Origin: Nageia nagi
Lineage: Eukaryota > Plantae > Pinophyta
DNA length: 64,000 bases
Reading direction: 5' to 3'
Assembly (NCBI GenBank): GCA_050084985.1
Contig: JBITNC010000002.1
Location: 15,376,001-15,440,000, forward strand
Position numbers and translations under genes: made by a program. The notes beneath the pieces were generated by a model, which searched no databases, was not told the DNA's origin, and saw only the letters and a program-made list of their open reading frames with translations. This document shows, in pieces, positions 1 through 64,000 of this stretch. The first letter of the stretch is position 1. Every line of letters begins with the position of its first letter.

Positions 1-7
1 AGGATTT

Positions 8-143
8 GAATCAAATGACACATCACTCCTTGGCCTCCTAGTAACTAGTGCAGGCAACTCCTCTGAATCAAATGACACATAAATCCTTAGCCTCCTAGTA
101 ACTAGTGCAAGAAAATCCTCTAAATCAAATGATACATCACTCC
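8..143. repeat. 57-bp tandem repeat (~2.4 copies), coding a 19-aa repeat on the - strand; second copy at ~6886-7021
   Basis: (g/a)aatcaaatga(c/t)acat recurs at 8, 65 and 122; the - strand reads EELPALVTRRPRSDVSFDS. Confidence 0.85.
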
Positions 144-506
144 TAAAAACTCTATTATGTTGAGGTTGTGGCATATAAATACTTGAATCTGATGATAAAT
201 AACTCCTCCTTTGCCTTGGTGGCATTGTATAAGCCAATTAGTCACTAACCTATTTTATAATTTAAAGAAAAAAAGAGATTAGTACATGAATAATAATAAT
301 CTATAAATATTTAAATCTTAGAATTAGAATTATTAAATAAATAAATTTTTTTCAACTAAAAATATAAAATGATCATATACATTCTATGCAATAGAAGACA
401 CATCATTAATCAAAGTTCTTTAAGGAGTTATCATTATAGGTAGAGATAATAGATAATGTGCAAGTGCTTTTAGAATAAAATATCCTTCTTTTATTGTAAT
501 CCAATT

Positions 507-736
507 CCTAACACTAACACTAACTATAACACTTACCCTAACCCTAACCCTAACCCTAACATAATTCCTAATTGTTAACCCAAACCCTAACTCCTAACCA
601 TTAATGTTAACCCTAACCAATAACCTAACCACTAACCCTAACTCTAACCTTAATGCTAACCCTAACCTAACCTTAATGCTAACCCTAATAGTAACCCTAA
701 CAAAAACCTTAACCTAGCCACTAAACCTAACCCTAA
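507..736. repeat. Degenerate interstitial telomere-like (CCCTAA)n tract, TTAGGG type
   Basis: Perfect (CCCTAA)4 at 536-559 within ~230 bp of CCCTAA/CACTAA/CCTAA/CTCTAA variants. Confidence 0.9.
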
Positions 737-1441
737 TGACTACAAGTGTAATGTCTTATATCATCCTTTTATGCTTTCTTTAAATGATGCCCTTGAGGGG
801 CTTTGCTAGTTTAACGATCATGATTGTACATACTAGTCCCATTGAATGCTTTTGGTCACCCAAGGATATTAATATACTTTCTTTTTATATGGTATAATCT
901 ATATGCATTGCATTTTATTATTCTCCTTTCATCATCATAAAAATAAACAAAATTGGAGGGTAAATTCCCTCACCATTAAAAGGCATAAACTATAGTTAAA
1001 AATGGTACTACAATCAAAAGGAAATTATCTCCCTTTCTCCCTTGTCTATCTTACTCTTTGCAGTCTATTGTTTCCATTTTAAGACCTTCATTTGTAACAT
1101 TATTTTGTTTAAGTTTTCATTTTCAAGGAGAAAACAAGTAATAAATTTATTTAAATATTGCATAACCAACATACAACATTATTGCATACTGTTAAAGTCT
1201 AAAAAGTAGTGCATATTACATTCAGTTGATACATGTTGATATAATTGCTAACATTTCTATAACCAAGGTAATGTAAAATGTCCATAAGGAAATCATCTCA
1301 TTTTATGCATTTTCCATCTCACTATCTTGTGTTCACATCATTTGCATTTTAAGACTTTCATTAATTTTTGTTTAAGTTTTCATTTTCAAGAATCTTAAGC
1401 TTATACAAGAAATAAGCAACAAATTATATTTGACTGCAATG

Positions 1442-4400
1442 TTACGATAAAATATAAGACTCTTTGTTGTTAGGTAAAATGTGTGTGGATTCGATTAAAA
1501 AGTAATCACTAGGTCTATCATGTAAGATTGTTCTTCTATCAAGTGTGTCAAACCATTTACATTTAAATATCATACACTCAAATGAACTATAATCCAATTG
1601 TATAATTTCTTGAATTTTTCCAACATATTTTAATTTTCCTTGTATCAAGTTTATATCTCTTGAACTTGCACGACTTTCTTGATCAAAATTAGCCATCACT
1701 CCATAATCAAATGTCGTTCTTCTCTCATCATTCTTTTCTTTTCTGAAGTGTTGACCATATGCCCACATTGTTGGGAAAGATAGTGCCTACACATATTTAC
1801 ACAAAAAATGTTCATAGTGCTTGAACATATTTACATGAAAATTAAAGTTTTATAAAAGATTAATTAAAATAATTACCTCAAACTTGCATCCTATATCGAT
1901 ATTTAATGCATCTTCATCACTTTCATCTATTTTTCCTCTTGTAGCTTGTTGTTTCATTTCACCTTCATTCTTGATCCATTACCTTGGACATTCTTATGGC
2001 CAATTTTCCTCTCTTAGATTTTTAGGTGGACTAGATGTACCACTTTGATTTTGTCCATGAAACAAGGCATGTTCCTATTCAATTTCACTTCTTTTAGTTT
2101 GGTACAACTCAATCCACTTATGGCAACATGAATAATGCATCATGATAAATTAGTTTATAGATTCATGAAGGTCATAATCTATAAATTCACAATACCATAA
2201 TACAAACTCGTTAGCTAGTAATTAAGCATTTATACAATTTAGAAATCCAAAGCACATGTACATATCTAAAACATAGTTAATACCTTTAAGAGAACATAAT
2301 GTTTCACCTATTTCTAAGATTTTCTCTTCTAATTTCTCATTGTCTTTATCTGCATTTCTCATCTTTGGGGTAGAATGATCTATTTGGAATAGATACTCAT
2401 TTGCATAAAAAATGATTCTAGATAATGTATCCCTCACCTATAGATCATTATGGTTGTGAATATTATTTAACAAATCCCTTTAGCACTTTTAAAAATCTCT
2501 CCATAAAAAAACATGTTTCTAGTAGTCATAACACCTACCATGTTAATATTATGTACTAGGTGAATCAATAGGTGCACTTGTATGTCCATAAAAATAGGTG
2601 GCAATTCTTTTTCTAATTTGCAGATAATTTCAATAATCTCTTTACACCATTGATCTATTACAACTATTGGAAATTGTAATGTAATATTGTGTAATATTTA
2701 TTATGTAATATTTCTCTTTAATGTAAATTCATTTAATGCTTAAAGTATCTTTAGATACCTTTAAGCATTAAAAGAATAAAAATAGAAAGAGGAATAAATA
2801 TAGAAACACCTTTAACCTTACTCTTGGGTAAAAGGAAGGTTAAAGGGTGGGTTAGTTCTTATAAATAGAGAGGTAGTCCTCTCATTATGTAACTTGATTT
2901 AACTTGATGAAGCATGGTAATGCTTGTCATGTAGAGTTGTAGGAGAGTTATCTTTTGAGAAAATTATAGAATGATTATTCAAAGTGGATGTACTCCTAAA
3001 AGATGGAAGAACCACTATACATTGTGTATTATCAAGTCAAAATGCATAAAGTATTAGAAAATAAGAATAAATGCATGTTATATTATTTTTCATAAAGCCA
3101 TACTATGACATGAAATACCTTAAGAAATAACGATAATTGATTGATTGCATGCCTAAAATCAATAGGTAGACCCCCACATCCATGAATTGCAATTAGAAAA
3201 ATATGCTATAGAAAGTATGAGCATAAATATAACAAGTATTTTTATTTTGATGGAAAATGTGGAAAACATAATATGAGATCAATACCTTTATAAAGTTGTG
3301 GTAATCATAAGTCTTGAATCATGTGAGTTTACCATCAACATTGAATGCACTTCTTAGAGATGATCCATAATTTGTTGGTGTTCTAATGTTTTAAATAATT
3401 TTGTGTAACTTTTCCACTTCATCTTTTTTCATAAGCTATGTTGCTGTAGGTACTTGTTTTCTTCCATATTAATAGTAAGTAATCCATAAAGATCTTATTT
3501 TATTAATATATTTTAAGTCTTTTCTCATGAAATCATAATTTGCTTCTTGCTTATTGTATACTAATACAAAAAAGTTGCAACATTCTTTACAATGTATGTA
3601 GGATCCATTAAATGTGTCACTAACAACTCCTTCCAATATTCCAGTATATGAAATATTGATAATCTATTCATTCCTGAAAACATGCAACCATTTCATAATA
3701 AACATTGTATATTTTCAAAATAATAAACATATTACAAATATATTGTATTGTATAATATTTCACTTTTTGGTAAATCATTTTTTCCAAGAATAATCTCATC
3801 ATTTAACCCTAAAGTAGTACCTTTTTCATGGGCTCCTTTTCTAACATTTTCCCCACATTCATGGCACTTTATAAACCAACTCATAGGAGTTTCATAAATA
3901 GGAATAAGGGTTTTATATACTAGACCATAAACTCCCTTTTTTCAAAAAATATGATCCATTGGCAAATATTTTCTATGGCCAATATATTCCATATTATTCA
4001 TCTTATTTGAATATCTTGATTGAAGATTTTTCACACACTATGGACAAACATGATAACCTTTTGTATGAAGACCTATGATAAGTTTATTTAGAGAATGCAT
4101 ATAATTCATATGATTATAAAAAATCAAATACACATATGTATATATGCATACTTGCATAAACAAAAATCCTTGGATAATTATGTATAGTCCAACATAGTAT
4201 ACCATAACATTTAAATGACCTTTGATTGATAGGTCTACTTATATCATACATTTTAACTCCTTTCCATAAGAGTTACAACTCATGAATTAGCGGTTTAAGG
4301 TAGACATCCATGTGTTTAACTTGTTTCGAGCTAGGGACTATAACAGTCAACATCAAATGCTCTTTTCTTATAAACATCCATGGAGGTATATTATAATTGA

Positions 4401-5388
4401 TTATAACAATAGGACAACATGAATAAGTGGATGTTTGGTTCAAAATGGATTGACACCATCCATTGCTAAACCTAATATGACACTCCTAGGTTCATCCTTA
4501 AATTTCGTAGGCCACTTATCCTTTACATGTTTCATTGCTTTACTATCTACATGTATATGCAACACACCTTCTTCACTTCTATTTCTTGAATGTTAGTCTA
4601 TTACTCTGCAAGTGACTTACAATAGAAAATTCACATCAACTTGTGAAGGATTGGCATTACATGAACAACCTTATTTGGAGTATTTTTCCCTATGTCATTG
4701 TATCTTGATTCTTCACACTTTGTACATTCAATCTTTGTATCATATTCTTCTCTTATATATAATATGCAATCGTTAATACATGCATGGTATGAATTATATT
4801 CGATCCCTACATCCTTCATAATGTCAAGTGCTTTTTTGCATGAATTTAGGATGACATTATCACTTGGCAATAAATTTTCTTTTAGTAACATATAATACCA
4901 ATTAAAAACAATTTATGTAGTTAATTTCATTAAAATTAAAATATCAAAAATTGAAATATCATAAAAAAATGAAATTCAAACCTTAGAAGAGAAGTGAAAC
5001 TTGTATATGACCATCCATATTTGGATTTTATGTTAATTAAAAGTAGGATAATTGATAATGCAATCATGTTTTTTTCTTCATACAATTTAGTTTTGGAAGC
5101 ATTATACATGCTACCCCTTTCTAAATCATCATCTCTTTCATTACCATCTCTTTCTTCATCATCAACATGAACATAGAGGGACTCAAGTAACCCATCAATT
5201 CCATTTTCTTCATCAACATTATCATCATCATCATCGTAATGACCAATATTATCCTCTCTTAATTCATCATCATCAGTGCTTGAATCCCACATAGGTATTT
5301 GAATAGGAGCTTTTAGATTTGGTTTAGACATAAACTTTGCATATTGCTTAGGGGTCCATGCTTTTTGTAGTATATTTTTATCACTCAT
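1442..5388 (-). mobile_element. Decayed, intron-containing CACTA (En/Spm) TnpD-like transposase
   Basis: - strand segments in the expected order: acidic N-terminus ending LLR|GT (~4982); LLPSDN...YHACINDCILY..C..C.ESRY (4631-4891); Transposase_21 core WP.KFKDEPRSVILGLAMDGVNPF...YNIPPW...DVYLKPLIHEL (~4165-4530); GYHVCP; DUF4218-like ICKLEKELPPIFMDIQVHLLIHL (~2400-2660); DUF4216-like YVGKIQEIIQLDY...FKCKWFD (1442-1768). Many stops and frameshifts; no CACTA TIR found. Confidence 0.9.
2665..3033 (+). mobile_element. Probable Copia-type solo LTR inserted in the CACTA transposase
   Basis: Interrupts the transposase frame; contains tataaatagagagg and gtggatgtactcc...gaaccactata, motifs typical of Copia LTRs; no clear TSD. 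Confidence 0.45.
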
Positions 5389-5526
5389 ACTTACATTATT
5401 TCATTGCAATGTTGGTGTAATAGTTATCATTCTTGACTGGTCATGATGATTATTTGTTGATTGTAAAATAAGTTGTTATAAACCATTAATTTAGAATAAA
5501 AAAAATAAGTGTAACAAGTGCAAAGC

Positions 5527-5726
5527 AATTTGATACATCCATTGATACATAAGTTCCATACATATAATTTGAATATACATCCATACAAATTGATCATCAA
5601 TACATATAATTTGATACATCCATATACATAACAAATTGATACATCCATATAAACAATAAATTGATACATCCAAACATACACATTATCCATACAATATACA
5701 AATTGAAACATCCATTCATACACATC
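5527..5726. repeat. Degenerate ~22-27-bp tandem repeat (aattgatacatccatatacat)
   Basis: The ttgatacatcc motif and variants recur about 7 times. Confidence 0.8.
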
Positions 5727-5949
5727 AATAATATATTAATTTTTTATTTTTATTTTTGGGTTTTTGTCCTCAATTAATTATTACATTTTTATCATCTCCT
5801 AACTCTAAAGTTCATGTATTACGTACCAAAGTAGGTCTCCTATAATTGTGGTGAGCTAGTAGCTAATCATCAAAATTAATAGTTTTAATGGGAACAAAAA
5901 CTATATAATTATTCATTTATCTACCCATTAAGTCTTCTTTATCATTAGT

Positions 5950-7103
5950 ACATTAATGAAATTCATAATTTGGTGCCCATTCTTCACCTACACAACTATT
6001 TATGTATCCAACTATGCTTCCTTCTACTTTTGGTCGATCATCAATATATAAGCATTTTGATTGCTATGGAGGTGGAATATTGGAAGCATTTGTATATAAT
6101 CCATATGTGAAAATACTATATGTATATCCCTCTCATTGTCTCCAAATCGCTTCTATATAAATTGGCCCACAAAATGGCATCAATGGCTTTATCTCATAAC
6201 TTGGAGTAACCATTATAGTATTATGTATAAAAAAACCAAATCTAGAGCATATTTCAGATGGTTTGATCATGTATCGATGACCATAATAAGAAAAGATATC
6301 ATAAGCCTTTAGAAAAGGTATTTCAGATGGCCATGCACAATATGCCCCATAATCATATGTATATTGCTATTTAAGTTGTAGCTTTAGTGGCATGTGCATC
6401 AAACCCAAATCATGAACATCCTCCTCTGGTAGATCAAATGGATGCTCATATGCATCCTTTGCGAATTATTATGAAGCCACTTTTGAAATCTTGTTCTTAT
6501 AGGCATCTCTCTAACTTCATCTGTCAATGGACCTACACATTATTTTGGCTTCATCTTTTGGATCTACATATCAATTTTATTTAGTTTTATTTGATATCAC
6601 TCAATATATAATAATACAAAAATAAAATCAAATATTGATCAATTGATTAGCATCATCATATTCTGATGATGATGATGAATCATTGATCCTTTGCACTTTT
6701 TGTTCCCACAACATTAGCAATAAAATAAAGTTAAATATTGCAAATAATATCATGCATGAAAGTGATAATTTAGATGATCTTTCTTTTTTAACTACATCTT
6801 ATATAATAACAATTATCTTAACTAATTCTCATATGATTAAACATCACTCCTCCTCACAGGATGTATAGGAAATATCTCAGGATTTGAATCAAATGACACA
6901 TCACTCCTTGGCCTCCTAGTAACTAGTGCAGGCAACTCCTCTAAATCAAATGACACATAAATCCTTAGCCTCCTAGTAACTAGTGCAAGAAACTCCTCTA
7001 AATCAAATGATACATCACTCCTAAAAACTCTATTATGTTGAGGTTATGGCATCTAAATACTTGAATCTGATGATACATAACTCCTCCTTTGCCTTGGTGG
7101 CAT
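5950..7103 (-). pseudogene. Decayed second ORF upstream of and co-oriented with the transposase, product unknown
   Basis: ATG at 7103 (225 in copy 1) starts MPPRQRRSY...; further open-looking stretches such as DAYEHPFDLPEEDVHDLGLMHMPLKL...YDYGAYCAWPSEIPFLKAYDIFSYYGHRYMIKPSEICSRFGF with scattered stops. Confidence 0.4.
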
Positions 7104-8303
7104 TGTATAAGCCAATTAGTCACTAACCTATTTTATAATTTAAAGAAAAAAAGAGATTAGTACATGAATAATAATAATATATAAATATTTAAATCTTAGA
7201 ATTAGAATTATTAAATAAATAAATTTTTTTCAACTAAAAATATAAAATGATCATATACATTCTATGCAATAGAAGACACATCATTAATCAAAGTTCTTTA
7301 AGGAGTTATCATTATAGGTAGAGATAATAGATAATGTGCAAGTGCTTTTAGAATAAAATATCCTTCTTTTATTGTAATCCAATTCCTAACACTAACACTA
7401 ACTATAACACTTACCCTAACCCTAACCCTAACCCTAACATAATTCCTAATTGTTAACCCAAACCCTAACTCCTAACCATTAATGTTAACCCTAACCAATA
7501 ACCTAACCACTAACCCTAACTCTAACCTTAATGCTAACCCTAACCTAACCTTAATGCTAACCCTAATAGTAACCCTAACGCAAACCTTAACCTAGCCACT
7601 AAACCTAACCCTAATGACTACAAGTGTAATGTCTTATATCATCCTTTTATGCTTTCTTTAAATGATGCCCTTGAGGGGCTTTGCTAGTTTAACGATCATG
7701 ATTGTACATACTAGTCCCATTGAATGCTTTTGGTCACCCAAGGATATTAATATACTTTCTTTTTATATGGTATAATCTATATGCATTGCATTTTATTATT
7801 CTCCTTTCATCATCATAAAAATAAAAAAAATTGGAGGGTAAATTCCATCACCATTAAAAGGCATAAACTATAGTTAAAAATGGTACTACAATCAAAAGGA
7901 AATTATCTCCCTTTCTCCCTTGTCTATCTTGCTCTTTGCATTCTATTGTTTCCATTTTAAGACCTTCATTTGTAACATTATTTTGTTTAAGTTTTCATTT
8001 TCAAGGAGAAAACAAGTAATAAATTTATTTAAATATTGCATAACCCACATACAACATTATTGCATACTGTTAAAGTCTAAAAAGTAGTGCATATTACATT
8101 CAGTTGATACATGTTGATATAATTGCTAACATTTCTATAACCAAGGTAATGTAAAATGTCCATAAGGAAATCATCTCATTTTATGCATTGTCCATCTCAC
8201 TATCTTGTGTTCACATCATTTCCATTTTAAGACTTTCATTAATTTTTGTTTAAGTTTTCATTTTCAAGAATCTTAAGCTTATACAAGAAATAAGCAACAA
8301 ATT
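6879..8303. repeat. Direct repeat copy 2 of 1-1425
   Basis: Begins aggatttgaatcaaatgacacatc exactly as position 1; near-identical for 1425 bp. Confidence 0.95.
7385..7615. repeat. Degenerate interstitial telomere-like (CCCTAA)n tract, copy 2
   Basis: Perfect (CCCTAA)4 at 7414-7437; duplicate of 507-736. Confidence 0.9.
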
Positions 8304-8968
8304 TATTGAAGTATTGCATATAAGTAACTTTAATAGCAAATTGCTAAAGCTAAAGAAGTAGTAATGTAGTAGACACATGTTGATAAACTTGCTAACATTT
8401 CTACACCTAAGAATATCTAAAAAACTTCATCTATGACAACAAAATTTATGCTTTACAGATATGCTGAGAAATTTAGGACAAACTTGAGCTTTACACTAAA
8501 ACTCCTTTCACCCTTTTGAGGGAATAATTCAACCATTATCTAGCAATAGAATCAATTCATGAGTACAGTCTAATATATAAGACACAAATCATGCATTATC
8601 TAGCAATAAAGTCAATTTTTACTAGACTCATTATATGCAAAAAATAAATATAGTTAACCACCAAATATAGTTTACCAATTATTAATAGTAAATAATTTAC
8701 ACAATATATACCAAATGATAGAAACCTTCATGTTAGGTATTTAGGTATGAATATATACCAAATTCATATCAAATAAAGAATTCAACTAGAACCTATAAAG
8801 AGCAAATTAAATAGGTTTTCCTTAAATTATTATTTTGTTATTAAGCATCATTCTAGTTCAAAAATTTGTGAACATGAATACTTCAACATGTAATTTTTAT
8901 TTAGATCCAATAACATACTTACAAACATAAGTATATCTTAATAATAAATAGGTATTAAAACACTAATA
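7620..8968 (+). repeat. Inverted repeat A, left copy (pairs with 16285-17625)
   Basis: Reverse complement matches along its length, e.g. cttatatcatccttttatgctttctttaaatgatgccc vs gggcatcatttaaagaaagcataaaagggtgatataag. Confidence 0.92.
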
Positions 8969-9178
8969 GTGCAATAATAGTGGTCTTGGTAGTAGTGTTA
9001 TCATGAACTTATGAAGTTTCATGTCTTGGTTCAAATCGAGAAGGCATGCAAATGGTACATGAGATCAATAGAGGACCCATGATTGATGTGGATATTTTTA
9101 ATCCACTAGAAGAAGCTTCCTTCATGCAAGATAAAGTCCTCAAGCCTTAACCAAAGCATCCATTCATAGATTTATTAG
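8969..9178 (+). pseudogene. BSP-like exon copy (5'-truncated, left arm of palindrome 1)
   Basis: Reverse complement of 9394-9606. Confidence 0.7.
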
Positions 9179-9393
9179 ATGATCACCTTATCCATATTCT
9201 TGTTATCAAAATAATGTGATATATAATTTTTTGAGTCAACTAATTTCAAAGGATGATGATATTACTAATATATCAAGTTGATTGTAGCTATATCAAAATA
9301 TATATTAGTAATATCACCATCCTCTAAAAAATGTTGACTAAAAAATTGTATATCACATTATTTTGATAACATGATTATGGATAAGGTGATCAC

Positions 9394-9619
9394 CTGATAA
9401 ATCTATGAATGGATGCTTTGGATAAGGCTTGAGGACTTTAGCTAGCATGAAGGTAGCTTCTTTTGGTGGATAAAAAGTAACCAAATCAATCTTGGGTTCT
9501 TCTCTATTAATCTCATGCACCATTCACATGCCTTCTTGATTTGAACCAAGGCATGAAACTTCCCAAGTCCATGATAACACTACTACCAAGACCACTATTA
9601 TTGCACATCTTCCTTCCAT
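9394..9619 (-). pseudogene. Captured first coding exon of a bark storage protein A / nucleoside phosphorylase-like (PNP_UDP_1 family) gene; best-preserved copy
   Basis: MEGRCAIIVVLVVVLSWTWEVSCLGSNQEGM*MVHEINREEPKIDLVTFYPPKEATFMLAKVLKPYPKHPFIDLS-G|gtgatc: signal peptide plus the BSP-type motif EINR.GP.IGLVTVYPPEE.AF....KP.PKHPFVDLSG, ending at a splice donor; one TGA stop. Confidence 0.8.
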
Positions 9620-12600
9620 CCTTAAAAGTGAAGGAAAAGAACTTGTATTAACTTGTTGTATTCTTTGTATTATATATAAACATGATGAAGAAGGTAGTGG
9701 AGACATATTTAGGTCTAAAAATAAGACTATCTAAATAAGTATTGACAAAAGAATGTTTTACAAGGCATTAGTCATCCAATTATATACATCAAAATATGAT
9801 GATTACGATAAATAATAGGGTTATATATAAATAAAGATTTTAAAACCTTATCTTTCAAATAGGCATGTTGTATTTGAATGTTCAAATATTTGAGACACTA
9901 GTCATGTGATTAATCTCATCAAGAAGCAAAATGACCCCATAATCATGGAACTACAACAACTATAAAATGTGTTTTTAGATCTCCAACCTAGAAATTCTAA
10001 TACCTTGTCTCCTATTTCTAGCCAAAAATGTAGAAATAAGAATTGGAATAACAAGAAACAATATCATGGTAAATCAATCAAGCCACTGATCCAACTTAAC
10101 TATAACTAACAATGCAGTTGTTCTCAATAACAAGGTATGAGACCAATAGTAGGTCATAGTTTTTTGGTAGAATCCTATCACTAATACATTCATTCAACTA
10201 AAACAAACATGAAAATTCAATATTCCCCTAGTACATTTTTAAAGAAGTTATGTAAAAATAATAACATTTTGCAAGCAATAACCAAGCCAGTTCACACAAC
10301 ACAAAAATTGACTACATTCAAATCCATCAAAACTAATAAGATATGATACATGAAATCACTGATATCATTATGTATTCATCATAGAGTGTATTCTACAATC
10401 CTCAATTGGCATTCCATAGTTAAGGGAAATATTAGCTGGTACTTTCTTTTATAAAATTCATTACAAAAACTAACTTCATGCAAGCAATACCAACTCTAGT
10501 TCACAACTTAAATATTTGATAGCATGAAAGTCTGCAAAAACAAACTCCCATGGACTCTTGAACAATGCCTTTGCAGTCCTTGGATTTTCAATACTATTTT
10601 CACACTTACAACCAACATTTCAATCTTTTTATTAGTTCACTTTTGTTAATTTTTAGTTCTTAAAAACTAACATGCTGGCTAACATAAGTACTCCTAAAGA
10701 CATTGTTATTTTCTAAATGCTATAAATGTTTCAAAAACTATAAGATAGATTGTTATTAACATTTATATATCAATGTTCATTCAAATCATTCTATTACTTT
10801 CTCATGAAAGTATAAAACTCAATGTGCATCCAACTCACAATTCTATCTTCTCAAGAAAAATCAAATTTTATTCAACTTAGCATTGCACCTTTAAGAAAAA
10901 TCTAAAAGAAAAAAAATTATCTTTTGGTTTTATTGAAATTTAATTCAATTCAACATTTTCAGTAAATTCCAAATCAAAGTTCATTCAACTCATCATTGTA
11001 TCTCCTAAGGAAAAATGTAAAATCAAAATTCATTCAACTAAACATTGCACCTTTCAGAATAATCTAAAATTCAAAAGTTTCATCCATCTTCCAGTTTATG
11101 GAGTTTATTACATTTTTTAGATGTCACTAAACTCACTAAGAAGCAGATAACTACAATCTCCAAGTAAATATAGCAAATGAATTATTAAAACACAAATACC
11201 AAAAGGAATGATATGAATGAGCCTATTTTATGGATTTAATTCCATCTGTGAAGGAAAAAGAAGAGGTGTCATGGAGCATGTGTTTGCTTTGGAATTTATT
11301 GAAAATGATGAATTGAATTAAATTTTAATAAAATAAAAAGATAAATTATTTGATTTTTAGATTTTTCTTAAAGGTGCAATGCTATTTTGAATGAAATTTG
11401 ATTTTTCCTGAGAAGATAGAATTGTGAGTTGGATGCACATTGATTTTTAGACTTTCATGAGAAAGTAATAGGATGATTTGAATGAAATTTGATATATAAA
11501 TGTTAATACTAGTCTATCTTATAGTCTTTGCAACATTTATAGCATTTAGAAAATAACAATGTCTTTAGTAGTACTTATTTTACCCAGCATGTTAGTTTCT
11601 AAGAACTAAAAATTAACAAAAGTGAACTAATAGAAAGATTGAAATGTTGGTTGTAAGTGTGAAAATAGTATTGAAAATCCAAGGACTACAAAGGCATTGT
11701 TCAAGATTCCATGGGAGTTTGTTTTTGCGGACTTTCATGCTATCAAATATTTAAGTTGTGAACTAGAGTTGGTATTGCTTGCATGAAGTTAGTTTTTGTA
11801 ATGAATTTTATAAAAGAAAGTACCAGCTCATATTTCCCTTAACTATGGAATGCCAATTAAGGATTGTAGAATACACTCTATGATGACTACATAATGATAT
11901 CAGTGATTTCATGTATCATATCTTATTAGTTTTGATGGATTTGCATGTAGTCAATTTTTGTGTTGTGTGAACTGGCTTGGTTATTGCTTGCAAAATGTTA
12001 TTATTTTTACATAACTTCTTTAAAACTATACTAGGGGAATACTTTCCCATTAATGGTGAATTCCAATTATGGATTGTATAATATTGATGGTGAATACATA
12101 TTGGTGACTAAATATATAATCTTACTAAATGATTTTTGTATTTTCATGTTTGTTTTAGTTGAATGAATGTATTAGTTGGAGGGGTATGGATTACAAGGAG
12201 TAAAGGAACATTCTGGTTGCAAATTAAAATATTTTCTACAAGAATTATGATGATAAAGAAATAATGTTATGATAGGAACTTAAGACCATTACGAAATGGA
12301 TACATTAAGGAGATGAGAGCTGAATCGAGCTTCTAGAGAAGAGCAGTTCTTACCTTGGCTACAATATCCAAAATTGATTTGTATTTACCCTTTTAGGAAT
12401 TCTAATGGGGTTTGGGGAGCATAAAATTTTCATATCTCTCTTTGTTACTCCTTAGGTATAAATAACCAAAGGAGAAGTACCAAACTGGTGAATTATACTA
12501 TTAGTGATTTTTCTATCCATTGCACCATGTAGACGTATGATGAAACTAAGATAATGGTTTTCATTATTTATGGTAGCACTCCATTCATTAGTGAGAGCCT

Positions 12601-13249
12601 CCTCTTGGTAATTATTATGTGCCCATCTATAGATCAAATTGGTCATTATTTAGATTATAGATAGCCCAAACTATCTTGTATGGTGTTGGTGATAGGATCC
12701 TACCAAAAAACTATGACCTGCAATTGGACTCATACCTTGTTGTAGAGAACAACTACATTGTTAGTTATAGTTAAGTTGGATCAGTGGCCTAATTGATTTA
12801 CCATGATATTGTTTCTTATTATTTTAGTTCTTGTTTCTCCATTTTTGGCTAGAAATAAGGGATGAGGGAGTAGAGTTTGCATGTTACAGATCTGAAAACA
12901 CATTTTTTAGTTGTTGTAGTTCCATGATGATGGGTTCATTTTTCTTCTTGATGAGATTAATCACATGATTAGTGCCTCAAATATTTGAACATTCAAATAC
13001 CACATGCCTATTTGAAAGATAAGGTTGTAAAATCTTTATTTATAGATATCCCTATTCTTTATCATAATCTTGAGATTTTGATGTATATAATTGGATGACT
13101 AATGCCTCGAAAAATATTCTTTTGTCAAGACTTGTTTATATAGTCTTATTTTTAGACTTGATATCTCTCCACTACCTACTTCTTTGTGTTCATATACAAT
13201 ATAGACAATAGAGCAAGTTCATCCAACTTCTTTTCTTTCACTTTTAAGG

Positions 13250-13476
13250 GTGGAAGGAATATGTGCAATAAATAATGGTCTTGTTAGTAGTGTTATCATG
13301 GACATGTGAGGATTCATACCTTGGTTCAAATTGAGAAGGCATGCAAATGGTGCATAAGATCAATAGATAAGGAACTGGGATTGTTGTGGTTACTATATAT
13401 ACACTAGAAGAAGCTATCTTCATGCAAGCTAAAGTCCTAAAGCCTTATCAAAAGTATCCATTCATAGATTTATCAG
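13250..13476 (+). pseudogene. BSP-like exon copy (left arm of palindrome 2)
   Basis: Same exon, start mutated to GTG, with indels; ends ttatcag|gtgatt. Confidence 0.72.
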
Positions 13477-13692
13477 GTGATTACCTTATCCACAATCATG
13501 TTATAAAAATAATGTGATATACAATTTTTTGATTCAACTGCTTTCATAGGATGATGATATTACTAATATGTCTTTTGAGATAGCTACAATTGACTTGATA
13601 TATTAGTAATATAATCATCCTACGAAATCAGTTGACTCAAAAAATTGTATATCACATTATTATGATAACATGACTATGGATAAGGTGATCAC

Positions 13693-13918
13693 CTCGTAAA
13701 TCTATGAATGGATGCTATGGATAAGGCTTGAGGACTTTAGATTGCATAAAGGCAACTTCTTTTTATGGATAAATAACAACCACATCAATCCTAGATTCTT
13801 CTTTATTGATCTCATGCACCATCTGCATGCCTTCTTGATTTGAACCAAGGCATGAAATTTCACAAGTCCATGATAACACTACTACCAAGACCACTATTAC
13901 TGCACATCTTCCTTCCAT
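13693..13918 (-). pseudogene. BSP-like exon copy (right arm of palindrome 2)
   Basis: MEGRCAVIVVLVVVLSWTCEISCLGSNQEGMQMVHEINKEESRIDVVVIYP*KEVAFMQSKVLKPYP*HPFIDL. Confidence 0.75.
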
Positions 13919-15110
13919 CCTTAAAAGTAAAAGAAAAGAAGTTGGATGAACTTTTAGTATTCTATATATTGTATATAAACATAAAGAAGTAGGTAGTGAA
14001 GAGATATCATGTCTAAAAATAAGACTATCTAAATAAGGCTTGACAAAAGAATGTTTTAGGAGGCATTAGTCATCCAATTATATACATCAAAATCTGATGA
14101 TAATGATAAAGAATAGGGTTATCTATAAATAAATATTTAACACCCTTATCTTTCAAATAGTTATTAGAAACTAACATGTTGGCTAACATAAGTACTACTA
14201 AAGATATTGTTATTGTCTAAATGCTATAAATGTTGCATAAAATATATGATAGACTAGTATTAAAATTTATATATTGAATTTCATTCAAATCATCCTATTA
14301 CTTTCTCATAAAATTCTAAAAATCAATGTTCATCCAACTCACAATTGTATATTCTCAAAAAAAATCAAATTTCATTCAACTTAGCATTGCACCTTTAAGA
14401 AAAATCTAAAAATCAAACAATTTATCTTTTGGTTTTATCGAAAGTTAATTCAATTCATCATTTTTAGTAAATTCCAAATCAACACATGCTCCATGAGACC
14501 TATTTTTTTTCCTTCATAGATGGAATTAAATCTAGACAATAGGCTCATTCATATCATTCCATGTACCATTAATGCTATTTGTAATAGAACCACTAATCAA
14601 TTTAGGCAACCATAATGAGAGTCCTCTATCATAGATAAAATTTCTACAATTAATCTTCCAAATAGATTTAAAACCATCACTATGAATTTTATTTACCAAA
14701 TATTATTGATAAGAAATTTGCTTAGGATGCACACAACTATTCTTCATTAACAGAGAGGGCTTGCCATGAACAGGTTCAAGTTTAGAGGTTTTCTCACCCA
14801 AACCTAGATTCAAACCTTCAAAAACCCTATTCTCCTCTTTGCACTCCATTATGGATTTTAAAAACTATTTCATTTATCTTAATTTGATTAAATTATATTC
14901 ATGTTGAGCTTCTAGGATCAACTTTTTAAATTCATTGAGTTTAATGTCTTGAAAGCCCTATGGGTTTATGGAACTTGTGTCTACCTTTATCCCTTAATAT
15001 TGGATAATTTTAAAATTATTTTGTACCCCTTGAATATTATGGATCATTATTATATATATTATGTTATATTTCAGCATTGGATTCATGACATTTTTGTTTT
15101 TGGTATGTAA

Positions 15111-16097
15111 AACGAACAAATTTAAAGCCACAAAAGTGGATGAAAGGCAAAGGATGTACAATAATTCAATTTGGTTGTTGCTAGGATTATGCAATGGTAA
15201 GTTAAACAAAATTTGTGGCATAAGTTTCCCCACTTGCTACCTTTATATTTTCATTAGATTGCTCAAGTCCAAAATTTATTTTGTAGAAAAAAAATGGGAA
15301 TCCCCTTGGAATTTGTGTGGGATGAAGAAGTGGATCCAATTCATCTTTTATTTAAAACTACTATCCATTGATTGCTAAAATGGCATGTTTTGCCCCCATC
15401 AAATGTACCTAATAGTTGTATTGTTAATATTTATGAGAAAGGTGATTGCATACTACCTCACATTGACCACCATGATTTTGTGAGGCCTTTCTATACAATA
15501 TAATTTCTCAATGAATGCAACATTATATTTGGAACATACTTGAAGATATTAGGACCAGGTCATTTTGCAAGTGCCATCGCCATACCATTGCTAGTAGAGT
15601 AAGGACATGTGTTGTTTGTTTTCAATATCCATAGTTACTAATTACCTTTGTTGATGTTAATTTTGTTATTGGGACTTGAAAAGTTAATGATTTGATAAGT
15701 GGATGTTTAATACAGGTTAGTTCTTATGATAAATGGAAATGGAGCAGATGTTGCAAAGCTTTCAATCCCATTTATCCCATGTAAAAGGTTTTCAATGATA
15801 TAATTGCTTTCACCTTTTCCTGAAGCTTTCATTTTCTTAATAATTATTGACCTTATATGTTCTTTATTTTTCTTATACAGAATTTATATAACATTTATAA
15901 ATATGGACCATTCAAAGATGCCATACAACTTTGTTCATGAGCCTAATTCATAAGGTATTGAACCTCTTTCTCACACAAAACTTGTTGCCCACAACCAATC
16001 TAAGCAATTAAATGGACAACATGCAATTGGGGAGCTAATATTGGTAGAAGAAAGTACTATGCCTATTGCTCCAACATTTTCTATAAATGCTACTTGA
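15111..16097 (+). pseudogene. ALKBH9B: ALKBH9-like RNA m6A demethylase fragment, 4 exons with introns retained (15111-15196, 15287-15598, 15716-15787, 15881-16097)
   Basis: PQKWMKGKGCTIIQFGCC*DYA|gt; NGNP...DEEVDPI...WHVLPPSNVPNSCIVNIYEKGDCILPHIDHHDFVRPF...GPG; LVLMINGNGADVAK...KR|; ITF..MD.SK...EP...GIEPL, matching plant ALKBH9 motifs; in-frame stops, 5' exons missing. Confidence 0.9.
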
Positions 16098-16105
16098 AAT
16101 GCAAG

Positions 16106-16245
16106 AATCATTTGTTATGGATTTTCTAATCCTTTATACAATCATTTGTTATGGATTTTTGAATCCTTTATTCAATCATTTGTACAACTACTGCTCATGG
16201 TATTCATCATTCAATCATTTGTTATGGATTTTCTAATCCTTTATA
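16106..16245. repeat. 34-bp tandem repeat (~3.5 copies)
   Basis: aatcatttgttatggattttctaatcctttat at 16106, 16140, 16174 (partial) and 16214. Confidence 0.85.
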
Positions 16246-16284
16246 GGAGAATATAAATCAATTATTGATAGAATTTGACCATAT

Positions 16285-17625
16285 ATTAGTGTTTTAATAC
16301 CTATTTATCATTAAGATATACTTATGTTTGTAAGCATGTTATTATCTCTAAATAAAAATTACATGTTGAGGTATTCATGTTAACAAAATTTTGAACTAGA
16401 ATGATGCTTAATAAGAAAAGAATAATTTAAGGAAAACCTATTTAATCTGCTCTTTGTAGGTTCTAATTGAATTCTTTATTTAAGATGAATTTGGTATATA
16501 TTCATACCTGAATACCTAATGTGAAGGTTTCTATCATTGGGTATATATTGTGTAAATTATTTACTATTAATAATCAGTAGACTATATTTGATGGTTAACT
16601 ATATTTGTTATTTGCATATAATGAGTCTAGTAAAAATTAACTCTATTGCTAGATAATGTGTGATTTGTGTCTTATATATTGGACTATACTCATGAATTGA
16701 TTCTATTGCTAGATAATGGTTGAATTGTTCCCTCAAAAGGGTGAAAGGAGTTTTAGTGTAAAGCTCAAGTTGGTCCTGAATTTCTCAACATATTTGTAAA
16801 GCATGAGGAGTTTTATTTTCATAGATGAAGTTTGTTAGGTATTATTGGGTGTATAAATGTTACCAAGTTTATCAGCATGTGTCTACTACATTACTATTTC
16901 TTCAGCTTTAGTGGTTTACTATTAAAGTTTCTTGTATGCAATACTTCAATAAATTTGTTGATTATTTCTTGTATAAGCTTAAGATTCTTGAAAATGAAAA
17001 CTTAAATAAAAATGAATGAAATTCTTAAAATGGAAATGATGTGATTACAAGATAGTTAGATGGACAATGCATAAAGTGAGATGATTTCCATATGGAAATT
17101 TTACATTACCCGAGTTGTAGAAATGTTAGCAATTATATCAGCATGTAACTACTGAATGCAATATGCACTACTTTTTAGGATTTAATAGTATGCAATAATG
17201 TTTCATGTGGGTTATGCAATATTTCAATAAATTTGTTGCTTGCTTTCTCCTTGAAAATGAGAACTTAAACATAACAATGTTACAAATGAAGGTATTAAAA
17301 TGGAAATAATGGAATGCAGGAGTGATATGAAAAAGGGAGACAATTTCCTTTTAGTTGTAGTACCATTTTTAACTATAGTTTGTGCCTTTTAATGGTGAGG
17401 GAATTTACCCTCCAATTTTGTTTATTTTTATGATGATGAAAGGAGAACAATAAAATGCAATGCATCTAGATTCTAAGGTAAAGAAAAAAAGTATATTAAT
17501 ATCCTTAGGTGGCCAAAAGTAGTCAATGGGACTAGTATGTTCAATCATGATCATTAAACCAACAAATTCCCTAGAGGGCATCATTTAAAGAAAGCATAAA
17601 AGGGTGATATAAGCAAATACACATG
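16285..17625 (-). repeat. Inverted repeat A, right copy
   Basis: attagtgttttaatacctatttat... is the reverse complement of ...aaataggtattaaaacactaat (~8946-8968); co-linear but diverged. Confidence 0.92.
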
Positions 17626-19894
17626 TACAAAAGGTCCACACCCTAAAGAGAGGGAGGAACAAAATCATAATCAATTAGAGAAACTTTTAAAGCACAAGTA
17701 TAATGATCATAATTTAAAATACAAAGATTTATCGAGAAAAGAAATTCAAGTTATATTAACTAAGCATTATAAAACATGATAAAATCAAATAAAAAACATA
17801 GTAAGCACTTTATCTCTTATCGCCCTATCTCACTATGCTCCAAATAACATGTTTGAATAGATATATAGCTTCTTTCACACATTAATCAATGGTTAGAAAT
17901 TTGAACTTTAATGTTAGGATGTTAAGTATTCATGTCATTCAAAGGGGACCATTTGTGACCATTGTTCCATATTTAATACACTCACAATGGTATACAATTT
18001 TTCACCATGCTTTTTGCTCCATTATTTATTTCATGCATCTTTCACAATTACTACTACATCTTGTTAATGCTCCAATTTATATTTGAAGTTGATCCAATGG
18101 CTAGGAGGGGTTGAATATCAATAATAAGTAATTGAGATTTTATCAAATTTGATAAGCCTTAGGCTGATCAATATGAAAAAAAACATGTGCTTACAACTCT
18201 TTGGTTCAAGCTTGGACATATTTTAATTGATAGTATGTCTCCAAGCATTGCGTGAAAACCAAAACATAAATTTTTTGGGATGGGTAGGGTAGGGTATGAT
18301 GATATGTATCTTCAAGATGAGTATGACTTGGGCCCAATTTTGGACATGAAGGGTATGACAATATATATAAAATTAAAACTCAAAATTATCAATTCAATTA
18401 ACGAACATGTCATTAAATCATTATGCTTGCATGAAGTTAGTTTTTGTAATGAATTTTATAAAAGAAAGTACCAGTTGATATTTACCTTAACTATGGAATT
18501 CCAATTGAGGATTATATAATCCACTCTATGATGAATACATATTGATATCAATGATTTCATGTATCATCTCTTATTAGTTTTTATGGATTTGAATGTAGTC
18601 AATTTTTGTGTTGTGTGAACTAGCTTGGTTATTGCTTGCAAAATGTTATTATTTTTACATCACTTCTTTAATAAAGTACTATGGGAATACTTTCCCATTA
18701 ATGGTGAATTCTAATTATGGATTGTATAATCTTGATGGTGAATACATATTTGTGACTAAATATATAATCTTATTGAATGATTTTTGTATTTTCATGTTTT
18801 TTTAGTTGAATGATTGTATTAGTTGGAGGGGTATGAATTACAGGGAGTAAAGAAACATTCTGGTTGCAAATTAAAATATTTTCTACAATAGTTACAATGA
18901 TAAAGAAATAATATTGTAATAGGAACTTAAGACCATTACAAAATGGATGCATTAAGGAGATGGGAGCTCAATTGAGCTTTTGGAGAAGAGCAGGTCTTCA
19001 CTTGGCCACAATATCCAAAATTGATTTGTATTTATCCTTTTAGGCATTTCAATGGGGTTTGGGGGCATAAAATTTTCATATCTCTCTTTTTAACTCTTTA
19101 GGTGTAAATAACCAAAGGAGAAGTAGCAAACTAGTGAATTATAGTATTAGTGATTTTTCTATCCATTGCACCATGTTGACGTATGTTGAAACTAAGACAA
19201 TGGTTTTCATGATTTATGGTAGCATTGCATTGATTATGAGAGCCTCCTCTTGGGAATTATGATGTGCCCATATATAGATCAACTTGGTCATTATTTAGAT
19301 TATAGATAGGCTAAACTATCTAATGTGGGGTTGGTGAAAGGATCCTACCAAAAAACTATAACATGTTATTGGCCTCATATCTTGTTGTTGAGAATAACTA
19401 TGTTGTTAGTTATAGTTAAGTTAAATCAGTGGCCTGATTGATTTACCATGATATTATTTCTTATTATTCTAGTTATTGTTTCTACATTTTTGGATAGAAC
19501 TAGGGGATGAGGAAGTAGAGTTTTTAGATTGAAGATCCAAAAATACATTTTATAGTTGTTGCAATTCCATGATGATGGGGTTATTTTTCTTCTTGATGAG
19601 ATTAATCACATGACTAGTGCCTCAAATATTTGAACATTCAAATACAATGTGCATGTTTGAAAGATAAGGCTATAAAATCTTTATTTATAGATAACCCTAT
19701 TCTTTATTTTAATCTTGAGATTTTGATGTATATAATTGAATGACTAATGCCTTGTAAAACATTCTTTTTTCAAGCCTTGTTTAGATAGGATTATTTTTAG
19801 ACCTGAGATCTCTCCACTACCTGCTTCTTTGTGTTTATAAACAATATAAATAATAGAGCAAGTTCATCCAGCTTCTTTTCTTTCACTTTTAAGG

Positions 19895-20127
19895 ATGGAA
19901 GGTATATGTGCAATAATAATGATCTTGGTAGTAGTAATATCATGGACTTATGAGGTTTCATGCCTTGGTTCAAATCGATAAGGCATGTGAATGGTGCATG
20001 AGATCAATAGAGAATGACCCAATATTGACGTGGTTACTATTTCTCCACTAGAAGAAGATGACATCAAGCAAGCTAAATTCTAAATTCCTAAAACCTTATC
20101 CAAAGCATCCATTCATAGATTTATCAG
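19895..20127 (+). pseudogene. BSP-like exon copy (left arm of palindrome 3)
   Basis: ATG 19895 MEGICAIIMILVVVISWTYEVSCLGSNR*GM*MVHEINRE*P...; donor ttatcag|gtgatc. Confidence 0.75.
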
Positions 20128-20342
20128 GTGATCACCTTATCCATAATCATGTTATCAAAATAATGTGATATACAATTGTTTAGTCATCTTCTTTCAAAGG
20201 ATTATGATATTACTAATATATATTTTGAGATAGATGTAATTGACTTGATATATTAGTAATAACATCATCCTCTAAAAGCATTTGACTAAAAAAATTGTAT
20301 ATCACATTATTTTGATAACATGATTATGGATAAGGTGATCAC

Positions 20343-20569
20343 TTGATAAATCTATGAATGGATGCTTTGGATAAGGCTTGAGAACTTTAACTTGCATGAA
20401 GGCAACTTCTTCCTAGTGGATAAATAGTAAACATATCAATCCTAGGTCCTTCTATACTAATCTCATGAACAATTCATATGCCTTCTCGATTTGAACCAAG
20501 GCATGAAACCTCACAAGTCCATGATAACGCTACTACCAAGACCACTATTATTGCACATCTTCCTTCCAT
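20343..20569 (-). pseudogene. BSP-like exon copy (right arm of palindrome 3)
   Basis: Reverse complement of 19895-20127, with indels. Confidence 0.72.
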
Positions 20570-22554
20570 CCTTAAAAGTGAAGGAAAAGAAGTTGGATTA
20601 ACTTATTGTATTCTTTGTATTGTATATAAACACAATGAAGTAGGTAGTGGATACATATCAGGTCTAAAAATAAGACTATCTAAACAAGGCTTGAAAAAAG
20701 AATATTTTACGAGGCATTAGTCATCCAATTATATACATCAAAATCTGATGATTACGATAAATAATAGGGTTATCTATAAATAAATATTTTATAGCCTTAT
20801 CTTTCAAATAGGCATGTTGTATTTGAATGTTCAAATATTTGAGGCATTATTCATGTGATTAATCTCATCAATGCAACAACTATAAAATATGTTTTCAGAT
20901 CTCCAACCTGGAAACTCTATTTTCTCATCTCCTATTTCTAACCAAAAATGTAGAAATAAGAACTAGAATAATAAGCAATAATATCATGATAAATAAATCA
21001 GGCCACTCGTCACACTTAACTATTACTAACAACACAGTTGGTCTAAACAACAAGGTATGAGGCCAATAGCAAATCATAGTTTTTTGATAGGATCCTGTCA
21101 CCAACCCCACATAAGATAGTTTGGGCTATCTATAATCTAAATAATGAATAGTTTGATCTATATATGGGCACATAAAAATTCCTAGGAGGAGGCTCTCACT
21201 AATCAATGGAGTGCCACCATAAATCATGAAAACCATTGTCTAAATTTCAACATACATTTACATGGTGCAATGGATAAAAAATTTACTATTACTATAGTTC
21301 ACCAGTTTATTGTTTCTCCTTTGGTTCTTTATCCCTAAAGAATAATAAAGAAAGATATGAAAATTTTATGCTCCCCAAACCCCACCAAAATATCTAAAAG
21401 GATAAATAAAAATCACTTTTGGATATTATGGCCAAGGAAAGAGCTGCTCTTCTCCAGAAGCTCAATTAAGCTCTCATCTCCTTAATGTATCCATTTCATA
21501 ATGGTCTCAAGTTCCCATCAGAACATTATTTATTGATGATCATAAGGCTTACATAAAATATTTTAATTTGCAACCATAATGTTTCTTTACTTCTTGTAAT
21601 TCGTACTCCAACTAATACAACCATTTGACTAAAATAAACATGAAAATACAAAAATCATTCAGTAAGATTATATATTTAGTCACCAATATGTACCAAGATT
21701 ATAAAATTCATAATTAGAATTCACCATTAATGGGAAAATATTCCCCCATTAATTTTTTAAAGAAGTGATGTAAAAATAATAACATTTTGCAAGCAATAAC
21801 AAAGCTAGTTTACACAACACAAAAATAGACGACATGCAAATATGTAAAAACTAATAAGAGATGATACATGAAATCATTGATATCAATATGCATTCATCAT
21901 AGAGTGAATTCTACAATCCTCAATTAGCATTCCATAGTTAAGGTAAATATTATCTCATACTTTCTTTTATAAAATTCATTACAAAAACTAACTTTATGCA
22001 AGCAATACCAACTCTAGTTCACAAATTAAAATTTTGATAGCATGAAAGTCCAAAAAAACTAACTCCCATGGACACTTGAACAATTCCTTTGTAGTCCTTG
22101 GATTTTCAATACTATTTTCATACTTTCAACCAACATTTCAATCATTCTAGTTCATTCCCTTTTGTTAATTGTTAGTTCTTAGACACTAACATGTTAGGTA
22201 ACATAAGTCCTACTAAAGACATTGTTATTTTCTAAATGCCATAAATGTTGCAAAAACTATAAAATATACCAATATTAACATTTATATATCAAATTTCATT
22301 CAAATCATCCTATTACTTTCTCATAAAAGTCTAAAAATCAATGTTCATCCAACTCAAAATTGTATCTTCTCAGGAAAAATCAATTTTCATTCAACTTAGC
22401 ATTGCAACTTTAAGAAAAATCTAAAAATCAAATAATTTATCTTTTGGTTTTATCAAAAGTTAATTCAATTAATCATTTTTAGTAAATTCCAAATCAAACA
22501 CATGCTCCATGACACCTCTTCATTTTCCTTCAGAGATGGAATTAAATCCAGACA

Positions 22555-22670
22555 CTCATCTTCACTAACAAGTCACTAGTCTTTAGTAACAAGTTGCTCA
22601 TCTTCAGTAACAAGTCACTAGTCTTTAGTAACAAGTTGCTCATCTTCAACAACAAGATGTTTATCTTTAG
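22555..22670. repeat. 42-bp tandem repeat built from 21-bp subunits
   Basis: ctcatcttcactaacaagtcactagtctttagtaacaagttg repeated ~2.5 times, abutting the end of palindrome 3. Confidence 0.85.
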
Positions 22671-25600
22671 GTACAACTTACTTTTATTTTGTAATAAGTC
22701 ACTTGTGTGCTTCTCTTGCATTCTTTTTCCTAGAGAAGTTGGATCCAATAGGCAATTCACTTGGGAAAATTAAAAATATTTATAAAATATAGGTGATAAG
22801 GTGCAAATTTGGTGGGGGGTATATTTGGCTAATTTATATAAAAAAAATACTTTAAATTTATAAAATTTTGGCTAACTAACCATGAAAAAAATATAAACCC
22901 AAAAAAATTAGGCTACCTAGGCCTAAGTCAATCAACATAAAAATAGCAAATCAAAAAATTAAAAATCCTAAAAAATAGCTATTTTTTAGGACAAATTGTA
23001 CTGATGGAGTACAATGCTCATAGATCTTGGACAAAAACAAGTGTATTAGGAAAGACTACACATTACTTACCAAACACCTTACTAAGAAGTAGTCCAATGG
23101 AATACATTATACACAAATAGAAGGTCCTATAATTTATTCAATCAAGCATAGCTTCTTGGAAACATAATGCTCTTAGGGTATGCATAAAACTATACAAAAA
23201 AAAGGGGAAATGCTTGTAAGGTACGGTCTCCACCCTTGATCAAAATGGATAGGCTTGACAACATTTTACCCATTATACATACAAATGATAAGAAGATCTA
23301 GTGGTAATTAGGACTAACTACACTTTAGAACTTACATACTACTTTCTTGAAATTAAATAAAATACATAGTGGGTGTCATCACATGGCTCAATGAAATTTC
23401 ATTTCAATACTATGTTCTAAAGAAATAATTTCACGTTTACTCATAAGACTATGGACTTAGTTTTTCCTATCCTTTATTGCATATGTGTATAGACAAAAAT
23501 GTACAACCATTCACATGCAAAGTATCCATATTTGCTAACATTATAAATTTAATGAAAATCTAACCAACTCAAATACTTGGACAATCTTTTTTTAAAACAC
23601 ACATAGCTCCTTCAAACAAATAAAAACCAAACTTAGCTAAGCATTTTAGCATTAATATATAAAATTCTAGGGAAAGCACCTTGGCTTAAGAGGAGATGAA
23701 TTCCTTTCTTCACATCCTCCATGATCAACTTTTGGGAGAAAATAAAAGTAAAGTATTTTCCAATGGTCACCCACCTAAATATTTATATCCAAAGTTGGGT
23801 ATAATATATCCAGGAATGTGGCTATTCGTCCAACCCTTTTTTTTTGGAAGGTGTAGACATTTTATTTTTTTTGTGCTAAGAATCAAATAATTTTGTTTGC
23901 AAGTATTGCATCATACAAAAATAATTTGGACCCTTTATGTTAAGTGAAAAATTATATCCAATTATTTTATGCACCTAACATAAGAAAATAATTTGTGTGG
24001 GGATCCCTTCTCCATTATTTTCAGAAAATCCCAAAATAACCTTGTAACCTACAAAACATGATAAACAATCCATTTTACCCTATATTTTATTTTTATCAAA
24101 ATTTACTAATATTTTTAAGTGAAAAAATTAAATTCAAATGAATGGAATATTCCTTGCATCATTCGAACACAGTTAATCACTTTCAAAAATGCACATCAAA
24201 TTTTTAACACTCATTTTCACTTACAATCATCCTTTCATCCTGCAAGATAAATTTATCACTACACACACACATACAACATCAAAATAAAATATTATGTGCA
24301 ATAATAATGGGATGCATCTATATGATCTATGAAGGTCATCATGGCCTATTAGCAAATCAATGCCAATCATTTCCTCACTCTTACCAATTTGTTCCCGTAA
24401 CCAACTCATCCTTTGTCCTCGGGTCTCTAACTTGATTTTCCATCTCGAGTAAACCTGTAACATGTGTCATAAAATCTTAAAGCTAGCATCAAATCAACAC
24501 AAGTAATGCATATATCCACTCAAGATTAATCATCTCATAAATAATCTTAATTACATTCAAATTCGTAATGGCATTGGTAACGCAACCTACTTTCATCATC
24601 TAAACTCCTAAATTTTTGGACCAATTTTTTTTGAGCTAATCAAACTATTTTCATCATATGGTTCACTATTTATGAACTTTATCCCACATATGTTACCTAA
24701 TGATACATCAATTACTTTATTTAGACTTTTCCTTCCCTTGTTAAGTATAAGGGTATGTTCACTAGGTATTATTGCCCTTGCTTGCGAGTGGTTCCTCCTA
24801 ATGATCATGCCCTTATTTTCTTCAAGTGTGATATTGGAATTAATCACACCTGACAAATAACTAGAACCCACCTTTTTCATTTCCCTAGTATCCAAGTTCA
24901 AACTTATACATTTCATACCATGAGGTTTTCTACTAATATCACTAATTTTATTGCTAACATTAGTGGGTAGTTTGATAACTCTAAAACCTAATGCAAACCT
25001 AACACAAGGAATGATAATGTTGTCCTTATATTATTCTTTTTCACCCTTATGGATCCCAAACACTATTGATGAGAGTCCTCTTATTTGGTAGGGGAAATAT
25101 CCTATTGCAAGCATACTTATTTCATAGTTTCCTTGGTAATGCACCTATTCTACTTCCTATTAGATCGCCTTTTTATTTTGAAGATTCCTAGGGCTTCCCA
25201 ATTAAGTTCTTGTACTTATTCTTGGCCTAATACTAAAAAAAAAATTATTTTCTTTCTATATTTGATTATATTGTCTCCTAATTTACATTATATAACTCTA
25301 AATCATCTTGGTTAAAGCTTAGCTAGGTCTTCACTAGGTTTTAACCTCTCAATTTTGATTAATGTATCTTGCATGTCGATTACATTTACCTTATCCAAAT
25401 TTTTGAAATGTTCCATTGAGGATATGAATGTGATCATATTTATAGCTCATGATCATATTCATTTTCCTTTTTCATATATGAGGGAGGTTTATTCAAAGAT
25501 GATTCAATGCCATCTCTCGCATTATCGAATCTATCCAAAAGTTACCCTTTTGGTATATTCCTTAAGTTTCTTTATGAACTAATTTTATTAATGTTAGTCC

Positions 25601-28099
25601 TATTGCATTGTGTTAGAATCCAATGCTCTTAGGGTTTGCCTATTAGTGTAACTATAGTTACTAGCATTTTTCATTTGTTTTGCATGGGATCCCAATTTGA
25701 CCCATTGGGTCCCATTTATTCCCATCTCTATCCATTTTACCAACATGTTAGGTTTGATCCTAAACTTAAGTTTGGGTCCGAGTTTCCATTAAGGGGTAAT
25801 TCATCATTAGGGATAATTCATCATTTCCACATAGTTGGGATAACAATTAGAGTTTAGTGCCATCTTAGTTCTAATATATTTGAACAACCATATAGTTCTA
25901 CCTTAACACTTTACCATTAAACCACCATTTATAACAAACCTTTTACTTATTTTATGTCTACTACACTAGATGGTTTTGTCTATATATTAACACTTAGTAA
26001 CATTAAAAGCATGAAACATTCCATGACATCAACCATAGATTAGATGTAGACCAAAATTCCATAAAGTATAACCAAACAAAAATAAATCATGATATCCTTT
26101 ATTGGTGACATGCATTTCAATAAACCATAAAATTTGTACATCATGAAGCTACCACAAATAATTACTACAAGTTCAAGCTAATACAATAATTCAATAAATC
26201 AAGTACTAATGAAGTATAACCCCCATTTAATCATTAATGGGTCCTTTGAACAAATCAAGCCATTACATATCTAATAATTAAATAGTTCATCTTCATCCAT
26301 ACCTTAAGGTCTCGTCTGTTGTTTCTCGTCCATTGAACATTTCCAAGGACTGTAGGTGAAGGGATCGAGTACTATGAAGAGATGAGGATCAAGAAAAACC
26401 TTTATATTTTTGGGACCATAATGTAATGCAATAATTCATGTAACTAAGACCTCGAGAGGATTTTAAGTCCTTTTTGGACTACCTCCCTTCCTTGGTCAAG
26501 GATCATTCTACACATCCACACTGATTACAATAATTTTCATCCATGGATCCCATTTTAAAACCCTTTTCTAATTCATGCTTGTTAGAATTCTAATGTCAAA
26601 CCAACCTTTATAATTAATTCAATGTTTTGATAATTTATCACTTTAATTTCATTCTATTTAACAATTAATCCTTCCTTAATAGAATGTATCATAGAATAAC
26701 TTATTTATCAAAATTTTATTAACCATTTTATATTTTTTATTTCAAAATCCTTCTTCAAGTGATTACTTAATATGGATATTACCAAGAAATGAATTTATCT
26801 CCACTAAAAATCAAACCACTGCCAAGGAAATATCTTGAGAGAATGACTTAGAACAAGGGGTTACTTCATCATTTTCATATGTTAATTCTTTACTATAATA
26901 CACTTAAAAGCAAATAAGAATAGTTTTAGTACATTACCTTCTCATTAAGGATTAGATTTTATTTTGGTATTATTTTGATGATTATCTATATATTGTACTT
27001 CCATTAGCCAATTGATTGGTCAATGCTAAGAAGTGTGCTTGAAACTACAGGGGACTAATGATCTGGTGATTTTCTGGGAGTGATTAGTTTTTGAAAGTCT
27101 GCTATTTAGGTCGTTGGGGTGACATCTAACAATTTTGGGTGATACTTTACACTATGAGATCATTTAAAACCATGTTTCTTGGAAGACTCCCGAACTTCCT
27201 TTATGTGGTTTCACAGAGGAGAGAGGAAGATCGACATACATAGTAGACTACGAAAGAGAGGGAGAGATACATCTTGGTTTGGCTTCATTCTACACACAAC
27301 TCATTAAGATAATAAGCATTACATTTTTATTAAACTCTTAGTAACTAGGGAGCCTTGATGGATGTCATGATGCCTGGGTTTGACTATACTTTAACTTTCA
27401 TAGCATACAACATAATGTCAAACCTGCTAGCAAGTTTGTCTATCCACAACACAAGGAATGGAAGCTTAACAGAGAATGAGGCACATTATATCATAGAGAG
27501 ATATTACATAAAAAACATATACTTTTACAAGGTACAAATCCTTCCTAAGTTGAGTATATAAAAAGGTGGTCATCCATATTTAGGCCCATAAATGATCACA
27601 TTTGAGAAAGACTCGATAATGTTGTTGGAAGTGGAGTCGCAGGGAAAAATCATGAGTCAGGATATTATCTACATTTGAGGCCGAAGGAGTATGATATAGG
27701 GAAGTTCCATATGGGGAATATTACCTCCTTCCCCTATCAACATCCTTGATAATCTTGTGGAGAGATCAGAATGGAGAGTAGAATTTGGAGAAAAGAAAGA
27801 AATCATACTATTTGCTTACCCTATTTCGAGTGGAAACTAGACGTAGTGTGATTCACATGGCCTCCCTATGGAGTTTTCTTCAAACTACTATCATCATCTA
27901 TGGAGATTAACTATGAAAGAGGATCTCACATTGGCTACTCTCAATCCCTTGATCATCACCCTTCCATGGCAGCACACGCACAGGGGAGGCAAGTTCAAAG
28001 AACCCATGAAACTCAAGAACATAGGGTTCTTCGAAGGGTGTAGTCATTTCATATTTTCTTGAAATAGTACATCCAATAGTATAAAAATAAACCATTTCT

Positions 28100-28944
28100 A
28101 TTGGATAGAGTGTAATCATATTATCTTTTCAAAAAGAAATAATAATAAACTCTACCTTTTAATAAAACAACAAACGGTGCCATATACTCCAATGACAGTA
28201 AACGAAAAGCATATCTTCTCAAAGAAAATATGACTGTTATTAACATTTTGTAATCCTATTTCAAAAATATGTAAGTATAAAATAACATTTCCTCTAAATC
28301 AATCCAATTCAGCAAGTAGATAAGAACTAAAAGATATAAAGAAAAGAGCACCTTGCTTAAGAAGGGGAAGAGGTTCCATTACTTCACGGGTTACAAAGTG
28401 AGAAGAGATAGTTTTCTAGCTTGGTTGCTTGGTTAATTTGTTGATTGTTAAAGGGATCCTTCAATATTTATAGGCTTAAGGTAAAGGAAAATACCAATTG
28501 TCTTCCTATTCCCACTTTAACTCCACTTAATGGGTTAGAACCAAAATAATAATTTTTAATTCAAAAGTGGGGTTTAAAGTAAGATTATGCGATCAAGTCT
28601 CATTTGGAAGCATTTAACCTAGGTTACTATTCAAAAAATATTTAATTCACTATTACTTACCACCTCACACATTAAAACAAAATACATGTGCCTTACCCCA
28701 ATAATGCCTTAATTAATACACATTATCAAAATAACTTTAAATATTAAATCCCCCCTTAAATATTGTTTCCACTATTAGCCCCCATGTGGCAATAGTCTAA
28801 GCACTTATTTTTAACTTTACCCCATTTAAAAAATATTTTCCTAACCTTAAGTCAAATTTTTTTTTTTTAACTTAACAAGGTATATTCTTTTTCCCTCCAT
28901 TTTTCAAATTCAAAATGCAAAAACATACAATAAGGGAGTTTACA
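28100..28944 (-). mobile_element. Probable Gypsy-type LTR remnant
   Basis: - strand start tgtaaactccc and cctataaata TATA (tatttatagg on +); far boundary uncertain. Confidence 0.4.
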
Positions 28945-29355
28945 CACACATTTACCTGTGATAATTGCCTCATCCTGTAGGATAAGATTAGTAGTACACA
29001 CACACATCATAGCACATATATTTATAAAAATAAACATTCATGACTAATAATACTATCATGCAACTACATGATCTAAGATGGTAATTTTAGGGTTTATTAG
29101 TGATCCAACACCAATGATTTCCTCCTTTTTACCCTTTTGTTCCCATCACCAATTCACCTTTGGTCCTTGGATGCACTTTCATCTCTAGGTAACCTATTAA
29201 TTGCATCATAAATATCAAATCCAACATAAGATTGACATAAATAATACTTTTCTCAACTTAAAATGCATTATAACATAACAATATTTCAAACCTGATCACA
29301 TTCATATCCTTAAGGGTACTCGAGGTTAAATAGTGCAATTGGGTGGGTCATTACA

Positions 29356-32300
29356 ACCATTTTCATTAGTCTATGGAGATGAGGTTGTAATACCATTAGA
29401 GTTGGAGTTGCCATCCTTATGAATTTCATTACAAGAAGAAATATCATATGAAGAATCAAGGAAAGCTAGATTGCAACAATTGGAATCACTTGATGAGAAA
29501 AGAATCAAGGTTGCAATTGAACATCAAAAAGCTTATCATGCAAATTTGAAAAGGGCATTTGGAAATAAGATTAAACCCAATGAATTCAAGGTGGGAGACT
29601 TGGAACTAAAAAAAAAAACATTAACAAGATAATTGCAAATGAAGTAAAAGGGAAATTTGAGCCAAATTGGATAGGCCCATTTGTTGTAATTGAAGCAACA
29701 AGAGGAGGAGCTTACAAGTTATCATCCATGGATGGAAAAGAACAACCCAAAACCTTCAATTCCATGCACCTTAAATGCTTCTTTGTGTAATGCAATGGCT
29801 ATGTGCCTTACAAAATAATGAATATTTCACATAAGGTATATGAATTTTATTTTTCATTTACATTTTTATAGTTTCTTTCATTATTTTCATGCAACTAACA
29901 ATGTGCATTACTATCTGTACATCGCTAACTATGTAAAAAAAAAACACAACACTATAATGTCTATGGACCATGGATAAATAAACGTTAGGTCACTGATAGC
30001 CATCAATATGAGTAGTGAGAGTTCACTCACTTGAAAGATAAATCAAGAATGCAATCATAAGCAATATGTGGACATTGATTCATCCTATCTCAGGGTCATA
30101 GACATAAAATGTATGACCACCAATAGCCATCGATACAACTAGTAAGAGTTCACTCACTTAAAAGTTTAATTGGTGATGCATTCATAAGAAAGATGTGGAT
30201 ATTGATTCATCCTTAATGGACTATACAACTTGCTATGTATCCACATGGTTTTTTCTTTGAACCATACAAAGCATAATTTCTTACGGTCATAGACATAAAA
30301 TATATGACCATTGATAGCCATCGATACAGCTAGTGAGAGTTCTCTCACTTAAAAAAGAAAAATTGATAATGTAGCCATAAGTAAGATTGCTAACATTGAT
30401 TCATCATTAATGAAAGACCCAACTCACTATGTATCTAAAATATTTTCGAGTAAATGCAAGAAGATGAGTCCCACTTTGGAGGTAGTCTTATGAACTGCTA
30501 GGTTTTTGTATTTGTTTAATAACTTTTTATTTCTTAGAATTATGAAAAAAATATATGTGCACCATTTGTATACAATTCTTCACAAGTTAAATAAAAAATA
30601 AATTAAAAATGATAAGTTTTATTCAAATTATGCTTATCGAACATGAGCATTTTTTGAAACAATAATCATGGCCAATAAAAAATAAAATATTCATGGTAAA
30701 AATACAAAAAATATTCTCCATAATATTTAGTGTCTTAGGTATCTTTAACCAAAAGGATTTAAAAAAATATTTTAATTTAGGTCAAGTTATGCTTGATAGA
30801 CACGAGGGGTATGGTCTTGAAATTGTATTTTTTAAACAATGGTTTTTGTATTTATTTAATAACTTTTTATTTTTTCATAATTGTGAAAAAAATAATATAT
30901 GTGCAATTCTACATACAATTTTTCATAAGATAAAAAAAAATAAAAATGATAAGTTTAGGTCAAATTATGCTTGTTGAACACGAACAATTTTTGAAATGAT
31001 AATCACAGTTAATAAAAAATTATTAAAAAATAAAATATTACAAAATAATAAACTCCACAATTTTTAGGGTATTAGGTATCTTTACTCAAAAGGATTTTAA
31101 AATATATTTTAATTTATGTTTAATTATGCTTACCGAACACAATGGGGGTATGGTCTTGAAACTGTATTTTTTAAATAGTGGCTTTTAAATATGTCTACAA
31201 AAAAATAATTTCTATAATTTGGGTATTAGAATAAATTACATATTTGAAAACTAGACTTTGAGAACTATATTTTTATCCAAGTGACCTTTTTCAAGAAACA
31301 AAATCTAAGTGCTTCAAATTTTAAGATCAAGTACAAGCAAACCTAAAAATCAGAAAAAACACTTCCACTTTTTGGATAAAAGTGGGACTCATCTTCTTGT
31401 ACTTACCCTTTTATGCAGGGTATATTTAACACTCTTTGTAGAAATGATGTAGAATCCACACCATCAATGGTGTACACTATTGTTTACTTGCAACTAGTAG
31501 CATGCATATGAATGAACCTAGATCTCAAATCAAGTGATCTCTTCTATATCAAGGCATGGATGTAAGTACATCACATTCTTGAGCACCAAAAATGATGAAA
31601 TGATAAGATTTATGGTTAGAAAATGTAAGGGGATAAAGAACCTCTTCTATTTCAAAGATTGGATGTGGTACCATAAGAACACCTTATAGTAGAGTTCCTT
31701 ACATGATAGAAATATTGCAAGGGGTAAAAGGATGCAGTTCTTTAGGCATTACCTTGGCTACACCACTTAAGGAGCTTTCTTGGGGAAACCAGGTCAAAAG
31801 AGGGCAACAAAGGACCCTCATCATGACATGGTAGTGTTGGATAAAGAGTTCAAAGTTCTTAAAAATTTCTTCTAAACTTTTTCTTTGGATATGAAATTTC
31901 ATTTCTTCAATCACACCTCCAAAGAGGGGCAAAATGTAGATGCCTAAAAATAAATTATCACTTATTAAATAATCCATTTTATAACATTAAGGGATATTTA
32001 TTGTAAAAAAGGGTTAAAATATACCCAAGGTAATGCAATCAATGTAATGAACCATTATATGATGTAAAGATTATCAAATATCAAAAAGGACATCACAAAT
32101 AATGTAATGAGCAATGATCCCAAGAATCAAAGATAATCAAAACATTACTATAAAAAATAATCAAAGGCAACATAATTGACATCGGTAGATATCTAGAGAA
32201 AAAAACCAAGACATACAATATCATTCTATCTAACCAACAATGATGTTTTGTAACACTATCTCTACATAGATTCGTTAAACCCCTCATTTCACTTATTCAT

Positions 32301-32370
32301 ATCTTTTCTACTATTTGTAAATTTGCTTATTTCATGTAGCTAATAGCATGCTCATATCGTGTTCTATGGG
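29356..32370 (+). mobile_element. 3' part of a Tat/Ogre-type Ty3/Gypsy retrotransposon: integrase C-terminus (29356-29790), repeat-containing 3' region, PPT and 3' LTR from 31935
   Basis: FSLVYGDEVVIPLELELPS...LDEKR...FKVGDL...KGKFEPNWIGPFVV...GAYKL..MDGK...NSMHLK.F*; three gatagccatc...gagagttcactcact repeats at ~29990-30350; PPT aaagaggggcaaaa|tgtagatgcc. Confidence 0.85.
30448..31408. mobile_element. MITE-like non-autonomous DNA element with ~30-bp TIRs, inserted in the Tat/Ogre remnant
   Basis: gagtaaatgcaagaagatgagtcccacttt ... aaagtgggactcatcttcttgtacttaccc; internal ~350-bp duplication; no clean TSD. Confidence 0.8.
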
Positions 32371-35300
32371 GATTAATGTATGGTCTTTCTTATTTTATGA
32401 TTATGTGAATGCAATAAAGGTACCTTAAGTATCATGTTCATTCGATAGCATATTTCTTATATATGCTTCAATATTACATTATAGGAAAATAGTGCTTTAT
32501 TTTATCACTTATGCATTGTTTTTAGTCTATAGTATGCATGCATGAAAATCCAAACAAATAAGAAAAAGCTCTTGTCAATTAAGAAAAATCCAATATCAAC
32601 AACAACAACTCTTCAAGACCCTTGGATGGGATCCGAAGGGAGAAAAGATCCATACAACTCTATTTTCCATCCATGTCATTGGATAGGAGATAGCCCACTA
32701 TATTAAACAAGTACATTTTAATTTCTAGTTTTCAATTTTTGAATGATCTTGGTTGTAAATAATGAGATTTGCTAGAATGAGAAAAACTTAGATCATATAC
32801 AAAAACACCAAATTTTCCCAATTGCATCTAAAATCTACTTCTTCCTTCCCTAATTCAAGTTTTGCCTAATGGGGAGATAGTAACCATTTCCTATAGTCAA
32901 AGATCATTAGGGTCGATCTCAAATTTTTATATGTATTATATGTAAATTAGATAAGCATTTATGTTTTTTCATTATTACTGCGTAGCCATAAGGTGTTCTA
33001 AATGACTTTTTCACTGCCATATACTTATTTTTATCGAGAAGCTTCCTTTTTGAATGTAATGAACTAGTTTATGAAGCAATATAATAAGATAATTTTGTGG
33101 ACAATTGCTACAACTAATTTGAATTATTCTATTCTATCATTTTTTTCCCTGCTCTATAATTTCCTTTATTATATATAGTCTTGAGTTGAATATTTGTAGG
33201 GCTCGATTATGTTGAAGTAAACAATAACTACTTTAAAGTCTGCAAACATGGAATTTACCTTCTCCTATAGTTTAAAAATAATAAATTTTGATGTTGGATG
33301 TATACATAGAAGTGAATATGATGCTAGAGCTAAAGACATGTTGAACAACATAAGGTGTATCTATATTTTTCTATATGCACAACAAATGTGCGATTGCTTC
33401 TTAATAAAATATAGTGATTTTAAGCTTTAAACAATAGTTTGTAAAAAGGTTTCAATATTTCTTTCAAAACCCATTTTGATATAATATATTATATTTTGTT
33501 ATTTTTGCAAATTTGTTGTTAGCGTGTTATAATTTTTTCAGCTTGCTTTTTTTTATTTCTTATCAAATTTAGAGTCAAAAAGTCTTTATGTGAATACACC
33601 TCAATAAAATGATTATGAATATATTTATTTCTTTAACACACATATTCAATTTTTAACCAAATTATAATATCTTCGAACTAAATTTTAGGTTTTTTCTAAT
33701 GATAATCCCTACTAAATATCATTAATGTGTTAATTGTTATGCATAAAGGCCTTTATAGGTTAAGTTTTATATTCATCCTTTGCAAATGTGGAGGCAATGC
33801 ATGAATGATTATTAATCTTGAACTTTCTTATGAAATGAGTCTAAAAAGTGAAATTTGTGGAGTAATTATGTTATAGAGGAATTAATTTTGTTGATTCTTA
33901 TTAAAATATTAAGGGAATATGCCATGATATCTATATATTGTGTTACCAAATGATATTATTGTTATATTGTAATTGATATTTCTTATTGGAAATCATCTCT
34001 CATTGAGTAGATCTAACACAAAATGAATAATTTTGTACATCATATTTTGTATTTTTAATTATTATCAAACCAATAACAACATCCATTCCTTAGTAATATA
34101 GTTTAACATTCTTATTTATTTAAATATATGAAAAATAATAATTTTTTATTGCATATTCCAAGGTTTACTAGAGAAAACTATGATTATTATTTGTACTAAA
34201 AGATAAAACTAAATCAAATAAAGAACTTAAAAAGAAATAGATCTTTATTTATGATTGAAAAATATTACCATGTACAAACTTAAATATTACTATGTACAAA
34301 CTTAAATATTACACAAAAATCCACTATAACCTCTTATAAAAATAAAGAACATAAAGAAATAGATTTTTATTGATGATTGAAAAATATTATAAAGTACAAA
34401 TTTAAATGAAATATATTAGATGCACTCTCACTTTCTTACAAAAAATGGGATGCACTTCTCATAATCCAACAAAATTACAAATATAAATTTTGATTTAAAT
34501 AAAATGACAATCAAAATTTCAAATTATCACATATTTGTTGGAAGTTGAAATAAGCTTTGGTTCTATCCATTTTCTGTAATGTTGGATGATGTGCCTATTT
34601 GTGAACAATGTATACGTGCATCATGATCAATGCCACTCAACTCTTTATCCCCATCTCTCTCAATATTGGGAACACTTCATCTATTTCTTAAGGAAGTTTA
34701 GTTAGTAAGTGCTCAATCATAAGGAAAATTCTCCACTTTCTATGAAGATACATCATAGATTTTGTAAGCAAAACTCTTCTATTGTTATCACCAAGTGCGA
34801 TTCTAATCACTCTAAAAAGAAATTAAATAATATAATTTATAAACCATATATTATTTTTTCATAAAAAAACTAACAAAAATATGATTTCTTTTGAATTTGA
34901 TACCCAACCTCTTTTGAAAGTTGATATGTAGGATGTGTTCTTTCTCTAACTCTCTTTAGACTCTTTGAGGGCATAATTGCTAAATTGTTGCAAGTGCATC
35001 TGATTCCTCAATAGCTTAAGTATATATGGTACCCTTTGTATTTTATACATCATATTACATGGTAGTTGGTACCCAAAATGGCTAAATGTGCATAATGTTG
35101 TTGTGCGTTATTTTTTTTTCAAGTCTAAATAACAATTTTTTAATTTTAATTTTTATTTTCAATGCTAAATAGTGGGTTTTTTAATTTTTTATTTTATTTT
35201 CAAGGCTATAAGGTGTGAAACAATATGGGTTATTGAAATTTAATTTTTTTATTTATTTTCAAGGCTACAAGATGTAAAAATATGGAAATTTTGGCATTTT

Positions 35301-35499
35301 AACTCTCTAGGACCATGGACGGAGGTCAAAAAGTTAGCTAATCTTAAATTTCAAAAAAATAAATTTTAACTTGTAAGAGATTTAAAAAAAAAAAATTTAG
35401 CTTGTAAGAGATAAATAGCCACTAAGAAAATTGCCATCTCATAATAACTTCTCATAGAGCCTACAAAATGCTTCTTTAAAATAAAAACATTGATTTATC

Positions 35500-37947
35500 T
35501 CTCAATGTAGACTTGATCTTATCCAATCCCTTTGACATTTTCCTAAATTATTTCGATGTCTTATCCTCACTAGAGATCATGTCAATAATGAGATTAGTAT
35601 TTCAAATTGGACCTCCTATGCTTCATCAATTTATACCATACCTAACCAACCTCTTATCATGTTACATCCTACCATACTTCTTGCCACATATTCACTATTG
35701 AACTTATTAAGAAGGCTATAAAAAAACTTTGTATGGGAAAAGAAACAAATTTGGATGGGTTAGAAGCAAAATTTTTTAATCATGGAATTGACTCACTTAT
35801 CAGGCTCCTTACTGATCTCTTTAATCTCATTATTTGCTCAAGATTTATTTATTCATGGAATTAGCATATCATCCATCCTATTCATAAAGAAGGGATTCAC
35901 ATGAACCCAATAACTACAAGACCATCATGATTAGGCATTTTTTCACAAAGCTTTATGCCACATCATTATATGAACTTCTATCTCGAATATTAGAGGAGGA
36001 GGGACATAGGGCCATGGGCTAAGATAGATTTTAGAAATGCCTTTTATATTGTTCCTCGACATCTACTTTTTAGGAGACTCTAATTGGTTGACATATGAGG
36101 AGAACTTCTTACAATAATATCTAGATTGTATGATTCAATGATTGGATGCTTTTACTCATGTCAAGGACTTTCTAATAGTATTCTTAATACCATAGGAGTG
36201 AAATAGGGTTGCCCCCTTTCTCCAACACTCTTTAGGATCTTTATAGATGAGCTTGAGTCCTTTCTCTAAGAACATACATATGCAGATGGTGGATGCTTAC
36301 TTTATAAATTTTTGATCTCTATTCTTGTTTTTATTGATGATGTTATCCTTTTAGCTTCAAATATTGAGGGAATCCAACAATAATTGCATGCACTAGAAAC
36401 TTATTGTCCTTTGAGATAGTTAGTGAACCTTACCAAGACCATGATCATGGTATTGAATACTGCCTAGGAGGTTGTATTCCATCTTCATTTTCATCTCCAA
36501 GGATGAGTAGTAGAGATCACAAAATCCTATGTATACCTTGGAGTTTTTTTATGAGGCCCATATTACAGATGAAGTATGTTTTCCAAGATTGCATTTGTAA
36601 GGGATATGGAGGTCTTTCCCTACTCAAGAGGAGTTTCTTCAAAGCTCACTTTTGAGACATCCAAGTTTGGATGAAGATATTTGATACCTTGGTTAAGCCA
36701 ACTATTACTTACGATTCAAAGATTTGGGGATCCAATCTTGGTTCAACTAAATGGTATCTTGTTGAAAGAGTATAGACACTTTTTATTCAATGATTTATAT
36801 GGTGCAAATGCATATCCCCTCATTCCATTATCCTTGTAGATTTTGGATATTCCCCTATTTAGCTGGAGATTATCTTGAAGATCATTACCTTTCTTTGTAG
36901 GCTTCACACTATGGAAGATACCCCTTTTGAGTGTAGAAGGTACCCTTACCTTGCTTTATGCTTTTTGATGGTCCTTTCTTTGAGTCTTAGGAGGAGACAA
37001 AGGGGATGGTATTCTAAAGTATCTATACTTCTAGAAAGTATTCAAATTCATATTGATAGAATCCCTCCTTACTCCCTTGGATTTCCTTAGGTACCATCAC
37101 AGAATAAGAAAAAAAAGACACTTCAAGAGATCTAGAAAGACATCACTCTTCATTATATCCATTGCACTTGGATCTATCCCATTAGGTCTCAAGCTATCCT
37201 TTTAACATGATCATTTTCCCCATATAAAATATGGTTAGATAGTGCCTCCTCAATACCTCTACCAATTTATGATAAATGGTATACTAGTCTCCATTGAGTA
37301 GCTTCAATTATGCTCCCATAAGCTTTAGGTTAAAGTAGATCACCACATACCAAGAGAGGAGTGGATATGTATGTTTTATTCTTTAAAAGAAGTAGAAAAT
37401 TTGTATCATTTTATTTTCCATTATCCAATATACTATGATATTAGAGGTAGATTTTATTATCTCTTCAAGAGCAAATCACTCTCTATATCAACATTTTTTA
37501 GTTATAAAGATCAACATTATCTAGAAATTTACATCAAAGAATCAATCGATTTTCTTCAACAACAAAGCTCTCATCTAAGTGCCTATCATCCTCCCCAATT
37601 TAGACATTGGCCGAAAATAATAAGCACCAAACCATATGTACACCAATGGTAGTGGGTAACTAGATAACGCACTAGTGGAACTTTGAGACTCAAGATAAGT
37701 GACAGATAAAGATAAATTAATGATTTTTTCAAGAGTGATTCATCTATGTCTGATGTTAGAATAGATTAATTCTAGGTGATCTTTCATCTTTACATAGCAT
37801 ATTTTACAATCTTTGTATTCATTTTTTATTTTCTATTTGGTTGGGCACTTTTGGTTCACCTACTTATAGTTTTTACTATTCTATTTTCCTAGTCCATTGG
37901 GTCACTTTTGGCCCACCGTGGGCATTAATAATGTTTCATTTCATTTT
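35500..37947 (+). mobile_element. 5'-truncated decayed LINE, RTE-X-like: RT, C-terminal zinc-finger remnant, (CATTT)n-like tail
   Basis: PNNYKTIMI...KLYA; GVK*GCPLSPTLF.IFIDEL; LVFIDDVILLAS; VNLTKT; YVYLG; FDTLVKP...IWG; SHKL...PREEWIC...VENLYHFIFHYPIYYDIR; ends gggcattaataatgtttcatttcatttt. Confidence 0.85.
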
Positions 37948-39259
37948 GGGGGAGCTTCTCTTCCTATGATTCTTAACATCAAGAAACTAATCATTTAAGC
38001 CAACTCAAAGGACATCATCGACATGTTGATGGGAACATAAAATATGATATGGACTACATCAAAATTCTTAGATGAAGCTAAGGCTTTTTTAATAGAGCTA
38101 GAGAGCTTGTTCTTCCAAAAAGTCTTTAAGGAGGCTAGTTCAAGGGAAAATATTTTTCCAAATTAAGGATTCACTTTAATTGAAAAATAAATCTTGGAAG
38201 GATTTCTTCTACCTCAAATTCAATTTGTTGTAAATGGTGAAAGTTATTAGGATTCAAAGGATAGATAGGTTTGTGTAGATATTTTTCATTAAGCTAGCTA
38301 TTTTCCAAGTTTTATCAAGAGGGTGGAGTTTGGCTCTAATTACCCCTAGCTTTTTGCTTCACTCCATCAAAAAATCATGTCTGGATGTCTAGCTAAGGAA
38401 GAGATAACACCCTATCCACTATAGACTATTCTTCCTACAATTTACTCACCTCATCATAGTGAAGGGTCAAGATCTCATGGCTAAGTATGAAGCTAAGGAA
38501 GGAGGATGGTATGGAGGAGAACTTAGGGATATATCTAACTAAGTATGAAGAAAATTGATCACGAAGAAAGTCAGTAGGTAATTCAAAGAAGTATTTTGAT
38601 AAGTTAGAGCCCTCAATATAATATCAATCCCCAATAATAAAGAATGAGAATATAATCCAGGTCATTAAGGATCCTAATCGGGTATATAACCTGTAGAGAG
38701 AGAAACCAAAGCATAAGAAGTTCATGGATTCCTCATCAAATGATAAGATTAAAATGTTCTTAGATATAAAAAGTGAGGAATCTAACTCAAATATGATGAT
38801 CCCATTGAAATCCATGAGAAAACATTCAAAAAATGATGCTTGAACTACAAAATTTGAAATCAAGAAAAGAGGAGGTGAATTAGCTATTGTTCAAGCTCTT
38901 GGAAGGCTTTATTGAATCTCAAAATAGCTTGTTTGGAACTTAGCATAACCTGCTTGGGATCCAAAGGGACATAAAAGAGAAGATACAAGTGCAGATGTAG
39001 GACCTTTGAATACTCCTTATGGAGGATGAAATAGGCTCGAATGTTGAAAATTGATTGGCTACTTTGTTATCCTATATTTTAGTATGTTGACTACTTGTTT
39101 TACATTTTTTTCTTGTTCTTAATAAGTGAGTGCTTTGCTATCCTTAGACCAAATTCAGTCATAAATGCTTAGGGTTTGGGTTCATAGTCAAAACTTACTT
39201 TTTTATCTTCCAATCAATGAAAATAAGATATGCTAGACAAATAAATAATGTACAAAATT

Positions 39260-39500
39260 TAATCATTTTATTTTATGTAATGTATACATTATTAAGTATA
39301 TCATATCTAAGTGATTAATATTATATATTCTTCATCAATTTTATTATAACTGAATAATCAAATTTTATTATTCAAGTATTATAAATGAGCATATATTTCA
39401 TATGTTTATATCTTATAATTTTGATTTGCATAATTATTTAAAATGTGTGAAAATTTATTATGTTTTGGATTGTTGAGAGATCATATACATTGGTTCATAT
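39260..39500. repeat. Dispersed AT-rich repeat, second copy at ~51766-51970
   Basis: Shared aatcatttt(t)attt(t)atgtaat.tatacattattaagtatatcatat and further co-linear blocks. Confidence 0.7.
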
Positions 39501-40383
39501 CAACATCATATGCATTTAGTTCTTAAAAAAATACTTAAGAAGGAGTTTTCATAATGTTAGAGGATACAATTTTTCATCAAGAATTCTCAAGATATTGAGC
39601 ACTATATTTTTATGTTGTAAACCCCATTGTAACATAATGCTATCATGTGATTATGTTGCATCAAGAAAAATATCAAGATTTACCATTAGATTTGGAACTA
39701 TATAATTATTTCTTTATTTGTACATAATCCATTCTATATTTTTTTGTTTATTTCTTTAGCTTATATATCTTAAAGACATATATCTAATAACATTGAGAGG
39801 TGTCAATCTTGAGGTGCCTACCTTAGTTCTTGGAGCGATAATTTCAAAGATCATTGCATGCAATTATTGTATTAAAAAATATCAATACAATCCATGATAA
39901 TTATTGTATTACATAATTTTTATTTAATATGTAAAATAAAATTTTCTAATAATGAAGAATTTCCAATGCCTAACATTGCTCCATGGAGAATAAGAAGGCT
40001 ATCAAATTGAAATTCTTATAATTGGGTTGAAATCTTGGGCATTCCACTCCACCCTCATACACATTGTTAGATCATTTTAAAATATTAATAATAGACATCA
40101 TATGTAATCAAAATAAGTAATAATTAAAAAATAGAGATGCACAATAAAATTATTATAATAGATAGTGAAATATTCACTTGAATAGCCAAATATATATTAC
40201 AAAAACTATAATAATGATAAATAAGTAATAATTTAAAAATAGACATGCACAATCAAAGGATATAATACATATAATGAAATATTCTTACTATACATTTTTT
40301 TAGAGATATTAAGAAACTATTCATGTTCCAAATATATTATATTAAAAATATTCATAGTAAAAATAAAGGCATATACAATCCAA

Positions 40384-40473
40384 TGATGTGAGGGGAATTG
40401 GAGAGGAGTGGAAAGATAAAACTCTCAAGTTGAAAAAGGGAGTTCCAAGTTCAAACTCTCCCCCCTCACATCA
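40384..40473 (+). other. tRNA-like / SINE-head-like stem-loop
   Basis: 12-bp terminal inverted repeat tgatgtgagggg...cccctcacatca enclosing a B-box-like GTTCAAAC at 40449. Confidence 0.35.
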
Positions 40474-40580
40474 TATGGATATGCTAAGTCCAACCGATGG
40501 GTGACCATGTTGGCATGGATGAGGTTGGATGTGACTACCTGATGATTTTGATGAAAGATGATCCCTAAACCCTATTTCAA

Positions 40581-41090
40581 GATTTAATTTGGATCTTCAC
40601 ACTTTGTTCATTTTAATACTTGCAGAAATAAAAATTAATCACACAAAAATATTTACACATTTTTTACCCTGGTTCAATCGATGTGGTCTACATCTAGTAA
40701 ATAGAAATCCATTATTATAGGTACCCTTTTACAATGGCACTTGTATGATCTTTATACTTCATTCTTTTGCTAATCAAAGTTAAATCACATGATTACTAGA
40801 GGTCGCTATTGAATCTTTTTTTGGAAGATGACTCTCTTCTCATCAAAAGTCCTTGAGCATAGTTTGATGTCTCTTTTCCTGGGTCAACATCTTTAGAGCT
40901 ACCCTTCATCTTCTTCTTTCCATAATGGCAATTTTTTTGTCCACTTCTTTTTCCATGGAAATGATCTCATCCATGTTTTTTCTTTCTTCTTTAGGTCTTC
41001 CATGGCTATGATCTTATCTATGGTCTTCTTCTTTTTCACAAACACATTTTACATACAAAGTGTAACTCCTCCACACACTTGAAGTTTTTC
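40581..41090. repeat. ~500-bp LTR-like direct repeat, copy 1 (copy 2 at 43233-43735)
   Basis: Both begin gatttaatttggatcttcacactttgttcatttt and stay co-linear to ...cacattttacataca. Confidence 0.85.
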
Positions 41091-43232
41091 ACACACACAT
41101 TAACATGTTCTCCCATTTGGAGTAATCCCATTAATAGGAAAATTAACATTTTCTACTCTCCTAATATCCTTTTTTAATATTAAGGGTTTACATGTTTGGA
41201 GCATTCATGGTTACAAATTAATAATAACAAACTTACAATATATTCCTCTTGTACAATATGCTCTCTCACTATCTCTTTATTCTCCTCCAACAATATTCTC
41301 CTGTAGGCATTTTGTTAGAATTCAATTTCTATTTTCAAGTGTTCTTTTCTTCTAACTCCTATATTTAACAATATTCTTCATTATCAAATATAGTTTTAGT
41401 AACAATAAATTCCAAACACTTAAACTACTTCTAAAAATATTTTACGATAAATCATATCTTAAAGTACCTATTTTTACCTCAAATAAGGTAGCTCTTTTGT
41501 AAAGATGCCACTTAACACTTTGAAGACCAAATATGGAAACATATAGGTTTCATAAAAACTAAATCTCGAATGTGTTCTATTCTTTACTTGCGCTATCTTG
41601 CATATCATACATTTGTTTGGTGTGTTTATCCATGGTGGATGACGTGCTCCTCTATGAATCCTATGTCTCCCACCTTCGTATGAGCAATAGGCTATTATCA
41701 ATTTGAGATCTTTGTTGGTTCGTCTGACGGTAGGTCCAATGCATGTCATCCACCAGTTGATACTACATTTCCATATAACTGGTAATTTATTTTGCCATTC
41801 CAACATATCCCCTTGTATGTTTTTCCCCAAGCACTGTCATGTTTGATTGGTATTTGTCATTAGTTGTCAACTAGTGTGTGGACAATCTTAGGGCTTGGTG
41901 CGGGAAGCTATTAGTGCAGGTGATTGATATTTTCCAAGAATAGGTCATCGATCCTACATACAATCCCTCTTATCCTCCTTTAGGTTTCCATTTACATGTG
42001 GTTGGTGATAATACTAGGTTAGATGTTCATCCCCCTCTTACAGCTCCTTGTATGTGTTAGATTGGGCCACGATGGTGCATGGTAGCAAGGTTTTAACCTC
42101 CCTTTGACTTGCAATTCCACCTATTTATTTATTACAAGTGGTTGTACAATTTTGCAAGAGGCAGTTATGTCCCTTACACTCTTACCATCACCACTTCATT
42201 TTTATCCTATATAGATTTAACAAGAAGACTTTGGCTATCTCGCTCTTTCATTTGCCAATATTGTTCAAAGACGTATTGACCTTCCTTTTCAGCCATCTCA
42301 TAACTGACTAGGATGTTTCCCATGTTGAATTTTAAAATGATATTGAAGTATTTTTCAATCTTGGCATTTTAAATAAAATATTTTTTGAAAATAAATAAAT
42401 AATAATCTTTAATTAATATTTATTTAAAACTTCAAACCTTATATATTGTTTATTTTTGTCAGATTTTTGAACCATTGAAGGCATTAGAGAGATGGCGGAG
42501 AACATTTTATCTTGAAGAGAACAAATTATAAGTTTTGGGAACTTTTATTTTTATAACTCTGAAAACCATTACGGATCATTTGTCTCATTTTAGGGCTTTT
42601 GGTCTCACAAAAGCCTTATGATCAAAATAATGAGAAAATAATCCTCACATACAAATCCAGATCTACCGTTGCTTGGAATCACCTTCTTTATATTCATCTC
42701 TCCAAAATTAACAAAATAAGTAGAATCAAGTACAATAACTCTCCTGACTACTTAGTAGTAGCAACATGCAGTCTATTCTCAAATTGAATCACAATGCGAC
42801 TTAGGATCTACTTCTGAAATTTACTCATTAGTCTATGTTCGCTCAGCATCTTAGGTATGCCACATCGCATTCACAATGAATCAAGAGTAAGAGTATTTCA
42901 ATTCCAACACAACTTCCTTAGTCTTTACAATTATTGATAAGACATGCATTTCTTCCCACCAGAATTCATGTTGAGATAATACAATGGTGGAATGATTTCA
43001 TCAAATGATAATGAAAAATTGTTGACTTCAAAAGTGAAAATTTACCTCAACCTTTGAGGCTTCCAAATCATGAATCCAATTTCTTCTATAAGATGAAGTT
43101 CTCTTGACTTTGAAGTAGGTACAACTTTGAACTTCCTAAACAAATCACTCATTCCATTTTCCAAACAAGCTCCATCAATTCCTAGTAAAAGAAATTCTCT
43201 AATACCAACTTTATTCGTAAACCCTACTACAT

Positions 43233-43735
43233 GATTTAATTTGGATCTTCACACTTTGTTCATTTTAGTACTTACAAAAATAAAAATCAATCACATAAAA
43301 AATTGACACGATTTTTATTCGAGTTCCACCAATATCGACTACATATAGCAAATAACAATCCATTATTGTAGGTACTCTTTTAAAATGTGACTTGTATGAT
43401 CTTTAAAATTCATTATTTTTCTTGTCGAAGTCGAATCACATGATCACTACAGGCCACTGCTAAATCTCTTTTCAGAATATGACTCTCTTCTCATCAAAAT
43501 TCCTTGATCATAGCTTCATGTCTCTTCTCTTAGGTTGACATATTTAGAACTAGTCTTTGTCTTCTTCTTTCCATCATGGCAATTTCATCATCCACTTATT
43601 TCTCCATGGAAATGATCTCTTCCATGGCTTTTGTTTTTGGTTAACCTTCCATGGCTATGATCTTATCCATGGTCTTCTTCTTTTTCACAAACACATTTTA
43701 CATACATAGTCTAACTCTCACACATCAAGATTTTT
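43233..43735. repeat. ~500-bp LTR-like direct repeat, copy 2
   Basis: Diverged co-linear match to 40581-41090. Confidence 0.85.
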
Positions 43736-45387
43736 CATAAGGATAATTTGGCTATACAAAAATTGGAGAAATTTGTCTATCAAACTTTTATTAAAGGTTA
43801 AAGTGGTCAAAAATGATTTCTAAATGATGGCTAAATTGTTTAATTTTGAATTTTTTTTTTAATAAAAAGCTATTACATAAGTTTAAAAAACAAATCATGT
43901 AAAAAAATGGCTAAACATAAATCACCAAATAAACTTTCAAGTTTCCAATTTATGTAAGAAGTAAAAACACTACACTTCCTTTTTTCTAGGTACAATTGAA
44001 TTATTCTCCATGGGACTACTGCAATATTCTCTATTCTAGGTCATGTAGAATCAAATTCAAAACTTGGCCTCCCATTCATTATGTATACTCCTAGAATCAT
44101 GTTCATTTATTATGTTAAGGTCTTTGGATTTGTACATAAGTTTTCAAAAGCATATTGCACTTTCATCATGAAAGAATCTCATATAATGGAGGAATATATA
44201 TCTTTGAAAGCAAACATATATTTTTCAAAATAAAATTATATCACATTTAATAAAATAACCTGTAAATTTATTAGGACCAACATCAAATTTTTATTATAAT
44301 TTATAACTATTATCTTTTTCATTAATATTTAGTATAGGAATATTGATGAATTTTAATTTATAAATAAAGCAATAGTATTATAGTAGGGGGTACCATGTGC
44401 TACACCATTCACTGCATGATTAGGAAATACCATGATTGTTTACTACCCTATCCCACTGTAAGGGAGTGATGCATAGGTGGTTTACAAACCAAAACCAAAA
44501 CCACTAGTCAAAATCATGCCATACACCTAATGATGTGGAATTTCCCTTCAACACACTATACTATAATCTCTTATGTTATCTTGTCTTTCAAAATCAATAT
44601 GAATACCAATTCCTCATCTCTACATTTACACTTTACCCTCTTCAATTCTTCTCTACTCACTCCCTCTTTTTCTCTACACTTGAAAGTAAGCCTTTCATTG
44701 TTGACTCATCACTAGCAAGATTGTCTCTTACAATTTTGATTATAGAAGAATGTGACTCATTTTTGTTGATATCATATGAATGGGACATAAATTGTAGTTA
44801 GAAACTCTTCTGGATTCTACAAATTCTAAGTCAATAATTGTAGTTGAAGATATTGATTGTTGGGGTAGCATTACCCAGATTGATCGAATCGAACTCACAA
44901 TGTGATTCAAGATCAACTTCTTGAATTTAGTCATTAGCATGAATTTGCTTGGTATCTTAGGTACATCACTTAGCATTCAAAGTGAATTAAGAGCAAATAT
45001 AGAATCTAATTCCAAGGAATTGACATGTAAGGGTGGTTTCATCAAAAAGAGAAAAATAAAGGCATATACAAATATTACAAATATTTGTAATAAATAGATA
45101 GAGATTAATAACAAACCTAAATAGATACATTCCTTTATTCAAAAATACAAAAGATATTCTAAATATAAATATTATTTGTTTTTCATATTTTACAAATACA
45201 AATTTCATTTTTTTAATTTATTATATATATTGTATGAATGCTAACTATACTATTAAATAAAGAAGTTTTACAAACAAAAGTGGGTGAGAGTTAGACTGAC
45301 CACTAAGGGTGATATATATAGTCCATTTCAACATGTCCAAGGCCTAAAAACTAATAGCTAAACAAAAATAAAATGGTTTTGAGTTGC

Positions 45388-45950
45388 AGGTGCATGCAAG
45401 AAGTTGGGTCCACTTTATAGCAAAAAAGTGGAAGTGTTTTCCTTGATTTTCATGTTTGGGCATGATTGATCTCAAAATTTGAAGCACTTAGAAATGGAAT
45501 CATGAAAAAGTCATTAAAGTAAAAATGTAGTTCTTTGAGTCTAATTTTCAAATATGTAATTTATTCTAATACCTATATGATAAAAACAATTTGACAGGGA
45601 TAAAAAAAATGACTTTTAAATTATCTTATTTTAGGACCATACCATGCATATTTTTGGAAAGCATAATTTTACCTAAATCAAAGTATTTTTTAAAATTCTT
45701 TTGGGAAAAGGTACCTGAGAATGTGAAGCTTTTCTTAGATATTTTTCCATAATTTTTTTATGAGTATTTTGTTTATTAATTTTCTATTGGTCATGTTTGC
45801 TATTTTGAAAAGTGATCCATTTTGGCATACATAATTTGATGTATAGTTATTCACTTTTTAAAATTTATTTTTATCTTATAGAGAATTCTTTGCAGCTTGT
45901 CCCCATATAAGGTTTTTTTAGATATCCTAAAAAATAAAAAACTTTTTTAC
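45388..45950. mobile_element. Diverged, inverted relative of the 30448-31408 MITE
   Basis: aaaaagtggaagtgtttt...aaaatttgaagcacttaga is the reverse complement of ~31300-31372. Confidence 0.65.
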
Positions 45951-46467
45951 AAAAAAAGGATATCCTCATATTACAAGTATAAGGATGAGTTTCACCAAAA
46001 ATTAATGGAAAAATATAAAAGCTAATCCAATTATAAAAAAATTGCATATTTGAAATTTGCACTCTCTAATCTATAATGGGTTTTAATTTCATAAAAAAAA
46101 TCTTCCAAAAACTCCATCAAACATATGCTTGAAGTTGAGATTTTCCATGAACACATACTTATAGGTCCAAGGCTAAGGGTTGGCTCACCAAGCCTTTTCC
46201 AAACCTAAAACCATGTTGGAATTGGAGATTCAAATATTAGGATCTTGATATATATCAGGATCCTAATATTTAATGCTAAGGAAATACATGCATTGTATTT
46301 TCAAATATCAGGATCTTGATTTAAAATCAAGATCTTGATATTTATTATGATCTCAAACCTAAATTGGGATCTTGATTTTTCTAACATTGAGTTTTAACTT
46401 TGCCCACTTCCTCTCTAAGTGGAATCAACTTCTTACTTTCACCCTTGCATCACATATCAGTATTGGA

Positions 46468-46747
46468 TGTATCATGTGGGATACCTTTTAGTTTTGTCCA
46501 TTCATTGGGAGGAAGAGGAATATGCCAACCATCACTCTCATTGAATATATCTATACCTTCTATATAGGGTCATCATTTTCACCTTCCATATCATAATTAA
46601 TAAAAGGTATTGAAGTCTCTAGAAACATGTCCTAACCTTAAAATTATGTTAATGTAGAAGTACCTTGGTCATTAATGTGATTACTAACTAGGTAAGGTTG
46701 AGACTAGTATCGATTATATGATTCATTTCCCACACACAAGGGAGGCT
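46468..46747. repeat. ~280-bp dispersed repeat upstream of GASA; second copy at 52077-52346
   Basis: tgtatcatgt.g..tacctttt(a)gtttt.tccattcatt ... gactagtatcgatta ... aagggaggctt is present in both, in direct orientation. Confidence 0.85.
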
Positions 46748-47639
46748 TCCTTGTGGATCATAATCTCTAAAAAGGTCTAGAATTCCCTTATAAACAAGTC
46801 TATAGAGGGACCCTATTGATAGTGTACATCATATTTCCCTAATAGTCAATCAATACTCTCAAATGATTAAGCTCTATGGTAACTTCTTACATTTTATTTG
46901 ATGTTTGGAACTAATAATTAAAATAATATTAGATATTTAATGGTAAATAAAAAATAAATAGAAGACTAATCCTCTACAATATGGGTAGAAATATCTAATA
47001 AAAATCTATTATACGATGAAGATATGAGTAAAATACCTTCCTCTAAAAGGCTCGATATAATGTTGTTGATAAGAACAAATTTAGGGTGTCCAAAACTCCA
47101 ACGGTAGTATCTTCTTGATACCCTCAACACTCAAGAAACAAGCTCGCTATCTCTTAACGAGAATTCTCATACCCAACACAAGCATAAAATTTTACAATTT
47201 CTTATGCATGTACTAGCATAACACTATTTTTCAAAAGCATACAACCTTTCCTATGCAATACCTTCTACAAGGTTGCCTAAACTTTGAACTCTCTTGGGAA
47301 CTCTTTGTTCCCATAATTGTACTTCCTCTCTCAAGAATGATTCATTAACTATTTCCTTTCTTAAGTATACTTTAATAAATTACAAGGAGAAAAAGATTAC
47401 AAAAATATATGGTAACTATAATAATCTTTTTCAAAAAGTTAATTACCTTCTCCAACTTTTCCATCTATCTTCATTTTCAATTTGGTATAAATTATTTTTC
47501 AAGAGGTTTGGTTTAACAATATGCTTATTTTATTATTCAAATACATTAAACTTTATCTATGGAAAATATATGATAAGAATACATAGGCAACATTAAGACC
47601 TACTCACAAGACAATAACTAAAGCATATAACAATACCTA

Positions 47640-48100
47640 AATCCTTGTAATAGGATGAATCTATTTAAATCATGCCATATGGAAGTCAAAAGATAAGAAA
47701 CAAAGTGGTTCAATATGGTAGACAAATTCTAAGGTTCCCTCTCCTACATGATTTCCAATACATGCGTAGGACATATTCTAAAATCTACCCACACTAGGAC
47801 CTTCAAAGATGCAACATTATTAACTGAGAAATCTCTATTTCAAGGTTGGAAAAGGAGCATAGTTTGGTGAACATAACTAGGCCCTTTACTCAACACCTTT
47901 TGCACATGTTCAAGGGATGCAAAATGAAAATGGAAAAAAAAATTGGGGAAGTTTAGACAACTTTAACCTGAATATCATAGAGACGTTACTAATAGTCTAT
48001 CCAGGTCCTAAGAACAAGATTAGGTGGGATATAGCCCATGAAATACCCAAGGAGGGTATTTTCTTAAGCCATAAACAAGCCTGATTGAACTCAAGCACTG
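47640..48100 (-). mobile_element. L1-type LINE ORF1 remnant (DUF4283-like)
   Basis: FFFHFHFASLEHVQKVLSKGPSYVHQTMLLFQP*NRDF....SLKVLVWVDF, matching the F.F....V...GPW......L..W...F......PVWV pattern. Confidence 0.7.
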
Positions 48101-49035
48101 GAACAACAAATTCATGTTTAGACATACCTCAGCGAACACCTTAGAGATAAATTTCCGTGGCTTCTTTTTTGTAGAGGAAACCATTTCTCTCGCCAAAGCT
48201 TCAGATGAAGTTGTGGAAGGAGAGGATGATATTAAAAAGCATCTATGAAGATTGCACTAAATGCTATCCCTCACACTAAACTAAGGGTAGCAGTATAACA
48301 CAAAAGGGAAAACCCTATACTCTCATGCATTGAAAGCTAGACACTTTATAGTTTTTCACTAACACGACCCCACTTTCAAAGATTCAAAAAGAACTTACAA
48401 CAATATTGTTTTAGAATAGTACCTTTTTTTAAAGACGATTTAAAACAACATACTCAACTTTAATAAAAACTAACGATGATTATTATCTGCAATCAATCAT
48501 TTTTAAACTTGTAGGAAACAAGGAGCTTAGTAAATCAATACACTCTGTTAATTAATCAAGTTCCGTGAACAGACTTTCCAACAATACAATATATAAATGA
48601 TTTTTTTTAAACTAAGTATAATAGTCAAACTGGATGACGAACAAGTCCGAAAAAAATGCCACTAAAAAACTCACGATTGTTCGCAGGACGCAACCACTCA
48701 CAGTCGTGGGGTAACAATAATCACAGACGTTACCTATTAACATTAATCTCATTTCCTAATCTGGAAGCTTCGTCTAATATGGTGACTAAGGAAGGCACTC
48801 TTGGGGACAGTCTTGCCTTGGCCAGTTAATACTTACCAAGTCATTAAACAATAATGAACAAGTCAAACGGGATGATGAACAAGTCCCAAAAGAATACTAC
48901 TAATATTAAACAAGAACAAAAAACACCAATACCCAGCCACAACCCATTAGCTATTAAATCAATAAAAAAAACTGCCCTTCTCTCCTCTAACACCATCCCG
49001 GCCTGCAACAATACTTTGACTCTCCTCTTAATCTC

Positions 49036-49043
49036 TATAAATA
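49036..49043 (+). promoter_or_regulatory. TATA box of the GASA gene
   Basis: ctc-TATAAATA-ccc about 100 bp upstream of the ATG. Confidence 0.75.
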
Positions 49044-49138
49044 CCCAAACCTCGTAAGGATCCCTCCACAACACAAACCAGAAAGGAAGCCAAATCTGGA
49101 GCTATTCATCAAGATAAGTGATTTTTTCACTTTTTGCA

Positions 49139-49589
49139 ATGGAGACGAGGAGCAAATTATTTGCATGCGTTATGCTGGCTTTCTTGCTTGCTGTATTATT
49201 ACAGGTCTGTTTCCCTGGTGCTTGTTTTCATATAAAATACATTCATACTAGCAAACTAACGTTTTCTTGTAACAGACGGTAACGAGCACAGCCCCGGTAG
49301 GAGCACCGTCGACACTGTCAAAAATAGGTAAAGTATTAGCTACATATGGTATTATTACGGGGTTTATGTAAAAGACCTGAAGATATTGTTTGGGTCGAGA
49401 TTTGCAGACTGTAGTGGGAAATGTAAGCACAGGTGCGAGAAAGCAGAACATCCGCACAGATGTTTCAAACGCTGCCATCATTGCTGCAGGGAGTGCAAAT
49501 GCGTACCAAGCGGGCAATCGGGGAACAACGATGATTGCCCATGCTACAGAGACAAACGCGGTCACCACGGAAATCCCAAATGCCCTTAA
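49139..49589 (+). CDS. GASA: Snakin/GASA (gibberellin-regulated) secreted cysteine-rich peptide, 99 aa; exons 49139-49204, 49276-49327, 49408-49589
   Basis: GT-AG introns join in frame (66+52+182=300 nt): METRSKLFACVMLAFLLAVLLQ-TVTSTAPVGAPSTLSKI-DCSGKCKHRCEKAEHPHRCFKRCHHCCRECKCVPSGQSGNNDDCPCYRDKRGHHGNPKCP*; signal peptide, 12 Cys in GASA spacing, terminal KCP. Confidence 0.96.
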
Positions 49590-50172
49590 TCACCATGTCG
49601 TTCCTCTTTCCTTTGATTCGCTATGGGAGTCCTTTGATAATCTCTAGAGGATAAATGCAGTCTTTCCAACAAGAATAGTATCTATTAGGGGTGACAAGAT
49701 ATTTTGGAGTTTATATAGTCTACCATAAAGCATTGTAGAATAATACAATTTCTTCGAAGTGCAGCTCTCATGTGAACTTCACTGGAAACTGCAGTTTCCA
49801 ATGCTTTATAATATTAAATTTTAATAATTAATAGTTTACCATTTTTTCTGAGGAGAGATAAGTCGATGTGAAGTACTTCAGGGCGAGCAGATGTGTTCTC
49901 TTGAGATACATGAAATGAAATGACTTGGGTGTCTACGTTTCACACAAATCAATCATTAATAAAAATAAATCAGTCTACAAATATCGCAAATTCGTATGGA
50001 CATGGGAGAAACAGTTACACGTGAAGCTCCCTTCAACGTGGCTAACCAACATGCCAATCTCGCTTGCGGGCGGGTGTTTAATAGACTTGTGGTTTCCTTG
50101 TATAAAGTGGAGGTCGTAAACATGTTATACTATAAGAAAAACTATTAAAATGGTTTTAATAAATGATCTATT

Positions 50173-51070
50173 TGTTAGGATTTACCTTTATGGATAAATA
50201 TGTGAGTAATTTAAGAATAATAGATATAAAAAATATCTAAATAAATAAAAAACATTTAGTATTTTACAAGGTTCAGTTAATGTGTTGAGTTATATCTTCG
50301 GAGAAACATCATCTTAGTAATTCCATTATTTCGAAAATTTCATTGGTTCCTGTTGGAACACCCTCTCTTTATTTCTGCTTGTCACACATGATTTTCTCCT
50401 CACCCATATCACCATGCAATCTCCATCAAAGATTTAGTTTATCATGCTATTATCCATAATCATCAATATGCCACATTGAGTCGTTGTGGAATCCTCCAAG
50501 CACCTCTCTATACTGCAACTAGAGAATTACATTCTCAAGCTTACAACTAAATTACATCAATGAGAATGCCTCTTGAACATTCTCCAAAGCATTATCACCT
50601 TTTTTATGCTATTTCGACGTTCCTAGAGCTCTACAGTTTGCCTTCTAGCATTAAGATGCAACCTCACATGCGTAACAACAACAATTTATACAAGGTAATA
50701 ACACAAAGAAACAAATATTGGTTCTAATAAATATTCAATAATTATTTCCAAATCAAACACCCTCCAAGCAAATCATATCTCCAACATGCAAATGGTTACC
50801 AGGTTATTGTCATCATCTCCAAGCATCATGAGTTCTTCTTTGGTTTACAAGACTCCACTCTATCCCTAATACGCTACCACATTGACCAAATCCATGTTTT
50901 CTCATCGTCATTTTGGGTAATGTTATGACCAACACCTTTAAATAACTTCACCCAGATCATATGAAAATGGCACAATATAATCTCAGCTAGGTACATTATG
51001 CAATAGTCAAATGCCTTCATTCTATTCATGGCATGGAAACATTCATGTAAATCGGGGCTCCACCCCAACA
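50173..51070 (-). mobile_element. Copia-like LTR (~50173-50759) plus short internal remnant
   Basis: tgttagga... to ...caaaca followed by ccctcc (PPT-like on -); tttacaaggttc and ccattatt motifs of a reverse-oriented LTR. Confidence 0.45.
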
Positions 51071-51117
51071 TATTTATAGAAATGGTTTTTATAAATTTTT
51101 ATTTACAAAAATGATTA

Positions 51118-51530
51118 TGTAGTATTGTTAGGTCATTTTTGTGGGTCTTTACTAGAAGTTGTCATCAAGTTTCTGTCATTTGCATATATAAACTCATTAA
51201 GAAGGTTATTAAGGTTTGAAAACTCAACCACAAATGTTGTGCTATATCAAAATTCCCTTACCACCTACCTTGTAATCCTTTTCCTCCACAACATTATATT
51301 TTATGTGTATATCAATAAAAAATAAGACCTTTTTTCATATATGCATATGCTTTACATCTTTAGCACCAACTTTATACATATAGGCACAAATTTTATGTAT
51401 ATCTACATAAACTTCATGTATATAAGTACATATTATATATATATACACAAAAAAAGTTTTTAAATAAAGAGGTGGAGACTTGATGGCACCTTCTAGTGGG
51501 GATCCACAAAACGACCCTAACAAAACTACA
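51118..51530. mobile_element. MITE-like element with ~57-bp imperfect TIRs
   Basis: tgtagtattgttaggtcatttttgtgggtctttactagaagttgtcatcaagtttct vs reverse complement of the right end, tgtagttttgttagggtcgttttgtggatccccactagaaggtgccatcaagtctcc. Confidence 0.75.
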
Positions 51531-52346
51531 ACATCATCTTTGTAACTAAAGCTTTCTTTGGCCATTTAAGTAAATAGGTTATTTGTTAAGCAAATTTTAG
51601 TAATTTTCCTAATAATATATTACCAAATCATTTTATTATTAAAAATATTTGATTAATTTAAGAAGAGATAAAATTAATTCAAATTTATTTAAATCTATTA
51701 TATTATTAAAAAGTTATTTGTTTGGATAAAATTTGGAAGTATTATTTAAAATTATCTAAAAAATTAATCATTTTATTTTATATGTAATATATACATTATT
51801 AAGTATATCATATATAGGTGATTAGTATTATACATTAGAAAGAAATGTTATCATAATTGAAAAATCATATAATATTATAGAAGTATTATAAATGAGCATA
51901 GATCTTATTTTATAACTATTTGAAATGTGTGAAAATTCATTAAATCAACGATTGTTGATAGTTCATAGATTCATTGATATATATATAAAATTATTTTCAA
52001 CATGCTCAAGGCCTAGCAACTAGTAGCTAACCAAAAATATTATGGTTTAATGTTTCATCACATGTAAGTATTAGTTGTATCATGTTGGCTACCTTTTAGT
52101 TTTATCCATTCATTTGGAGGAATTAGAATATGCTAATTATCAATCTCATTGAATGCATCTATAGACCATATAGGGCCATCATTTCCACCTTCTGTATCAT
52201 AATTAATAAAAGGTATTGAAGCTTCTGGACACATATCCTAACCTTAAAATTACCTTAATGAGGAAGCACCTTGATCATTAATGTGCTTATGAACTAGGGA
52301 AGGTTAAGACTAGTATCGATTAATTTCTCACATAGAAGGGAGGCTT

Positions 52347-53680
52347 TGTGATGTCCCCCTTGTCCATTACTTTATTCATGTACTTGTATTTATATTATTG
52401 TAGCTTAGGATAGGAGACTTAATGGGTTAAAGGCCCTCACTATAAGCCCCAAGTGGGATGTCTCCCTCTTAAGTCATAGATTAGGTATTTATTGTATTGG
52501 AGATCCCAAATTGTAGGAATCCTAAGGTGTATTTATTCATTAGAATGATGGATGATCACTTTCATGCTATCACCACACTAGGGAGGGTCCCACACCCCAC
52601 ATTGGTACTTTAAGTGATTATGACCCCCATGTTGGCACTTTAAGTGATTAGGCCCCCCAAAGTTCAATGTTGAATTAGATGGGCTTGGGATGACTCCTAG
52701 GTAAGATGTGGACATGTGATAATGTATAAATAGATACTTGTTTATTATTACTTCTATTACAATCCTTCAAACATAATTTCTAGCGGTGCTAAGTAACTCT
52801 TCCTAGGTAGAGCATCTAGAGGGCATTCAGGCTGAGGGATTTTTTCTATCTACGGTATTGGTGAAGCACCTTTTCCCATTTGATGGAATTTCAAGGGTTT
52901 GGTTCTACCTTAAGTGGTTATCTAGGGTTTAAGGAGGGCTCCTTTGGTGGAGAGGATTTGAAGTGTGAGAGAGCAGATCTAACCCATGGTTCTGTAGTTC
53001 ATTTGGTATTAGAGATACTTGGTATTATGTCCTAGTTAGCTCTTTGGAGGTCAATGAATGCCCCTAAGGGCTTTGTATTGTATTATTTTCATTCATATCA
53101 TTTGTATATATCCAAAGGGAATTGGATCTCATTTATGTTGTGTGTTTCATACTAGTGTATGTGTTGGATTATTTATGCTTAATTATGCATGTATGGGACA
53201 AATGTTGGCAATCTAATTTTGTATTCATTATTATATGCTTGTAACTATTGGGTGTTGGCATAATGATGAATTATTGATTGGATATTTATTATTATATTAA
53301 AAATTTGGCATTTATATGGTTTGGATATTTAATATTAATGCCCTAACCCTAACATTGCATATCAAAGGATGTGTTGGCTTGTGTTTTATGTCCTAGACCT
53401 GACCTAAAGGTTTGATGATCAAGAATGACTAGTTTATGGTAGAATTTAATTTTTGAATCATCACAAGTGGTATCAAAGCTTGGATTTAGACAACCTATGT
53501 ATGAGACTCAAAATCCATCATTATTACACTAGGTCCAACAGGAGAGAGATGACATCTGCTAGGAAAAGCAAAAGATCCCACACAAAGGAGACATCAAAGA
53601 GAGTCATTCAAGAGGAGGAAAGATGGCCATGGATGAATGAACCACCATAGGAGAGAGTTTTTGGTGATGAGAGGGAGGCA
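52347..53680 (+). mobile_element. LTR retrotransposon 5' end (probably Gypsy): LTR 52347-53465, tRNA-Met PBS 53468-53479, start of gag
   Basis: LTR termini tgtgatg...catcaca; PBS tggtatcaaagc; ORF start MTSARKSKRS... cut off at ~53681. Confidence 0.85.
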
Positions 53681-53681
53681 T

Positions 53682-56600
53682 TGAAGTAACTAATAATAAC
53701 AATATAATTCCTAAATAGCCAAGATCTCTTGAAAGCTCACAAACACATCTAAATAACTTATAAAGCAATCTCACAACATAACACAAGATGTAAGTGGTTC
53801 CTCCAACTAGAAGTACATTCACTAACTAGATCTCACTTCATTCACCAATATGAAGTCTTACAATCATCTTAAACTTTTCTCCTAAACTCTATCCTATAGC
53901 ATAACTTTACTCCATAAATTTAGTGTATGATCCAAAGAGGGAGCCTTCTATTTATAGGCCAAAATCCCTCTTTGGATCATACTTTTATCCAATGTACAAA
54001 AGCATGGCATGCACATCCTTTTACCCAAGGGGCATGCTCATGACATGGAGTGAAGGACAAGTTACATTATCATATTCACTTAACTACTTAAGGTATCAAA
54101 TGATACCATTAAGTATTAATGAACTTACATAGAAGATTATTACATAACCTTTACAATAATGCACTATACATTCCAACACTTCCCCTTAATGCAATATTGG
54201 GGTAGAGTGAATAAGAGAGAAGAAGGAGAGAAAGTAAGAGAGTTCTCCTCCAAATAGATACAACTAGAGATGAGAATTTTTTACATATTTGTGAAGTAAG
54301 CAAGATCTAATTTGAGATTCACTACTTTGCCAAATACAATCATTAACCATAATTGGCTTCAATGTATACGAAGTAGTCATCCAACTAGAAGTCATGAAGA
54401 GTCTTCAAGATCCTACATACTTGAAATAAGTAACCTGTAATCTCAAAGGAACCTATATGTCATGAGCAGCTCAAATAATAAGATCAGTTAGATGCAACAT
54501 ATTCATATCAACTAGGATAGATGAATCACATAAAATGCCATCATGAATTGATCAATGGTGCACTATAAGTCATCAAAAATATGCCAAGCCAAAAATCATA
54601 GTCATCTGTTGTATATAAATTATGTGTTGATTATCATTATAAAATAGAACATGCACATATGAGTTCCTCACATATGGATAATTGAACAATGTCAAAATAC
54701 ACATAAGAGTTCCTCACACATGGATAATTTAATAGTGATAGATTGGCCAATCTTTATGCTTTTAAAATTTGTACAAGTTCCTCATGCAGAGTAAACTTAC
54801 CATGAAAGTGTACAACAAAATAAACACTATACATCATAAAATCCTCCTAAGGGTTAAGTCATCATCACAAACATGAATTCAATATAAGAATTCAAACTTT
54901 GCTCCCCCTTGAGGGTAATTTCACCAACTCAATAACATCCCTAAGCTTACAATATTGAGCTTTCAAGAGGGGCTTGGTGAACAAATCAATAAAGTTCAAG
55001 TGGGTGGATAATACTCCAAGTGTATGATGTCATTAAGAACCTTCTCCCTAATAAAATGTGCCTAAATTTCCATATGTTTTATTCTTTGATGGAATATAGG
55101 ATTCTTAGCCAAAGAGATCATCGATTGATTATTTGAAGAGATCAAAGATGAGCCATCTTGTTCATACCTTATTTTTTCTGAAATATGCCTTAGCCAAATG
55201 GCTTCTTAGGCTACAACAAACATGGCACAGTATTCAACATCTATTGTGGAAAGAAAAATAGTAGGTTGCTTCTTGGAATCCCAAGAGATAGTACTTGAAC
55301 CAATGCTAAATAAATACATAGAGGTTGATTTTCTATCATCTTTATCTCTTCCATAATTAGAATATGAGAATCCAAAGAAAACAAATGAGGGAAAATTAGA
55401 ATACTTGAGAGCAAAGTCCTTAGTCCCTACAATATATTTCAATATTTGCTTAACAACATTGAGGTGCTCAATATATTTCAAATACTACCAATTACTTACC
55501 TGTAAGCTATAGCATCAACCAATTGAGACTTAAAGCTCAGAGAAATAATGATTCCAAAAAAGATTGGGATCATAGCATATCTACACTCCATTCCAAACTT
55601 TTGCAAAATATATAATATATACTTAGATTGACTAAGATAAGTACAATCCTTGTATTGATACACTTGCATTCTAAGATAATAGTGCAAGAGACCAAGATCA
55701 ACCATGTCAAATGTTATATTAAGTTTGGATATGTATTCTTGAGTGATTTCTTCATTATTCCTAGTTATCAGAAGATCATCCATATAGAACAAAATCAAGA
55801 CCACATATTTTCCCTGATTGACCACATATAGATCAATGCTAGAAAAACCCTTGGAGAAACCAATGTCTGTAAAATACCTTAAAATCTTTCTATACCAAGC
55901 TCTAGGTGCTTGCTTAAGTCTATATAATGACTTCTTTAGCTTACACATAAAAGAATCTTTGCCTTTCACATTAAACCCTTCTGGTTGATTCATGAATATT
56001 TTCACATCTAAGTCACCATTGATAAATGCCCTCTTGATATCAAGTTGAAAAACTTTCCATATTTGAGCTATAGAAAGAGTAAGGATAATTCTCATAGTAG
56101 GCATCTTTGTTATGTGAGCAAAAATTTCCTCATAATCTACACCATATTACTGAGCAAAGCCTTTGGCTACTAACCTTGCCTTGTATTTATCAATATCCTT
56201 AACAAAATTGAACTTGACCTTATAGATCTATTATTGCCAATCACATTAATCTCATTATGATAAGGAATCAAATCCTAAGTTTCATTTTTCATAAGCACCT
56301 CATACTTCACTTTTATGGTTTCCCATCCAGCACTCGTACTTAGAAGCTTCTTTGAAGGTTGAGGGCTCATTCTTGTTATCAATCTTAGAAAATAAGGATT
56401 TGTTCAAAGCCATGCTCCTTATTACCCTTTATGTTGGAGAATTTTATTATTGAGGTGACTTTTCTAGATTAATATCTAACTAGCTACATGTAACTAAATA
56501 GTCCACTATATCATCAACATCCTTATTAAAAGTAGATTCTTTAGAAAGTTCATTGAACTTTACATCCCTTGAAATAAACATAAATTTATAGGATGGAAAA

Positions 56601-59600
56601 TAGATATTGTAGCTTGTATGTTGACTATCATAACCCACAAAGATGCCTTTTTTAGCCCTTTTATCTAACTTCTTCCTTTTATTAGAAATAATATAGGAGA
56701 ATGCTTCACAACCAAACACCCTAAGGTGTGAAATGTTAGGTTTTATTCATGACCATGCCTCAAAAAATGTTTAACCCTGAACAACTTTTGTGGGACACCT
56801 ATTCAAGGTGTAAATAGTAATGCTTACTACTTCACCCCATAAGAAACTAGAAAGATTATCCAACGTGCATCTAGTCATTTCCATAATTATTCTATTTTTC
56901 TTTTTGATAACACAATTCTATCGAGGAGTGGAAGGAATTGTAAACTTACTATTGATTCCATACTTAGCACAATAATCATTGAAATCATTGTTATTATATT
57001 CTTTCCAGGATTTGATCTCAACATCTTGATTTTAAGGTTAGTTTGATTTTTAACAAAGGCCTTAAAAGTCTTAAAACTCTCAAAGGTTTGATCTTTGTGC
57101 TCATGTAGATACCTAAAGATCATTTTAATAAAGTTATCAATAAAGGTTAAGACGTAATATGCTCCTCCAAGTGACTTAGTTTGAAATGGACCCATCAAAT
57201 CTGAATGCATAAGTTGAAGAGGTTGAGATGCTTTTGTTACCTTATCTTTTTAAAACTTTTATCTATGCATCTTGCCAATAATGCACTTCTCACATAGACC
57301 AATCAAAGGAGAAAAATAAGGTAAACCTTCCATAAGTTCTTGGTATTTTATGAATTGAATGCTCTTATGGTTAAGGTGCCCTAAACATTGGTGCCAAAGA
57401 TTACTTCTAGAACACACACTTGTAGTAAGACATATCTTTGATGGTACTCGATCCACAATGTAGAGATCATCTTTTACTAACCCTTTAACCAACATGGTAA
57501 GTCCTTTCTTCATGCACCAAGATTGAGAGTTGAACTCAAAAAAGTAACCTTTTCTATCAACTTGGATCATGAAAAGAAGGTTCATCCTAAGCTTAAGAAC
57601 ATAGATCACATTATCAAGAACCTTCCTATGAATCAACACACTTTCAATTCCTTAGAATTCAAGGGTAGAGTTATCATCTATCACAATCATATCTTTTCTA
57701 TACTTGTGAAAGTTCTCAAACTTTTTCTTTTTAAAGCATAGGTGATTAGTGCAACTAGAGTCAACAATCTAATCAGATGAAAAAGTATGGGACATGGAGT
57801 AGGGCACCGTAGCAAAACTAGCTTGAATATTCTTTTTTCCTTTAAAGTTATTTACATTACCATTACCTTTGTTTTTTTTCTCTCTTTTTTTTGTAGCAAT
57901 CAACTTCTTTATGACCTTGGATGCCACAATAGTTACAATTACCATCAAACTTTTTCTTAGGATATGAATTGTTTGCTTTGCCTTTTCCATCTCTTTGCCT
58001 GAAGTGGTTGTTGTTACCATTGTTCCTACTATTATTGTTGTTGTTCCTATTTTTATTATTGTTGCCATTATTCTTGCTACTGTTATTGCCATTACCTCTT
58101 TTCTAAAAACCTTTTGGAGGAAGAAGGATAAAATTTCTTTTGATGGTTGAACTTCTTATTGAAATAAGTTTTGGTTACTCTAAAAATAACATTATTATCC
58201 TTAGAATAAAAAATCAACATCTTTTTATTAAGGGTTTTCTAATGCTTCAAAAGGAGCCTAGAAAGGTTCTCAAGGGAGAAGACTTCTTTTTCATCATCAA
58301 ACCTTATTTTCATAACTATCACAAAGTTTCCAAACTTTGAAGAAAGGCTTTGAAGAATAATAAAAACTATGAACTTATCATTGATCTAATTGCACCCACA
58401 AGCAACAAGTTAGGTCCTTAGGTTAATGATTTTGTTCTAGTTAGCCATATTTTCATCTTTCTCTTGATGAGATTGAAGTAAATTTTGGATAATAGTAAAC
58501 CTTCTTGAAAACTTTGAACCAAGGTACATTTGCTTAAGCTTATCATAAGCTTCCTTTATCGAGGTTACAGAGAAAATTATCAGGAGCATATCATCTGAAA
58601 TTGTATAAAAAATCATGGAGGTTGCCAACTCATTCTTTGTGTTGCCTCTAATGGCTTCTCATTTGTAGGAGTTACAAGGTTATCATTTACTATTTGCCAA
58701 AGCTTCCTTGCATGTAACTCAAGTCTCATTCATGGTTCCCAAATCCCAAAGTTAGAACACTTGAGAATGTGTTTGGGTAAGAAGTTATCTCCCATTTACT
58801 ACATAAGAATATGAATAAATAATAATCATATGGTTTAATAAATAACACTATATGTTAAATATTTACCAAGTAAATTTAACACTAGAGACATGCTTGATTT
58901 GATTCACAAGTGCAAATATTTTACAACTCAAATATACATCCCATGTACCCAATACTTTTGTCATCACCAAAAATCGTAGATGTAGAGTGAAATTATTGAG
59001 GCTTGTTTTCTTGTCTAAAATTAGGCCTTCACTTGGATGCCTACATAAGAGGAGCCCAAGTACTACCAATCCTCAACTAGTTCACCTTGATCAATAGTAT
59101 AGTTTCTCACAAGGAGAAGTACTTACTATTTATTGGATCAACCAAATTATTAATCTTGATTAGGTTTCAAGTTGTCCTCCTAAGTTATCAGGATAATCCC
59201 TAAATGGACATGCAGACATGTGGTATCACTACACGCATGTCTATTCACCTATTAGAGTTATGTCCAAACCAAAAGAGGACTTAGGGGCAATTGAGAAGTA
59301 CTAACTTTTCACCATTCGGATCATCAAACTTAAAAGCTCCAATCCACTTGTCTTCACTTCATGGCTCCCCAAACAAGTCATTTTACAAAATGTACATGCA
59401 GATGTGTTCATTTTAGGGGGATGCTCATTTCAATGTTTGCATTTTTGTTTACATAAGCAAATAAATCAAAATATGAAACATTAAGTAAAAGAGAATAAGT
59501 TAAACATCATCCATTCATAACTTGGAGCCTTAAGAGTCCAATGGGTGTTGTTTACTAACCTCTTAAAAGACATCTTTTCATAGGTCCATAATTTACACAA

Positions 59601-59950
59601 GTTAATTTTGCAAGAAAAATGATAAATACTTAAGCATAAGCATGCATTATTAAAATAAATAAGCATGTATCATTAATTAAGTTAACTTTGCATAAGGATA
59701 GACATGCCATAATTTACACAAGTCTATTAACTTTGCATAAGAAAATATTTAGCAGGCATCAATCCCATAACTTAAAAAATTAAGTATGCAACATTAGAAA
59801 AAATAAGGATGCATCATTAACTTAGTAAGTAATAAGCATGCATCTTTTAACTTAAAAATATAATTAGGGTGCATCATTTAACTTTAAAAAGTTAAGTAAT
59901 AAGGAATTTAGAAAGATAGATAGACATGTAATATCTAGATAAAAATTTAA
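53682..59950 (-). mobile_element. Decayed Ty1/Copia retrotransposon: gag-pol ~58795-54925, long 3' region, 3' LTR 54178-53682; 5' LTR not seen
   Basis: gag (NFGIW...LWQIV; C.YCG..GH), protease IVDSSCTNH, GAG-pre-integrase LWHQCLGH, integrase HSDLMGP...FID, FGC..KLD.RA..GIFVGY, RT QLDIKRAF.NG...LKKSLY.LKQAPRAW...YMDD, RNase H DRKSTS...ISW.SKKQ; PPT taaggggaag|tgttggaa. Confidence 0.95.
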
Positions 59951-60029
59951 GTAAAAGATTCATACAAAATTTCCCCTCTTTTACTTAAAAAATTTATCCC
60001 TTAGATATAGCATACTAGTTTTACTTTAG

Positions 60030-63000
60030 ATAAAAAATACTTGCATGTATAGTTTTTTTCTTGAAGTGGATGATATATCATTCATAATAATTAACATTTA
60101 TGAATCGAATGAGGATTTGAATAGATGCACTTTATGGAAAAGGTATGTATTTTCCTTATCATTAGCTATTTGGCTTATATGTGGGGATTTCAATATGGTT
60201 GAAAAGGTTATTGATAAGAAAAGAATTACCCCTAATAAATGGGCCCTCGAATAAAGGGAGGTGTGGTTCTTTATGAAAATAAGCTTAGGTTGTTTGACTC
60301 TAACGTGTATTTTTTGGCAAACCAGAGAACTTATGGTACATGTGGTCTAATTTCCAAGTTGTTGACGTAAGAGTTCTCAAATAAAATGATTGTACAATAT
60401 TTTTAGATCTTTGAGAAATCTCTTTGTCCCAATATCAATCCTTTGTACCATACATAAATACTATTCCAAGGCTTATCTCATATGATCATTATCCCATAAT
60501 ATTCAAATTAGAGATTACATCACTCCCTTAAAGATATTATAGATCCCAGTTCTTTCTTAATACACACTTTATTCAGATTGATGTCATGTTATACCACATA
60601 CATAATATGGTTGATTGAATGATGGAATGATATGATCATCTTCCACACAATTTCTCTTCTTTGTATTTTGGAAAAGAAGGTTGCATAATTTGATCACCAT
60701 TCTACCTCAACATTTGGAGATAAGCTAGCCAAATCCTCCATTCACTTAGAATCCAATCCTTTCAATTATTTACTCATAATACCATGTCTCTCAAATTAAG
60801 CATGATATCAAGTTAATGGAACTCTATGAAGTTAAAGGTGCTCAAATTGAAGCCCAACTGTAATTGTTTAAGATTGATGATAATGTCTCTAAATAATTTT
60901 TAACAACTAAGACCTCCATGGCAAGATATGCAATTCAAATCCATTGTTATGGATGGATTACAACTCATAACTTAATGTGAGATAACCAACTCTTTCATCA
61001 ACCATTACACATAAGTATTTACATCCTTTAACCATACACTTTAGATAGTTCCCAAGACCTATAGTGATATAAAGATATTGTGCCATCATGTGTGTCTCTG
61101 TATCAAAGAGTTAAGGATGAAAAATTTCTCTCCATTAAGGATATGGAGGAAGCTCTCTCTGAAATATCACATGGAAAAGTACCCAACCTAGATGGCTTTT
61201 TATGTGAGTTCTACAAAGCTTGTTGGGATTTTTTTAATCTTAATTTACAAGAAGTCTATTTAGAGTCCTTAAAGTTAGAAATCCTTGATCCTATCATTAA
61301 TGAGAGAAACATTAAGTTTATTCTTAAACAAGAGGATCCATAAATAATCACCAATAAGTGCCCTAATTGATTATTGAATGTTAGCTATAAGATTATTGGT
61401 AAGGTCCTTAACCTTCACTTTGATCCTTACTCTCTATGCTTATTCATCCAAAACAAATGGGTTTCATTCAAAATAAATATATTTTAGATAATATTATTTT
61501 AGTATGGGTAGGCATAAAATGGGCCTGCATTCAATCAATCAACAAGCCTTATTCATCAAACTTGATTTTGGAAAGGCATATAATTAGATTGAGTTATGTT
61601 TCATCCTATCCATGTGTCAAAGGTACTAGGTTTTGAAGATCAATTCATAAAAATAGTCCATATGTTATTTTGAGATACTTCAATGGTTCTTTCTTTGAAT
61701 ACTTTTTAGATGAAATTTATTGGGCTTCATTGGTTTGTAAGACAAGGGTGTCCTTTTGTTCCTTTCTCTATGTTTTAACAGTAAAGGCATTTAGATACAC
61801 CTCCTTGACATGTTTCTGAAGGAAGAATTTGATAATCAAGATTAACTTATCAATGACCACTTTGTAGATGACTCCTTCCTTATCATATAGGAATATGAGA
61901 AATATGTTTTAGAGGCCATGAAATGCTTGGATATTTTCTACAAATCCTCAAGTTACAATATTCAATAGAAGAGAAATTTTGTTATAAAAAATATCTATTT
62001 CCTAAACTTTCTTGGCTCACACAATTCTAGTAGAATTGGCTTATCCAATTAGAAGTATTCAAATTCTTAGGAATCCTTTTTACCTTCCAAGGTTTTCCTT
62101 CCCAACTATAGAGCTACATGATGACCAAGGTTGAAAAATTGTTATTTTATTAGATTTCCAAAAAATTATCCTTGGTTGGTAAATTCGAAATATGTTCCAA
62201 AGTTTTAACATGCACCCATGTGTACTACTCTTCATATTGGGTTCCTTCATAATCTTGTTATAACAAGTTGGAAAAACTCCTATGGGACTTCCTACAAAAA
62301 AGCAATATAGAGAGAAAATGATTTCATAGAGTAGCATGGAGTACTTGTTACTTCCTTTAGAGAATCAGGTGGCATGGGGCTACTAGATTGTAAATATCAA
62401 AGTATGACTCTTTGTGCCAAATAGATCATACAAGTTTTGAAAGGTTCAGAATCATGGAAGATTATTATTCATCATTTTATTTCTTCTAGTTTTCCTCTCA
62501 ATTGGAGGATATGGAAGGGTATGAATTAGATTCCTTCATTGATTCTTTTACAATTATTTATCAAAATTCTAGGCTCATTCATGATTAAGAGCATCTAGAA
62601 AGCTTAGCGGTAATTTCTCTCCTAGATCAAATGGAAAGGAGAGAATTTTTCACAAAGGCATATCTATTAAGAAGATCAATATTTGGTCATCATCTCTCTT
62701 TTATTATCAAGGCTCACCTCCAGCATAAATCTAATGGATATATGCTATAAAATTTTACAAGAGAGGCATTGTTCCTATTGTTGAATTCTTTTCATGAAAA
62801 ACCAATGATTGGATCCTTTGGAAGAGTTTTAAATCTATTTTCTATTTGGATAACGTATAAAAAGCTACATATGACACACTTATTCAGCTTACATATTTTT
62901 TTATGCTTCTTAAGATATGTGTGCACTCTCAAAAATCATGGTGGAAGGATTAGGGTTGGTATGTAAATACCCCTCTCCTCAATTACAAAAATTCCCTTGG

Positions 63001-63600
63001 CTATCATTGGCTTTCACCACCATCACCCACAGTCCCTTAGTTGAATGCAAAATAGGATCTTATTTCCAAACACATACAATGGAAACATTATTTCTTCTTA
63101 GTTTAGGTCTCATATCTTGAGCCCAATTTTTTTTTTTTTGGATCTTACTGCATCAAGGCCTTCCTTTAGGCTCTCGTTTACATCACTTAGGTGTCCTTAA
63201 TCCTAGATGTTCTTTTTGCAATAATCCCAAGTCAAGTATACATATTTTTTGGTCATGCATACATTCCAAAAGCACTTGGGAATGGGTAGCTTAATTTTTG
63301 CTCCACACATGCCCATTTCTTTCTCATGGCAATATGCATCATTAAGGGGATACTTTCACCCTCACACTTCCTTTATGGGAAGTATGGCAAATTTTTCGTG
63401 TCAGTTTATTATTCTATGTCTAGAAATCTAAAAATAAGATTATTTTCAAAAATATTGCACCATCCATGATTTTTTCTCTTTTTGATAAATTAGAATTTTT
63501 TTTAATGTGTGGCTACATATTATTGATTAGGATCATAAAGTTGAGATCGAGTTGTCCTACCTTCATACCCTTTTGGAGTATTGGGGCAATGCTCCTTGTG
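60030..63600 (+). mobile_element. Decayed L1-clade LINE ORF2 (endonuclease, RT, zf-RVT)
   Basis: WLICGDFNMVE; DHYPI; GKVPNLDGFLCEFYKACW; LLNVSYKII.K; Q.GFI..KYILDNI; RQGCP; FVDD; GGMGL; FWILLHQGLP...C.FC...SIHIFWSC. Confidence 0.9.
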
Positions 63601-64000
63601 TGGTTAGTAGGTTGCCTCCCAACAATTTCTCGCAGGAGCGCTTAATATCTCACTCACATTGTTGTCTTATGTTGTGCTTTTTGTCTTAGCATGTAGACTA
63701 TCGTTGGTTACAACCATCTTCGGTACATAAAATATTCAATGATGTAGGGTGATCTCCTCTTGCCACCATAGTGGATGGAACATACCACCTCCAGATGCTT
63801 CAATAGTAGGTATAGTTGCCTCAACTTTTAATAACACTTTGTGCAACGTGGATGGTCTCAACCAACTTCTCTTGTTTAGCCTACCACTGGGTGGGGAGAT
63901 GATATGGAAAAAGATGATAGCCTCTTTCGTGCCAATGATGGTTGGGATTTTCAGTCTATTCCCTCCAATCAATGGCAATGCATATTAGATTCAAAAGCAT

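What the first reader, a model, noticed from the sequence alone, without database searches (positions are those of the whole stretch)
8969..22555. Giant palindromes carrying a host bark-storage-protein exon facing a 28-nt loop: candidate hairpin-RNA / proto-miRNA locus
Seen: three copies of one palindrome (arms up to ~2.3 kb; loops at 9273-9300, 13571-13598 and 20221-20248). Each arm holds a 226-nt exon (ATG, signal peptide, ...HEINRE.P.ID.VT.YP.EE.AF...KPYPKHPFIDLSG, GT donor) that stops ~95 bp from the loop, giving six copies in convergent pairs. Known: the motif fits plant bark storage protein A / nucleoside phosphorylase-like storage proteins, and inverted duplication of target-gene fragments is the established route to new plant hairpin siRNA/miRNA loci. 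Inference: a transcript entering either arm would read through the loop and fold into kb-long dsRNA able to silence the parental gene in trans. This may be an undescribed foldback, gene-capturing repeat family.
Basis: partly seen in the sequence, partly recalled or inferred. Interest (0 to 1): 0.85.

Follow-up and report, generated by a model that had tools for sequence, protein, structure and literature searches.

The report
Decayed palindromes of a storage-protein exon
Three old, mutated DNA palindromes in a plant genome each carry two dead copies of the first exon of a bark-storage-protein-like gene; they look like scars of repeated fold-back duplication after DNA breaks, and nothing yet shows that they work as a gene-silencing hairpin.

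Summary
There are three palindromes with 26-nt loops at 9274-9299, 13572-13597 and 20222-20247. They hold six convergent copies of one ~226-nt exon, each ending 94-95 nt from its loop.

The exon belongs to the plant PNP_UDP_1 / bark-storage-protein-A-like family. This rests on a profile search, and 119 full-length family proteins hit only these six places in the window.

All six copies are disabled. No later exon lies anywhere in the 64 kb.

Any two arms differ by 9-16% (K about 0.11-0.14 within a palindrome). Decay is GC-to-AT biased, and the mismatches show no bias that would preserve RNA pairing.

All three loops are one junction, flanked by ATATAT. P1 is a whole-unit inversion of P2: its loop is flipped, the two join tail to tail near 11.1 kb, and their flanks are inverted too (7619-8968 / 16284-17627).

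Best reading: a relic of one fold-back inverted duplication in intron 1, copied again in at least two further local rearrangements.

One public run of the same sample holds a spliced, open-frame mRNA of a related gene. It is about 85% alike, with perfect 37-63-nt runs against four copies. It holds no contig of the palindrome itself. Hairpin silencing is therefore possible but unsupported. A mobile foldback family is not supported.

The same stretch carries two other first-reader notes in this scan.

The parts
7619..8968 (+). Flank F, the left inverted flank of the P1-P2 block. It joins P1L at 8968/8969.
   Evidence: 90.5% identical to the reverse complement of 16284-17627.
8969..9273 (+). P1 left arm, arm positions 1-309 only. 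Its exon copy is 8969-9178: 5' truncated, no ATG, donor AT, in-frame stops.
9274..9299 (.). Loop 1, 26 nt, flanked by ATATAT on both sides. It is the reverse complement of loops 2 and 3.
9300..10978 (-). P1 right arm: arm positions 1-854 and 1490-2251, with a ~640-bp internal deletion at 10181/10219. Its exon copy is 9619-9394, with one in-frame TGA at 9526-9524.
10979..11204 (.). Tail-to-tail junction between P1R and P2L, the centre of the larger F...F' palindrome. It includes a ~100-bp local repeat of tail sequence (10971-11075).
   Evidence: (I1).
11205..13571 (+). P2 left arm, a full arm of ~2.37 kb. Its exon copy is 13250-13476: ATG changed to GTG, a frameshift and stops.
   Evidence: A conversion patch is 97.7% identical to P1R across arm positions 1490-1926.
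13572..13597 (.). Loop 2, 26 nt.
13598..14560 (-). P2 right arm: arm positions 1-564 joined to 1926-2367, a 1.36-kb internal deletion at 14158-14160. Its exon copy is 13918-13693, with two in-frame stops.
   Evidence: Its outer end is the same as that of P2L.
14561..16283 (.). Unique stretch X between P2R and F'. It has no counterpart on the P1 side and contains a 34-bp tandem repeat at 16106-16245.
16284..17627 (-). Flank F', the inverted copy of F.
   Evidence: (I3, I4, I16).
18424..20221 (+). P3 left arm, arm positions 1-1757, truncated at 18424. Its exon copy is 19895-20127, with stops and a 7-bp insertion.
20222..20247 (.). Loop 3, 26 nt, in the same orientation as loop 2.
20248..22554 (-). 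P3 right arm, a full arm of ~2.3 kb. Its exon copy is 20569-20343, with a stop and a 1-nt insertion at 20413. The 5'UTR-like stretch runs to at least 20689.
   Evidence: A spliced mRNA contig of a related gene lies on 20344-20689 at about 85% identity.

Best explanation
This is a dead structural relic, not a working gene.

What was copied: the 5' part of a bark-storage-protein-like (PNP_UDP_1) gene. The piece held about 2 kb of upstream sequence, the 5'UTR, exon 1 and the first 95 nt of intron 1.

Step 1 (inferred). A break in intron 1 left an end that folded back on a short self-complementary ATATAT. A 26-nt loop stayed unpaired, and fill-in synthesis plus replication made a palindrome.

Step 2 (shown by the anatomy). 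The whole palindrome, loop included, was then copied at least twice more nearby.
- One copy is inverted. This gives P1 versus P2, with a flipped loop, a tail-to-tail junction at 10979-11204 and inverted flanks F/F'.
- One copy is direct, giving P3.

Timing (inferred). All this happened in one short episode. The pattern fits successive rounds of fold-back priming or small-scale breakage-fusion-bridge-type rearrangement.

Aftermath (shown). The six arms have since decayed neutrally. The changes are GC-to-AT substitutions, stops, frameshifts, kb-scale deletions and one gene-conversion patch.

Present activity (not shown). At most the locus is a source and target of repeat-associated small RNAs, like other plant inverted repeats.
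For: One junction copied three times: the three loops are the same 26-nt sequence flanked by ATATAT. The P1 loop is the reverse complement of the other two.

P1-P2 symmetry: P1R and P2L face each other tail to tail (I1). The flanks 7619-8968 and 16284-17627 are inverted copies at 90.5%.

One burst of copying: all six arms are about equally distant from one another, 84-91%. Within-palindrome K is 0.11-0.14.

A single capture: many differences from the expressed relative are shared by all six copies.

Neutral decay:
- 107 of 181 substitutions leave G or C, although G and C make up only a third of the sites. This also explains the uneven conservation along the arm.
- G:U-compatible mismatches are equal for the two possible transcripts: 8/10, 18/17 and 55/62.
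- Every exon copy is broken.

No other part of the gene: 119 full-length family proteins hit only the six exon-1 copies.

Mechanism known elsewhere: fold-back priming at 5-11-bp inverted repeats with spacers up to 35 bp, and second rounds after breakage of the dicentric chromosome, are documented experimentally in yeast (PMC10622511, read; also PMC3834830).
Against: - The progenitor's intron 1 could not be fetched. It is therefore unproven that the loop and ATATAT pre-existed as unique sequence.
- P2L and P2R end at exactly the same base with a 19-bp perfect terminal inverted repeat, and the arm tails hold 42-45-bp sub-repeats. Both would also suit a transposon.
- Four copies keep perfect 37-63-nt matches to an expressed relative around the start codon, longer than expected at 75-83% identity. 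This leaves room for function or for gene conversion.
- The order and number of the copying events cannot be resolved from a star-like set of distances.
Confidence: 0.65

Rival explanations
1. The palindromes are a working hairpin-RNA locus. Transcription starts from the promoter copies kept in the arms and runs through the loop. The RNA folds into long imperfect double strands, Dicer-like enzymes cut these into small RNAs, and the small RNAs repress the intact bark-storage-protein-like gene in trans.
For: - Each arm keeps the 5'UTR (at least 119 nt upstream of the ATG lies under the mRNA contig) and 1.6-2 kb further upstream.
- The P2 core folds into a 560-bp stem with an energy of -699 kcal/mol.
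- An intact, spliced, expressed relative exists in the same sample.
- Four copies share perfect runs of 63, 47, 41 and 37 nt with that mRNA around the start codon.
- Inverted duplication of target genes is the accepted origin of young plant MIRNA and hairpin loci (PMC3237417, PMC2582634).
Against: - No contig at least 95% alike lies on P3 in the only run available, while the relative's mRNA is assembled there at depth 19. This is weak evidence, because contigs show presence, not absence, and hairpin RNAs are quickly cut.
- No RNA holder was listed.
- The arms have drifted 11-14% apart with no excess of pairing-preserving changes on either strand.
- Two of the six copies have no run of 21 nt against the mRNA.
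- Rfam finds no known MIRNA.
Confidence: 0.13
2. The unit is a mobile foldback-type or gene-capturing transposon (Pack-MULE or CACTA-like) that picked up exon 1 and inserted three times. Alternatively, the 10-kb block 7619-17627 is one such element with 1.35-kb terminal inverted repeats.
For: - P2L and P2R share the same outer end, with a 19-bp perfect terminal inverted repeat.
- The arm tails hold 42-45-bp sub-repeats.
- Other contigs of run X1 match the tails at 87-90%, with depths up to 162, so the tails belong to a dispersed repeat.
- A weak DUF4216 match (E 2.5e-05, 25.2 bits, below Pfam's 30.6-bit cut-off), which I read as a CACTA-type transposon remnant, lies 7 kb away.
Against: - There is no target-site duplication at 11205/14560 or at 7619/17627.
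- The outer ends of P1R, P3R and P3L differ from those of P2.
- All copies sit within 13.6 kb and carry the identical internal loop junction.
- Non-repeat flank was co-duplicated with them.
- Nothing else in the 64-kb window resembles the arms.
- A contig of X1 crosses the F' end at 17627, so that point is not a terminus in related copies.
Confidence: 0.12
3. The palindromes are an assembly artefact made from chimeric or fold-back reads.
For: Palindromic joins are a known artefact of some long-read libraries (my own knowledge).
Against: - Artefactual arms would be nearly identical. Here they are 84-91% alike, with many indels and different internal deletions.
- The same loop occurs three times with its own substitutions.
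Confidence: 0.02

Closest known systems
Fold-back inversions / palindromic amplification by fold-back priming and breakage-fusion-bridge cycles (yeast and tumour models: PMC10622511, PMC3834830, PMC7999016)
   Same: - The palindrome centre is a short unpaired spacer (26 nt) bounded by a few bases of self-complementary sequence.
- A second junction of opposite polarity (tail to tail) doubles the first palindrome and flips its loop.
- The flanks are duplicated in inverted order.
   Different: - The scale is a few kb rather than tens of kb to Mb.
- The structure is fixed in a plant germline and is millions of years old.
- The third copy is direct, which simple breakage-fusion-bridge cycles do not predict.
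- The steps are inferred from the end product only.
Plant hairpin / proto-MIRNA loci born by inverted duplication of a target gene (inverted duplication model: PMC3237417, PMC2582634). From my own knowledge: the soybean CHS inverted-repeat I locus, rice LGC-1 and the Arabidopsis PAI1-PAI4 inverted repeat.
   Same: - It is an inverted duplication of the 5' part of a protein-coding gene, with the promoter region retained.
- The stem is foldable.
- Some segments are still perfectly complementary to an expressed relative.
   Different: - No transcript or small RNA is shown.
- The arms are far longer and more decayed than in known young MIRNAs.
- There are three palindromes rather than one.
- There is no evidence that the target is repressed.
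Pack-MULE and foldback transposons that carry gene fragments
   Same: - Long inverted arms contain a host exon.
- There are sub-repeats near the outer ends.
- One copy (P2) has matching termini.
   Different: - There are no target-site duplications and no termini shared by all copies.
- The gene fragment lies in both arms right up to a 26-nt loop, rather than between the terminal repeats.
- The copies are clustered and share their flanks.
Bark storage protein / NP-like gene family (PNP_UDP_1, PF01048; PMC3751785)
   Same: The exon-1 sequence has the family's signal peptide and its conserved first-exon motif that ends in PFIDLSG. The exon border is at the same place as in an expressed family member.
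   Different: Only exon 1 is present, in six broken copies. The phosphorylase domain itself is absent from the window.

Membership tests
PNP_UDP_1 / bark-storage-protein-like gene | First-exon sequence homologous to family members (signal peptide plus the conserved motif that ends in PFIDLSG) | tested here: met
   A profile of the six copies finds plant proteins with E 1e-11 to 6e-4. Three of them carry PF01048 just downstream of the matched part. 119 proteins named bark storage protein A(-like) or nucleoside phosphorylase hit the six copies, with E down to 1e-12.
PNP_UDP_1 / bark-storage-protein-like gene | Presence of the phosphorylase domain (later exons) and an open reading frame | tested here: not met
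   Pfam finds nothing on the exon pieces. No residue beyond exon 1 of any family protein matches anywhere in the 64 kb. All six copies carry stops or frameshifts. The copies are gene fragments, not genes.
Hairpin-RNA / proto-MIRNA locus from inverted duplication | Inverted duplication of a segment of a protein-coding gene that can fold into a stem-loop | tested here: met
Hairpin-RNA / proto-MIRNA locus from inverted duplication | Transcription through the inverted repeat | tested here: inconclusive
   No RNA holder was listed. The one run laid on the stretch has no contig at least 95% alike on P3. Contigs cannot prove absence.
Hairpin-RNA / proto-MIRNA locus from inverted duplication | Small RNAs of 21-24 nt that map to the arms | not testable with these tools
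   No small-RNA library was available. Logan contigs cannot hold 21-24-nt reads.
Hairpin-RNA / proto-MIRNA locus from inverted duplication | Complementarity to an expressed target | tested here: met
   Perfect runs of 63, 47, 41 and 37 nt link four copies to a spliced mRNA contig of the same sample. The mRNA stretch was rebuilt from the difference table, so it depends on that table being complete.
Pack-MULE / foldback transposon | Target-site duplication flanking the element | tested here: not met
   No matching flanks of 2-10 bp at 11205/14560 or at 7619/17627.
Pack-MULE / foldback transposon | The same termini in all copies | tested here: not met
   P2L and P2R share an end. P3R stops 27 bp short of it, P1R about 75 bp short, P3L at arm position 1757 and P1L at 309.
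Pack-MULE / foldback transposon | Dispersed copies in the genome | not testable with these tools
Fold-back inversion / palindromic amplification | Short asymmetric spacer at the centre, bounded by a micro inverted repeat | tested here: met
   A 26-nt loop lies between ATATAT and ATATAT in all three palindromes.
Fold-back inversion / palindromic amplification | Alternating junction polarity with co-inverted flanks | tested here: met
   There are head junctions at the loops, a tail junction at 10979-11204, a flipped loop in P1 and the inverted flanks F/F'. P3 is a direct copy and does not fit a pure alternation.
Fold-back inversion / palindromic amplification | Progenitor sequence holds the spacer and the micro-repeat as unique sequence | not testable with these tools
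   The progenitor's intron 1 could not be obtained.

The most novel reading that the evidence does not exclude
The three palindromes are a natural RNAi locus for a storage-protein gene. In this reading their retained promoters drive hairpin RNAs in some tissue or season. The 37-63-nt stretches that stay identical to the start-codon and signal-peptide region of the intact bark-storage-protein-like mRNA yield small RNAs that tune that gene. This would be comparable to the soybean CHS I locus or rice LGC-1, but ancient and triplicated.
Probability: 0.1. Interest if true: 0.6.

Novelty: new member of a known kind. Interest (0 to 1): 0.3.

Why it matters
As it stands, this is a clear, datable plant-germline example of kb-scale fold-back inverted duplication followed by further rounds of copying. 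That process is mostly studied in yeast and tumours. The locus shows what such a structure looks like after a long period of neutral decay, which I put at millions of years.

If small RNAs from the arms were found to act on the intact gene, it would add a storage-protein gene to the short list of natural hairpin-silenced plant genes. It would also show a proto-MIRNA precursor frozen at the long-hairpin stage.

Without expression data it is an ordinary pseudogene relic with an unusually legible history.

Tried and rejected
- Pfam on the exon pieces found nothing; the pieces are too short and lie N-terminal of the domain.
- The ESM Atlas on the 43-aa piece gave only chance-level methyltransferase clusters, scores below 0.8.
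- Rfam over the whole window gave no family.
- The look-up of sequencing runs listed no RNA holder, only X1 with a share of 0.00.
- An exact degenerate DNA pattern from the exon's 3' end found nothing in metagenome contigs.
With the 56-aa piece it returned one locus, L001. That locus has 43% GC, no family match beyond a shared motif and no DNA similarity, so I rejected it as chance.
- Look-ups of the scan's earlier findings by sequence and by relatives were blank.
- Selection for RNA pairing was tested by counting G:U-compatible mismatches per strand. The counts were symmetric, so the idea was rejected.
- The uneven conservation along the arm first looked like constraint near the loop. Base composition and the GC-to-AT mutation bias explain it.
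- 'Flip-flop' loop inversion, as in hairpin-telomere replication, was considered. The flipped loop of P1 goes with inversion of the whole unit and its flanks, so no separate flip is needed.
- The top profile hit, P0001, is a low-complexity repeat protein and was discarded.

Full report
OBSERVATION

The window is AT-rich plant DNA (about 30% GC) with transposon remnants.

An inverted-repeat scan and a self-BLAST show a dense set of inverted and direct matches between 7.6 and 22.6 kb. I read every copy from its loop outwards and mapped it on the longest arm. This gives the following arms:

| Arm | Window coordinates | Arm positions held |
|---|---|---|
| P2L | 13571 to 11205 | full arm, about 2.3-2.37 kb |
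| P3R | 20248 to 22554 | full arm, about 2.3-2.37 kb |
| P3L | ends at 18424 | 1-1757 |
| P1R | 9300-10181, 10219-10978 | 1-854 and 1490-2251 |
| P2R | 13598-14160, 14158-14560 | 1-564 and 1926-2367 |
| P1L | 9273 to 8969 | 1-309 |

The three centres are 26-nt loops at 9274-9299, 13572-13597 and 20222-20247. Each is bounded by ATATAT on both sides.

Six copies of one exon lie 94-95 nt from the arm ends, all pointing at their loop. The correction is that the facing stems are 305, 564 (plus a tail) and 1757 bp, not 2.3 kb.

WHAT THE EXON IS

None of the six copies is intact.
- P1R has one in-frame TGA.
- P2R has two stops.
- P3R has a stop and a 1-nt insertion.
- P2L has GTG in place of ATG, plus a frameshift and stops.
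- P3L has stops and a 7-bp insertion.
- P1L lacks the first 15 nt and has AT in place of the GT donor.

I aligned the stop-free pieces (A2) and searched the resulting profile against 1.84 billion representative proteins. Apart from one low-complexity false hit, it found 15 plant sequences with E 1e-11 to 6e-4.
- Three of them carry PF01048 (PNP_UDP_1) just after the matched part.
- They are named nucleoside phosphorylase domain proteins of Acer and Dovyalis.

A search with one of these proteins returned 119 further, mostly full-length proteins. Many are named bark storage protein A or A-like, and all carry PF01048. Run by tblastn against the window, all of them hit the six exon copies and nothing else.

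Bark storage proteins are members of this NP-like family (PMC3751785). So the family assignment holds, but the window contains only first-exon fragments.

AN EXPRESSED RELATIVE, AND NO SIGN OF THE PALINDROME AS RNA

The look-up of sequencing runs listed no RNA holder. It listed only one run, X1, from the same sample, kept as contigs.

I laid X1 on 17000-22600 at a likeness of 80 or more. No contig was at least 95% alike on palindrome 3.

One 1327-nt contig (depth 19.4) lies on 20344-20689, that is, on the P3R exon copy plus about 119 nt upstream of its ATG. It differs by 49 letters and 3 gaps. It stops fitting within 1 nt of the exon/intron border. Read in the gene's direction, its loose end continues the frame as G-RRYRIGTIY, the start of exon 2 in this family (compare P0018). 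Three things follow:
- The donor site is real.
- X1 contains cDNA.
- An intact relative is expressed in the same sample.

From the difference table I rebuilt, inside a script, the interior 260 nt of that contig, covering 20383-20645 only. Differences closer than 40 nt to the piece's ends are not listed by the tool. This is exon 1 and 5'UTR only.

The rebuilt stretch has an open frame with the same signal peptide as the copies. It is 75-83% identical to the single copies and 88% identical to their six-copy consensus. Many of its differences are shared by all six copies. So the six copies descend from one captured copy, and the expressed gene stands outside them, either as the progenitor's descendant or as a paralogue.

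Around the start codon and signal peptide the mRNA is identical to the consensus for 79 nt. Perfect runs with single copies are 63 nt (P1R), 47 nt (P3R), 41 nt (P2R) and 37 nt (P1L). P2L and P3L have no run of 21 nt.

HISTORY READ FROM THE ANATOMY

1. One junction, copied. The three loops are the same sequence with a few substitutions. The head junction therefore arose once and was copied.

2. P1 is P2 turned round as a whole. The evidence is:
   - its loop is the reverse complement;
   - P1R and P2L face each other tail to tail across 10979-11204 (I1);
   - the flanks 7619-8968 and 16284-17627 are inverted copies at 90.5%.
   The two halves differ by deletions: 640 bp in P1R, 1.36 kb in P2R, and everything between arm position 310 and flank F on the P1L side.

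3. P3 has the orientation of P2.

4. One burst of copying. All arm pairs are about equally distant, 84-91%. Within-palindrome K is 0.11, 0.14 and 0.13. The copying events were therefore close in time and old. By commonly used plant substitution rates (my own knowledge, rough) this means several million years.

5. One later conversion. A patch of 97.7% identity between P1R and P2L across arm positions 1490-1926, set among segments of 87-91%, is best read as a later gene-conversion tract.

A 26-nt unpaired spacer between a few self-complementary bases is the signature of fold-back priming at a broken end. Second rounds after breakage of the resulting dicentric chromosome give higher-order inverted structures (PMC10622511; PMC3834830).

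I therefore infer one fold-back event in intron 1, followed by at least two more local rearrangements. The steps are inferred from the product. The progenitor intron was not available.

IS ANYTHING CONSERVED?

Conservation along the arm is uneven. It is 92-95% for the last 40 nt of the exon plus the intron start, and 60-78% in mid-exon.

The substitution spectrum explains this:
- 107 of 181 changes leave G or C.
- AT-rich stretches change little.
- Transitions and transversions are equal (90 and 91).

Mismatches that would still pair as G:U are equally frequent for the plus and the minus transcript. There is thus no sign of selection for an RNA stem.

The P2 core folds, as any inverted repeat must, at -699 kcal/mol. 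Rfam finds nothing in the window.

TRANSPOSON TEST

For a transposon:
- P2L and P2R end at the same base with a 19-bp perfect terminal inverted repeat.
- The tails hold 42-45-bp sub-repeats.
- Other X1 contigs match the tails and the end of F' at 81-90%, so those parts belong to dispersed repeats.

Against a transposon:
- There are no target-site duplications at either candidate pair of ends.
- The outer ends differ among arms.
- The copies share one internal junction and duplicated flanks, and all sit within 13.6 kb.

The metagenome scans gave nothing real.

VERDICT

- The structure is real, old and not an assembly artefact.
- Its origin as an inverted duplication of a bark-storage-protein-like gene's 5' part is supported.
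- Its present function as a hairpin-RNA locus is physically possible: promoter-side sequence is retained, the stems fold, and perfect 37-63-nt matches link four copies to an expressed relative. No expression evidence supports it, and the decay looks neutral.
- The 'new gene-capturing foldback family' reading is not supported.

It is a new example of a known kind of structure.

HOUSEKEEPING

- The degenerate (CCCTAA)n array at 7385-7614 resembles vertebrate-type telomere repeat. I did not choose it as a query for any search. The automatic 1,500-letter margin did include part of it.
- The same stretch carries two other first-reader notes in this scan (s1-853711, s1-853728). I tested both, and they are listed under earlier findings.

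Noticed in passing
window 7385-7614 (and, by the 98.9% duplication, about 507-736): A degenerate array of CCCTAA units (six-base, not the seven-base CCCTAAA type) ends 4 nt before flank F, exactly where the F/F' inverted homology stops. With CCCTAA to the left of the block, its orientation is the one expected of a healed left chromosome end. This could be a scar of telomere addition during the rearrangements, or just an interstitial repeat. F' has no such array next to it.
   Followed up: partly
window 1-1430 and 6879-8307: A direct repeat, 98.9% identical, brackets 5.4 kb that holds a weak DUF4216 match (below Pfam's cut-off) at 1445-1768 on the minus strand, possibly a CACTA-type remnant. 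The second copy overlaps flank F, and F' spans its end at 8307. So this is a recent segmental duplication rather than a pair of LTRs.
   Followed up: partly
window 20490-20580 (P3R) and the matching parts of the other copies: A 79-nt stretch around the start codon and signal peptide is identical between the expressed relative's mRNA and the six-copy consensus. The remaining 181 compared nt differ by about 17%, far more uneven than chance. Purifying selection on the gene, gene conversion or a small-RNA/target relation could each explain it.
   Followed up: partly
window 8969-14160 (five-arm alignment of arm positions 1-564): The substitution spectrum is unusual. Transitions equal transversions (90 to 91), and G>T plus C>A make up 48 of 181 changes.
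   Followed up: no
window 22555-22667: A 21/42-bp tandem repeat, up to 95% matches, starts exactly where the P3R arm homology ends.
   Followed up: no
window 22372-22498, 22094-22257, 18454-18680, 17445-17653: Contigs of run X1 match the arm tails and the end of F' at 81-90%. One of them has depth 162. So these parts belong to an abundant, probably transcribed, dispersed repeat.
   Followed up: no
window 55206-58092, minus strand: A decayed copia-type retrotransposon: RVT_2 (E 9e-40), GAG-pre-integrase and a weak integrase core, in separate broken ORFs.
   Followed up: partly
window 16106-16245: A 34-bp tandem repeat of four copies lies in the unique stretch X between P2R and F'.
   Followed up: no
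window 40566-41091 / 43218-43737 and 30501-30847 / 30841-31186: Further direct repeats (82% and 80% identical) that are unrelated to the palindromes.
   Followed up: no
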